Shown here one piece after another: positions 1 to 64,000 of a stretch of 64,000 nucleotides of DNA (its first letter is position 1; each line of letters opens with the position of its first letter). Position numbers and translations under genes: made by a program. The notes below the pieces were generated by a model. The model saw only the letters and a program-made list of their open reading frames with translations. It was not told the origin of the DNA and did no database searches. The DNA is taken from the NCBI RefSeq assembly GCF_026210795.1, contig NC_089429.1, positions 6,262,001 through 6,326,000 of the forward strand, written 5' to 3'. Source of the stretch: Rhizophagus irregularis. Taxonomy: Eukaryota.

Positions 1-1744
1 GACTTGAGGAAGAATAAAGCCTTTATTTTTTTTGTTTTTATCAAAATTCCGCGATTCAAACGCATAAATGATTCATTAAGATAAAATTTCGAAAATAAAA
101 AACGTCGATATAGCGCATAACTTTATTATATTAAATATTCTTTCGAATAAAGAATAAATAAAAAAATATGTAAAAAATATATTTTACATTTATTAACATT
201 AACAAAGAAAATATTCGTTCGAATAAAGAATCGTAAAAATCGATAATTTAAAATACTTGATTTTCGAATTGAGTATGCCGTAACGCCGGGTAGTCGTATT
301 TCGACACCGTTTTAACATTTTTAACTTTAATATTTATCTTTCTCATTTTATTATAGATTGCTGGTAAAGAAATGCGAGACTAAAATAAGAATTTCGATAT
401 CATAATTATTACGATCATATTAAATCAATACTTACCCCAAGTCTTGGTATTAAAGCGAATAAAGGAATATCACAAATTTATCCAAATATTCCTTTAATAC
501 TATCCATTATCTTTGTATAATATTATGCGCTTTAAATCGCATAAATTATTCAAAGAATTTTAGGGCTATCCGTAAATAAAAAAATATTTATTTAGATACT
601 ATAAAAATCTTGATAAATTATTAACATTATTATTTATTGTTTGCTTTACCTGTGGATTAGGATCTTTAATCGTTAATACACGACGCTGAAATGAAGGAAT
701 GTAGACGTCTAATATATTTAAGATCCAAGTCCCAGAATAATGATGGTGGACGGAGTAGCTCTATATATATTAAAAAAAAAAAAACTCTGTATGCTGATGT
801 GACAATCAAGTGTATACGTTATAACTGTATATATTATCTTGTTCATGTAAGGTTATCTAGGCTTTATCAATACAATCGTATTTATTTACACAGTATATAG
901 TAACAAGATTATATATTGTTACATATGTATTATATAATTTATATTATACATTTTTTTATAAAATGAAATTTTCAACTACGTACAATACATAAACATGTCT
1001 AACGTTCTCAATTAAATGAATTGTTCTTGTTTTTGTTATATAATATCTCAAGTTCGAATGGATTAAATTAAAATCCAAGTTCCAAGTTATCGGAATAAAT
1101 AAAACGAAAAAGCAAAAAAAAAAAAACGAAAAGAACGTCCTCTGGCAAGTCACAAAAGTCCTCTGGAATGTCACAAATGCACAACATTTTTTCGCCCGAC
1201 ATAATTTTAATCACATTTATTAGTTTGCACTATAAAAAAACGCCATCCTACCTTAGAAATTAAAGTTTTTATATAGTATAATTAATTATTAGACGCGAAT
1301 TAACTTTTTTTGATCATTAATTTTCTTATCATGTGCAAAGATCATATGTAAAAAGTTCTTATCAATAAAATTATTAATTAAAGTTTTTGCTCTGATACGT
1401 TCTTTCCTTTATCAATCTAGAAAAAATGAGTTTTGATAGAAAGGAGAAAGAGAACTCACAGCGGAAAACCCAAAATAAGTTAATTCATTGAGAAAAAATT
1501 TTCATTTAAACAATCAAAAGTAGATTATATCAGTTTCATACATACTCATCAATTAGCAAGAGATAATCTGATATGTACAATACAAAGATATCATATAAAA
1601 TTATTAAAAGGGGAAGACGGCAACGACGGAAATACCAAATTAAGTTAATTTATTGAGAAAATAATAATGAATTTGTAGGAATAAGTTTCCCGATAAGTAA
1701 AGTTATTACTATTAAAGAGATTAATCTGAATGTAACCCGAATTT

Positions 1745-1830
1745 GATGGAAGGGTAAAATATCGGTCAATACGAGACTGCATCTAATCCATTGTCCCACT
1801 ATTGACTGTTTATGTTACCCTCCCATTTAA
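1745..1830. repeat. Short imperfect foldback (MITE-like hairpin)
   Basis: ATGGAAGGGTAAAATATCGGTCAATA is an imperfect inverted copy of TATTGACTGTTTATGTTACCCTCCCAT; no clear TSD. Confidence 0.4.
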
Positions 1831-2612
1831 TAACTGTATTATTATGCATGCCACTCAAGGTCATGTCTAATTTTAAGTTATTTTATAAATGTTTAGTTTT
1901 TTAAATAAATAACGTGTTGTAACCAATATTTTAATCCCACCTTCTAATAGGATATTTATGTTTTACTATATGATGAATTATTCAGCATATTTTATTTTTA
2001 ATTTACCTACCATGTTGAACTACCGACAAAACATGGTAAATCATAAGAAGAAAAGAAAATATTATAACTTTTTTTTTAAAAAAAATGAATACATTTTTTT
2101 ATTTGATTAATATTTTAATACTATCTTTAAACTTAAAAATTCTTTGGTGATAAATATTCCACTTATAAACTCATTGTATCTAAAAATACATCTCTTGATC
2201 GATTGGTTTTGGGTAATAAATTTTCGTATCAACGTTTCGATTCTAACGGGTTGCGATCCCTTTCTTTCGTCGATCAATATATAAGGTATCTTCAAATATA
2301 AAATTGCGCTTTGCGCCTATATAATTTTAATTTTTAGAATCTCGCATTTTTTTAACGTACCCATATTCACTAATCACAAAATTCTTCTTTTACAGTATTA
2401 GATTGAACTTTTGAAGATATATTAGAAAATCTTTACAAACATCATTTGAAATAAGTAATTCAATGAGAATAAGTGCCATGATTTATTTATTTAATACATG
2501 GTTGAACCAAAAGAGTGATATTTTAGAATTATTAGAATATCAATTTTTTCTAAATCATTTTATTTTTATAATTTTTTTATTATTATCGTATTATTATTCA
2601 GAATTCTGTATA

Positions 2613-2796
2613 CAGTCAGAACTCGATATACCGATATTCGATATACCGATACATTATTAAAAACTTGATATACCGATAAAATTTTACATTCCCACTATAT
2701 GTGAGGACATATAAATATCGGTATAATTTGATATAACGATATTTTTTAAATTTTTTCTTATGAGTCCCGACATATCGTTATATAAAGGTTTGACTG
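2613..2796. mobile_element. Tc1/pogo-like MITE
   Basis: TA|CAGTCAGAACTCGATATACCGATA ... TATCGTTATATAAAGGTTTGACTG|TA: CAGTC termini, TA target duplication, internal GATATACCGATA repeats. Confidence 0.7.
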
Positions 2797-3447
2797 TACG
2801 TTATAATTACTTGATGATTATGATTACAGGACAATTACTGGACAATTACTGAATGATTATGATTATAGGACGATTCCAGGACAATTACCGGACAAAATTG
2901 TCTTTTTTATTAGATGACCTGCAGGGGGTAGCACAATTTTGAAAAGCGCAATAATAAAATTATATATAAAAGTTTTTAAAAAATCAGGAGCCAACGATCG
3001 ATAGGTGTTCATCACCATGAAAATGAATTCGTTGACGGATACCTTTTGATTTTTTTCTATCAATATAATCCCTCGGTTCACGTTCAATTACAGGTGTATT
3101 TTCGAAGAAAAAATTATATCGATTCTGAATAATGTTTTTATTTTTTGTTCTTATTTCTCGTCAACTATTTTGCGCATGCTACTGCAGTTCTTTTTATTCA
3201 ATGTTGTATTCTGGCTTTTCACCATTCGGAGAATGCAAAATCATTCACATATTGTTCATATACAGTAGGTTGGAATAAGGTAATTCTTGGAATATTTTGG
3301 CTCGCGAAAATATGTTTGTTTCATTGTAAAGTAACGCGACCGTAATGAAAAAAAATACGAAAATATTTATATTTAGGATTTAAATTTGATGTGAAAAGTT
3401 GCAAGTAGGCTTTTTTACTGTGTTTTAACCTTAACCGAAACTTGTAA

Positions 3448-3866
3448 CACTATTGTGACATTTTTGCAAATGACGTTGTGTGCCAGGTTCGTGGCACAGC
3501 AAATTTTAAAAAAAACATCATTAAGGATTTTTTCTTTGACATGAAGTTTTTAAACTTATATAGTAGATGTAATTTCACCTGCTCTGCAAGTTTAATTAGG
3601 ATTCGGAAGAAGGTTACGAATGCCGATTTTGACTTTACATATAAATGATTGATTCTACCGTCTTTGTCGATCGTTTCCAAAAATGGATTTCGTGAAAGAA
3701 AAATTTTAAGTATCATTATTGACTTATTTAACAAAATTCGCCTAAGTAAACTTAAAAATTACATCTTTCTAGTAATTTTTGAAGTTAAAAAAATTCTCTC
3801 TGATTATCGTTGCGCCACAATTTGCTGGCTGCGCACGAACCTGTCAGGCTGTCACACAAAAAGGTG
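3448..3866. mobile_element. Degenerate CAC...GTG inverted-repeat element
   Basis: CAGGTTCGTG..CAGCAAATT at the left mirrors AATTTGCTG..CACGAACCTG at the right; TGTGACA/TGTCACA; no TSD recovered. Confidence 0.35.
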
Positions 3867-3959
3867 CTAAATTACTTATAATATGACTGACGCAGAAAAT
3901 TTACATCATATATGTGACGTCATTTAGGGCTAATTATGTTTTTAATATCGGGGAATATT

Positions 3960-6530
3960 TTAAATTGCCGGAAATTAATTTCCGGTTAAATAAACAAGTA
4001 CTATAAAAATTCCGGAAATTAACTGGATTTTTTATATTACCATTATTAATATTCCGGCGGGATATAAAAGATAAACATTTACCGGGTTTATTATATCAGT
4101 CACGTGATATAATACTAATAATCGATCTTTTTTTACTAAACTTTTTTTTTAATGAAACTTCCTCTCCCTTTTCTTTCGTTCCCCCCTTTCCCTCTTTTTT
4201 TCGTTCTTTCCTTCCTCTCTTTCGTTTCCCTCGCCTTTTCTTTCGTTTTCTCCTCTCTTCAACCTTCCCTTTCACCTAAATTAAACGCTTCAAAGTGAAA
4301 AAAATAAGTCTAATTTTTTTCAAGTTACGTTCTCGTTTCAGCGAATCTCTTGTGGAAATGTAAAATTTTTGGGTTTTCTAAGTAATTTTTTTTTCGTTTT
4401 TAGTACTAATCTTCCTTTTTTTATAGGGTTTGTCTTCGTTCCGGCCTTCAGACGCTCGGGAATTTTGGTTACTTTTTAGATGGCCAAAAAACGCGTTGAA
4501 ATTCGGTAAGAGGAGGGATTTTTTTTTTTCTATTTTTAAAAAAAAATTTTTGGGAAGAGGCGTATTTTTCATTGACAAAACGCTTATTAACGTTTCGGGG
4601 GTTTTTTTTAGATGGTTTTCTGGATCTCTTATCGGGATTCCGGTTAGACATTAATTTTTTTTTATTAATTTTTTATTTTTAACGAACTTTACTAAAAGTT
4701 TAGTTCCTTTTTCTTTTTTTAGGCGGATCTTTCAGGCCGGACGTTAGTAAACTTCTTTTTTTTAAATATTTTTATTTTAACGAAACTGTTACTAACGTTT
4801 CATTTTTTTCTTTTTGTAGACAGTCAATCCTTTGGAATATTTGGACGTGTGCGGATAGTTTTTGACTTCTGTAAATAATTCTTTCAACTAAACTTCTAAC
4901 GTTTCATAAGCTACCGCCTACCGGTCTTCGGACGCGTGGAAAACTCGGTAAGGGGTTTACTTTTGTTAATTCTTTTAATGAAACGATCGCTAACGTTTCG
5001 TTTATTTTCTTTTTAGACTTCGGAGCATTTGACGCGTAAGGTACGGGGAAATGGTGAGTTTCGCAACTAAAAAGTTAGTCTTTATATTTATTTTTATATT
5101 TATTTTTTTTTTAAAAAAAAAATAGAAACGTTTATTAACTTCTTATTTTTTACTTTTTCTGTAGATTTGAGTTCGAGATACTGTACCTTAAGTTCGGAAC
5201 GCCGATTTGGTATGTTTCTCGAAACTTCAATTTTTTAGTAATTTAATTAGAAACGTTTATTAACGTTTATATATATTATTTTTGTAGGGTTTCGGTCTTT
5301 GGTTGATGCGTGTTCCGATTCGTACGATTATACTTTCCTTTAAATTAAGACTTTCTTCTAAGAGTTAAATTATAATATTGTAGCCGCCTGTATAATATCT
5401 TTTTATACATGATTTTGATATTTTTGATTTAAAATAACTCAATTAATTAATTTTTTAAGGAAGGTGAAAAGGGTAAGTTTCGTGATGTTCGTTACGAAAC
5501 TTTCATTTTTTTTATAATCTTATTTAATTAAAAACGTTAACGTTTCTATATAATTTTTTTTGTAGGTTAGCGAATTCAATGATAAGCGCAGTCCTATTTA
5601 CAACATATATTACAGTTTTTTCACAATTTAATGGAACTTCTTCTTTTTTTGAATCGGATTATAATCATAGTTTACATTCACCACCACCATTTTCAATTGT
5701 ATTTACCTCTGGAGCTATTGTAGGAGCTGCGCAATCTCTAGTTGCCGCACCATTAGACTCTTTAAAAGTTAGATTTGAAGTAAATGATTTATTAGAGGGA
5801 AAGCACAAAAGCATGTTCGTTTTTGCTAAAACTACTTGGAAAGAATTGGGAGTTGCAAGTATTTATCGTGGAATTGGCTTAACGTTGGTAAAGGTTTGTG
5901 TTAATCAAATTAATTTTATTATTTATGTTTTTATGCTTTTTTTGATAATCTTAATTTTTAATTTATTGATTATATAGGATTCTTTATCTTGTGGATTGTT
6001 TTTTGGAATTTTTGAATTTGTCAAACAACAATGTTATAATGCATAACGCAACGGGTGTTGCGAAACTTTCTTTTCATTAGAAAGAAGCAGATTCTAACGC
6101 TACTTACTTCATTTTTTTTTTGATGTTTCAGAATTTTGTTCTAGAATATTGGATATGGTATGTTTCATAATTGCAAAACTTTTTTAAATTTGAAACGTTT
6201 TCTAACGTTTCTCTATTTTTTTTGTAGTTTTTGGATTTTAGGTTTGGAAAACTGCAATGAGCATCTAGTGTTTTTTTTGGATAATTAGATTAATATAGAT
6301 CTTTAACAATTAACATAGATTTTAATATAGATACTAGTATAGATTAAATAATGTATCTTTTAATTAATAAATAAACCGATTATAAACAATTACTACAATT
6401 AATAAATTTAACGCTATTTAACAAACTATAAGATATCTAATGTACTGATGATTGTTACTAAATTAACCTAATTTAACACATCATCGATAATTTTTATCAT
6501 GTGATCTTTTCATCCCGACAGTCTATCTAT
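3960..6530 (+). other. Intron-array (micro-exon) element, copy 1, with captured gene fragment
   Basis: CCGGTTAAATAAAC motif, TCACGTGA and a pyrimidine tract, then about 10 GT..AG introns (e.g. 4506-4611, 4643-4722, 4743-4819, 4948-5016, 5054-5164, 5210-5287, 5473-5565, 6158-6227), most sharing AAAC(G)..TAACGTTT around the branch point; CpG-rich micro-exons with GGACGCG-like motifs; ends approximate. Confidence 0.6.
5566..6037 (+). pseudogene. Internal fragment of a mitochondrial carrier family (SLC25-type) gene, two partial exons
   Basis: LANSMISAVLFTTY..GAIVGAAQSLVAAPLDSLKVRF (PxDxxKxR carrier signature)..GVASIYRG..LVK, phase-0 intron 5894-5977, then DSLSCGLFFGIFEFVKQQCY; no native N- or C-terminus. 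Confidence 0.8.
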
Positions 6531-8324
6531 TATTGTGAATTTTAAGTGAGAAAGTAAAATATAGAAATAGAATGCTTTTAATAGGATAATTAGGGTCTTC
6601 TATTATAACGTATTTTAACTATTTTAAGGGCAGTGAGCCCATTGAGTAACCCATACCCCTGAAAAGAAAAATGAGAATAATAGCATCTAAACACATGCTT
6701 TTGACCGACAATAATTTATAAAAATTTTAACTTCTTTTAGAACCTAACTTCCTTAAACGTTAATTTAATTTTTTCCACTTTTGTTAAACCTTTCGGTTAA
6801 ATTTATTCCATCACTCTTTTTGGAATTGCGTAACAGGTGATGCACAGAAATCGCAGAAGATAATACTTAAAACTGTTGTATTAATGATTATGTAAATTTT
6901 TTAAATTCTTTCTTTAACCGATTTTTCTTCGAAAGTTCAAATCTATATGAATACGTTTGTGAAGGAAATTACTTGAACCAATATCTGATAAGATTCGTAA
7001 CACGACCAATAGCTAAAATACAATACACTGTATCCCGATTTCATATTTTTTGAAAACATTATAACAAAAATTATACAATATTTATTAAATCAGACACTTT
7101 ATAAAATATGTACCTAAACTTTTTTTTTGATAGTAGTTTTTTATTCTTTATAAAAATTTGAGTTAAAATGTTTCAATGTTACAGTTAAAAATTCTTCATA
7201 TTTCATTATACCCTATCATAACAAATTCTCAATTTCAATCAAAGTTTTTTGTTTATAAATTTAAACAAAGAATTCAATAAAAGAAAAATGGATTTATAAA
7301 AAATGGACAAATTGATAAAATTGAAGTGTGGATAATTAAGCATTGATGCTTCGCCGAATGTATTATTTTTTTCCATGGAGTCAGGCGTTAAATTTGTTGC
7401 AGAAGGTACCCTAATAGAGATAATGGCGCATTTATTTTACTTTTTTTTTCTTCAAATACAATTATGAAATATTGTAACATTTATTATTATTATTATTATT
7501 ATTTGAATGTTCTTTGATCATTTTTTGACGTAACAAGTGAACAAATCGTTCCGTTTCAAATTTTATTTTTCCGATATTTTAATAAAATCTTGAAGTTTAG
7601 CTCAAATTGAATCGGCGTGTGGCTGTCGAAAATTTCTTATAAAAAGGCTCTGAAATTCCTAGCGAATTACAATTAAAATACGCGCAACCAATCTAAATTT
7701 TTATTAATATTTCTAATAATATGGCCCAAAATAGCCTTGATTGGGCCATTAGCATAAATGTTAACGACGATGAACGAGTTATTGATAAACTATTAAAAGT
7801 TCTTATGTTAATATTGATAAACTATTAAAAATTTTTATGTTAATAATTTTTATGATTCATTATTATCATAGAGTTATTACATAAAGAAATTTAATTTATG
7901 GTTCTTTTTATTAAATCTCCTTTAAACTATCGCGCACGCGCTTGATGCACCAAAGTTCTCAAAACATGGTCAACAACCGATTATGGTATTGACCTAACAA
8001 GTGCTTTATAATAACTAGTATATTAATAAAATAATAACTTGTATAACTTGTAAATGATAAATCACACACATTATTTTAGATATGAAATTTTTTTAACACG
8101 TTTAAACTCCCTACTAATTGATATTCGGCTAATTACATAAATTATATGCAATGTGAAGAACTAGGTAAAACCGATGGAATAGATGTATTATATATATACC
8201 TGACCCTCTTAATATTAATCCTGATTCTATATCAAATGTTGAAAAAAAATTCTTAAATATATAGAAGATATACTTTTAAAATTTCCTAAAAATTAATATT
8301 TTTTTTCTAAAAAAAAGAATTTGG

Positions 8325-9179
8325 TAGTGCTCCTAACGGGTCAAGTCGGGTCGGGTTTTGTAGATATGTTGTGCCTCAGATCGATTCTTGCCTCAGATTG
8401 AAGCTCACGCACCTCAGATTGAGATTGTCATCTGACGCACCTCAATTGCTAATAAAAATGTGCTATAATTAAACATCAAAATTTCCAATTTTAATGTATT
8501 TTTAAGTACTAAGTAAACTTATTTATCATTACAATCCTATAATTTCAGATTAATTGGAATCATACTTATTAAATCTTTTCATTTGAAAAATGACTTAAAA
8601 TTTAATGATTTTTCAGATAAAACACAAATATAAACTTCAATATAAATCGGATTTACATAAACATTTCAGGAAACATGTAACTCATTATGGTGCACAAGTT
8701 TGCTTATGTTACAAAAAGTGGTTTAATTAATGAGAAAAAAAGTTTACTTATAACAGACTTTATTGAATGATTCAAATGAGGTGCGTCAGGTGACAATCTC
8801 AATGTGAGGTGCGTGAGCTTCAATCTGAGGCAAGAATCGATCTGAGGCACAACAGATATACCCGACCCGACCAAAGTGAAAAGGTCTTGACTCTAAACCC
8901 GACCCGAGTATAGTTCGACCGGATATCCCGGGTCTAAACCCGAATTTTCAAAGGAAAAAAAATGAGCAACCACCATTTTTTCGGCATTATAATGAATCTT
9001 TAATGAAATTATAATAGATATAATAGATTTGTAATATTATGAAGCTTTGTTATCATTCATTTATTATAATTAATTAGTATTTGTTCAATAACTCGGGTCA
9101 ACCGGGGGTCACCGGGTCATAAAAATTATTGAACCCGACCCGAGCTTTTAAGGGTCGACCCGTTCCGTTAGGAGCACTA
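8325..9179. mobile_element. Non-autonomous hAT element
   Basis: TIR TAGTGCTCCTAACGG / CCGTTAGGAGCACTA, perfect 8-bp TSD GAATTTGG (8317-8324, 9180-9187), subterminal ACCCG/CGGGT repeats. Confidence 0.9.
8367..8854. mobile_element. Ginger-like MITE nested in the hAT element
   Basis: About 80-bp near-perfect TIRs with TGT...ACA termini, internal CCTCAGAT repeats, 4-bp TSD GATA. Confidence 0.85.
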
Positions 9180-9439
9180 GAATTTGGGATACAATTATAC
9201 CTGCAGTTATAAATGACTCGCCATAAAGGAAAAAATCTTCCTTATCTCCTTACTAGCTTTATGATAATAGGTCGAATAAAATAATTCTTCGGGAATGAAA
9301 TTTTTATATAATACATAGTAATGTACAGTATATTGGCGGGACAAAACGATTATATATTATATCGTACAATACAAAATTTAATTACTACGCGAAATTTACG
9401 AAAATGTGAAACTAAATCTTTGGCGAATTGATAGTTAAG

Positions 9440-9580
9440 GAAAACTAGATATTAAGCCAGATGTTAAGAAACGAAGACCGTTCACGGCACTTCTTACTGT
9501 CTTCCTAGCATGTTTAGGATCCTGAACATGTGAATTGATAAAGAGTACACGTGCTAATCTGATAACTCGTGGTTTTTTTC
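9440..9580 (-). pseudogene. Relic of a putative P-element-like transposase fragment
   Basis: Minus strand reads HVQDPKHARKTVRSAVNGLRFLT (resembles the DxxHxxKxxRN motif); related to the repeat units at 21-23 kb. Confidence 0.45.
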
Positions 9581-10325
9581 TCCGCACTTTTGTTTTCCAC
9601 CTTTAAAATAGGAGTATATTTGTATTTTTTATAATTTATATAATGTAAAGTTTAATGAATAAAAAGGGAATTTTTTATAAGTAAATATTTTTCGTGCCGT
9701 AATTTCTAAAGTAAGAAAATAAAAATATTAGTATAGGGTTACTTACCGCACCCTCCCATATTAATCTTGCTCATAGTTGCGCACTTCAACATTGGGCAAG
9801 TTCCACACGAGCGATTATCTGTTCAAAAAACAGTCACGTCGAATCACAAAACGTAATTCACACTTTTATCAACTCGACTTACCCCACGACGTCTACAAAA
9901 AATTTATTTTGGCAATTTAAGTCAAAACTACGTTATTAAAATGTTTGAAACAATTAATTTTTGAAAAGAATATTAAGGTTATTTTCGTATTTGAATCCAA
10001 AGATGAATGGAATAATTTAAATATAGATAGCAATTATCGTAATTGGGCGAAGAATTTATCTCAAATTACAAATAGTGAATTTATGATCAGTTATCCAATC
10101 TGTAATTTATCATTTAGATTAATTAAAATGAGTTGTTAGTTCATATTATATAGAGAACTTCAAATTTTTAATCATTTTTTCAATTATATGATGAGAATAA
10201 TAATTTTTTATTAAGAATAAATAAATAAATAAATAAATAAATTATTCAAGATTTATTAAATTTTAAGTCATGAATGAATACACAAAAATTAAATTAAAAA
10301 CTTCGCATTACTATCAAGAAATACA

Positions 10326-10410
10326 AGTCAGAACCCGATATAATAACGATGTGGTATAATGATTTTTTAAAAGATTTTATCTTATACATGTTATCTATCG
10401 AGTTCTGACT
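10326..10410. mobile_element. Small derivative of the pogo-like MITE at 2613
   Basis: AGTCAGAACCCGATA ... TATCGAGTTCTGACT inverted ends, same TIR as 2613. Confidence 0.5.
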
Positions 10411-10874
10411 CATTAAGTTTGTTTAGAAATTAAATTTATAAATTATAATCCCCTGTCGCACTAAGTGTCACTCATGGCTGAGTTTATAAATGACCAGGAC
10501 TCAATAGATAGCCGAGAAATTACTAATTTATAGTTAAGTTTAAAATAGTTAATATTTAATGAGTGACACGCTTACCCATTTATTTCATGGGAAGGGGTTT
10601 TCTTCCCGAAGGGAAAAAGCCCTATTTATTCCCAATTCCCCATGAAATAAATAATATAAATTTTGAGGATAAACTAAGGTTAAAGAACTGGTTATATGAA
10701 GGGGGTATAAAAGTAAAATATATATATAAAGGAATGAATAAAATGAATGAGCGAGGATTGAGGATGAGGGATAGGATTAAGGTTGGTTAGGGTTAAGATA
10801 GGATTAGCGAGGATTATGGTTTAAAAGAAAGGAAATTGTTCTGTCTGGTGTTTCATTTATTTGTAAGTGATTTA

Positions 10875-11400
10875 TGATTATAAAAGAGTAATGAATCAGG
10901 TGATTGATTTAGTTGCTCGAATAATTTGTGTATAAAAGAGTGTATAAATTAAATTTTATTATGAACAATAGGAAATCAGGTGATTGAACCAGCAATTTGA
11001 ATAATCTTTATGTGCTCAAATAATTTTGTGTATAAAAGAGTGTATAAATTAAATTTGATTATGAGCAACAGGAAATCAGGGATTAAACCAGCAATTTGAA
11101 TAATCTTTATTTGTAAAAATTATGCTCAATGGTGATTTAAACCAGTATTTTATTTTATTTATAATTTGTATAAATGAAATAAACGGTGGGGATTGGTTGA
11201 TGAATAATAATATTATCATGTTAAGAAATTGGATAAATAGGTTAAGATGAGAAGTAATAGGAATTAAGGAATGGATAATTAGGTTATGGTTAGGGTTAGA
11301 GTTAGGGTTAAAGTGAGAAGTAAAAGGAATTAAGGAATGGATTAGGTTAGGGTTATGGTTAAAGTTAGAGTTAAAATGAGAAGTAAGATGAGGATGAATT
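10875..11400. repeat. Tandem duplications including degenerate TTAGGG-like tracts
   Basis: About 120-bp unit (GTGTATAAAAGAGTGTATAAATTAAAT..GGAAATCAGG) at 10890-11110; about 65-bp unit containing GGTTAGGGTTAGAGTTAGGG at 11240-11390. Confidence 0.6.
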
Positions 11401-13332
11401 TTTATATGAATATGCATATTTAATTTATTGATTCTTTTTGTGTTCTTGTTTTTTTTTTTTGTTTTTTTTTGTGAAAAAAAAATATTGAAATATTTTTGCC
11501 ATTTCTCTAGGAATTTTTAGAGCTTTTTTATAAGAAAAAAAAATATTTAACAATCATGCGGTTTGCAGAATTTTTAACAATAAATTAAATCATAAAAGGC
11601 ATCAGATCATCAAGTATGTTACATGATGTTACATAAAATTTTATTGTTTTAAAATTATATTATTATCATTGCTGCTATTTTTGCATTTGCTTGCATAATT
11701 GTCATTATTTATATGTAAATATCTACAATAACAATACTTTTTTTATTATAAAGTCAGATAAAGTAGAATTTATTTTTAGTAAATATCGATTTTTTTTTTG
11801 AATGATCAAAAACTTCAGATTAAAATTGATCAATTTATTTTCTAAAAATGTAAATTAATAAAGAAAAAAAAATGTCTTTAATAATGAAAAAGAAAATGAG
11901 TCATAATATTTATGCATTTTATTCACAAAGAAAAAAAAAATACAAAACTTTATTTGGCAAATTTATCCTATGTGATATAATCAAAATTTATTTATTTATG
12001 TAGGAGTAATTGTCTTACTTGCGATTATTAAATCTTTAAAACAATAAAAATTAAAATTAAAGTCTGTCCATACACTGCGGCAATCACATTATATGATTAT
12101 AGGTCATCGTCATTGTACAGCATGTACAGCATTTCATGATCATCATACAATTATCGAAATTTATAGTACAGCTATTACAGCTATAATAAAAATAAAAGAA
12201 AAAAAGTTCAAAATTGTGAGATAAATTTTCAAATGTTTTTTTTTTTTATATATTTTCATTTTTTCTGAAAAGAGAAAATAAAAGATAAAAAATATGGGAC
12301 TGCTTTTTCTTTGATAAAATGCTCAATTTAGGTTCTTTATTTTTATTTAAAAAAAAGATTTTATCTAAAATCTAAAAATAAAACCACAAAAGATGACATA
12401 TGACCAATTCTGAAACGCCAGCATACATCGGAGTTCCTAAAAGTGAAATATTTTTTTTTTAGAATTATCATTTAAACCTGTTAGAAACAAGCAAAATTGA
12501 TTAACTTACTAAAGATTTTGAAAAGTATTTTTTTTTTTATTGTGTAAAAATTCATTGTAAAATTTTTTGCTACATATTTATTCGTCTATTCGCTTATTTT
12601 TATGTTTCACATATGTTTGTATCAATTATTCCATAATTAGATTAAAATAAGCAACATATTTTTATAATGAATAATTCTTTTTTAAATCACTTTTTGATTG
12701 TTCCTTTTACAGAATTCCATATCTTAAAAAAGTCTTATGAAATACGCCCTTGATGATCACATTGTTCTACAGCATTTTTTTACGTAATTCATTTAGATGC
12801 CTTATGGAACCTCCTTTCCATCTACTGTTAAAACGCGAAAAAGGAAACTCAATGTCTTCCACGTGATTTATGGCCAAGATTATGCTTATGCGTTCGGCCA
12901 AGGATCTGCAAAATTTTAAGGCATTATACCGACATTCAGTTCTGATTAATACAATAAATTAATGCATGATTTAACATTAATAGGGTAATTTTATGAAAGA
13001 ACATCAATAAGATTTATAAAATTTTGTTTGTACCATTTCCAAATACATCATACAATAAGTAAACAACGAAGTTACAGTATGTGATCATGTCACCGATCAA
13101 TAATTTATTATTGATCACATCAATAAAAATTATTTTAGAATCCTCAATGCTTACTTAATTATATTATTCTTAATAAAGTTATTAATCAAAGTGGTTATCA
13201 CGATAAAAAAGTCATAAATTTCTTTGTCGTGAATGTAATACCATTTATTGTAAAAATAGATGAAAAACTCATATATATAAGAGCCTAAATTTATTTCAGA
13301 AAAAAAAATCAACATTTTCGAAATTTAATAAA

Positions 13333-13644
13333 ATGGCAGGAATTGATTACTTTGTAACATCTTTAATCAATAAAATCGATAGAAGAAATCTTTTTTTCCA
13401 CTTAAATGATCCAGAATCATATATTTCTCTTGTCGGCGGGTCTCGACCAAAAAAGCCACCCAATTCATTTTCAATATTCAGGAAAAACGTATGTAATGAA
13501 GCAAGACGACATGAAGTTTATAATATGCGTGTAGTCACCAAAACCGCTATCATCTTATGGAATCAAGCACAACGCAATGAAAAAGATATTTATAGAAGAC
13601 TATCTAGTCTCATTCATGAAACTTATTTTACAGAAGAAGTTTAA
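13333..13644 (+). CDS. MATA-type HMG-box domain protein (103 aa)
   Basis: RPKKPPNSFSIFRK...VVTKTAIILWNQAQRNEKDIYRRLS fits an HMG box; AAAATGG start context, TATA-like TATATATAA about 60 bp upstream; family is expanded in AM fungi. Confidence 0.85.
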   Translation: MAGIDYFVTSLINKIDRRNLFFHLNDPESYISLVGGSRPKKPPNSFSIFRKNVCNEARRHEVYNMRVVTKTAIILWNQAQRNEKDIYRRLSSLIHETYFTEEV

Positions 13645-15869
13645 TACTGTAAATTTTTATTATTTCTTTTTTTTAAAAAAAAATAAAAAAAATAAAATTG
13701 ATATATCTATCAAGCATCCGAGAGAATAATGATGGCGAATCTTTTTTTTATTCTTATCGCTATATCTCATATATATAAATGTTAACATGGATATGAGAAG
13801 AACTGAAAATTTTTTTTAAATTTTATTAATATTTTTTTTCATTTTTTATTATTTTTATTTTTATTTTTATTTTTATTTTTTTTTATATAATTTATTTTTT
13901 ATATATATTGTATTATTCGTAATTCATAGCTATATATTTTTTAATATTAAAAATGTATTAAAGCGATACTTTTTTTTCTAAATGTACGGAATTGATAAAA
14001 ATCAAATAAAATATAATTAAATACGAAAAATTTAAACGTGTAATAAAGTTTTAATAAAAAATTATCATGTAGATACGAATTATTGTAGAGTCATACAAAC
14101 TTGTTAATGTTTGAGAACATGATTTTTTTAAAACATACAGTATATATACTGTATATATACATATAATATAATACATATATATGAACAGCTTCAAGCGACA
14201 AATAATACATTATTACGAAACCTTTATACTTCATGCTGATAGGTTAATAATCTGGGTACATACAATAAAATATTACTAATCTTCAATTGGATTAATTACT
14301 ATGTATTTATTTTAAGTTTTGAAGGCTGCACTTCAATTTTATCGAGTTTGACATGTAAACTTCTATCCTGTCGTTTTTTGTCGCTAATTTTATTAGATCT
14401 TTTTTTAAAAAATTTTTGTATTAGTGAAAAAATATAAACTTGAGAATCAAATATTACATTAAAAGCATCAGACGCGAAGATACAATATCATACTATTTCA
14501 ACTCTCAAATTAGTTTATTAAGCGTTCATATATAATCATGATGTTCGCTACAATAAGAAAATAAATTTCGATATAAACTTTTATATAATAATACATTTCC
14601 ATCAGTACTGTCTAATTCGAATCGTAATATTTTTAATGAATTGATATGGACAATTATTTTAGATTTGGATTAAAAAAAAAAATATTTCTTCTAAAACTAC
14701 GGTGACCGTTAAACGTCCGAAGCGGGCGTCAAGCTGCACGTTTTCCAAAGTGAAATCTTATTGGTGTAATATTTTGCAACGATTTATAAACATCACGAGC
14801 ACAACGTCTTTCACGTTGATTATGAGTTTCATTTTCTCTAATTTTGCGTTTTCTAAGTGTTTCAGGATGAATAAATATAGGCTGGCTATCCATTTTATAT
14901 TTTTAATTTATTATTTTAAGATTTTAATGATTAATGACGAAAATAAGTTACACAAGATATAAATTATATTTTTTCATATATTATATTTTTTCGTTTATTA
15001 TTAATGAATCTTAAATTGCATGAAGAAATAATTTAAAAACAACTAAATTTAATAATATACATCTTATGAAGGTTAAACTATTTTAAGCTTAAATAAAGTA
15101 TATATATGTCACGTTTATATAAGTCACAGACACACATTGCATGCTTTTGCGTAGAATGTCGGACAATAATAAATTGCTGACGATTATTTTATGTATGGTG
15201 ATACTATATTCTATTGTTTTATCACCAAATATAACTACGGTAATTAACTAAGCTAAGTCATCTCCTCCATCTCTCTATCGAGAAAAATCGAGAATCGCCT
15301 ATTCATGAACTGTATCAGATGTTATTTTTGTCACTCGAGTAATTTTGCTTATGCTCATATTCTTGCTTCTCTCCTAAATCCGAATTTATATTATATATAG
15401 GATGCGATCAAGTTGATAAGATTTTAATAACTAATAACCAGGGAAACTTACTTTAATTATGTTTTTTTTTAAATTGTGCACGTAATTTTCAAAGTTACTT
15501 CGTGCTTGCATTTTTTTTGCAATTATTTCTATAGTTCTTCAGCTTCGGCAGCTGTCATTATTTAAAACAATATGTTAAAAAAAAATGAAATAATTTTAAT
15601 GTAAATATTTAAGATTCGGTATAACCCACGCTCAATTTCTTTCAATAAAAGTCAATTAGTTTCAAATTTTGGTAATAAAAATGCACTACCAACATGCATA
15701 CCTTTAATACAAAGTTGAGACTAAGATTGAAGGTGACTTTAATGTTTGAATTATTTTTTTTATTGAGAGATTGGAGAGAAAGTAATGGTAAAGTTCGCCT
15801 TCATATACTAATTAATACAGATTTTTTTTTTAGGAATACGATCCGAGTAAGAAATTTTCTTAATGAGAA

Positions 15870-16520
15870 CTATTAGACTGAAGTTTGAATATTTTTGGCT
15901 TTTTGATGGGTATTATGGTATTATACTCAATAAACGGAGTTATTACATCACCAGAAGTCACAATATTAAAAGCATTAACATCATGTAAAAGAATATCTTT
16001 AATCTTTTCAGTAGTGTTCTCTAGTAAAATAGCGGCTTGTAAAGCAGCACCATATAAAGCAACAGCCTCATCCGGATTGATAAATTTGATTAATTTTTCT
16101 TAAATAATTTTTTTATCATCTTATGAATTCTGAGAATATGTGTTGAGCCACCAACCAGAACAATTACATGAACTTTGACTTTTTTGACATTCAATTTTTG
16201 TATCATTAAGTGCTTATTGCAGAATAAGACAAATCTTCATTCAATTTTTCGAATTCGTCACGGTTTAAAGAAGGATAATAGTGCCTTTGATGTAAAGAAA
16301 ATTTATTCTTTTGTATAAAGAGGGGTCGAATTGTCGGTAAATTGACATAAGGAACACGTAGTTTTTTAAAAGAACATTTTTCGGTATGATTATAGAGACA
16401 TGAATCAATATGAACATGATTATACTCTGAAAGTATATGTTTTGCACGTTCACAATTGTGTTCTGAATTCTTGTACGAAATGATTTACTAGATGATTATC
16501 CAAGTCTTTTCCACCAAGAT
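15870..16520 (-). pseudogene. Hsp70 (Ssa/DnaK family) internal fragment, frameshifted
   Basis: Across frames: LGGKDLDNHLVNHFVQEF, CERAKHILS, RDEFEKLNEDL, VHVIVLVGGSTHI, INPDEAVALYGAALQAAIL, TPFIEYNTIIPIKK; multiple stops and frameshifts. Confidence 0.85.
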
Positions 16521-19500
16521 TATTAATAATAAAAAATCTTTTTCATCATTATTTATATTAACAACTTCAATATCATCATCATCATCAATGATTTCAACGA
16601 ATACTCCGATAATGACGACAACAACTACAACAACAATTTCACCAGAAATTACTTATTGTCATCAGCAATCAATACCGACTATAATAAATAATTATTAGAA
16701 CCTTTTTGAATATTTATGTATGCATATTTATTTAAAATATATAATTATATACATACCAACATATTCTTCTGCCATTGTTTTTCTTCTTTCAAATACAGAA
16801 ACTAAAAAAAGAAAATTGGTTAATTATGTTAAAAATAAAGGTGAATAATCGTATTAATTCATAGAAGTAGCTTACAGTAATTAAATATGTATATATTTCT
16901 CTCGAAGTTTTAATTTTGAATTAAACTTAGGATTCGATTTCGTGACAAGAAAATGTTTATCAACCCTTGTGTGAAATATATATATTCATTGTTGAAAAAA
17001 TAAAAAATAAAAAAAAGTACCAACTTTTTTTGGAAAAACAGGAAAAAGGATTTATTGTCAAATCAACCATTCTCCATTTGGGTATAGAATTCGGGTTTTC
17101 GGCTTTCAGTTGTCTGATAAAACCGATAATCATCAGAACAAAGATCATAATAATAATAGAAGCCAAATAAAGAATAGGAGATTTTTTCGTAATTACCCTT
17201 TTTTTGGGGTTTAAAAGAGATTCTGTAAGTTTGTTCTAGATATCTAAAAGAATTGACAAATTTACACAAAAAAAAAAGTGCCACTCTTTTTTTACTTAAT
17301 TTTGACTAGTTCGAATGATGATTATTAATAATTTTAATATTCGGATTTCGGAATCTTAGTCAATATGAACAAATTTGGAAAAAAAAAACTTGTTTATCCA
17401 ATATTTTTTAAAAAAGAATTTTAGAAGTTGTATTTGAAATTTCACGTTATTTTGTCTCACGGATCTGCATACAATGAGCTGAGAGTTTGACAAAGATTTG
17501 ATAACGTAAGACACAAATCACCAGAAGTGAAAAATCACTTAAGGTAGAAATCACCCGGAGTGATATCTCTAATTTAGCTGCATACTTATTCTGCAGAAAA
17601 AAAATAAACAGGTTTGATTCAAGAATTTTTTCGGGAATCAACTCCGTGATGAGGTTATCGCAAAAATCTTTGATTTTTTCCTGATTGTTAAATTTTATTT
17701 TCAATCAAATAAACTAAAAACAGATTTAAGGTTTCATAAGGGTATTTTGGTCAAATGCCTCATTATGCAGGTTTTTTGATTTTCTTATAGATGTGATGAT
17801 CCTTAAATAAATTAGTATAATTGAAAAGCGACACAGCAACTTAATTTGGTTAATTAACCTTTTTCTTAAAAGCCTCAAATTTGAAAAGAATGTGAATCAG
17901 TGATCAATTTTTTCCAACAAAAACGCTTTATATATTAATTCATGAAGAAAATTTTTTGAATAAACTTAAATTTAAAGGTATAATTTTTTTATAATTATTA
18001 AAAAAAAAATTTATCATTCAAATATGAAAACTCATACTAAATTACTAATAACACGATAAGTTTAACGGTGTCCGCTCGGTCATGTGATACTAATTTATAT
18101 TGATTGGTTACTTTGTCAACAAATGATTAATACTGGTGATACCCGGGTCTTATAACGTGGGTACTAACTTTGGGGGAAGCAGAGATCACATTTAGCTAAT
18201 GATTCATTATTCAAAAGTGGTCAATCGATTTGCGATAGTAGCAGCTCACAGAGATCAATTGTATCGTCAAATCATCCAACATGGTTACTAAGAATAGATA
18301 CCACATCCTAATCCAGTGATAACAATCAATGTTGAACTTTTCTGTATATTCTTTCCCTTCTAAAACACAGGAAATTCTTTAAAGTGAAAAGGCTGTCTAG
18401 CAAACTTTGAAGATTGATTTAATAAATTAATAAAGTCAAATTTTTAGTAAATATTATATAATATAGTATACTACTTTATTTCTTTTGTATTTTCATTTAT
18501 TTCTCCCTTGAATTTGTATATTTTGTAAATAATGAATCAAATTACTTCATCTGTCCTAAATTACTGATTCAAATTATTATTTAACGAATTTTATTATGGA
18601 TTAATATCCCGAAAAATTCATGAGAGGCAGTAGTAGGAAGGTGTAATCATTTTACATTTTCGTTTCGCTCCCCAATTATTATTAAATTACCCAACGTTTC
18701 ACCCGAAATTTTTCAAAACAGAGACGAGATTTATCTGCTTCAGCAATTGATCCATTATCCTCACGCACTTGTTAAACCAGAAAGATCAGAGAAAGATACC
18801 AAAATTTATTGGAAATAAAAAAGAAGAAATGGATCAATTGAAAGGAAGGTTTTAAAGGAATAGATGAAATCACAGCTAAGAATAATGAAACTCAATAATT
18901 ATTTAGAACTTATCAAGGAATATTACGTGAAGAAAGAACAGGAATTACTAGAAGTACGAACAAATCGTTCAATTTTAATTTTAAAAAAATCTGTTCACAA
19001 TAATTTGTGGCCATTTATAGGGGAAATTGGGATTTTCGATAACACAAAGCAAAAGAAATTTTTGAAGATTAAGATAGGAAATTTAAATTTCTTCAGAGAT
19101 AATATATACGAATTCAAATAAATTTTATTCGTTAGAATTACATAAAGATGGAATCAATTTTTGATCTTAAACGTAATTCCCTTTGAATTATAATCCCTTT
19201 TATTCTTTTTCTTGTTGATTTTTTCTTAATGTATGATATAATTATTATATAGAATACTAGAAATATGTAATTATGTCTAATCATCAAACTATAAATAGAT
19301 ATTATACGGTATAAATTAATCAGAAGACAGTAACATCTTCACCAATGTCAATGCTGAATTACGCTACAATAAGCTAATTCGCAATTTTGTTATATTATAT
19401 ATTACTATTATTATGATAAATAATATTTGATGTGCTAAAAAAATGACTTTTCTCCTTAATCAAATTACTAGATGAATCGGTAAAAAGTATCATCCAATTT

Positions 19501-21035
19501 CGTAAAAGTTAACCAGTATAACAATGGTTCGAACTCTATGCTTGAAAAAAATTGCCAATACTAATAATAAAATATACGTGTGATCTCTTTTCCTTCTTGC
19601 AAGGGCATGGAAACTAATTTTATATATTCTGATCCCCATCCTAAAGTTTGATATTTCGTTTCGTCCCTTCACATAAAATGAACGCATTTTGGTACTTCTA
19701 ACTTTTCTTCTGCCCTTATCAATTTCAGCAGGCAAATTATTGATGCATTGCCATAATTTTTCTGGTACTTTCGCCATTCCAGATTTTTTCGCGTCGATTG
19801 CTTCCATCTAACTTAACAGTGAGGAAGAGTTTCAACCTCGGGTTCTTTTGGATCAAAAATTAATTCGTCTTTGTTTTCTTTGCTGTTTTTATTGAGAAAT
19901 TTAGCAAGCTCAGCGAGCGATTCATTTTTAACAAATTCGTGAATCTAAAAATTAAGTTTTAAAATTAATGTATGCATTAATTTAAGTTTAAAAGGCAAAT
20001 AAGGAAAATTCAAACACCTACTTTATTAGACATGCTAAATTTTTATTGAAACTCAATATTGTTATCAAATTTGTTTGGCCTAGAAACCTCAGTCATTATC
20101 CAGTTCGATCCAATCAGTATATCAGTAGGTTAAACACACCAACAGCTAATAATTCCAATACTTTGTGATTCAACAGAAGACTTCTAAACACGTAATTATA
20201 AAGAAGTCCTCTCGCCTCAAGATCATAAATTATGCAGCTCTTTTGAGGGAACAGTATGAAGCAATTCAGTTGCTTCTTTTCCGTTTTGTGTACAGGGTTA
20301 CAGTATTGTAATGAATAATTCGATAATTTTTTTTTTTAATTTTTCTTTTTCATCACGACACGACTGAAGATGGAAAGATTTGAAGTTAATATTGATTTTT
20401 TTTAAAATTATCTAAACTTTATATTTAATAATAAACTTACTTTTAAGAACTTCGTGAAATGATCGAAATAGTTTAATAGTTTGTCAGTATATCGCTATTC
20501 AGACAACTATAGCTATAATATACTGCTCTTCACCCTTCCTTATTTCTCTCGTCTACAAAGAAAATAAAATACATCAAATAATAATCCTTGATCAACTTCA
20601 TAATAAGAATTTAACGTTTCCTTCCACATCACGTGGTCAACGAATAAATAGGTCGCATGTTGCTCATATCTTCCCCATCTCCTTTAGCTACAAATAGAAT
20701 AGTAATTCTCGCTATACAGTATTTAAACATAACACCTATTTTCCTTCAGTTCTCAAATGCCAATTGTTTACTTCTTAGGATTTTGAATATTACATGATTT
20801 TGGAATATTTCTGCGAAATCAACAGTCATTTCAAAAGTGTTCACAACAACCTATGATATGAAGCCAAGGAAGTAAAGGATAATATTCACAATAGACTTTT
20901 TACTAATAATAACATCAACTCTTCCTGCAAGAAAATACCAATAAAATCAGATCACTTTCTGGTTAAGGTGTTGATATGAAACCATCATAAATGCAAAAAA
21001 AAGTATCAATTACCGTACGAATTCATTCAATCGGG

Positions 21036-23020
21036 GTAATAATTTATTAAACAGATATCATCATTTACCTATTAAAATAATTATAATAAAATTAATAAAT
21101 TAAATAAATAAATAGAGTCCTTTCAATATCTGGCTGTGTTTTAAACATTACCTTAAATTTGATATAAAAAGCTCTATATAATCTTAATTATCCATCATTG
21201 CGAGTAATAATTAGTTTTGGGAAACTAGATTGAACTGATGTCGTGCCAAATGTTAAGAAATGAGCGCCAGTCACAACACATCTTGCTATTTTCTTAGCAC
21301 GTTTAGAATCCTGAGCAAGTACCATATAAATCGTTCTTTAAAGTATTTGTTGCTAAAGTTGGAATTCAGTAGCACTATCTGATTCAAATGATCAAGTTAT
21401 GAAGTAATATCCATATTAAGTTTAAAATGTCATTCGATCGAGGTAATAGTTTTATTAAATAGCTATCATTATTTACCTATCAAAATAATTAATAAATTAA
21501 ATATTATAAAAATAATAAATAGAGTCCTTTCAATATTTGGCTGTATTTTTTATGATTTAAACATTACCTTAAATTTGATGTAAAAAGCTCTATATAATCT
21601 TAATGGATCCATCGTTGCGGGTAATAATTAGTTTTGGAAAACTAGATTGAACTGATGTCGTGCCAAATGCTAAGAAATGAGCGCCAGTCACAACACATTT
21701 TGCTATTTTCTTAGTACGTTTAGGATCCTGAACAAGTATCACATAAATCGATCTTCGAAAGTATTTGTTGCTAGAGTTGGAAATTGGAATTCAGTAGCAC
21801 TATTTGATTCAAATGATAAAGTTGCGAAGTAATATCCATATTAAGTTTAAAATGTCATTCAATCGAGGTAATAGTTTTATTAAATAGCTATCATCATTTA
21901 CCTATTAAAATAATTAATTATAATAATATTAATAAATTAAATATTATAAAAATAAATAAATAGAGTCCTTTCAATATCTCGCTAATTTAAACATTACCTT
22001 AAATTTGAGATAAAATTTCTATATAATCTTAATGATCCATCATTGCGAGTAATTAGTTTTGGAAAACTAGATTGAACTGATGTCGTGCCAAATGCTAAGA
22101 AATGAGCGCAGTCACAACACATCTTGCTATTTCTTAGCACGTTTAGGATCCTGAACAAGTACCACATATATCGATCTTTAAAAGTATTTGTCGCTAAATT
22201 TGGAATTCAGTAATAGTACTATCTGATTCAAATGATTAAGTTTTGAAGTAATTTCTATATTAAGCTAATATTTCATTCAATCGGGGGCCTCATTATATTT
22301 GTTGTTTCTAATATAAGCAAAAATTTCATAGTATATGAAATTTGTTGTAAGCCATAATGATCCGTTACGACAAGATAATAAAGGAATAATTTATAAAGAA
22401 AATCCATTATATAGTAGATACTTTTTTTTTAGTAAGAATTTGCAAATGTAAATCGAAAATTTTTTTAATAAATATTTTGAATTTAAGGGTAAACCAGTTA
22501 TTTGTTGCAGATTTTACAATGGGGTATAACAAATCCTATATAAAAGGTAAAAGTAATTAGAATTAAGTAAAAAAAAACCAGGAAATCCAAAATTGTTACC
22601 TACTTCATTAAAATTGGGAATACCGTTACTTTCAATGTAATATCCATTTCTTTTTACGTAGCTTTCCAAATTTTATGATGAAGATTATTCTAGTAATAGT
22701 TTATTAAATAGCTATCATCATTTACCTATTAAAATAATTATAATAATATTAATAAATTAATATTATAAAAATAAATAAATAGAATAGAATTCTTTCAATA
22801 TCTGGCTGTATATAATTTAAACATTACTTGAAATTTGATGTAGAAAGCTCAAGAAATGGGCGCGAATCACAACACATCTTGCTATCTTCTTTAGCACGTT
22901 TAGGATCCCGAACAAGTACCACACAAATCGTTCTTTAAAAGTATTTGTTGCTGAAGTTGGAATTTCAATAATAGCACTATCTGATTCAAATGAAGTAATT
23001 TCTATATTAAGTTTAAAATA
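21036..23020 (-). repeat. Tandem array of about 410-425 bp exon+intron units (3 full, 1 partial), decayed transposase-like fragment
   Basis: Units start near 21036, 21443, 21868 and 22694 (GTAATAGTTTTATTAAATAGCTATCATCATTTACC); minus strand has AAG|GTAATG..TAATAG| introns and reads ESDSATEFQ..VQDPKRAKKIARCVVTGAHFLAFG. Confidence 0.85.
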
Positions 23021-26000
23021 TTAATTTAGTAATTAGGGCAAATATTGATTGCGGATTTTGATAGAGGAATCTTAATAAATAATAAATCAAACATCAATAA
23101 ATTTAAATATTTTTACTTGCCGATGCTTCTACTCTCGTCCAACTAAATAGTAGGTTTTGCAGTAGGACTTGTGTCAGTGCCCATTCTGGCAATGGGATTC
23201 TGACTTGAAGGCGTTCAGCCACTATTCAGATCAAAGAAGAGAGAACATCTAGATTCGATACCCAGGCACTTGATTATTACACAGTGCACGTGCTAATCTG
23301 ATAACCGATATCTTGTGATTTTTTCGACGCAATAACCAAATCGTATGTCAATATTACCATTATGAGGCTTTTACACATTTCAATGTCTTTCATGATAAGA
23401 AATAGGATCAATTAATTATGAAAATGTCTCAGAACGCAAAAAGCATATTAATAATATTTTAAAGTCCGATGATTTAAAGATTTAAGAAAATGATGTACGG
23501 TATGTACGCAAGTTATAAACAAAAGTTTTTGAATAATTATTAATTATATATTTTCTTAATTATAATAATTAGCCAGAATTCAGACGAAAGACTCGCCGAT
23601 TATAATTCCTCCAAGGTTTCTACTTCACAAGAAACTCTGCTTAAAATCTACTCTATATAGCTCTCAATCATTACGGCTTGATCGAAAAAAAAAACACCAA
23701 ATTTGAAAACGAACCAATGTTAGCAACTAAGGAAAGAACAAAAGCTCTCTAATACAACAAGTTCTACTACTAGGCATTCGAGAAAAATTGCAGTAGTAAC
23801 ACAAAAAGCGACAAGTCCAAATCCGTGGTTAAACATCTAATGGCAGAGTTGAACATTCGTAAAAAGACCACTCCCATTGGCATGACATATGAAGCAACGA
23901 AATCTATCTATTCGTACTGTTACCTAGCTAGCGGCGTATCATTATACGGTCAAGGAAACCTTGATTTGGCGATAATTAACCGAAAAGCTCTAAAACAAAG
24001 ATTGCTGATGATGGTTGATTTTGAGAAGAATCAAAGTTACTTTACCTCCCAAGAAAACGAAACGTGAACAAAAAGTTGTATTATATAACCTTCTAATAAT
24101 GTGCTATTGAATTTTCCCGATAAAAAAAAAGAAAAATAGTACAGATGATGATGGCGATGAACAAGGTATTGGAAAAGGACGAACGAATATTACTTCTAAT
24201 TAAGTTCAAGATGGTGATTAGTACTATCTCTTTAGAAGTTGAAGAAAGAAATACCTTAAAAGGCAGAAATGTGCTTACTTGGCAAACTTTTGTTTTACTT
24301 CCTATCGTAAAATGTTAAAACAAGCAAGAAGCAATTGAGAATAAAGACTAATGAGTGACATCAGCATCTGCTAGTGCTATTGTAAGAAGTGTAATGGTGA
24401 TTTAGTTGAGACAAGAACAAGAAATGCGCATGAAACTGAAGACCTTCTACAGACGATATATCTATGAAATCTGTAGAAACTAAAAGATCTCAACAACATC
24501 ATAAGCGTCGTGTTACTTTACAACCTAGTTTTAAACTTAATATGTTGTGATTGAACAGGATTCAAGACTAAGGAAAACAGAAAAACTACTTTTAATTTTA
24601 GAGTTGATTAGAATTTCTTTCATAATATGGTATTGATATAAAAAAATCTCAATCCAAAAATCTCTAAATCAAAAGCTCCCATTGTTGCAGTCGCTTCACC
24701 TGCCTTACCCGAAACTATTGCTCAATTTTGTACAGAAATGTGGTAATCAGAATCTCAATATGAAAGCAAAATATAAGAGTAAAGAATGGATAGCTGCAAT
24801 ATTAATAGGATGCAAAAATGTTAATGGGATGCAAAGTGGTTCTTAAAATTGGAGTCCGTTGTCAAAGTAGCAACAAAAAATACGTCGATTATTGGTTTTT
24901 TTCAGCCATTCAATTATAAACTTCAAGTAAAGAGCATGCAAATGAGGTGCGGAAAAGAAACACCTATCTTAATGGGTAAAATCAATGATATGCTTACGAT
25001 AAGGGTAGTATCGCTGAACGATCAAGAAAACAAGTACCCGCTGTTTTCATCTGCAATGATATCGATCACTCAATGCTCAAAACTCAAATCGTCAAGACTC
25101 AATAATTATGACAATTGCAAACGAGAGCGAATTCACAAATTCGACCAGCTGATGTGGGCGAACTTATTTGAGAAGATAATAATTTTTAACTTGCTAGTCG
25201 CATGGAGATTTGCCATGATAGTATTGATATGATGAAATAAAGACATTAGATGAATGATGTATCTTTTGTAGAAGTTGCTGAATCAATGTCTTACGAAGAT
25301 ACTGTTGTCTTGGATCACAGAAGGAGTGGAATCTTATGACAATCACAGATTCCTTTCTGTTCATGGTTATAATAAAGGAGGTCAATTTGGACAATATAAA
25401 TATAGGACAAAACTCTAAATTTCTTTCAATTGACAGTGAATCTTAATTACTTTAAAGTAACATGCGAACTAAAATTTCTGCTGGTAGAAGTGAATTTCGC
25501 GAACTACTCTTCAAATAGCCTTTGGCTGATCAAAAATTAATGATGTACATGATGCTATCAAAATTAATGGATAATTCGACGCTTAAACATATCGAACGAG
25601 CTATTAGTATAACTGCCGATATAGATGATTTTATTGAGAATATTTTTGATGAGGATGATACAATCGTTGATGGTAATGATTTTACGATTGCCTCATTATC
25701 CAAGATAATTTGTTAGCAATTTCAAGTAAAAAAAATATAATTTTTGTAACAGGAATGCCAAATGAACGACACAACAATCAACCTCACCACAGAATAAGCA
25801 GGTCAAAGTTCAAATACACGAATGAGCCGCTGTTTAGATTCTTTACTCTATTTGATACATATTATATATTATTAGGCGAGTAGTTCTTCCCACTATGATA
25901 AATGGATTAGATAGGTCTTGAGGATTAATGAAATGAGATGTTTGAGTGTTCTTCTGATTACTCATGGGCATTATTGCGTTCATCGGTATATTTTTTATCA

Positions 26001-26279
26001 CTAATCGTCTAATATTCGAACTAATATTTGACTATCATTCGTGCCAATATTAGTAATATAAACTTTAAGCCGAATTATGGTCTAAAGAATAACCAACATA
26101 TATATATATATATATATACAATTTATTTCTAAAGTTTCAATATTTATTTATTAATTTAGTTTTAATATTAATTTCAATTTTAAATTTATTAAATTTATTA
26201 AACACTTTAAATATATACATATTAGCATCTATCTAATATAATCATAATTATAAATAAAAAAAGAGTCAAGTTTGGTCCA

Positions 26280-28110
26280 CAGTTTCACAATCACACGATC
26301 CATATCCTGAAAAGAATGAACGTTATCTCATATAAGAATATCATCTGTTCCAAAAGATGCTAAACCTAAAAGTAAAGAGAAAGTAACATTAATGAAATGT
26401 TTCTAGGTTATCTTCCCAAATTCATACTTCCCAAGAAAAGTCTATCCTACCTATAAAAAAATATTCCAAGTCCAATTCGTTATACCTAAAGAAAAAAATC
26501 AATCAACGCTCATCCCGGTAAATATACTTGTTAACTGTTAGTTCCAAAAGAACTTGCCTCTTTTCGGTACCTACAAATAGAAAAGAAAAAGTAGTTAGTT
26601 TCTTCAAAGCAAAATTAAAAAAAAAACCTTAAAAAAAGGTTTCAAAACGAACCGTTTCAAAACTTACCGATCGATCCTACCATCAAAGTTCAAGGAAGCC
26701 GAAAACTACAAAAAAAAAGATAAAAAAAATGAATAAAAAAATATAATAAAAAAATATAATAATTATTTTAATGAAATTTCGGAATTTTTTTTTCGAAACT
26801 CACCTGAGAATCCGGTCTCACGCGTCCAGGTTCTGGAAAAACTATGGCTTGAAACTTCTTTTGGAAGCTCTAGAACGTGTACAGAGTGTAGAAGGTGTCT
26901 CATATGTAATTGATCCAAAAGCCAAAGGATGCTCTTTATGGTACTATATACTCTTGATCCTACTACTCTAGATGGTTTATTTACACATCTTGAGTAAAAT
27001 TGTGGACAATATTCGTGGTGAAAGTACAAAAAGACATTGGATTATTTTTGATGGTGACGTAGATTCTGAATGGGTAGAAAGTTATGTCACTAAACGTTTG
27101 GTTATTGGTGTTATTTGGAGATTTCGTACGTGGAATTACAATTGTACCGCATGCATCTCCTGGATCATCTGTTATTGACTCCTCCCGACTGTCTAAAAAA
27201 AGAAGAAAACGAAATATTAGTGAACGTTTCATTAGACGCGTTATCCTGTACGAGGAAAAGATTACCGAGTTTAAGACCAAAGAATAGCGACTTTGTGATC
27301 GAGCTTTTGAAGTTAAAAAACGAGAACGCGAATATCAGACAAGGAACTTAAATATAGTTTTCCATCGAATTCCCACGCGTCTCCCGGCCATCTAAAAAAA
27401 AAAAGAAAATGAAACGTTAACGAACGTTTCACTAAAATAATTTATTTAAAATAAAGAAAACTCTACCCACTGAAATCTATGTCCAAAAGAACTGAAGAAT
27501 CGCCTACAAAGAAAAAAACAATTGTTAGTGAACAGTTCGTTAAATGAATAAATTAAAGTAAAAATACAACCACACTAAATCCAGCACGTTCAAGAAACAG
27601 TAATTACAATTTCATTAAAACAAAAAAATTTAAAAAAATTTAGAAAGAAGTAGTCTGAAACCTAAAGAAAGAAAATAAATGAACGTTAATAAAAAAACCG
27701 AAACAAAAATTAAGATAATGAAAAAAATTCGAATACTAACTTTCTTTTCCAAAGAGAATCATCAAAAGAGAAAAATCGCTGAAACATAAAAAAAGAAGAG
27801 TTGAAGACCTAAAAAAGAGAAGACGAAAGTTAATAAAGAAAATGACAAAAACAAAATAGAGAAGGAACAGGCGAACACAACAATTAAAAGAAAAAAACTG
27901 AAAAACTTACGAAATTTCGCGTCCAGGAGACCAAGAGAGAGCGAAAGAACCACTCAAAAAAACAAAAAATAGTCCGGCGTTTTGATAAGGATTTTTTCAA
28001 CAGAAAGAATGAGAAGCGGAAAAGGAGAAAGAAAGACGAAGCAAAAGGAACGAAGGAAAGTAAGGGAAAGAAATAGTAGTTTATTTAACGGATATTTTTA
28101 GCAAATTCGA
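26280..28110 (-). other. Intron-array (micro-exon) element, copy 2, with captured fragments
   Basis: Minus-strand CCGTTAAATAAAC (about 28090) and pyrimidine tract, repeated GT(A/G)AG donors and TnAG acceptors, GAAACGTT..TAACGTTTC motifs; exon TAGATGGCCGGGAGACGCGTGGGAATTCG is homologous to copy-1 TAGATGGCCAAAAAACGCGTTGAAATTCG. Confidence 0.55.
26827..27080 (+). pseudogene. Cytoplasmic dynein heavy chain AAA2 fragment
   Basis: [72 protein letters not shown], across frameshifts; isolated piece of about 250 bp. Confidence 0.9.
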
Positions 28111-28199
28111 GTAACGTCTAATTGCAGATTTTTACTAATTTAGGTCGGATATAGTTCTAATTAATTGTATCAGGGTTGACTAGGAAAATAGAATATAGA

Positions 28200-29420
28200 A
28201 AGAAATAGTTAATGGCAACAAATATTTTAGACCATATGAACCTATGGTGTTTAATGAAGTTAGGAAGAACATATAAATAGTAAAATCGATAAATTTATAG
28301 TTCGTGATAGTAGTATTACGGTAATTATTTAAAAGACCAATTGGAAATTTTTTAATTATAGATCAACCAAAATATTAATAGATTGTAAAGAACAAAGTTA
28401 TCTTGAGGATAAGACGATAAGTACTAGATATATAATTTTATATCGAGTTACAAAATAATATTGGGAATCAATTAAATGTATTTAACATAGGAAATCGCGA
28501 TTAAGGAATTGATAAATTTAATGATCTTGTTAATATTTAATGAATTGAATTGAAATTAATATTCCTAAAAAGATTTTGAATATGATTAATAAGTTTATGA
28601 CCGAAAGTAGCGAAAGAAAAAGTTTAAATTATAAATATTTTCTTGAACTAGTTTTTATTGGGGAGGGATTGGATTTTTAATAATAAGTTATTTATAACAT
28701 GGGATTTGACAAATTTAGAATGAATAAATTTGTATTAAGATGGAATAATAGCGTTATATATGGCAATAGAAACTTGATGAAAAGATTGGATCAAATTGAA
28801 TATAAAGTGAAATATTAATTAGTTAATAATGTTTAGTTTCAGAAAAGGTGAAAGCAATAATAGAAATTATACTAGTGAACAATTCGATCATATAAAATTA
28901 AAAATTTTTTTAAAACAGTTACCGACGTATGATATATTGGTAGAAAGAAATTGAGGAATATTTTTGTATGTTTGAAGATCGTACCTATAGGAAATTCAAA
29001 TGTGTTCATATATCTAGACCTGTAATGCTAACAAAAAGTGGTATTAGTCTATTAGATACGTTATATGATCTGGAATTAAAATATAGAGACACAGATTCAA
29101 ATAAATTCAAACAATTAATTGTCGCGATAAAAGTTGATTTAATGAATCTTTTGAGAGAGAATTCTAAAGTTAACAAGAGGTCTTTCAGGAACATTGTTAT
29201 TTAAATATACGACAAAAAATTTGGCTGAATCGTTGCGAAGAGACTATAGAGTCAGAGAAAAAAGCAGGAATCACGGCAAGAGATAAAAAACGTAGATAAC
29301 TAACATGAATCGGATGGTGAAGGAGTGGAGCGTATTGAGAACAAAAAATAATAGAATAATCAAGTTATTAGTAATGATGTATTGATAGATAGACCGTACA
29401 GTAACATATGGGATATACAT
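28200..29420 (+). mobile_element. Decayed non-LTR retrotransposon ORF2 C-terminal region
   Basis: LKQLPTYDILVER and IWLNRCEETIESEKKAGITARDKKR resemble the LINE zinc-binding/C-terminal region; many stops. Confidence 0.5.
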
Positions 29421-29527
29421 ATAGTGATAATTTAATGTAAACGTAACTTAGAAATATTTATGTAGTAAAAGATTTTATGGAAACGCAATTTTTGGACAGA
29501 AAATGAAGTTTTCCTTTAACTATCGGT

Positions 29528-30150
29528 TTGGATGAAAAAAATATAAAATGTTTCCATATAAGATGGTTTGATGGGAAGCTAAAGGTCAAGGATATTAAAG
29601 AGCGTTGTAAATGGAAGGCATATAAAGTGCTTTACAGTGGCTATAATCAAGGAGTAGACAAAGGTGACCAATTTTTGAATATGAAAAAAATGTACGTTTT
29701 GGAAAGAAATGGTTTAGAAGGGGCTTGGATCATCCATGGACGGCATCGAGTTCGACGTAACGGTTTATCGATTGTAAACAACGTTAACACTACAACGAAG
29801 CGAAGCGTAACTCCGGAAGATAGTCCCTTACTAGAAATTAGATAACCACAAATGATCTTATGGATGAATTGATGGCCAAAGATATATTAAAGACGCCACC
29901 GTCAGTTGAGGAGGTTATGGAAACGGTCAATAAATTTCGTATGGGAACATTAAACGAGGACAACTGTTCGATCATTTCACAATCAATTAAAAAATACACT
30001 TAACCGGAAGAAGTGGTCAAGATAATTAGAAAATTGCGGGATGTTTTACATATTTTTGTATAATGCGAGCTGTACGTCTCTCACTCAGCAGTATAAGTGT
30101 TATTTGGCCAGATCTGTTTCATGGTTTACACGCTGATAAGAAAGAAGACT
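29528..30150 (+). mobile_element. Possible decayed LINE ORF1 (gag-like) remnant
   Basis: Coding-like broken ORFs next to the LINE relic; weak zinc-knuckle-like remnant near 30100. Confidence 0.25.
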
Positions 30151-30939
30151 GTGTAATTCAAAAAGTTTATCAGACGAAGAATTTTATGATTTACTAAGAA
30201 TTGGTTAGCTCAAAAAAAGATCTCGGATGAAGAATTATACGTTTATAATCAATTAACGCAAGGTTATCGAACCAGCCGGAAGAAAAAATGATCAAATCTA
30301 CGGATGGCATAAAGAAGGGAAGAAACGCGTTATGGAACGAGAAGAAGAGGAAGAAGAGGAAGAGGAATGACAAACGGTGCAGAAAAAAAAGACGAAAAAT
30401 AAAAATAAAATAAAAAAACGAATTAATGTAGTATTACTTTCTTGTAAACTTTATTTTAGTATAGTTTTTAGTATAGATTGCTCAAAATATTTAGATAGTT
30501 ATAGTAATTAGTATTTCAATAATTTAGTATTGTCAACATTTAATACAGGATGACAAAAACCGTGACTTAAAATTTCCTTTCGAGTTTCAACTTGCAGAGA
30601 ATTTTAATGGTTCTAGGCGTCTACGCAAGCAATGCATAAAAGAGTTGAAAGCACGTTTCTAAAAGGAACAAGAATAAAAATAAAACTAAATAAGGTTCTT
30701 ATCTCTATCTTGAAAGTAAATTTTACATTCTAATAATATGTGATATATAAGTTTACTTTTCAGATATCAAATACATGTATTTTTGCGATATTTTAAACTA
30801 ATTATTATGTAAAATCTAATCTTATAATTTTTAAATGTAAATTATTAATTCCTTCTTCGTCTGTACTGTTATCGTCTGTACTGTTATTGTTTACCTGTTA
30901 AACCTTTTATTTGTCCATCAATCTCCCAAGCATACATAT

Positions 30940-31150
30940 CTCAAGATGGGAGAACCATTGACGAATATGAGGTTTTTTGTTCCTCCGTGAGTTTCTTCCA
31001 TTCTTGGGAAGAGTTCTGACTGAAACAGACAACTCCAGTACATCGGGTTTGTTTCTTTTAAATTGCCAACCCTTGTTTTGCTCATCTTCTTTATCCCACT
31101 TTGTTGTTTAATGCGAAGACAATGAGTTTTTTGTGTCATTGGAATAAGGG
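30940..31150 (-). pseudogene. Possible HMG-box relic
   Basis: A frame other than the listed ORF reads SQEWKKLTEEQKTSY (like HMG helix 3). Confidence 0.35.
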
Positions 31151-32079
31151 AAGAATCAGAATTTTGTGTACGTTGTGATTATTGAGTGATTTTAATTATA
31201 GTTTTGTAATTTATTTTATTAAGTAATGGGTAGGAAACAGCGATAATAAATATGAAATTACTTTTTAACTTGTAAAACTTGTAAAATGGATTTGGTATTA
31301 TAGCTGTTTTCAAAAGTTATTATCCAGATAGGTACAAATAATAATCTAAGAGTATGTAGCAATTTAAAGTTTTTATCAACAATCAAATGTCTAAAGTCCT
31401 TTTATTAAACTTCTTTAATTATTTTAATTATTAGTAAAACTAAAATATTTGTAAATTAAAATATGTATGAATTTTTTTATATATATGAGTCAATAATAAC
31501 TAAAATATCTATAATTTTGGATAAATATTTTGCTGATGCAGCCTTAACAGCATATAGAGTTTTGTCCATTAGAATTAATAATTTTTTCATTTTTTCATTA
31601 TTAATTTTTTCTTTTTATCCTTCTGCAATTCTCTAATTCATCTTGAATACCATCTGATCTTTACAACAACTTTTGATTATTAAAGGATATTACAAAACCA
31701 TACAGTTTATCTTTACTATTTTATGTATTCTTAGTAAATATAAGTAGTAAAGAAAATAAAAAATAAATGTAAATATTGAAATTATTGAAATAAGAAGTAT
31801 CAGTAATAAAAGAGTTAGTTAAAAATACAAATGTATAGACTAGTTAGTTAGTTAATGATAATTCAGTTTCTATTTTACTTTTAGTATAGTTTTTTAGTTT
31901 AGGTAGTATGCATTTGTATAAGAATGTTTGTGCAAAACAAATAAATATTTTTGTTCCCCATAAGCCTTTTTTACAAATCATCTTAAAAAAAAATGAAATT
32001 CGCTATACCAAGATTTTAAAATCATGAACACTAGATCTTTTTAGAGCAAATTGTTTTTTTCAAAATTTTGAGATCCAAG

Positions 32080-32480
32080 GCAATGTGGATAGAGTTTTAA
32101 TTTTATTAATAAATAATCCAAAATATAGTGATATAGAAATTATTTGTGAAGATAATATAAATAATATCCAAATAGGGCAATTTTAGCAGTGAGGTCAGAT
32201 GTATCCCTGTAAAAAAAATTCTGGAAAAACTCTGATAAATGATCATTTTCTAGCTTTTACTCTGAAGAAACTCAGACACGTGATCATTTTTCTGAAAAAT
32301 TTTTATAGGGTACTTGATGCTCTGCTTTATAATGGAATGAAAGTTATGAAAATCAAATTCATTTTCCAACATTTAATTCTTCTGTAATGAAATTATATTG
32401 GAATATGCTTATACAGGTTCAGTAGAGAAAAATCTTTAACCTGATAATATTATAATTCTAGTGTTACAGATTATTTCCAA
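32080..32480 (+). pseudogene. BTB/POZ domain pseudogene interrupted by a MITE
   Basis: LINNPKYSDIEIICED..AILAVRSDV[MITE]LDALLYNGMK..YENQIHFPTFNSSVM..LEYAYTGSV. Confidence 0.75.
32205..32310. mobile_element. CMC/CACTA-like MITE (CCCT[AG]TAAAAA family)
   Basis: CCCTGTAAAAA...TTTTTATAGGG, 3-bp TSD TAT/TAC; removing it restores the BTB frame. Confidence 0.7.
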
Positions 32481-32519
32481 TAACCTTTTTTACTTTTTGA
32501 TAATATCAAAATAAATCAA

Positions 32520-33920
32520 ATGTAATTTCATTAGATGTATGTTGTTGCATTCATGATTATGAGGAGAATTTTAGCAAATCAATAAAATTGCTATCATTCC
32601 AATTGATCTTTTTTTATATCAATATATTAAGCTAATTAGTATATGAATAAGAGATCTGATTTTGATAGTATGATTATTCTGCTGCTATATTGGAGCCATT
32701 AATAAAAATTTCTTATTGGTGCTTTTAAGGTAATTGATTATTTGCTTTGTTAAATTAGTTTTTCCTGTACCAGCTGAACCAGTAATGAAGAAAAATGGAT
32801 GCTTTTTTTATCTTTTAAAGAACTCTAAGATGAAGTTATAATATTATATACTTTATATTGATCTTGTGAAGTGTTTAATAATTCATTATCTGATATAATT
32901 ATAGGTTTGGAATTAAATTATAGAGCTGTTTGCTAATAATATCTTTTATATTTTGTTGTATTGATATTAGTAAATTATTAATTAAATTTCTGTAATTTCT
33001 TGAATATAAGGAATGTGACAAATTGGTTGCATTAATTATGTGTGTTGTCATTATATATTCTCTTAGAAAAAATGCTAAAATGCTAATTGGTAAGTAGAGT
33101 GATTTTCTTTTAGTTCATTTTCACTTCTGGAAGGTTTATTAAATAACAACTGTTAATAGAAAGATGGCTTTGCATTTTAATAGTTAAATATTGAAATCTA
33201 ACCAAACTTGGGATTCATTGCTAACAACTGTCTGTTTGTTATTTTAGCAGGCCGATCAATATTGTTGTATATATTGTTCAACCATTCAACCATCTTATTG
33301 ATAGGCACATAAGGTTCTTGTTTTGTAACATATTTGCACATATATTTCTGATGACTTTCCATAATAGTAAAGTTGATGCATGGTAAGTAACTACCAATGA
33401 TCTTTTGGTTTTGTTCAACAATATATAAATCTACCTGTATTATTATTAAAATATATTATTTCTGAAAGTGGTTTAGGTCTTAATGTTTCTGGAATATTTT
33501 CTTCATCATAATACCTTTGCCAAATAAATCTTCAATTAAAGTACTTACTCTATGAGATTTGTCACCATATACAAGCTCATAAGGAGTTTTTTTGTGAGAA
33601 TAGCAATAGGAATGATTTATATATAAAATAATTGAATAGAGCCTAACATTTGCCTAATCTTTGCTGTAAAATCCCATAAGTTGCCCTTGACTTTGAAATA
33701 ATGTGAATGCCCATGATTAATTATTTTTATTGTTAGCCATAATAAATTAACCAATTCTTTTATTATTATATATAAGTCAATAACAAAATTGTTACCAATT
33801 ATGTTTGCTATAGAGGAAATTGCTGGAGTATATCCAGGTGGGATAGAAGATGGATCCCAGAATACTTTACTTATAGGTATAGTTATTTGATAAGCTGCCA
33901 AGTTTGTGCATTGCAACTAG
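32520..33920 (-). mobile_element. Decayed Helitron-like Rep/PIF1 helicase
   Basis: HPFFFITGSAGTGKT (PIF1 Walker A, about 32760-32805); Rep-like VVTYHASTLLLW and YMCKYVTKQEP (about 33310-33400); many stops. Confidence 0.55.
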
Positions 33921-35574
33921 AAGGATCACAGTGAATTCTTTTCATTGTCAGACTGAAGTATTTTGGGTAGAGAACCTAGGAAATGAAAACTTTTACCTAA
34001 GAAAATCATGTAAAATGGTCTTGGACATGACAAATATATTTATATTCTCCATTAGCATCATATTATAATAGATCAACCAAATCCATCTGTTAATATTAAT
34101 GTAAAATTTATATTAATTTTAATAAAGTTTTAAATAGAAATTAAGAAATTAACTATCTGAATATGAGAAGATTCTTGTGTAATTAACTTTGCAGCCAAAG
34201 AATGAAATGAGGGTTTATTTGTATAGTTGTTAACAAAATTTTCAACTGAATTTTGCTTTATCTAGTTCTACCTTTCTTTAATGGATTTCTAAAGCTGCTT
34301 TGCCTTGCATATTGATCTATTTCAGTATTTGTTCTACATAGAACTTCATACATATTTTCAAGCATAAGAACTGGTTTATTATTTGCTTTAACCATTACTC
34401 TAAAATCTCCAGGAACAATTTGTTTAAGACAAAATTGCTTTTTAGTCCAATCATAATAAGTGTATTTATCACAAGTATGAGAATCTAATAATACTGCTTT
34501 TATTTTATCTAACAGTTCTAAATTTATTAAAGCTTTATCCCATTTACATTCTAGAAGTTTATTAAGGTAATTATTTACTGTATTGATTCATATCTAAATA
34601 ATGAATAACAAATATTAGATTTTAATAGATTTATAAAGAAATAAAATTATTATTTACTTACTTATTATATCTTCAAAATTTGACTCTCATAAGCAATACT
34701 TAGTTAATTATATAAATTTTTATAAGTTTAAAATCTATATATATTGAAATTTATATATGCAAATTACTCATATTTTATATTCTAGATGAGTTGCTTTTCT
34801 TCAAGGTAAGCACTTTCCGGTCTGTTATAATGGACTCACTATATACTATGCAAATCTGTCTCTAAATCTTTGCTAATCTTCATAGTTTACAGGTTGATAT
34901 TGAATTATATTGATATTATCTTTTTAACCAGAAATAATATAAATTGTTATGAAATCATAATTGTTTTAACTTTATCTACTTTAATAAATGTAAACTTTTT
35001 AAGTATATGAACAATATCAATTTTACTACTAAATGATTAGACATTTCTATGCAATTTTGCCTTATATAAAAGAGTGATTTACCACAGAATATATATTACT
35101 TTAAATGCATAAGGATGAGTTTGGTTTCTTACATCTTCACTTATTATATATAAAGAGCATATTTATGAATAATAAATTATAAATTTGCTTGCTCTGATTA
35201 TGACTGAAAACAATAATTTAAGCTATATAACCACTAGTCTGGTATATTAATAATATAATATTATTTTACTATAAAATAATAAACTATAAGATAGGATGTG
35301 ATATTGTGACAGGATTAACTGTCTATCACTATTGGATTCATTGTATTTTTAATAAAATAGATGATACTTAAAAAATTGTCTTTAATATATTTTAATTCTA
35401 ACTTAACAATTTGGAAATATCCTATTATATCCCAAATTTCTATATTTTTTCCATTTATTACTAATCTAATGTGCCAATAAAAATCACATAATAACTCTTA
35501 ACAATGTGAATTTTAAATCCATGGCAAAATCTTGTATTATAAAATTATATATTTAAATCATAATAATTTAATGC

Positions 35575-35735
35575 CTCTAAGCTTTTTTGACAATCCAAGA
35601 TTGGCTAACTTGATGTTACCCTCATGGATCAATGCATTACCAAAGTGCTAAATTTTTATAAGTATTATAAATCTGGAATGGCAAGATAGTTTCTGGCTAT
35701 ATTTGATAGATTTGAGTATTCTGTTCCATTTATGA
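35575..35735 (-). pseudogene. Fused relics: hAT dimerisation motif and protein kinase subdomains VI-VII
   Basis: NGTEYSNLSNIARNYLAIP followed by HFGNALIHEGNIKLANLGLSK. Confidence 0.5.
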
Positions 35736-36519
35736 TAAAATATGATAAGCATTATTAGTGTGTTTTTACTATACTAGAATATCAGTTTTTTTTTTCAAAG
35801 CTACTTTTTTGTTTATTATTAAATGTTGAGTTTATTCTTTTTTTTGGTTTTTTCCTTCTGATAGTATTGAAAAACCTTGCACTCATTCTAACAATTTTGA
35901 ACTTTTATCATGCCAGAAATGTACAATATTAGGACCTTCTTTTTTTAGCATAATTCAGTACCTTTTTTTACTGAAGGATTTGAAAAAACTATTGACTTTC
36001 ATACCAAGAGGTTTGTCATCAACAGGTTTAATTCTGTTTCCAGGATTAAGAATATGTTTCTTTGGTAATTATATTCAAAAAATTGAGCTATTATTAACAG
36101 ATTTAAATGTTTTATAATTTTTTTATACATTAAGATATTTTAGGATATGCCTTAAACTATATATACATGCTGTATTCAAATCAGCTTTTTTTTGCTTCTT
36201 TTCTATCTGCAGATTATAATTTATACATGAATATAAATAAATTATAAATTATGAACAAAATTCATTTTTTGTTTTTAACTTTAGCTTTGAAAGATATTTT
36301 TTTTCTGTATTAATAATTATGCAAAATCCTTTGAGAAAATAGAATAAAGCAATTTGGTTGTTTTGTTTTGTTTTATTTTTAGATTTTTAATAATAACATA
36401 TTGGGTAGGTTGTATTCCAACATTAGATGGTTGGTGAGAAGATATAGAGCCCAATGTATGGTACTGACTACTGAAGTATTTTTTTATATATCCATTGTGT
36501 CTTTCCAAATTAATCAAGT

Positions 36520-36690
36520 GATTGTCTATTCTAGGAACTATATCTTTTGTCATAACACTATTTAATTCTCAATAATTGACACAAAGACGTCTTTCCATTT
36601 TCTTATGAATAAGAACTACAGGTGCAGCCCACGGACAAGTAGATTTCTTAATCAATCCTTCTTGTAGCATGCGTTGAATTTCCTTCTCAA
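36520..36690 (-). mobile_element. Ty3/Gypsy reverse transcriptase relic
   Basis: EIQRMLQEGLIKKSTCPWAAPVVLIHKK..RLCVNY*ELNSVMTKD..PRID. Confidence 0.75.
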
Positions 36691-39600
36691 TAAAATTTCT
36701 ATATTTTTTATTCTGTCAACTGCAGAATATTTTCATACTGCTTTACTATTACAGTATCTTGTATTAAGTTTTTTCGTCCTAACTCTGATGAATTCCATAC
36801 AAAACTTCCATGATGTTGAACTAGGAATCAGAACAATAGTAATTCTAAATCAACAGGAAGAGTTTTGACTTTCATCTTGACAGTAGCATGTGTAGTTTCT
36901 ATCCCAGGTCTTACTTCCATATGATAATACTTGATTTCCTTATATTTGATTAAATATTTGAAAGAAATTTGCAATTTCATTATAAAATGTTTAACTGAAC
37001 TTGCATTGTATTATAGATTATTATATTACTGTAAATTTTAACTGAATTTTGTGTGAATGATAAAATTTTAAAGCATTATTACAATACACTTAATTTTAAA
37101 CATTTGTTTAAAGTAAGCAGTTAGGCTTAAGTCTTAATTGATAGGTGTTATAAATTGTGGGTAACCATGAATGAGAAAATATAATAATAATAATTTGAGT
37201 GTGAGATAAAATAGTTTGACTTAAACTTATAATATGAGAAAGTTTGAAACTATTTTGTAGTCTCTAACTAAGGTTGTATTTTATTTTATATTATATAAGA
37301 ATGGTATAAAATAAATAAAGAGGAAATAAAATAAATTTCCCTATATTATCATGTATTAATTATATTATATTATATAAGAAATACTGTATATTATAAAAAG
37401 AACCTTTTTTTTATTAAGACATCCTATTATTTAGTATGGAAGTACTGTTAATAGTTTTAGAATTGGATATAAGTTTGCTTGTTTTCATCCTTAAAAGGTA
37501 TCATTTAGTTAAATACATCCAGTTATCCACTAATAAATTCAATTTTACAGTATGGTTGCTGGTAAACTGTTTGGTCCCAAATACTTGTAAGATAAGATCT
37601 TGTATCTTGGAGTGTAATATTACTAGGATAAGAGCAATAATTCTATAGGTAATTTTAAAATAAATTATGAATTTAATTTTTTTCCCTCCTTATTTTCACT
37701 GCAAGTTCTAGTGGTCCTTCTTGTAAAGATTATTAAAGAATCAGAGAATTTTTGCTGATACTGAATGCCAAATGTGATACTTGTGCCTCAAAAAGTAGTT
37801 GATAATACATATCAAAAACATCAAATGAGAATAATGCTAAAATTGATTACAAGGTGTTGCTAAAAACAACCTGTTTTAATTAAAGATTCTATTATTCCTC
37901 CAAATTCAATAGAACCATTTGTCTTGTATGATTAGCAAAGTAAGTTATTAAGAGTATATATAATAAAGTAAACTATTCTCTATTTAAATAAAGCCTAATT
38001 TAATTAAAATTTGAACTGGGTTATTATCATAATAGATTGTTTCTAACACATTTATATATATTCTGACTTCTGAGACATTGTTTCCCACATTTAATGGATT
38101 ATTGCTACTATATTAATCAATATTTTATTTGTTATAATGTATTAAAATAAATAATAATAATTTAAAAACCATTGTTTTTTTTTAAAAAATAAGGGTAATA
38201 GTAAGAAAAGAAGGAGAAAGTGAATCAAACAATTTGTAGAAGACAAAGCCCTGTATATATAGTAACAAAGAAAAAGAAAAGCCACATAAGAAAATTTGTC
38301 ATGTAACAATTGGTTTAATTTATTTGTCTCAGCCCCAAAAACAAAAGCCTCTGTGTATACTTAAAAAAAATTATATGATCAAGAAATATTTATTTCTCAT
38401 AATATAATTTCAATTTACACTACTAATTAAATCAAGAAATTAAGAAATTAACAAAAAATGCATGTCTTTACATGTTAGTATTTCCGCCTAAAATAAAAAT
38501 TAAATGTGTTATATTAACTCTTGTAAATCAGTAAATATAAATCAGATAAAATTGAGGCTTATTCCAAAAACAAAATCATAGAGAATATTGAGAGTATATA
38601 AAGTAAGAAAGTAAAAAATTATCTTTTTTATAATTATTTTTATTGTAGTAAACCTTATTACAGCAAATTTTTAGTAATTTGCGAATTGTTATTTTGGTGT
38701 TTGTTTGTTAATTAATTACATTTTCTAATAATTAATCCTTTAACTTCTTTATCATTTATTTTTAACTAAATATATTTTAAAAGATTGCATAATGATTGTG
38801 AAATAATCATTATGTAAAAAACACTATAAATGGAAATCAATAGATGTATTCACATTGATGGACCAGGCAAAAAAATGAGTGATCGATATTGTGAAAAAAT
38901 ACAATTTTTTTTAATAAAATATTATTTAAATATAAAAATAATGTTTACTTAAAATATAATTGTATTAAAAAAAATTTGATAATACATTAAACTCTGTGTT
39001 ACCAAGAACCACAAATTTAAATTTCTTAATAACACTTAATAATTATATTTTTCAGTTATTTTCATATCTCACAATATGTATTTAAACTATTTGCATTAGA
39101 ATCACAGATTACCAAAAAAAGTGGCATTTTTGGTATATGGAGTTTAATTCTTCTTAATTTTGATTATAGATTATAAATGTAATCCGTAAAATTCTTGTAA
39201 ATATTTTACACCATTTTCAAATTTCCAATGCTTTATTTTTACAAAGAAATTTATGTACACACCAAATAATAGTACTTTCCAAATATTTACAAGCTTAGAA
39301 AACTTTTAGCCAAATTTAGGAAAAATGAATTGAAAGCATTAAAATAGTTTTTAAAATTTGGATAGATTTAATAAATTAAAATCATGATCAATGCTAACTT
39401 TATCACCTACATATAATTCTTTTTTTTAATAAATTTTGTTTTGGAAATGCATACTTAATTTATAAAATTGATATTTTAATTCTTCAAAATACAAAATATT
39501 CATAAAGAGATAATTCAAGTTTACTCATTCCACCAAAAAATACTGTATTATTTATAGAATAAACTTCACAAAGATTAGCTTTTGCTAATTCCTTTTGCTC

Positions 39601-40483
39601 ATTGTTTGAAAATATTGTTTTTTTCTTATGTGGATCTAAAAGTGCAGCAACAAGAAACACATTGTTTCAATTACTCCTAGTTTAATACTATAATAATAAA
39701 GTACTTCAATTAGTAAAAGATATAGAAGATATAGAATTCCGTTAAAAGACCTATTACAAAATATTGAAAGAAATGTTTGATCAATGATACTAAGATTTTG
39801 ATTCTTTGAACGAATTACTGAAGAAGATAGATTTAATAAGAGAAATCATCTTTTACAAAATCATCAATTAATACTTGATCTCGGAACTTTGGCACACGTT
39901 AATATATCAAGCGCGGATGGAGGTTATATCAAAAATCAATAAATAAACGGTTTAGGCTAATAGATCAAGAACAATTTTTTTAGTTGACTGGTTCTTCAGT
40001 TTCAAAAAATGTATCATTAAATTTATCATAAATATTAAATACGCTATAAAGTTAAATTCGTGATCATAGTTTGTGCTGCGTTACAAATTTTCGATTTATA
40101 TTTCATAGACTTGAAGTTTAATTTTGCATTATCATTTATGTTGCGAGTAAGATTTTATAGAATTATTAAAATAGAACAATTTATTAGATTAATAAAATAC
40201 ATGAAATATGAAATAAAGAATAAACTATTTTATAAAAACTATTTTTTTTTTTTTTGAAAAATTACCACTAGCGATGATTCATCACTGAATCAATTTATAG
40301 AAACCGAAATAAGAAAAATAAGAAAGATAAATCTTTTTAAACAACCTAAACCTTAACAAAAAACAAATAAAAAAAATTGCTTTTATAGTATTATATTAAT
40401 CTGAGGTTTCTCAAAAAATTTACAAATGAACATTTTATATATATATATATATATATATAATAAATAATAAAAACGTAAAATTA

Positions 40484-41047
40484 TTAATTTTTTAAAGCTC
40501 TTCTAGTTGTACCGATGGATCTTCTTCTCTTTGAATCCCAGCAATCAGGATATTTCTTAATTCTAACATTGACGCAATACAAGTAATTGTTTCCAGCGTC
40601 ATCATCCCATCTGAATCTCATTACACAATCTTTGTTATCACATTCATCGTGTGGTACTTCAACAAATGCAGTGAATAAGCCTTTTTCCATACCACATGGG
40701 CCTAAGTTCTCGAAAGTTTTGAAATCTTTATCATATTTATCACCATACCGAGATAATTGCATTAAACAGTCTCCACCATGAGTAATAGTTCTATTATAGG
40801 CGATTAAAATTTTCTCACCAGGTTTGTATGTTGTAACTGGGCCTGGACTATCACCGGCAATACCACAGGGAAATTCCTTGGTTGGGTTGGAAACCTTAGC
40901 GATTATATCGGTAACATTTTGACCATATGGAAGTCTGGGGGTAGGGCTAAGAAGAATACCATGAGCTGAAACTCGTCCAACGAGTCCAATCAAAAGCGTG
41001 AAGACAAGAACGAAGTTGATAGCACCAGAGATTTTGGATTGAACCAT
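40484..41047 (-). CDS. Secreted LPMO-like (AA11-like) histidine-brace protein, 187 aa
   Basis: ATG at 41047; 28-aa hydrophobic signal peptide ending VSA, mature N-terminal His (HGILLSPTPR), FPCG, THGGDC, RFRW, NYLYCVNV; intronless; basic C-terminal tail. Confidence 0.85.
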   Translation of the reverse strand: MVQSKISGAINFVLVFTLLIGLVGRVSAHGILLSPTPRLPYGQNVTDIIAKVSNPTKEFPCGIAGDSPGPVTTYKPGEKILIAYNRTITHGGDCLMQLSRYGDKYDKDFKTFENLGPCGMEKGLFTAFVEVPHDECDNKDCVMRFRWDDDAGNNYLYCVNVRIKKYPDCWDSKRRRSIGTTRRALKN

Positions 41048-42914
41048 TGTAAGATTTAGTAACAAATATTTTTCTTTGAAAGTTTTTTTTGTCGTATTAG
41101 AGAACAGTTTTTAATAAGTAAATTTGAATTCTATTATTTTTAAAATAGAGATCAGTGAATATTTTGTTTCTTCAAAGTCAGAAATTTTTAGGGATTTAAA
41201 TATCTTTTCAGAAGACAATCTGTTAGCCAATTTGATTTGTTTGCATTGTGTAGTGCTCAAGAATTTTTTTCCTTCAAAGTTCCGGCGCGTATTTAGTATG
41301 TATTTTCCCCTTCAAAGTTTCAGCGCGTTATTTTTGATTAATTTGTATATTAATTTAAACAATTAAAAAATTTTTTTCATTCTAGAAAAGTTATAATACA
41401 AATATAAAAACTTTGTTTTTTTTATTTATATTCGTTTTTAATTATTATTTGTGTTATGCAGATAATCGGTATCACATATATGAAACGATCGAAATCGAAA
41501 ATTTTCAACTTAAAAAAAAAACAAACATGTGAAACGGAATAATAGTTGCATTTCTAGAATTCCGACAAATTGTTGTTGATCCAATTTTAAAAATAGATTT
41601 TGGTGTGATAATTATCACGGGACTTTTAATTTCGTAACGGGAATTGAATTGATTGACAAAATATTTATTCTTTTCTTTAGCAATGGAAATAAATTAACAA
41701 AACGTTTTAATTATAAAAATTTTCTTTGTAGGTACTAATTTTAGAGTTCTAAAAATTGAACTTTATTGTATATTCAATCTCTAATTATGGAAATAATTAT
41801 ACGGATAAAATTTTTACGACAATATTATTATATTTTAATTCCTATTACAAAGAATTTATTTAAAAAAAGAAAAATAATTTATAAGTATTTTATTATTATC
41901 TATATAATTATACTTATAATAATATCAGAACTAAACGTCCATTGATAAATATTTCAATTAACATCTAATTCATAGTCATGAAACAGTTAGGAAAAAATGT
42001 TAGCCTTTATGTTCGATGAATGCAAGATTAATTAAAGTATATGTGATTTTTTTAATTATTGTTAAAAAAAGGGACGGTTACACAAAAAAGAATTTTAAAG
42101 AAAAAAATATATTATATATTTTATAATATTTTTATTACAAAACTATACCTAACGCTAATATATCAATCGATTGATTTTTTATTAGGGAAATTTTATTTAA
42201 TTGCCGATCCGTCTAAGCTGTATAAAATACATATAGCGAGTAAAATCTAACGCGCGTACAATGCAAAGTCATTTTTTTCCTTAGTAAAGTTATAATTATT
42301 TTAACATATTATTTTTCCTTGGTTTTTTTTTACATATATCATATGATTTTTATTTTATATAATGGGTTATTCCCTTCCCTAGTATTATGTAGTTTTCTCA
42401 CAATTGTGCTAAATTTAACCTTTAATTAACCCCCGAAAAACTGCCGATTTTAGACAGATCGGCAATTAAACATGTGCTAAAAAAGGATAATTTTTGATTT
42501 GTCATTGTATGATCTTCGAATATCTTAAATAGCATGATTTACTAAGACAATACTTACAATACTTCTTTATTATTAGTACTTCCTTTTACTATTTTAATTT
42601 ACTCTAAATTTAAGAATATCTAAAAATGGATTTGTCTTTTAATCCTAAATTAATTTCATTTTTCATTCGTGAATTCAAATCTTTTTTAGTCTATATAATT
42701 AAAAAAATTCTGTAACGTTTATGAATTGTGTACCGGGCGGTCGGAAATATTTGATCTTTAATCTGTATTATTATGGTTCATTTGATCGGTAAATATAACA
42801 TTAATACCGAATTGCTGATCGTTGCTTATTTTGTTACTGAAATTAAAAAAAAATTAATTAGCCCGTGCTTTGATGTTTTATCTCCCGTGCTTGATGTTTT
42901 TATCCATCTGTGCT

Positions 42915-43790
42915 TGATATTTTTGTCCGTCTGTGCTTGATGTTTTTTATCCAACTTTGTTTGATTAATCCTTGTCATAAATTAGTTTTTTTGTCAGCAC
43001 GTACAGCCGTACAGGGTTGACATTTTGTCGATCACATGTTTTTTAAGTTTAGCGTAGTTTTTAAAATTTTTTTTTTTTTATATTTTACACGAAGAATATT
43101 TTTTTTATCGTTATGATATTTTCGTTAAAAAATTTTATTTGATAGAAATTTCATTGGAGAATTTTATTTATCATATTTTTTTTTTTGACATATACCTAAT
43201 TTGTTGGAACAATTTTTTTAACAGGAGAGATTTTTTATTAATTTATTTATTTTTTTTTTGTAGAAAATTCTTTGGAGAATTTTTTAATAGGGAAGATTTT
43301 TTTATTTGATGGATAATTTCATTAGAAAAAGAATTTTTTTTTTAATAGGAGGGAGTTTTCCTTGATAAAAAATTTCTTTTGGGATTTTTTTTAATAGGTG
43401 AAAGTATTTTTTGACGGAGAATTTTATTAGAGAATTTTTTTAATAGGGGATTGTTTTTGATAGAGAACTTCATTAAAGAATTTTTTTTTAATAAGGAAAA
43501 TATTTTTTTTGATGGAAGATTTTTGTTAGAAATTTTTCTTTAATCGGGGATATTTTTTTTGATTGAGAATTTCATTAGAGAATTGTTTGTTGAAAATTTT
43601 TTTTATTTTTGATGGAGAATTTTGTTTAGAAATCTTTATTAAAAAAAAAATTTCAATCGATACCCTTAAGAATTTCATTAGAGATCTTTTTTTTTATAAA
43701 AAATTGATTGAAAATATATTGGAAAATTTTTTATTGAATTTTACAATTTTAAAGAACTTTTATTTTTTTTTTAATTTTATTCTTAGTTTT
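42915..43790 (+). repeat. About 850-bp AT-rich minisatellite-containing repeat, copy A
   Basis: Built from about 50-bp TTTTAATAGG..TTTTGATAGAGAATTTCATTAGAGAA units; near-identical in inverted orientation to 57875-58700. Confidence 0.85.
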
Positions 43791-45739
43791 ATTTTATTTA
43801 TTTTATAGTACTGTATTTTCTTTGTTTAATTAATATAATTAATATTCTTTTTGATCTATATTAGCATACTATTTAATTTTGTCAATTTTATCTTGATAAT
43901 TATTTTTTTTAAATTCATTATTAGTTTTCAGTCTTGGTATTTCTTATTTCTTTAATTTTAATTCTTTTTAGTATTTTTTCTTTGTTTTATTTGTTTTATT
44001 TTAATAATTTCAGATTATATAATAAGAAATTTATCAATGAAATTAAGAAAATATTAAAATTAAAAAAAAAATGTTAAAAATTAAAGTTAAAAATGGAATC
44101 AAAAAATACCAAATTAATGTTAACATATACTTTTTTAAAGAGTTTTCCTTTTTTTCATTAGTTATATTAAATAATTGGCATAAAAACATTTTTTGAAAAA
44201 CTACTATTTAAAATTTTAAATACCTTATACATAAATAAAGATTATACATGAATAAAAATTTATTATTAATTTTATATTTTTTTATTAAATATATATTTTG
44301 ATTTTTCATTAATATTTATAATTATTATTTCTTGCCATTTATTTTTTTTAATCCACGTGAATACTGAATACGTTCACGATAAAAATTACTATTCGTGGGC
44401 CAGAAGTAATTCTAAAAGAATCATAAACAAAACTGCCATTTAAGACAACGCCACCCTGTCGAAATAAACAGATCGGTGGAGGGCACGAACAAACCTACCC
44501 ACCCACTACGCACTTAGGTATAAAGGCAAAAAGGACAATATAACGAAAAGCGAACAGAATAGAGTAATAAACCAAAATAGAAACATTCTATCTAATCATA
44601 TATTCGTATTTTTCTTTCATCAATCAATCGATGCAATACAGTATGTAAATCCTGCCATGTATAGTATGTTTTATTCTGAGAAGGTCCGTCATTGTTGTTT
44701 TGTGTGATGGTAGAGTATCCTAATCGTGGACCAGAGTCGGTGGGTAGGTAACAGTTGGTGCTGCTGTTTCAAACAGCAGATACGTAAGAGTTGTCACTTA
44801 TAGTACTAGTAATAGTTTCTGATTAGACGGAGGAGTCTGTCATAAAAATATGGTAGGATTGTTAATAATTTCTTGGTCTTTCTGAGAGATATAGTAACTC
44901 ACATTAGTGATGTTATGTGTAACGTCTTCAATAAAAGTATGTCTAGGTACGTGGTGTTGTTCGTAAAAAGACATAGCAACTCCATATGCATAACTGTATT
45001 GTGGGATTGAACTGACGTCATAATCTTATAATCAAAAAGGTTAATATTGTAGGTGTGTTTATAATACACTCGAGAATCACCTGGAGTACCAGACGGTATA
45101 GAAGGTAAAGACTTTTTCTTTTTGTTACGCTTTGCACAGTCTTGTCTGTTTAAGATCTGCTGGTAAGCGGAAAGATGTGTCAAGGTGGGAAATATAGCCT
45201 ATATGTCTATGTTCGTATTTCGTCCATACATGATGTATTTGTTCCAAATCTTTTCCAGGAGTTTGCGTGAGGACAGGCTTGTTTTGGTGATTCAAAGTGT
45301 TCCTTGTAAGTCAATTCCATCTTTCAATTTTTTTGGGTGAACATATAACACCAAATTTTAGTTTAATTATTATTTATTATAATCTAGTAGTAATTATTTA
45401 AAATATAGTTCAAATATTGTCTGATAGAATTCTAAACATCTTTATTTTTATTAAAAAATTATTCTGTATTATATTTCAGCAAATATTAAAACTAGAACAA
45501 TAAAATTATTACCATTAGATTCATCTATAAATTTAATAGTATAAACTTATTGAATTTGGATTATTGGTTAGCTAAAAAGCAGGAGTATGTAGTTTAAAAT
45601 TTTGAATGAAATTCCAAAGATTATATCTTATCTAGAGCTCATATTTTCCTGGCACTTATAAAAAGACAAATACACAAAGACATTAGCTAAGTTTAGTTAA
45701 AATATATATTAAAATAAAAAAATAAATTAATTAAAATGA

Positions 45740-45960
45740 ATAAAAAAAATTAATTTTGATGTTTACCTTTGAAATTCTGTACAGAAACTGTCCAGAAAGC
45801 CGTAAAACTACAAAAGAAGCAAATGCTAGTTAACGTTTCATTTAAAAAGATAACAAAAGAGAAATATTTTAAAAATACCTTCAAAAAAGTTTACTTTGAA
45901 ATAGAAGACCAGCCTTCAGCCTCTGGATCTAAAAAACAAAAAGTATAAAAGCAAAAATTT
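45740..45960 (-). other. Relic of the intron-array element family
   Basis: Minus strand: TTTTAG|exon|GTATTT..GAAACGTTAACTAGC..TTTGTAG|exon with GGAC|GTAAAC. Confidence 0.4.
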
Positions 45961-46882
45961 TGACAAGATCAGCGATAATTTAATACTTAAGTGCCTTATT
46001 ATATACTAAGTAATCCTAAATATTGTATATTACAGCAAATAAAAAATTTTCAGGAAGGTGAAGATAAAACAGTTGGAGTATAAATGATTATAGAAAGCAA
46101 ATTGAAAAAGCAAAGAATTTACCTTTCGATGAGTACTCAAGTAGCATTTAATAGGTGAAATCAAAAGGGACTCAACTTCACTGAAGGGAATACTTTATTG
46201 TTAGATCAAATTTTGTTCTTCTGCAAATAATATTATTGCAATATGAAAAACATGGATTCTTTTGGTGTAATTCTCCAAAAACAAAAATAATATAGTCATA
46301 AATTTTTTTTTTTGTTTTTGTTATGGATTTAATTTTAGATTGTTTAGGTATGTGTATAGATAGGGTTCTACCATTTGATGTACATTTCATAATATATATA
46401 TCACATGTGACTACTATGACCCGTCGTTCTGATCAAAAGTGACACCAGATTTATCCCGACCTATATCAGATATTAATTCGTTAAACTTCACCGGTAATTA
46501 TATCACGCCTATTGAATCTATTACTGAATGTATGTAAAATATAAATAATTTGAATTGAATGTAATTTTTTTTTTTTAAAAAAAATTTTTTTATTAGAGTA
46601 AATAAATTTAATTCTTTTAATTTTTCTCAATATATAAACAAACTCTAATTTTATATAAAAATAATTATAAAAATAGGATATTAAAAAAGCTAGTACATAA
46701 GCTATATAAAAATCAAATTCTTAATAGTGAATTATAATTAAATTTATTTGTTTATTTGCATGTAATTTTTTTTTATAATAATAAATTTTTTTTTTATAAT
46801 ACCTCTCTTTATTAACAAGAAATATATATATATATATAATCATACAGAATATATATATTGGCACCTTTAATCATTAGAAATA

Positions 46883-48406
46883 TTAATCAATCTTTTTGAT
46901 TTGAAATACTTCATATTCTTCTACAGAAAAAAACCCTTCGGTTTTTCTAATTAATGTGTCATAATCTCCAGGATGACAACAACCCTGCATGTAACTTTCT
47001 CCATACAATTCAAGGTCACGATTACCAAATACTGGTCCCGAGAAAGAGTCATTTTCTATAACATTTTTTTCTTCTTTTGGTCGGCTTAAAATATAATCTT
47101 CAATATTTTCCTCAATCTTAATAAAAGAGAATAAAAAACTATCTATCATGTCGCCAATTGCAAGATTAGATTTCCATTCGATCGGATTATATCCACCAAG
47201 GATTTCGTTGCTATCTTTCACTTTAATAATTGTTATGGTACGAAATTGATTATCACAAATCTCATGGAATTTACTAGGCGAGAAACCATCACGAGATCCA
47301 CGAAGAATCAACTTAAATTCATACGAATTTTTCATCTTGTCAGTGATTTCTAATTTATCAATCCATTTCGATATTAATTCAGCATGTCGGATTGTAATGA
47401 TTTTTGAATCAATACTTTTTGAACTAGTCTCTTTGATTATTATCATTGGTTCTGGGTTATTACTTGACTGTTCTATAAAATATTTAAATAAATTTTTACG
47501 CAAATCTTTTGGTATAATTTTTTTATACGGATATACATTATCTAAATATTCTTTAGAAGTTAAACTAAAGAAATTAATAAAAGGAATAAAATGATGTAAA
47601 GTATTTTCTAAAGTAATAAAATCTTCTTTTGAATAACTAGAAAGAACTGAAGGAAGTCTAGGATTTTGAGCGATACCCCATTTAAGCACATGTTCCCAAA
47701 CTTGAATAACATTCTTTTTAATATTATTATGTTGAATAAGAGAAATCAAAAATTTTTCTGAAAGCGAAATAAAGTTAATTGAATTAAAAATTTTTTCTGG
47801 TTCTTTAGATATTAATTCTGTACAAAAATTTTGTAATTCCAAGAAAGAATCATTCTCAAAACTTGTTTTATATATCAAGTTAAAATTTTGTTCCATCCAA
47901 TTTTTTTTATTTTCGATTAAAAATGATTGTAAATGAGAGATTAGTTCATTAAGACCAAGTTCTCTGGATGCAACCAAAATTTCAATTATATCCGAAGTAT
48001 CATATTCTTCTAAAGAGACTCTTCCCCCATAGATATATCTAAAACGAAAATATTAAACGAAAAATTTGAATATATTCGTAAAATTTTTAAATATTTTTTT
48101 TTTTAAAAAAAAAATCGCTAAATTTTTTTACTTCAATTCTCACCTTAAGATTATTTGAAAAATTCCCGGTGAAATATTTGGTAATTTAATATGTGTCAAA
48201 CTTCCATCATTATTTCTATTAACGTTAGTAATTGATAAGATTCTACGCAAATAAGAGGAACGATAATTCAAAATGACCATATGGGTACGAAAAATTTTTA
48301 CGTAAGGGTCATTACCAACTTCAATAGTTGTATCATAAAATTCACCATCATTTAAAATTTCAAGAAAATTTTCAGATAATTTTGGTAAAAATTTATTATC
48401 ATACAT
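46883..48406 (-). CDS. BTB/POZ-BACK-TLDc domain protein, 2 exons (48406-48144, 48038-46883; 472 aa)
   Basis: MYDNKFLPKLSENFLEIL..EVGNDPYVKIFRTHMVILNYRSSYL..FQIILR|YIYGG; intron GTGAG..TTTAG 48143-48039; BACK (IQVWEHVLKWG) and TLDc (FKLILRGSRDGF..ILGGYNPIEW..GPVFG..VEEYEVFQI). Confidence 0.9.
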
Positions 48407-48539
48407 TATTAGTACTTTCGAGAAATAAAGTTGAACTGTGGGCGCTAAGGCCGCTAAGCCATAATAAATATGATTTATCGGGTAAATTTCGGCCCCAAAA
48501 ATAAGGTTAATCACATGATTATTAATTCAAAATTCACCC

Positions 48540-48750
48540 GAGCTGGGCGAGTCTGGGTCCGGACCGGCACATGATTTTCGTTAAACCCAGCTTTTCGTAA
48601 TTCTGGCCAAAATCCAATTCCGGCTGAAATTAAACCTGCAAAGATTAAGTTGGCCGATTTTTTTGTTTTTACAACAAAATGATATAATAATAGTCCGGGT
48701 CCGGGCCGGACCGGACCGGGTTGTAAAATAGACTAGGTCAATGCAGACCT
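48540..48750. mobile_element. hAT-like subterminal repeat remnant
   Basis: Clustered GGTCCGG/CCGGACCGG repeats; no paired TIR or TSD found. Confidence 0.3.
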
Positions 48751-48864
48751 TTATTTCCAAGGATTTCTCTATAGGAATTTTACACCAAATTTTATTAAAA
48801 ACCAGGTAAAGGACGTCTAAAATTTATTTTTCTTTTTTTGTGGTATAAAAAGGACGACTGCAAT

Positions 48865-49049
48865 CCCTATAAAAACGAAATGTGTTGAATTTGTTTTTCA
48901 TGAGTAATAAATGTCTAAAAAAGCACCATTTTGTCCGATTTATGTCTTATTATAAAAAAACGAAAACTAAACAAAATGGTGCTTTTTTAAACATTTGTTA
49001 TAACACATGAACAACAAATTTATAATAATACAATTCGTTTTTTATAGGG
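48865..49049. mobile_element. CMC/CACTA-like foldback MITE
   Basis: CCCTATAAAAACGAA...TTCGTTTTTTATAGGG, 3-bp TSD AAT; internal AAAAAAGCACCATTTTGT/ACAAAATGGTGCTTTTTT makes the element nearly palindromic. Confidence 0.85.
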
Positions 49050-49489
49050 AATTAATTTGTCATTATTATTATTTTTGATAAAATGCATGATTATTCAAGA
49101 TTTAATAGTAATAACAATATGAGATTCTGCTTTATGGTTGAAAAGTGCGTTTAAGTGATATTTATATACGGTGATATTTATATATTTTACAGTCTATAAC
49201 TAGGAAACGGGAATTATTATAAGCCTGAATTGTTGCTTAGATGTTTTATTTGATTATTGTACATCGCCACGTACTGGACGGACGGCAATAGAAAGTACGC
49301 ATTAAGATATTATAGGTGGTATATATTATATAAATTACGCAATATTTATCAGAAATTATGTAATATCCAGGTATTCACACAGTTATGTTATATAATTTTA
49401 TTAATTAAATACTCTTAAAAAGTATGTTTAAATCTAGGTTGCGAAGTGATCAACTTTAGAAGTTTAACTTTTATTGAAAAAAATTGTGC

Positions 49490-51985
49490 GTTAGCATAAT
49501 TTGAATTTACTATGTATTTGAATTGGATATTTAACATTCCAGTTATCAAAAAATAGTTTTAAGCATCCCATATAAGTTAAATAAACAAACCAATTGGTGA
49601 TGATCTTGCTAATATTTCTAAACACTTACTAGTATTCCAACGATGACCAGAAATTCTAATAATAAATAATCCATATATTGACAATTAATTAATTTTAATT
49701 TCTAACTTAAGATATTTAAGTTTTTGGACATTTTGTATCCATCTAATTCAGTAATTCTAAACTTTTAAATTAATAAATATGATAGAAAATATGTGGCAAG
49801 TTATATATTAATTGCATATTTAATTAACAATTTTCAAGAGCATTATCTATAGTAGAATAACTGAAGAATTCCTGAGTTTTAATTAGTCTAGTAACTCCAT
49901 CATTGTTACCATTCTTATTAATAATAAGTTCCAATTCTTTAACTGATTTAACTGATTTGAAAATTTCTTTATATTCGTATAACATCAATAATTGAAAAGC
50001 AATGCTTAGTAAATTTTGTATTTTTCATTAATAAAAAGACGAGTAATTTCATTTTAAGCAATCAACACTCCAACTAACTCTTTGGTTACATTTAAAATTT
50101 AAATGTTTACAAAAATTAACATAATTAAATAAAGGTTTTTTGTATTAATTAATTGTAAAATCAACACCTTGACTGTTCATATTATTTGTGAAATAATTAC
50201 ATCTAGTAGGAATTTTCCTTTTGAGTAATTTAATATTTCCAAGGATTTCTCCACAGAATTGGAATAGTAATCTCACACTGAGTTTTTTTACATATTTTTT
50301 ATTAACTAAAAGGCAATAATGAAGACCCTATAAGAAATATGTATACGGAAAGGATACGTTTTGTATACATTTTATGTACGTTTCTATAGTTTCCGTATAC
50401 AAATTCCGTATATTTAATAAGCAATTCATTTTTGAACATTTTTTAAAAAAACTAATGTATACGGAAAAAATTAATCATACGGAATGTATACGGAATTTTT
50501 AAACTTAATATTTTTAGAAAATAATTTTACAAAAATCTCGTATCATAACACGAGATCACGTGATTGTTTATTGTTTTGTTATGATACGTTTTTTGTTTTT
50601 TATATAAACCCTTACTTTGATGAGTTTGATCTTTCTGTCTTTCCCTTCCTTCTCTTTTCTCTTGTCTTATTTTTGTTATTTTTTCTAAATTTTTCTTCTT
50701 TTTTCGTCACCCCCCCTATTAAAAAAAAATTTTTTTTTCGTACCTCACTTTAAAATTTTTTTTTTCATCACTCTCCTTTAAAAAAAAATTTTTTTTTCGT
50801 CACTCCCTTAAAAAAAAAAATTTTTTTTTGATTTTATTCTTTTATTCCCACTATTCCCACACTTCTTTTTTTTTAAAAAAAATTTCTTCTTTCTATTTCT
50901 ATTTCCTCTTTATAAAAATTTTTTATTTTTCTAACTTTGACGTCCTCCCTTTAAAAAAAAAATTTTTTTTTTAACTTTCCTAACTTCGTTACCCTCTTTT
51001 TAAAAAAATATTTTTTTTTGATTTATTCTTTATTCCCCTTTCTTTTTTATTTATATACTGTATATCCCTTTTTTTATTTCATAGGCCAGCAGATTTTTTT
51101 TTGTGAGAAGATTCAGTTTCTTTTTTCTTTTTTGTAGATCAGTTTGGGAGTCCTTTCCTTTTTGTAGGATTGTTTAGGATTTTTTTCTTTTTTTAGGTCA
51201 GTTCAAATTTTCTTTTTTTTTTTTTTGTAAGTTGGGTTCAGATTCTTTTCTTTTTGTAGGTTGTTTCAGTTTTGTTGCTTCAGAGTCTTCTTTTTTTGTA
51301 GGTCAGTTTTGGATTTATTTTGTTGTTTTGGTTTCTTTTTCATCAGATGCTTCATAATTCTTTTCATTTATGTAGGTCAGACATTCTGGAGTTCTCTTTC
51401 TTTTTTTGTAGGAATGCTGACCTTTGGTGACTTGGACGATTGCAGATACTATATGAAGGGGGGTTTTGTTTCCAATTAAGTTAGACGTTCTTATGTTTCT
51501 TTTTTTTGTTTTTTTTTTAGGTTGTTTGACTCCAAATGAACCTGAACTTATAGATAATTTTGGTTGCAATAGGTGGTTTTAATAAGGAGGGAATTTTCAT
51601 AATGTATTTGTATTTTGTTTATTTTTTATTTTTTATTTAATTTAATAAAGTAAAATTAGATTTATGTAAATATATTATAGTAAACTGTAATACAAATAGT
51701 AAATTCAGTGACCAAATCGTATAAATTTCGTGATAAAATCAGTGATCAAATCATGTAAATTCCATATGAATTCCGTGCAAATTCCGTATCCAAACCATAT
51801 TTTTAGTGATACGGAATTGTGCATTTTTCCGTATCCTATTATGATACGTTATTTCTAAGGAAAAAAAATCGTATAAAAACTTTATAAAAAACGTATCCCG
51901 ATTTTTTTATAGGGAGAGTATTTTTATCATTATGTAACTCTTTGAAAAATATTAAATAAAGAAAATCTCTGTTTAATTAGAACAT
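49490..51985 (-). pseudogene. F-box-like/LRR paralog pseudogene split by a CMC-like element
   Basis: MF*LNRDFLYLIFFKELHNDKNT[element]LHYCLLVNK..CEITIPILWRNPW ... EILARSSPIGLF..LKLFFDNW; resembles 53732-55177. Confidence 0.75.
50326..51914. mobile_element. Non-autonomous CMC/CACTA-like element (1.6 kb)
   Basis: CCCTATAA...TTATAGGG termini, 3-bp TSD AGA, many ATACGGAA/TTCCGTAT subterminal repeats at both ends. Confidence 0.85.
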
Positions 51986-52154
51986 TTATTATTATTTATT
52001 ATTATTATTATTTTAGGTTAAAGGTTAAAAGTGCGTACAATTATTAACAATAAAATAAAATCAAATTATATTACAAGTACCGTAATTTTCTGCAAAATTT
52101 GACCGCAAGTCCCAGGCTTATGCCAAAGATCCACTGATTGCTCGCTCAATAATG

Positions 52155-52389
52155 CAGTAAGTCACAAAAAAATCTATCAGAAATTTTAGTTAAAAATTTG
52201 TTAAATGGAATAAAAATACAAAGAAAAATTTCACAGTAATTCATATGCATTTTACATAATAAAACTATTATTTTATAATAATGATCAATTATCTTTCTTA
52301 AAATTTAGCTGCTAGTTCACATTTACCAAAAAAAAAGAATTCTTTGTAATTTTGCAACATTTGCGGCTAGATTTTTTTGTGCCTTACTA
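52155..52389. mobile_element. Tc1/mariner-like MITE
   Basis: CAGTAAGTCACAAAAAAATCTA ... TAGATTTTTTTGTGCCTTACTA inverted ends; TG/TA flanks. Confidence 0.6.
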
Positions 52390-52529
52390 TACTATGATTA
52401 AGAATTGCGTAACTACTATTGCGTAGTCAACTATCCACAGGCACAACGTGAATATGTCACAAACAAAAAAAACAATTCATTTGAATACTCTTTCAGCTAA
52501 AAATAACTATTATTTTATAGTAGCCAAAT

Positions 52530-53200
52530 TTAAAAAGTCAGTGATGTTCTTTATTTGAGTTATGGTACATTTCGCTGAAGGAATGTTTCACCGAAGCAAG
52601 GGGATGTTTCACCGAAAGGACGTTTCACCAAAAGTGCATTTTATCGAATCCATTTTTCTGAATCATCCATTTCTTCAAATTCCATTCCCCCGAAAATGGT
52701 AGCGATTAATATTTTTATAAAAAATATTCATCATGTAATGAAAATTAAGATTATTTTTAGAGGTCTTTTTTCCAGGACATTATCACTTTAACATTCAAGC
52801 AAGCAAGAAATAAATAACTTTATTTTCCTAAAAACATTTATTCACGAAGAAGTAAGTACTAAAAAAAAAATCCAATAAAAATCATCTAATTCAAAAATTT
52901 TTCTAGAAAAGATTTCTTTATGTACTTAATAAAAAGCTTTGGCGAAATGGAATTTAGCGAAGCGCCTCTTTGGCGAAATATCCCTTCGGCGAAACATCCT
53001 TTCGACAAAAAGTCCAGATACCTTTTACTTGATATTCAGAGGGTTCCATAATGGTATTAGATTTTTCATTCTTGCCTTTTACTAGTTAATAGAACTTGGT
53101 GAGATTATTATTCCAATTTTATGGAAAGATCTCGAGAAATGTTTGTGTAAAAAGTGAATTTTCTGAGATGTAATCATTCACATTTATCATGCGGATCTAT
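52530..53200 (+). pseudogene. F-box-like N-terminal relic interrupted by a MULE-like MITE
   Basis: SDVLYL[MITE]..YLIFRGFHN..SCL..LVNRTW..EIIIPILWKD. Confidence 0.55.
52559..53022. mobile_element. MULE-like MITE
   Basis: G...C termini; inverted subterminal arrays GTTTCACCGAA / TTCGGCGAAAC; imperfect 10-bp TSD CTTTATTTGA / TTTTACTTGA. Confidence 0.6.
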
Positions 53201-53731
53201 TAAATAATAATATAAAGAACTAAGCTGTATACAAAACCCGTGCAAAAATTTTATTTAATTATGTTAGTTTTTGTAAGCATTATTTACAATCAACGAGTTA
53301 GTAGTTATGTCTTATGTGGTATATTGGATCGAATATAAGTGATAGTAGTGATAGTGATTTAACTGGATTGATAGAAACGTACAGATTAATTAAAGAATTG
53401 GGACTTATTATTAGGTATATTAGCAATCAACATACTGTATTATAATGATGAGTAAAGGAATATAAATTTGTATATAATAAATACAAAAAATAGTTTATTA
53501 GCTTAAAACTCTACCTAGCAATAATACCATCTGAATTATTGACTAATATCGATTCATTTAAAGCAATTACTTTCAAAAAGACTGCATTAAAAATTCATGA
53601 CTGTTGTTAAATATTGAGAATATTGAGGCCAATGTTGTATCCTCCACAGAATGTCGTTAATGTTCCAGAATGATTTTTTGATCGACTTTAGTGCTAACCG
53701 AAACAAATATTTGTAATGTAACCAATAAAAT

Positions 53732-55177
53732 CTACATAAAGTTTTTGATTACTCCTTCTCTTTTATATTCATTAATCACTTTTGTACAATCATCATCTAT
53801 ATCATTTCCAGTAGTAAACATGGAGAGTGCATGCCTGCCTTTCCATTCTTCTAAGAATTCCTCCAAGTTTTCTAAAGAAAATTTAAATTTACGACTGAAC
53901 CTAATTTCTTTTAAATTGGTTGGCATTGACCTAATTAATACTCTTAATAATTCTTCTCCATTGTTCAAAGAGCAAGTATCATCATCATCTAATATAACTA
54001 TTAATAATGACTTTAAATTTTTACAAACTCCTAGTAGTTTTTCAAGTTCAATAAAATGCGCCTTTGTTGGCGAAAACGCAATTGATAAATATTCAATTGA
54101 AGGACAATTTTCATAAATTTTACGAATAAAATTTAGAGAATTTTCATTAAATTCATCATATTCATATTCAATATTATAGGGTTCGAACAAAATTTTCTTG
54201 AGACTTGCTCCGCTATTTTCAATTATACTAGAAATCACATCTAACCTATTACACTCGATATTAAGAATTTCAAGTTGGTGATAAACTTGCATTTTTAATT
54301 TTTCCAATTTTTTTTCATTAAAAAAATGATAGCCATCAATTATTAATATTTTTATATTATAAAATTTTGGAAGTACCTCTTGCAGTAAAGTGTGTTCACA
54401 ATTTTCCACATATTGGGCAAATAGTCTTAAACAATTGAGACTTGCAGCTTTTTTTTCTAGCGCGAGAAGAACTTTTTCGTAAGGATTATTATCCGTAAAA
54501 CACCCATCATCAAAATCATCATCCCATTGAAAATATTTTAAGTTCTTTTGAACCTCAATTAACTTAATAATCCCATGATTAGGTTTTATGTCAACATAAA
54601 CAATGGTAAGACTCTGTAAATATTGACAGAATTGTGATAATCCGTAAAAGTATAAAGGATCAATGGATGTATCACATTTTAATTCACAAAGTAATTCAAA
54701 TCGAACCATGGCTTCTGGAAATTGAAATATTTGGTGTTTAATCGATCTCATATCAAAATACTTCAATTCTAAACATTTTTTCATAAAGAGAGAGTAAAAT
54801 TTTTGTTGCATATTAAATAGATTATAATCTATATCTGAACCAATAGAAATTATTTCCTTTATAATATTTATATTGATACTTCTACAATAAGAAAAATAAT
54901 CAAACAAGAGTGATTGATTTGAACCTGAAGGTAATTGGATTTCTTGATTTGTTATGAATTCTTTGATATCGCCAAATATGTATTGAGAAATGATTCTGAA
55001 TAAAGAGATTTTGTTACTGTAATTAATACCATTGTAGCACCAGGGATTCCTCCATAAATTTGGTATCGCAGTTTCACACCAAAGTCTATTAACCATTAGA
55101 CATGAAAAGAGAGATTTCGAATCTTCTCGTAATTCCTCAAATATTAAGAAAAGAATATCTTTGTTAAGTTTAGACAT
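53732..55177 (-). CDS. F-box-like N-terminus + LRR/RNI-like protein (481 aa from ATG 55177)
   Basis: MSKLNKDILFLIFEELREDSKSLFSCLMVNRLWCETAIPNLWRNPW; LRR-like repeats; C-terminal LENLEEFLEEWKGR..YKREGVIK; uninterrupted ORF. Confidence 0.85.
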   Translation of the reverse strand: MSKLNKDILFLIFEELREDSKSLFSCLMVNRLWCETAIPNLWRNPWCYNGINYSNKISLFRIISQYIFGDIKEFITNQEIQLPSGSNQSLLFDYFSYCRSININIIKEIISIGSDIDYNLFNMQQKFYSLFMKKCLELKYFDMRSIKHQIFQFPEAMVRFELLCELKCDTSIDPLYFYGLSQFCQYLQSLTIVYVDIKPNHGIIKLIEVQKNLKYFQWDDDFDDGCFTDNNPYEKVLLALEKKAASLNCLRLFAQYVENCEHTLLQEVLPKFYNIKILIIDGYHFFNEKKLEKLKMQVYHQLEILNIECNRLDVISSIIENSGASLKKILFEPYNIEYEYDEFNENSLNFIRKIYENCPSIEYLSIAFSPTKAHFIELEKLLGVCKNLKSLLIVILDDDDTCSLNNGEELLRVLIRSMPTNLKEIRFSRKFKFSLENLEEFLEEWKGRHALSMFTTGNDIDDDCTKVINEYKREGVIKNFM

Positions 55178-56435
55178 TTTAATAATATGGTTTAAAATAA
55201 AATAAACTCTATATAACCGAAGTATCTTCAAGGATAATTATCCAAAGTATTAATACAAAAGAAAATTAATACAAAAGAAAATTAATACAAAAGAAAAAAC
55301 CAAAATGATAAAAAAATCGGACTATTTATAGAATACAGAAACTCCGGCTAATTTGTTAAATTTGATTACTTTGTACCAACCATAAGCTTGATCAAATGAT
55401 ACAAATAATGTAAATAATGTTTCACAGAACAAAATTAATAAAACAAATATTACGACAAATGTCATGTGATTGCTATTGTCCTTCGGGTTTGGCATAATCC
55501 GCAAATTAATAGAAATCACGTGCTAATGGCCATATTCAATACTATCCGAAGTTGGCACATGTACTACAAATTTCTAGTTGTGAAACTTCGATCACATGGC
55601 CCATTTCCAGTAAATTTATCACAAATTTCAAATAAATGTAAATTTTGGATATTCTCGGAAACTTGTCCCGTTTCCATTAAGTTCCCACCTCATTTTTGAT
55701 AATAGAAACTTCATTTATATGTTGTTTACATTTGTATCACACCAAAATATAATAAAATAAAATCTTACTTATTTTTCCGTTAAACTGTGATATTTTGTTT
55801 ATTATTTTTAAAAAATATTTTATTACAATTCAATGACATTAATATAACATTTTCATTACATTACTAGCAAATTCATTTAAATTCCTATTATATTTAACGA
55901 AATAAGTAATGACACCGACGTTACTCAAATTAATTGCATATTATCCTAGTAAATGTAATACAAAATTAGAAATCTTTTAATTATTAATAAACGAAAAAAG
56001 AAATACTAAAAAATTACTAGTTCTACCATTAAAACGTGTTACTCGAGTGGTTGATACCACAAGCTTTTTTTACTTCGTTTATTAGGCGGGCTTCAAAGAT
56101 TCTTCTGATTCAGCCTGATTTCCTTACTTTATCTGTTCAATTTCTTTTTGTAACTATTAAATGTACTATAGAACTTTGAATATAATTTTTTTGTTCTAAT
56201 AAAATGTACAAATCAAGCTTATTGATAAATTTAATATACTGTATGATATATGTATTTTATTTTTATTTTACTATACATTAAACATATTATTATTGTACGC
56301 TATAATGTATTTTATCTTATGATGTATGCTTAATTAATAACAAAGTAAAAGTTTTATAATACATAATATAAAGTCATTGCTATCAAAAAAGGAAATTGAT
56401 GTAATTGTATGGTAAACCTTTCAAAAAAATTAGCC

Positions 56436-57872
56436 TAAGTGTGCATAGCTCGCAAAAGCTCGAGCTGGCTCGCCTACAAAGTAATAAAATAAAAATTAAT
56501 GATTCAGATTGGTTACTAGTTACTACGGTTTCGTGTCGGTCATATGACTTACCGATATTCTGATTTACGCTGTAATGCCAGAGTGAATTTATTAATGTGG
56601 GCGCAGTTTTATAGTGTATAAAATTTTTTGTGATTTAAAATTGTGGAATGTTACAAATGTAACATCCGAAAGGACGTTAAACGTTAAACTAAATAATTTG
56701 GGATTTGTGTATTTGTTTATATTCAGATTTTGGGAATACATGATTTGAATAGTATTTGAATAATTAAATATCAGGAACCAATGATAGGTAGTTTATACTT
56801 CAATGAAGAGGATTATAAAAGGAGTAATATTTGACTTGATGAAATTAGGATACGAATTTTGGGAATTAATTTTTGATATTTAGTTGTATTAAAACAAGCA
56901 TATTATTATATTTATTTGCATTACTAATAAAATATTATTTGTTAAGACTAAGGTGGCAACGTGATTTATCACGGGTACAACAGTTTACCGATTCGATCAG
57001 TCAATTTTTATATAAAAAAAAAATTTTTTTTTTACCGATCTTTTTTTAAATAATAATTTATTCATCATTATTATTTAAAAAGATGACGGAAATGGGAGAG
57101 CCATCGAAATGAAGCAAGAACAGCCTTTCATTGGAGTTATGCGGTAAGTAGTTTAATCTATGGTTATGAATTGCATTATGAAATAACACCGACGCATTTT
57201 TTTTATTTTGTCCTTTCCTTGGAGTTATACGGTAAGAAGTGTAATGTATGGACAGTATTGTTATGAAATTGCATTATGGAACAACACTACGCAATTTTTT
57301 TTTATTTTTTAGTTCTTCGGCCTTTCCTCGGTAAGTAATGTAATGTATGGATAGTATGGTTATGAAATTGCGTTATGGAACCCACTAACGCATTATTTTT
57401 TTATTTTTCAGGTTTCCGGCTAGTGGAATAATTAACCTTAACCCTCTCACGAGGATTTTTTGAATATAAATCTGGAGCATCTTCACCTTCTTTATAATCA
57501 GCAAGAATTGCCGCACATGGGTTGGTATAGTTTTAGAAGTGTGTGGTTGTATAATAGCATTTGAAACAATACTAACGCCAATTTTCTTTTATTTTTTTAG
57601 GTTTAGGTTTCCGGCTATGGAATATGCGGTAGGTGTTGTTTGGTGAGTGTGTGGCTGTGTAATGGTGTTATAAAACATCATTAACGCCATTTCTCTCTTT
57701 TTTTTGAGGCAAAACTTAAGTGAGCCAGGATTTATCATGGCTCGGCTTGGCTCAAAAAGCTTGAGCTAATATTTGCCGTGGCTCAGTTCATTGCGGACTC
57801 AGCTCTCTTAATTTATGCCCTGGCTCAGCTCGTGCTAGCTTATGGGGAGCTTTAACTACTAGCAAACCACTA
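56436..57872. mobile_element. Probable hAT-like element containing an intron array
   Basis: GGCTCG/GAGCT subterminal repeats at 56445-56472 and 57720-57850; ...CACTA right end; left TIR and TSD not resolved. Confidence 0.4.
57134..57710 (+). repeat. Five tandemly duplicated introns with micro-exons
   Basis: Donors at 57144, 57232, 57331, about 57521-57525 and 57629; shared TATGGTTATGAAATTGCATTATG..CTAACGC..TnAG; shared exons GGAGTTATRCG, CCTTTCCT, GTTTCCGGCTA. Confidence 0.75.
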
Positions 57873-57874
57873 TT

Positions 57875-58700
57875 TTTTTAAAAAAAATAAAAATTTATTA
57901 AAATTGTAAAATTTAATAAAAAATTTTCCAATAAATTTTCAATCAATTTTTATAAAAAAGAGACCTCAATGAATTCATGCAAAAAAATTCTCGATTCCCT
58001 TATTAAAAAATAACTATTTTTCAATAAAATTTTCTATTAAGACTTCTAACAAAATTTTCCATCAAAAAAATAAAAAAACTTTTCAACCAACAATTCTCTA
58101 ATAAAATTCTCAATCAAAAAAATATTCCCAATTAAAGATGAAAATCTTCCGTCAAAAAACATTTTCCCTATTAAAATTTCTATCAAAAAAAAAATTCTCA
58201 GCGAAATTATTTATCTTCCTATTAAAGAAAAATTCTTTAATAATATCTTCTATCAAAAACAATCCCCTATTAAAAAAAAATTCTCTAATAAAATTCTCCG
58301 TCAAAAAATACTTTCATCTATTAAAAAAAATTCCCAAAAGAAATTCTTTATCAAGGAAAATTCCCTCCTATTAAAAAAAAAATTCTTAACGAAATTCTCT
58401 ATCAAAAAAAAAATCTCACTTGTTAAAAAAATTTCTGACAAAATTATTTTTATCAAAAAAAAATCTTTCCTGTTATGATAAAGGTATATGTCAAAAAAAA
58501 AGAAAATCTTATGATAAAAAAAAATTCTCCAATGAAATTTAAATTTTTTAACGAAATTATCCATCGAAAAAAAATTCTCTAACAAAATTTTTTATCGAAA
58601 AAAGTTTCTATCAAAAAAAGCCGCTGACAAAGAAACTAATTTTTGACAAGATAAAATTATCAAGTATAGTTGGATTAAATCAAATACAGTTGGACAATAA
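57875..58700 (-). repeat. About 850-bp repeat, copy B (inverted relative to 42915-43790)
   Basis: For example AAATTCTCCGTCAAAAAATACTTTCA and GCTGACAAAGAAACTAATTT are reverse complements of copy A segments. Confidence 0.85.
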
Positions 58701-59770
58701 ACAGGTAAAATGTCTAGCCATGTTTGCGCACAATGTCTGATAATTTTGTCCAACTCGGCTTGCCATATTTTATGGTTAGATTGAAGGTCCTGAAAGTGTG
58801 ATTTGAGATGATCCGAAGTATTCACGTCGGGTAGTTGGCCCGTTTACTAATCAGATTCCGCGTTTAGATTTGGTTTTTTTCCCAAACCGAAAAATCATTA
58901 TTATTTTTTTTCATTAAATAATCCTATTTTTGACCATTATTAATTTTTTTTTTTGAATTTTTTTTTCTGTCTTTTGGACTGAATTATTGTCCTTTTTTTT
59001 TGGTACTTATTTTTTTCGGATTCATGTTTTTTAGGAATTTTTTTCATATTAATTAGTGAGATATTTTTTTTCTATAACAATAAATTGCTATAATGAATTT
59101 CTTTGAGATATAGTAACAATATATAAGTATTTTTTTCAACAGCAGAGGATGTAATTTTTTTTAATGCTACAATGGAATTTTTTTAAGATAAATACAATGT
59201 GACAATAAATCTACTTATACAAAATTGTTTTTGCAATGAATTTGTAAATATATAAATAAATTATAAATTTCACAGTACTGCAACATTTGTTTGTGTAATA
59301 AATAAAATTTGCATTTAATAATAATATTTCATATACTGTATAACATTTGCACACAATTCATTGTTATTACATTTTATTTCCTACTAATGCCATCATAATA
59401 ATAGTAAAAAACTAGACCCATTTACACTGTATGGTAAATAAACATAAGTGTGTTATTATTATTCTCCATCATGGCGGATTTATAAAATACCCCAAAATTT
59501 GCCCATCATGTCAAATTAAATAAATATTTGACAGTATTTTAGTCAATTTAAGTCCCAAATTTATTAGTGAACAGTCAAAAATGAGCTCTAAAAAATTTTT
59601 TTGTACCCCAAATCTTGCATCTAACCAATTTTTCCAGTGTTAAAGGCGCGTCATTATTTGACATTTTTTAGGAAAAAAGCTTAATGTTTCTGTAAGTCAA
59701 TTTTAATTCCGATGGCACAGTAGAGTTCCATAAATCCGCCGCAGTGCTTACTTGATGGGTAAGTATCATC

Positions 59771-59799
59771 CCCGGCGCAACGCGACGGGTTACGTCTAG
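59771..59799 (+). mobile_element. Helitron 3' terminus
   Basis: GC-rich hairpin CCCGGCGC-AAC-GCGACGGG followed 6 nt later by CTAG|T. Confidence 0.65.
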
Positions 59800-59849
59800 T
59801 CACTTATTAAATCTAAATTAAATATAGTAAAAGATCTTAAATTTTTAAT

Positions 59850-60540
59850 TCCAGATTCATGAGTTGTAAAAATGGAAATTTTTGGTAAATTAACGTAACT
59901 TTCTGTGTTATATTTACTTCAAATTCCTGTAAGGTTTCTGAGCTTTTTTTAAATAACCATATAATATATATATAGCATCAATAAACTTTTCTCATCTAAA
60001 ACTATAATATAGTCTTTTGTATCTGAATTTTGTATTTTAGAAAAAATTATACCTCTTGAATTTTCAATATTGTATGATTTAACCCGTTAAATATATAAAT
60101 ATTATTACAATAAAGATTATTAAATTAAATTACATTCAAAAATAGATTATTAAATTAAATTGCAAGAATCAAATATTTTACCTCATTTAAAAAATTCACT
60201 GATAATATTTTGTGAATTATTTATGCATCTTAAAGAAACATTCTTATTAGGTGTTCTTTCATCTTGCTTGCCATATAAATTCAATGGACCATCCATCCAT
60301 ATTGTTGAATATATTGTAGCAGAATCGTGTTTGTCTACTTCTTTGATATTATTGAACTGGTTACATGTATCCATTTAACAAACTTTAATTGCATTTCTTG
60401 AATAAATTCAATCAATCTCTTTATTACACTGGTCCAGTTTTTAAAGCTTTGTTTTAAATTATTCATTTTACATGGGTTACACCATTTTCTTCTTATATTT
60501 GCATATGTTCATTCCATCACAATTTTTACAAATAATATCA
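59850..60540 (-). pseudogene. Tyrosine-kinase-like family pseudogene (N-terminal part)
   Basis: CKNCDG..NQFNNIKEVDKHDSATIYSTIWMDGPL..NKNVSLRCINNSQNIISEF, intron at about 60181, then QNSDTKDYIIVL; stops and frameshifts. Confidence 0.75.
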
Positions 60541-62599
60541 TGAGACATTGAGACAACAAAAAAGGGGTCGGCGTAATGTAAAAAAAATTACGCAAGCGTG
60601 ATGATGATCCGGTATTTATTTATTTTTATGTCAAGGCAGTCAGGTAATGATGATCCGGCAATGCTGATCTTTACTCAATTTCACATGATGTTCAAACATT
60701 GATAAACTGTAAAATTGATCACATGATGGCCCATAACCTTATGATAAATAAATAATTGTACCAATTAAATAGAAAGAAATCTTGAAAATATTCATGAAGC
60801 AAAATTTGTTCAATTAAATCAGAAAAAACTATCTTAAAAACAAATATTTTAGTCTCGGATTATAAAGCACTTACTAATAACTCTAAAATCATATAAATTT
60901 AATATACTTATAGTATTTATAAAAATGTATAATTCTTACAATAAAACTGTTCTATTCAGTTAGTTTTAATAAAATAAAGTTAAAGTTAATAGCTATACTT
61001 GTTAAACCTAAATAATGCCAAATTTTTGTTGAACTTTACAATCTACAATTTATTCTTCTGCCGGCAAAACTAACTTCTACTATTAGAAAAAACAACAAAT
61101 AAAATCATGTGCTACCTAATTATCCAATCATCAATATGTATGCTTCGCTTGGAAAATAAAACTTATGTGATTAAATATACTGTATATAGATATAACTTTA
61201 ATAACTTTAGTAACTTTTTGACCTAATGAAAGACGATTAATTGATTTATTGTTTATTGTTAACATTGTTTCTCCAAAATAATAAAATTTACCTATTTTAC
61301 AATTACCATTTTATTTTCCAATGATAAACATATTAGATTTTCCCTCTCATAATCTATACAGTATACCATACGTCCTTATTGAAACATTAGACTATGAAAA
61401 TATTAAAGTAAATATTTATCAAACCGATTTTACCAATTAAGCTTAGGATACACTTTAAGAAATGAAAAAAATTAATTTTATGTGAATCTATAAAAAAAAA
61501 TTTATTACTTTAAATAAAATATCTATTTTTTTTTTCTTTTATGAAAATTTAATACTTGAAGTTTATCAAAATGAAAAAAAAAGATTTTTTGTAAACTCTC
61601 ACCATACCATAGTGAAATCTAACGACAATAATAATATACATATGCTTAAAATAAACGATATAAAGATCTTTCTTAAGTTTTCTGACTTAAACTCGAAAAA
61701 CTATATCTTAAGACTGAAAAATATTTATAATTTGAATTTAATTTCAGTAACTGACACCTTAAAAAATATCATATACTATATAAAAATTAAAATGCTGACG
61801 TCATCAGATATCTGAAGTGGGGCTTTGCTTTTTTCAAACAAAGAATAGTGGAATTAAATCATATATTATAAAGCGTTTTATGATTTTGTATATAATAATT
61901 ATATAATTATAACGATAATAGGACCCGAAATATATATGTGATTCAGAAAATTGTTTTTCAGGGCCGAAATTATGCTAATCTCAGTCAGTTACTAAATAGG
62001 TAATAAAATTTTGACTGGCATTATCTAAAAAAAAGAAGATCTACATAATTTTTGTGTCAAAAATACGCATACTCGCTAGTCGCTACCTTATCCCTTTATA
62101 TATATTTCGAGGTCCTATTATAATATAAAACTTTCTTTGTACATTAGACTATCAAATATGAGTGATTAATGTTTGTTACATTTACAGTAAAAGCCCCGTT
62201 TTCTGCATAGCCCAAATTTTGCCAAAAAAATTGCGCCATGCGTCACCTTTAGCTCTGCCACATTTTTGTATATATAAACCCCTTGTTTTTATTCAACCTA
62301 AAAAATTTACTTCTACTCAACACTTGTATTTAATCACCCACTTTACTGAAATGTTAATATTCTATTATTAAAAAAAAAATTCCAGCAAATTAACATTCTT
62401 AAAAATAAAAAATTTACTCCCACTTAATACTTATATGCATGAAAATTATCCAAAATATACCTTAGCATTAATATAAAATAATAAATTATTTTTTCTTATC
62501 CATGTATTCTCTTCAAAGATTAAGCTAGAACCGAGATGGACTAGCAAAATTATTTTAATTACTTGTATTGATTGAATTTTCATTAATTTAATAACAACA

Positions 62600-63330
62600 T
62601 ATTATTGATAAACTATAAATGATCGTAATTTATTCAAATAATACTAAACGTTCACTTTATTCATATTCACACCAAACCCACTTAATCATATTTTTATGTT
62701 AACAAGCTTTTCTTATTCCAAATAATTTTTTAGACCAAACAATTATATACATCTATATTCTTCTTTTAGATACAATACTCAATAAATGCAATAAATGGAT
62801 CTGATGGATGCATTTAATCAAAGACTGACCATTTTTTGTATGTAAATGTCAAGGAATTAAACACTAACAATAATATGCAAATACTGAATTTATTAATCAA
62901 GATTGATTTTGAAGAGAGCAATAAAGAATATATTCTGATTAGTTATTCAAACATAACATATAGGATTGTTAAAGTTTATGCAATTATATTGTACAATCAA
63001 TAATCTTTAAATGACAATTTAATCTTATCAACTCTTCTTACTTGAAACTTTAGTGAATTACTATATTTATCATTATCCCTATCTAAAATATGCATGAAAT
63101 TTTTTATTAAAATAGTAATATGAACAAATATATTTGATAATTATTAATTCATCATTACCTACTATTTTAATAGATATATAACTCAATTTTTATTTATATA
63201 ATTTTTCTTTTGTTTATTAGGTGTCCCATTTTTACTTTTCCTTCATTAGATAACACATCTTCATAATTAAGCTTTCATTTAAAAATTGAAGAAATTTTGA
63301 CTTCAAATATATCATCAGATAAGGGTTTAA
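62600..63330 (-). pseudogene. Possible highly decayed BTB/BACK relic
   Basis: Weak remnants: KPLSDD, VGNDE..IFVH, NMIKW. Confidence 0.25.
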
Positions 63331-64000
63331 AGAAACTGTTTATTGCTCATGATCTTCCTCACTTAGATAGAAATCAATATACAATTGACAAGAAAAGGAA
63401 ACATTACATAATATATTAATTTAAATTAAGTTATAAGACACCTGACTAGAAGGAAAAGAAAGTCATTATTGCAGCACTTCTTAATTAAAATTAGATCTGT
63501 AAAATCAATCTTAAGTTTTAGGCTAAATTAATTATATTAAATATATATGTTTGTTGAAACACAGTTTAAAAACTATAAAATAAACTTATATATAGTCCAT
63601 TCTTTTACATATTTAATAGTTAAAGAAGAAAACTGTTTTAATTACTGTTTGTAAAATATCTTTAATCTCAGAGAATAAATTTTGTGAACACAAATTTCAT
63701 TTTAGATATATTTTTGATATAGAAATTAATTATACTCAAATTCTTAAAGAAATCCAACCTCAGGTATATGAAATAATTAGATTAATAGAAATTTCAATGA
63801 AGAATTTTATAATCTATTCTTGTCACACTTTGTTTAGAATTAGATGGTACAGTCTGTTTCCTATTATACGGAAATTTGCATACAAAATGAAACTTGCAAT
63901 GGAGACCCAAAAATTACAAGATCAATTCGCCTTTCCACAAGAAAAATTAATTGCTTCTATCTTTTTATATTCAAGTGGTCTCTTTTACTTTCCCAAAATA

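What the first reader, a model, noticed from the sequence alone, without database searches (positions are those of the whole stretch)
3960..6530. Intron-array elements that carry host-gene fragments inside their micro-exons (candidate undescribed gene-capture / small-RNA system)
Seen: a promoter-like head (CCGGTTAAATAAAC, TCACGTGA, pyrimidine tract) followed by about 10 mutually similar introns separated by 20-80 nt CpG-rich exons with no long unspliced ORF. A mitochondrial carrier fragment begins exactly after an acceptor (TGTAG|, 5566) and the array resumes after it. A homologous copy lies at 26.3-28.1 kb and an unrelated array at 57.1-57.7 kb; both also hold foreign coding DNA in exon position, so the pieces would be retained in a spliced RNA. 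Established: Pack-MULEs and Helitrons capture gene fragments; intron-rich transcripts on stalled spliceosomes seed siRNA in Cryptococcus (SCANR); AM fungi have expanded Argonaute families. Inference: these could be mobile spliced lncRNA cassettes that sample host genes and yield chimeric transcripts or trans-acting small RNAs.
Basis: partly seen in the sequence, partly recalled or inferred. Interest (0 to 1): 0.85.

Follow-up and report, generated by a model that had tools for sequence, protein, structure and literature searches.

The report
Intron-array transposon ends carrying gene fragments
In a mycorrhizal fungus, a run of nine look-alike introns is spliced into a likely non-coding RNA that carries a decaying piece of a host gene, and related arrays sit at inward-facing DNA-transposon ends, so this is likely a gene-capturing transposon relic of unusual design; any small-RNA role is untested.

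Summary
The window is Rhizophagus irregularis. RNA reads from three studies splice 10 GT..AG introns at 4.13-6.3 kb: 9 array introns and 1 host intron. The RNA's only long ORF lies inside a captured mitochondrial-carrier fragment, which looks unconstrained (6 non-synonymous, 2 synonymous changes). The locus is shared by several strains and R. diaphanus. Array B holds a frameshifted dynein piece, antisense. A metagenome scan found 17 of 18 loci with such arrays. One has inward-facing arrays on both sides of a hAT transposase. Filled and empty alleles show inserts with short microhomology, one in an exon and one in an intron. A related array in the window lies between TIRs with a 3-bp target duplication. 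Palindromes cover branch points (69/115 versus 2/28 controls), but with no RNA-wobble signature. Best reading: intron-array ends of DNA transposons that capture host DNA by break repair; locus A would be an immobile relic. Corrections: B shares only the intron unit, C is related rather than unrelated, and C's coding cargo is unconfirmed. Small RNAs were not tested.

The parts
3982..4129 (+). Promoter-like head of array A (GTTAAATAAAC at 3985, TCACGTGA at 4100); promoter function inferred
   Evidence: read depth begins about 4128
4130..5565 (+). Array A 5' part: pyrimidine-rich first exon, 8 spliced array introns (67-111 nt), micro-exons; one array-type intron relic (about 4856-4900) stays in the exon
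   Evidence: joints, coordinates; X8 contig spans 4826-4946 unspliced
5307..5391 (.). Second insert in exon 5288-5472, shared with another expressed locus; identity and orientation unknown
   Evidence: reads of 2 runs (X22, X24) match 5307-5378 with 5 substitutions and run on in other sequence on both sides
5566..6044 (+). Captured mitochondrial-carrier fragment (about residues 100-230 of the 354-aa parent), sense, with the parent's own intron 5894-5977, which is spliced
   Evidence: (PF00153)
6045..6400 (+). Array A 3' part: unspliced array-type relic (about 6057-6131), spliced intron 6158-6227, last exon; 3' end approximate
26300..28099 (-). Array B: same intron unit and GTTAAATAAAC head (28089); splicing predicted only
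26843..27085 (+). Frameshifted cytoplasmic dynein heavy chain fragment, antisense to array B, inside a predicted 389-nt exon (27192-26804, read by eye)
   Evidence: E 8.3e-14; E 0.0012, collinear; the middle piece gave no hit
45560..45960 (-). Array D: degenerate array remnant
   Evidence: (73% over 139 nt to L001); CpG o/e 0.34
50326..51914 (+). Element E: TIRs CCCTATAAGAA / CCCTATAAAAA, 3-bp target duplication AGA, subterminal ATACGG repeats, TCACGTGA head (50556), pyrimidine tract and an acceptor-rich array at about 51.05-51.55 kb facing inward; no cargo identified
   Evidence: (0 of 200 shuffles give such a TIR+TSD); no BLASTN match of its array to the fetched loci at E 1e-6, so kinship rests on architecture
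57100..57710 (+). Array C: C-type stem introns, 108-nt long exon 57413-57520 of unknown origin; splicing predicted only

Best explanation
Locus A is a spliced, polyadenylated RNA made of tandem intron-plus-micro-exon units with a captured host-gene piece, and it is likely an immobile relic of a DNA-transposon end whose palindrome-rich array likely picked up host DNA during break repair. Steps: (1) shown for L010 and element E, inferred for A, B and C: such arrays lie at the inward-facing ends of cut-and-paste transposons, behind their own promoter-like head; (2) inferred: arrays grow by tandem duplication of one intron+exon unit, whose CpG palindromes (AACGTT over the branch point, TTCGAA at the donor) make fragile sites; (3) shown: host DNA entered at the DNA level (host introns kept in A and L005; filled versus empty alleles with 3-5-nt microhomology), which fits gap-filling/template switching (inferred); (4) shown for A: the array is transcribed and spliced, so cargo in an exon ends up in the mature RNA; (5) shown on small numbers: the cargo drifts without protein constraint; (6) inferred: the RNA is mainly a by-product of the element's end design, and any silencing of parent genes would be incidental.
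For: L010: zf-BED (E 2e-8) and Dimer_Tnp_hAT (E 1.4e-6) exons lie between two arrays that are inverted copies of each other (87% over 188 nt) and both face inward; none of 3 inner TIR candidates has a target duplication. Element E has TIR + 3-bp TSD, 0 of 200 shuffles. Repeated subterminal-type motifs lie beside arrays in L014 (ATCCGAT x8), L001, L004, L009 and downstream of C. Filled/empty pairs: L005 vs L015 (232-nt insert in an exon, two collinear UBC4/5 E2 pieces, E 0.07 and 0.11, with an intron-like spacer) and L017 vs L018 (209-nt insert inside an intron). Carrier cargo versus parent reads: 6 non-synonymous and 2 synonymous changes in 393 nt, pN/pS 0.93, all six derived relative to two outgroup proteins. 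The dynein cargo is frameshifted. Cargo orientation is mixed: sense (carrier, UBC), antisense (dynein). Palindromes are strand-neutral: non-Watson-Crick pairs G-U 10 vs A-C 24; sense strand more stable in 43, antisense in 55 of 115. Gap-filling with microhomology is described for Pack-TIRs (PMC8277862, passages).
Against: No TIR+TSD pair of expected type was found around A, B, C or D; only weak 2-3-bp chance-like pairs appeared. A is shared by several strains and R. diaphanus, so its own mobility is not shown. L010's contig ends inside both arrays, so its termini are unseen. E's array has acceptor-like units but no GGTRAG donor and no BLASTN link to the other arrays. The genome is about 50% repeats (PMC11075540), so a transposon neighbour is a cheap coincidence. 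No genome was held, so copies, termini and cargo could not be counted genome-wide. A relic model does not explain why 9 splice-competent introns persist in a non-coding RNA shared between species. The contigs' taxonomy was not tested.
Confidence: 0.55

Rival explanations
1. A domesticated, spliceosome-coupled small-RNA system: intron arrays with hairpin-covered branch points and donors would hold transcripts on the spliceosome, as in Cryptococcus SCANR, so that captured host fragments yield siRNAs that tune their parent genes in trans.
For: A is transcribed and spliced in 3 studies and shared with a sister species. Branch regions fold at dG <= -4 in 69 of 115 array segments vs 2 of 28 control segments; 61 of 93 donor segments fold at <= -5. 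Dynein cargo is antisense. 41% of R. irregularis sRNA loci come from unannotated regions (PMC8647823). Captured gene pieces seed siRNAs against donor genes in maize (review PMC13317346). SCANR is described in PMC7763443.
Against: No small-RNA data examined. Mature spliced joints are readily seen. No wobble signature (G-U 10, A-C 24; about 6 of the A-C come from a one-base bulge, and the core CpG census shows 2 wobble vs 5 mismatch). Donor folding exceeds shuffles (z <= -2) in only 30 of 93. Only 3 of A's 9 introns reach dG <= -4. One insert is intronic, and the cargo genes (carrier, dynein, UBC) share no evident theme.
Confidence: 0.22
2. The arrays are host lncRNA or pseudogene loci built by tandem duplication of an intron unit, independent of transposons; gene fragments and neighbouring transposons accumulated there by ordinary break repair in a repeat-rich compartment.
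For: No termini for A-D; A is fixed across strains; arrays abut ends of what look like several different transposon types, which a single element family would not predict.
Against: L010's two arrays are inverted copies around one transposase, not one array split by an insertion. E has an array-like core inside intact termini.
Confidence: 0.2
3. An ordinary protein-coding gene with many micro-exons (public annotations call it Ort1p or a hypothetical carrier).
For: Several public gene models span the locus (P0001, P0005, P0029, P0030, P0032). The spliced RNA holds a 127-aa ATG ORF.
Against: The models disagree in frame and exons. The read-supported RNA has stops in all frames before the cargo and 7 upstream ATGs. 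pN/pS is 0.93. The N-terminal peptide finds only R. irregularis models of this same locus (4 of 11 candidates). An intact 354-aa parent exists.
Confidence: 0.03

Closest known systems
Pack-TYPE / Pack-TIR non-autonomous DNA transposons (Pack-MULE, Pack-CACTA, Pack-hAT; PMC8903248, PMC8277862)
   Same: Host gene fragments captured at DNA level, microhomology at breakpoints, chimeric and often non-coding transcripts, association with TIR elements.
   Different: The element body here is a tandem array of spliceosomal introns with micro-exons (9 spliced in A) and palindromes over the splice signals. TIR/TSD were not found for the cargo-bearing copies A and B. The passages read describe plants and animals, not AM fungi.
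Introners / introner-like elements (PMC9860276, PMC12130899)
   Same: Families of mutually similar spliceosomal introns linked to transposons, many from TIR DNA elements.
   Different: Introners are dispersed single insertions into host genes. Here the similar introns are tandem, inside a likely non-coding transcript, and no per-intron insertion into a host gene was seen. Neither main text names Rhizophagus or Glomeromycotina (supplements not read).
SCANR, stalled-spliceosome siRNA pathway of Cryptococcus neoformans (review PMC7763443)
   Same: Intron-containing, transposon-linked transcripts with possibly suboptimal splice signals.
   Different: Stalling and siRNA output are untested here; reads show completed splicing.
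MULE-linked gene expansions and unannotated small-RNA loci of R. irregularis (PMC8647823)
   Same: Same species; Pack-MULE-like capture was suggested there; 41% of sRNA loci are unannotated.
   Different: The passages read do not describe intron arrays or spliced fragment-bearing RNAs.

Membership tests
Pack-TYPE DNA transposon | Contains fragments of host coding genes | tested here: met
   carrier in A, dynein in B, UBC-like in L005 (weak)
Pack-TYPE DNA transposon | No transposase of its own | tested here: met
   no long ORF other than cargo in A or B
Pack-TYPE DNA transposon | TIRs and a target-site duplication around the cargo-bearing copy | tested here: not met
   none of expected type for A, B, C, D; met only for E, which has no identified cargo. 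A and B are therefore not filed as members, only as working like them
Pack-TYPE DNA transposon | Several dispersed copies with different TSDs | not testable with these tools
   no genome held; reads show at least one paralogue sharing A's 5' exons
Pack-TYPE DNA transposon | Related autonomous element with the same ends | tested here: inconclusive
   L010 has a hAT transposase between inverted arrays, but its termini are off the contig, its intactness was not tested and it comes from another sample
Introner | Mutually similar spliced introns | tested here: met
Introner | Each intron is a dispersed insertion in a host gene | tested here: not met
   all seen in tandem arrays; exact 24-letter motif in the window only in A and B; control introns of genes mostly lack the palindrome
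SCANR-type siRNA source | Spliceosome stalling / poor intron removal | tested here: inconclusive
   spliced joints common; intronic reads mostly carry paralogue variants, so retention in A cannot be measured
SCANR-type siRNA source | siRNAs mapping to the transcript, dependent on RNAi factors | not testable with these tools
   no small-RNA run was listed
Helitron | 5' TC, 3' hairpin + CTRR, A|T insertion site (recalled) | not tested
   ends of A and B are undefined; the TIR context of L010 and E points elsewhere
Known structured ncRNA (snoRNA host, tRNA) | Rfam or ARAGORN match | tested here: not met
   0 Rfam hits at gathering score in the window; 5 sub-threshold hits in 10 loci; 0 tRNAs in 15 loci

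The most novel reading that the evidence does not exclude
AM fungi carry an undescribed class of intron-array RNA cassettes, derived from DNA-transposon ends, that trap pieces of host genes and route them through the spliceosome into Argonaute-loaded small RNAs: a heritable, piRNA-cluster-like memory that tunes host genes in trans and accounts for part of the unannotated small-RNA loci and orphan gene models of these fungi.
Probability: 0.2. Interest if true: 0.9.

Novelty: new variant of a known kind. Interest (0 to 1): 0.64.

Why it matters
About two-thirds of R. irregularis repeats are unclassified (PMC11075540) and 41% of its small-RNA loci map to unannotated DNA (PMC8647823). A recognisable, spliced intron-array unit at transposon ends gives a searchable signature for part of that unexplained DNA. 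It also shows that some public 'orphan' or truncated gene models (at least five for this locus) are chimeric artefacts. It offers a fungal case of Pack-type capture with filled and empty alleles. It makes one question directly testable with existing small-RNA and long-read data: do intron-dense transcripts feed, or escape, RNAi in these fungi? I found no description of this architecture in 9 literature searches of an open-access library; subscription papers and supplements were not seen.

Tried and rejected
No whole genome was held, so no genome-wide count. No indexed RNA holder was listed; raw RNA runs of the same species label were laid instead. Rfam and tRNA scans were negative, including a tRNA-arm-like insert seen by eye in L003/L005/L015/L017/L018. 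TIR/TSD scans around A-D were negative. RNA-structure selection on the hairpins was tested and not supported; a few double compensatory stems exist but tandem copying or palindrome correction can make them. C's long exon: no match in PDB (best E 0.64), Pfam or the protein database (5 candidates, none scored). A protein search for paralogous arrays through the array-derived peptide returned only this locus. L004's insert matched only 2 unnamed metagenome proteins; the gene beside L011's array had no Atlas hit at 0.9 or more. L002 is a chance motif match in an ordinary coding region. L002, L012, L013 and L016 were left out of the hairpin counts (non-array or redundant). The hairpin counts are biased upward because loci were fetched by a hairpin motif and units are related by duplication; the 28 controls are predicted acceptors, 18 from one gene. 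Four look-ups of earlier findings returned nothing.

Full report
Organism and setting. The carrier fragment is 100% identical to proteins named Rhizophagus irregularis, and the window is AT-rich with BTB/TLD, F-box-like and HMG genes. No whole genome was held, so family evidence comes from reads, public protein models and one metagenome scan.

Array A is real and spliced. I laid four runs (two poly(A) raw-read runs of one study, one raw-read run of a second, contigs of a third) on 3700-6900; 265, 240, 126 and 113 records were laid. Depth starts at about 4128 and ends by about 6330-6480. Ten GT..AG joints define nine array introns of 67-111 nt and one host intron. The libraries look unstranded, so the + strand is inferred from the splice sites. 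Two further array-type intron relics stay inside exons. The spliced RNA has stops in all frames before the cargo, seven upstream ATGs and a longest ORF of 127 aa inside the cargo. Public gene models of the locus disagree with each other and with the reads.

The cargo of A. Exons 5566-5893 and 5978-6044 match residues about 100-230 of a 354-aa fungal mitochondrial carrier. The parent's intron came along and is spliced, so capture was from DNA. A second read class differs at 8 positions and leaves the window at 6044, continuing as the full-length R. irregularis protein P0036 does; I take these as parent-gene reads. Six differences are non-synonymous and two synonymous (pN/pS 0.93; small numbers), and all six are derived in the window copy. 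A second insert at about 5307-5391 is shared with another expressed locus of unknown nature. Truncated models ending at the same cargo end are on record for several R. irregularis strains, and an R. diaphanus model matches five array exon pieces and the cargo. The locus is therefore older than the species split and not shown to move. Reads also reveal a paralogue that shares parts of A's first two exons and then diverges (55, 33 and 4 reads).

B, C and two more arrays. B carries a frameshifted dynein heavy chain piece on the strand opposite the array. B resembles A only in intron 3' ends and an 11-nt head motif. C's long exon is not shown to be coding, and C is tied to the family through L004. 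A decayed array D lies at 45.6-46.0 kb. Element E (50326-51914) has TIRs, a 3-bp TSD, subterminal repeats, the window's only other TCACGTGA and an inward acceptor-rich array. Its superfamily is uncertain: CCC ends with a 3-bp TSD suggest CMC/CACTA from recall, but PMC8903248 gives other TSD lengths for plant CACTA. Splicing of B-E was not tested with reads.

The family. An exact 24-letter motif of the branch region occurs at 4 sites in the window with up to 2 mismatches, all in A and B, against 0 in 100 shuffles. In metagenome contigs it returned 18 loci, 17 of them intron arrays. By overlap they fall into about nine groups (my grouping). They are 24-36% GC; a Glomeromycotina origin is my inference, not a test. 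L010 holds a multi-exon hAT transposase between two arrays that are inverted copies and face inward. L005 versus L015 shows a 232-nt insert in an exon, with two collinear but individually weak UBC4/5 matches. L017 versus L018 shows a 209-nt insert inside an intron's donor palindrome. Both have 3-5-nt microhomology at the junction, read from the printed flanks. L004 and L006 hold further unidentified inserts.

The unit's anatomy. AACGTT and TTCGAA occur at 6.7 and 5.0 per kb in arrays versus 0.2 and 0.3 in the rest of the window. An inverted repeat encloses the branch point: dG <= -4 in 69 of 115 unique array segments versus 2 of 28 control segments (biased as noted under Tried and rejected). 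In A itself only 3 of 9 introns reach that value. If RNA pairing were selected, G-U should outnumber A-C; the count is 10 versus 24, and the antisense strand folds as well as the sense strand. The palindromes thus look like a DNA-level feature, although they would still fold in RNA.

Mechanism. I commit to: transposon-end intron arrays, amplified by tandem duplication, broken at palindromes, repaired by template switching that copies in host DNA, and transcribed inward into spliced RNAs (0.55). Shown: splicing and non-coding character of A at the sequence level, DNA-level capture, drift of the cargo, filled/empty alleles, transposon context for L010 and E. Inferred: transposon origin of A, B and C, the repair route, and lack of host function. 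A dedicated small-RNA system (0.22) is not excluded, and the persistence of nine working introns in a shared non-coding locus is unexplained. A transposon-independent host locus (0.20) also remains; an ordinary protein gene is nearly excluded (0.03).

Literature seen. Passages only, by term search: 10.1101/2022.10.19.511543, PMC8647823, PMC11075540, PMC8277862, PMC13317346, PMC10799480, PMC7763443, PMC13465315, PMC9860276, PMC12130899, PMC8903248. All other papers were seen as search listings only. None of the passages or listings describes tandem intron arrays in transposon ends of AM fungi (searches). Supplements were not read. The small-RNA locus tables of PMC8647823 and the Manley preprint, the curated repeat library of PMC11075540 and the introner species lists could already hold these loci.

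Verdict. A real, read-validated and apparently undescribed architecture that works like Pack-type capture but fails the TIR/TSD membership test for the cargo-bearing copies. Novelty: new variant of a known kind. Interest 0.64.

Noticed in passing
window 50326-51914: Complete non-autonomous TIR element with a 3-bp TSD and an inward acceptor-rich array sharing A's TCACGTGA head; CpG o/e of the array is only 0.16.
   Followed up: partly
window 45560-45960 (-): Decayed fourth array, CpG-depleted (o/e 0.34).
   Followed up: partly
L010 1-4276: hAT transposase gene flanked by inverted, inward-facing intron arrays; a tandem repeat of about 600 bp lies between the upstream array and the start codon.
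   Followed up: partly
proteins P0042 and P0047 (one R. irregularis strain): A cargo-type model and a model running into the parent's C-terminus share the same unusual substitutions: possible gene conversion between cargo and parent, or misassembly.
   Followed up: no
window about 3490-3515 and 3820-3850: Short inverted repeat pair upstream of A, probably a separate MITE-like element.
   Followed up: partly
window 2611-2798 and 8349-8872: Two small inverted-repeat elements (27-nt arms at 81%; 100-nt arms at 92%) near A.
   Followed up: no
window 43101-43770 and 57880-58574: Two dispersed copies (73% over 748 nt, opposite strands) of an internally repetitive AT-rich sequence; one abuts array C.
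   Followed up: no
window 21023-23019: Tandem repeat with units of about 420 bp at 85% identity.
   Followed up: no
L003, L005, L015, L017, L018: A shared insert of about 60 nt inside acceptor-only tandem units, with a tRNA T-arm-like hairpin seen by eye; ARAGORN and Rfam negative.
   Followed up: partly
L013 and L018 distal ends: The array runs into a minisatellite, and L013 ends in a hAT-like terminus (motif recalled, not tested).
   Followed up: no
window 40484-41110 (-): 208-aa ORF that looks like a secreted cysteine-rich protein by eye, with no Pfam hit.
   Followed up: no
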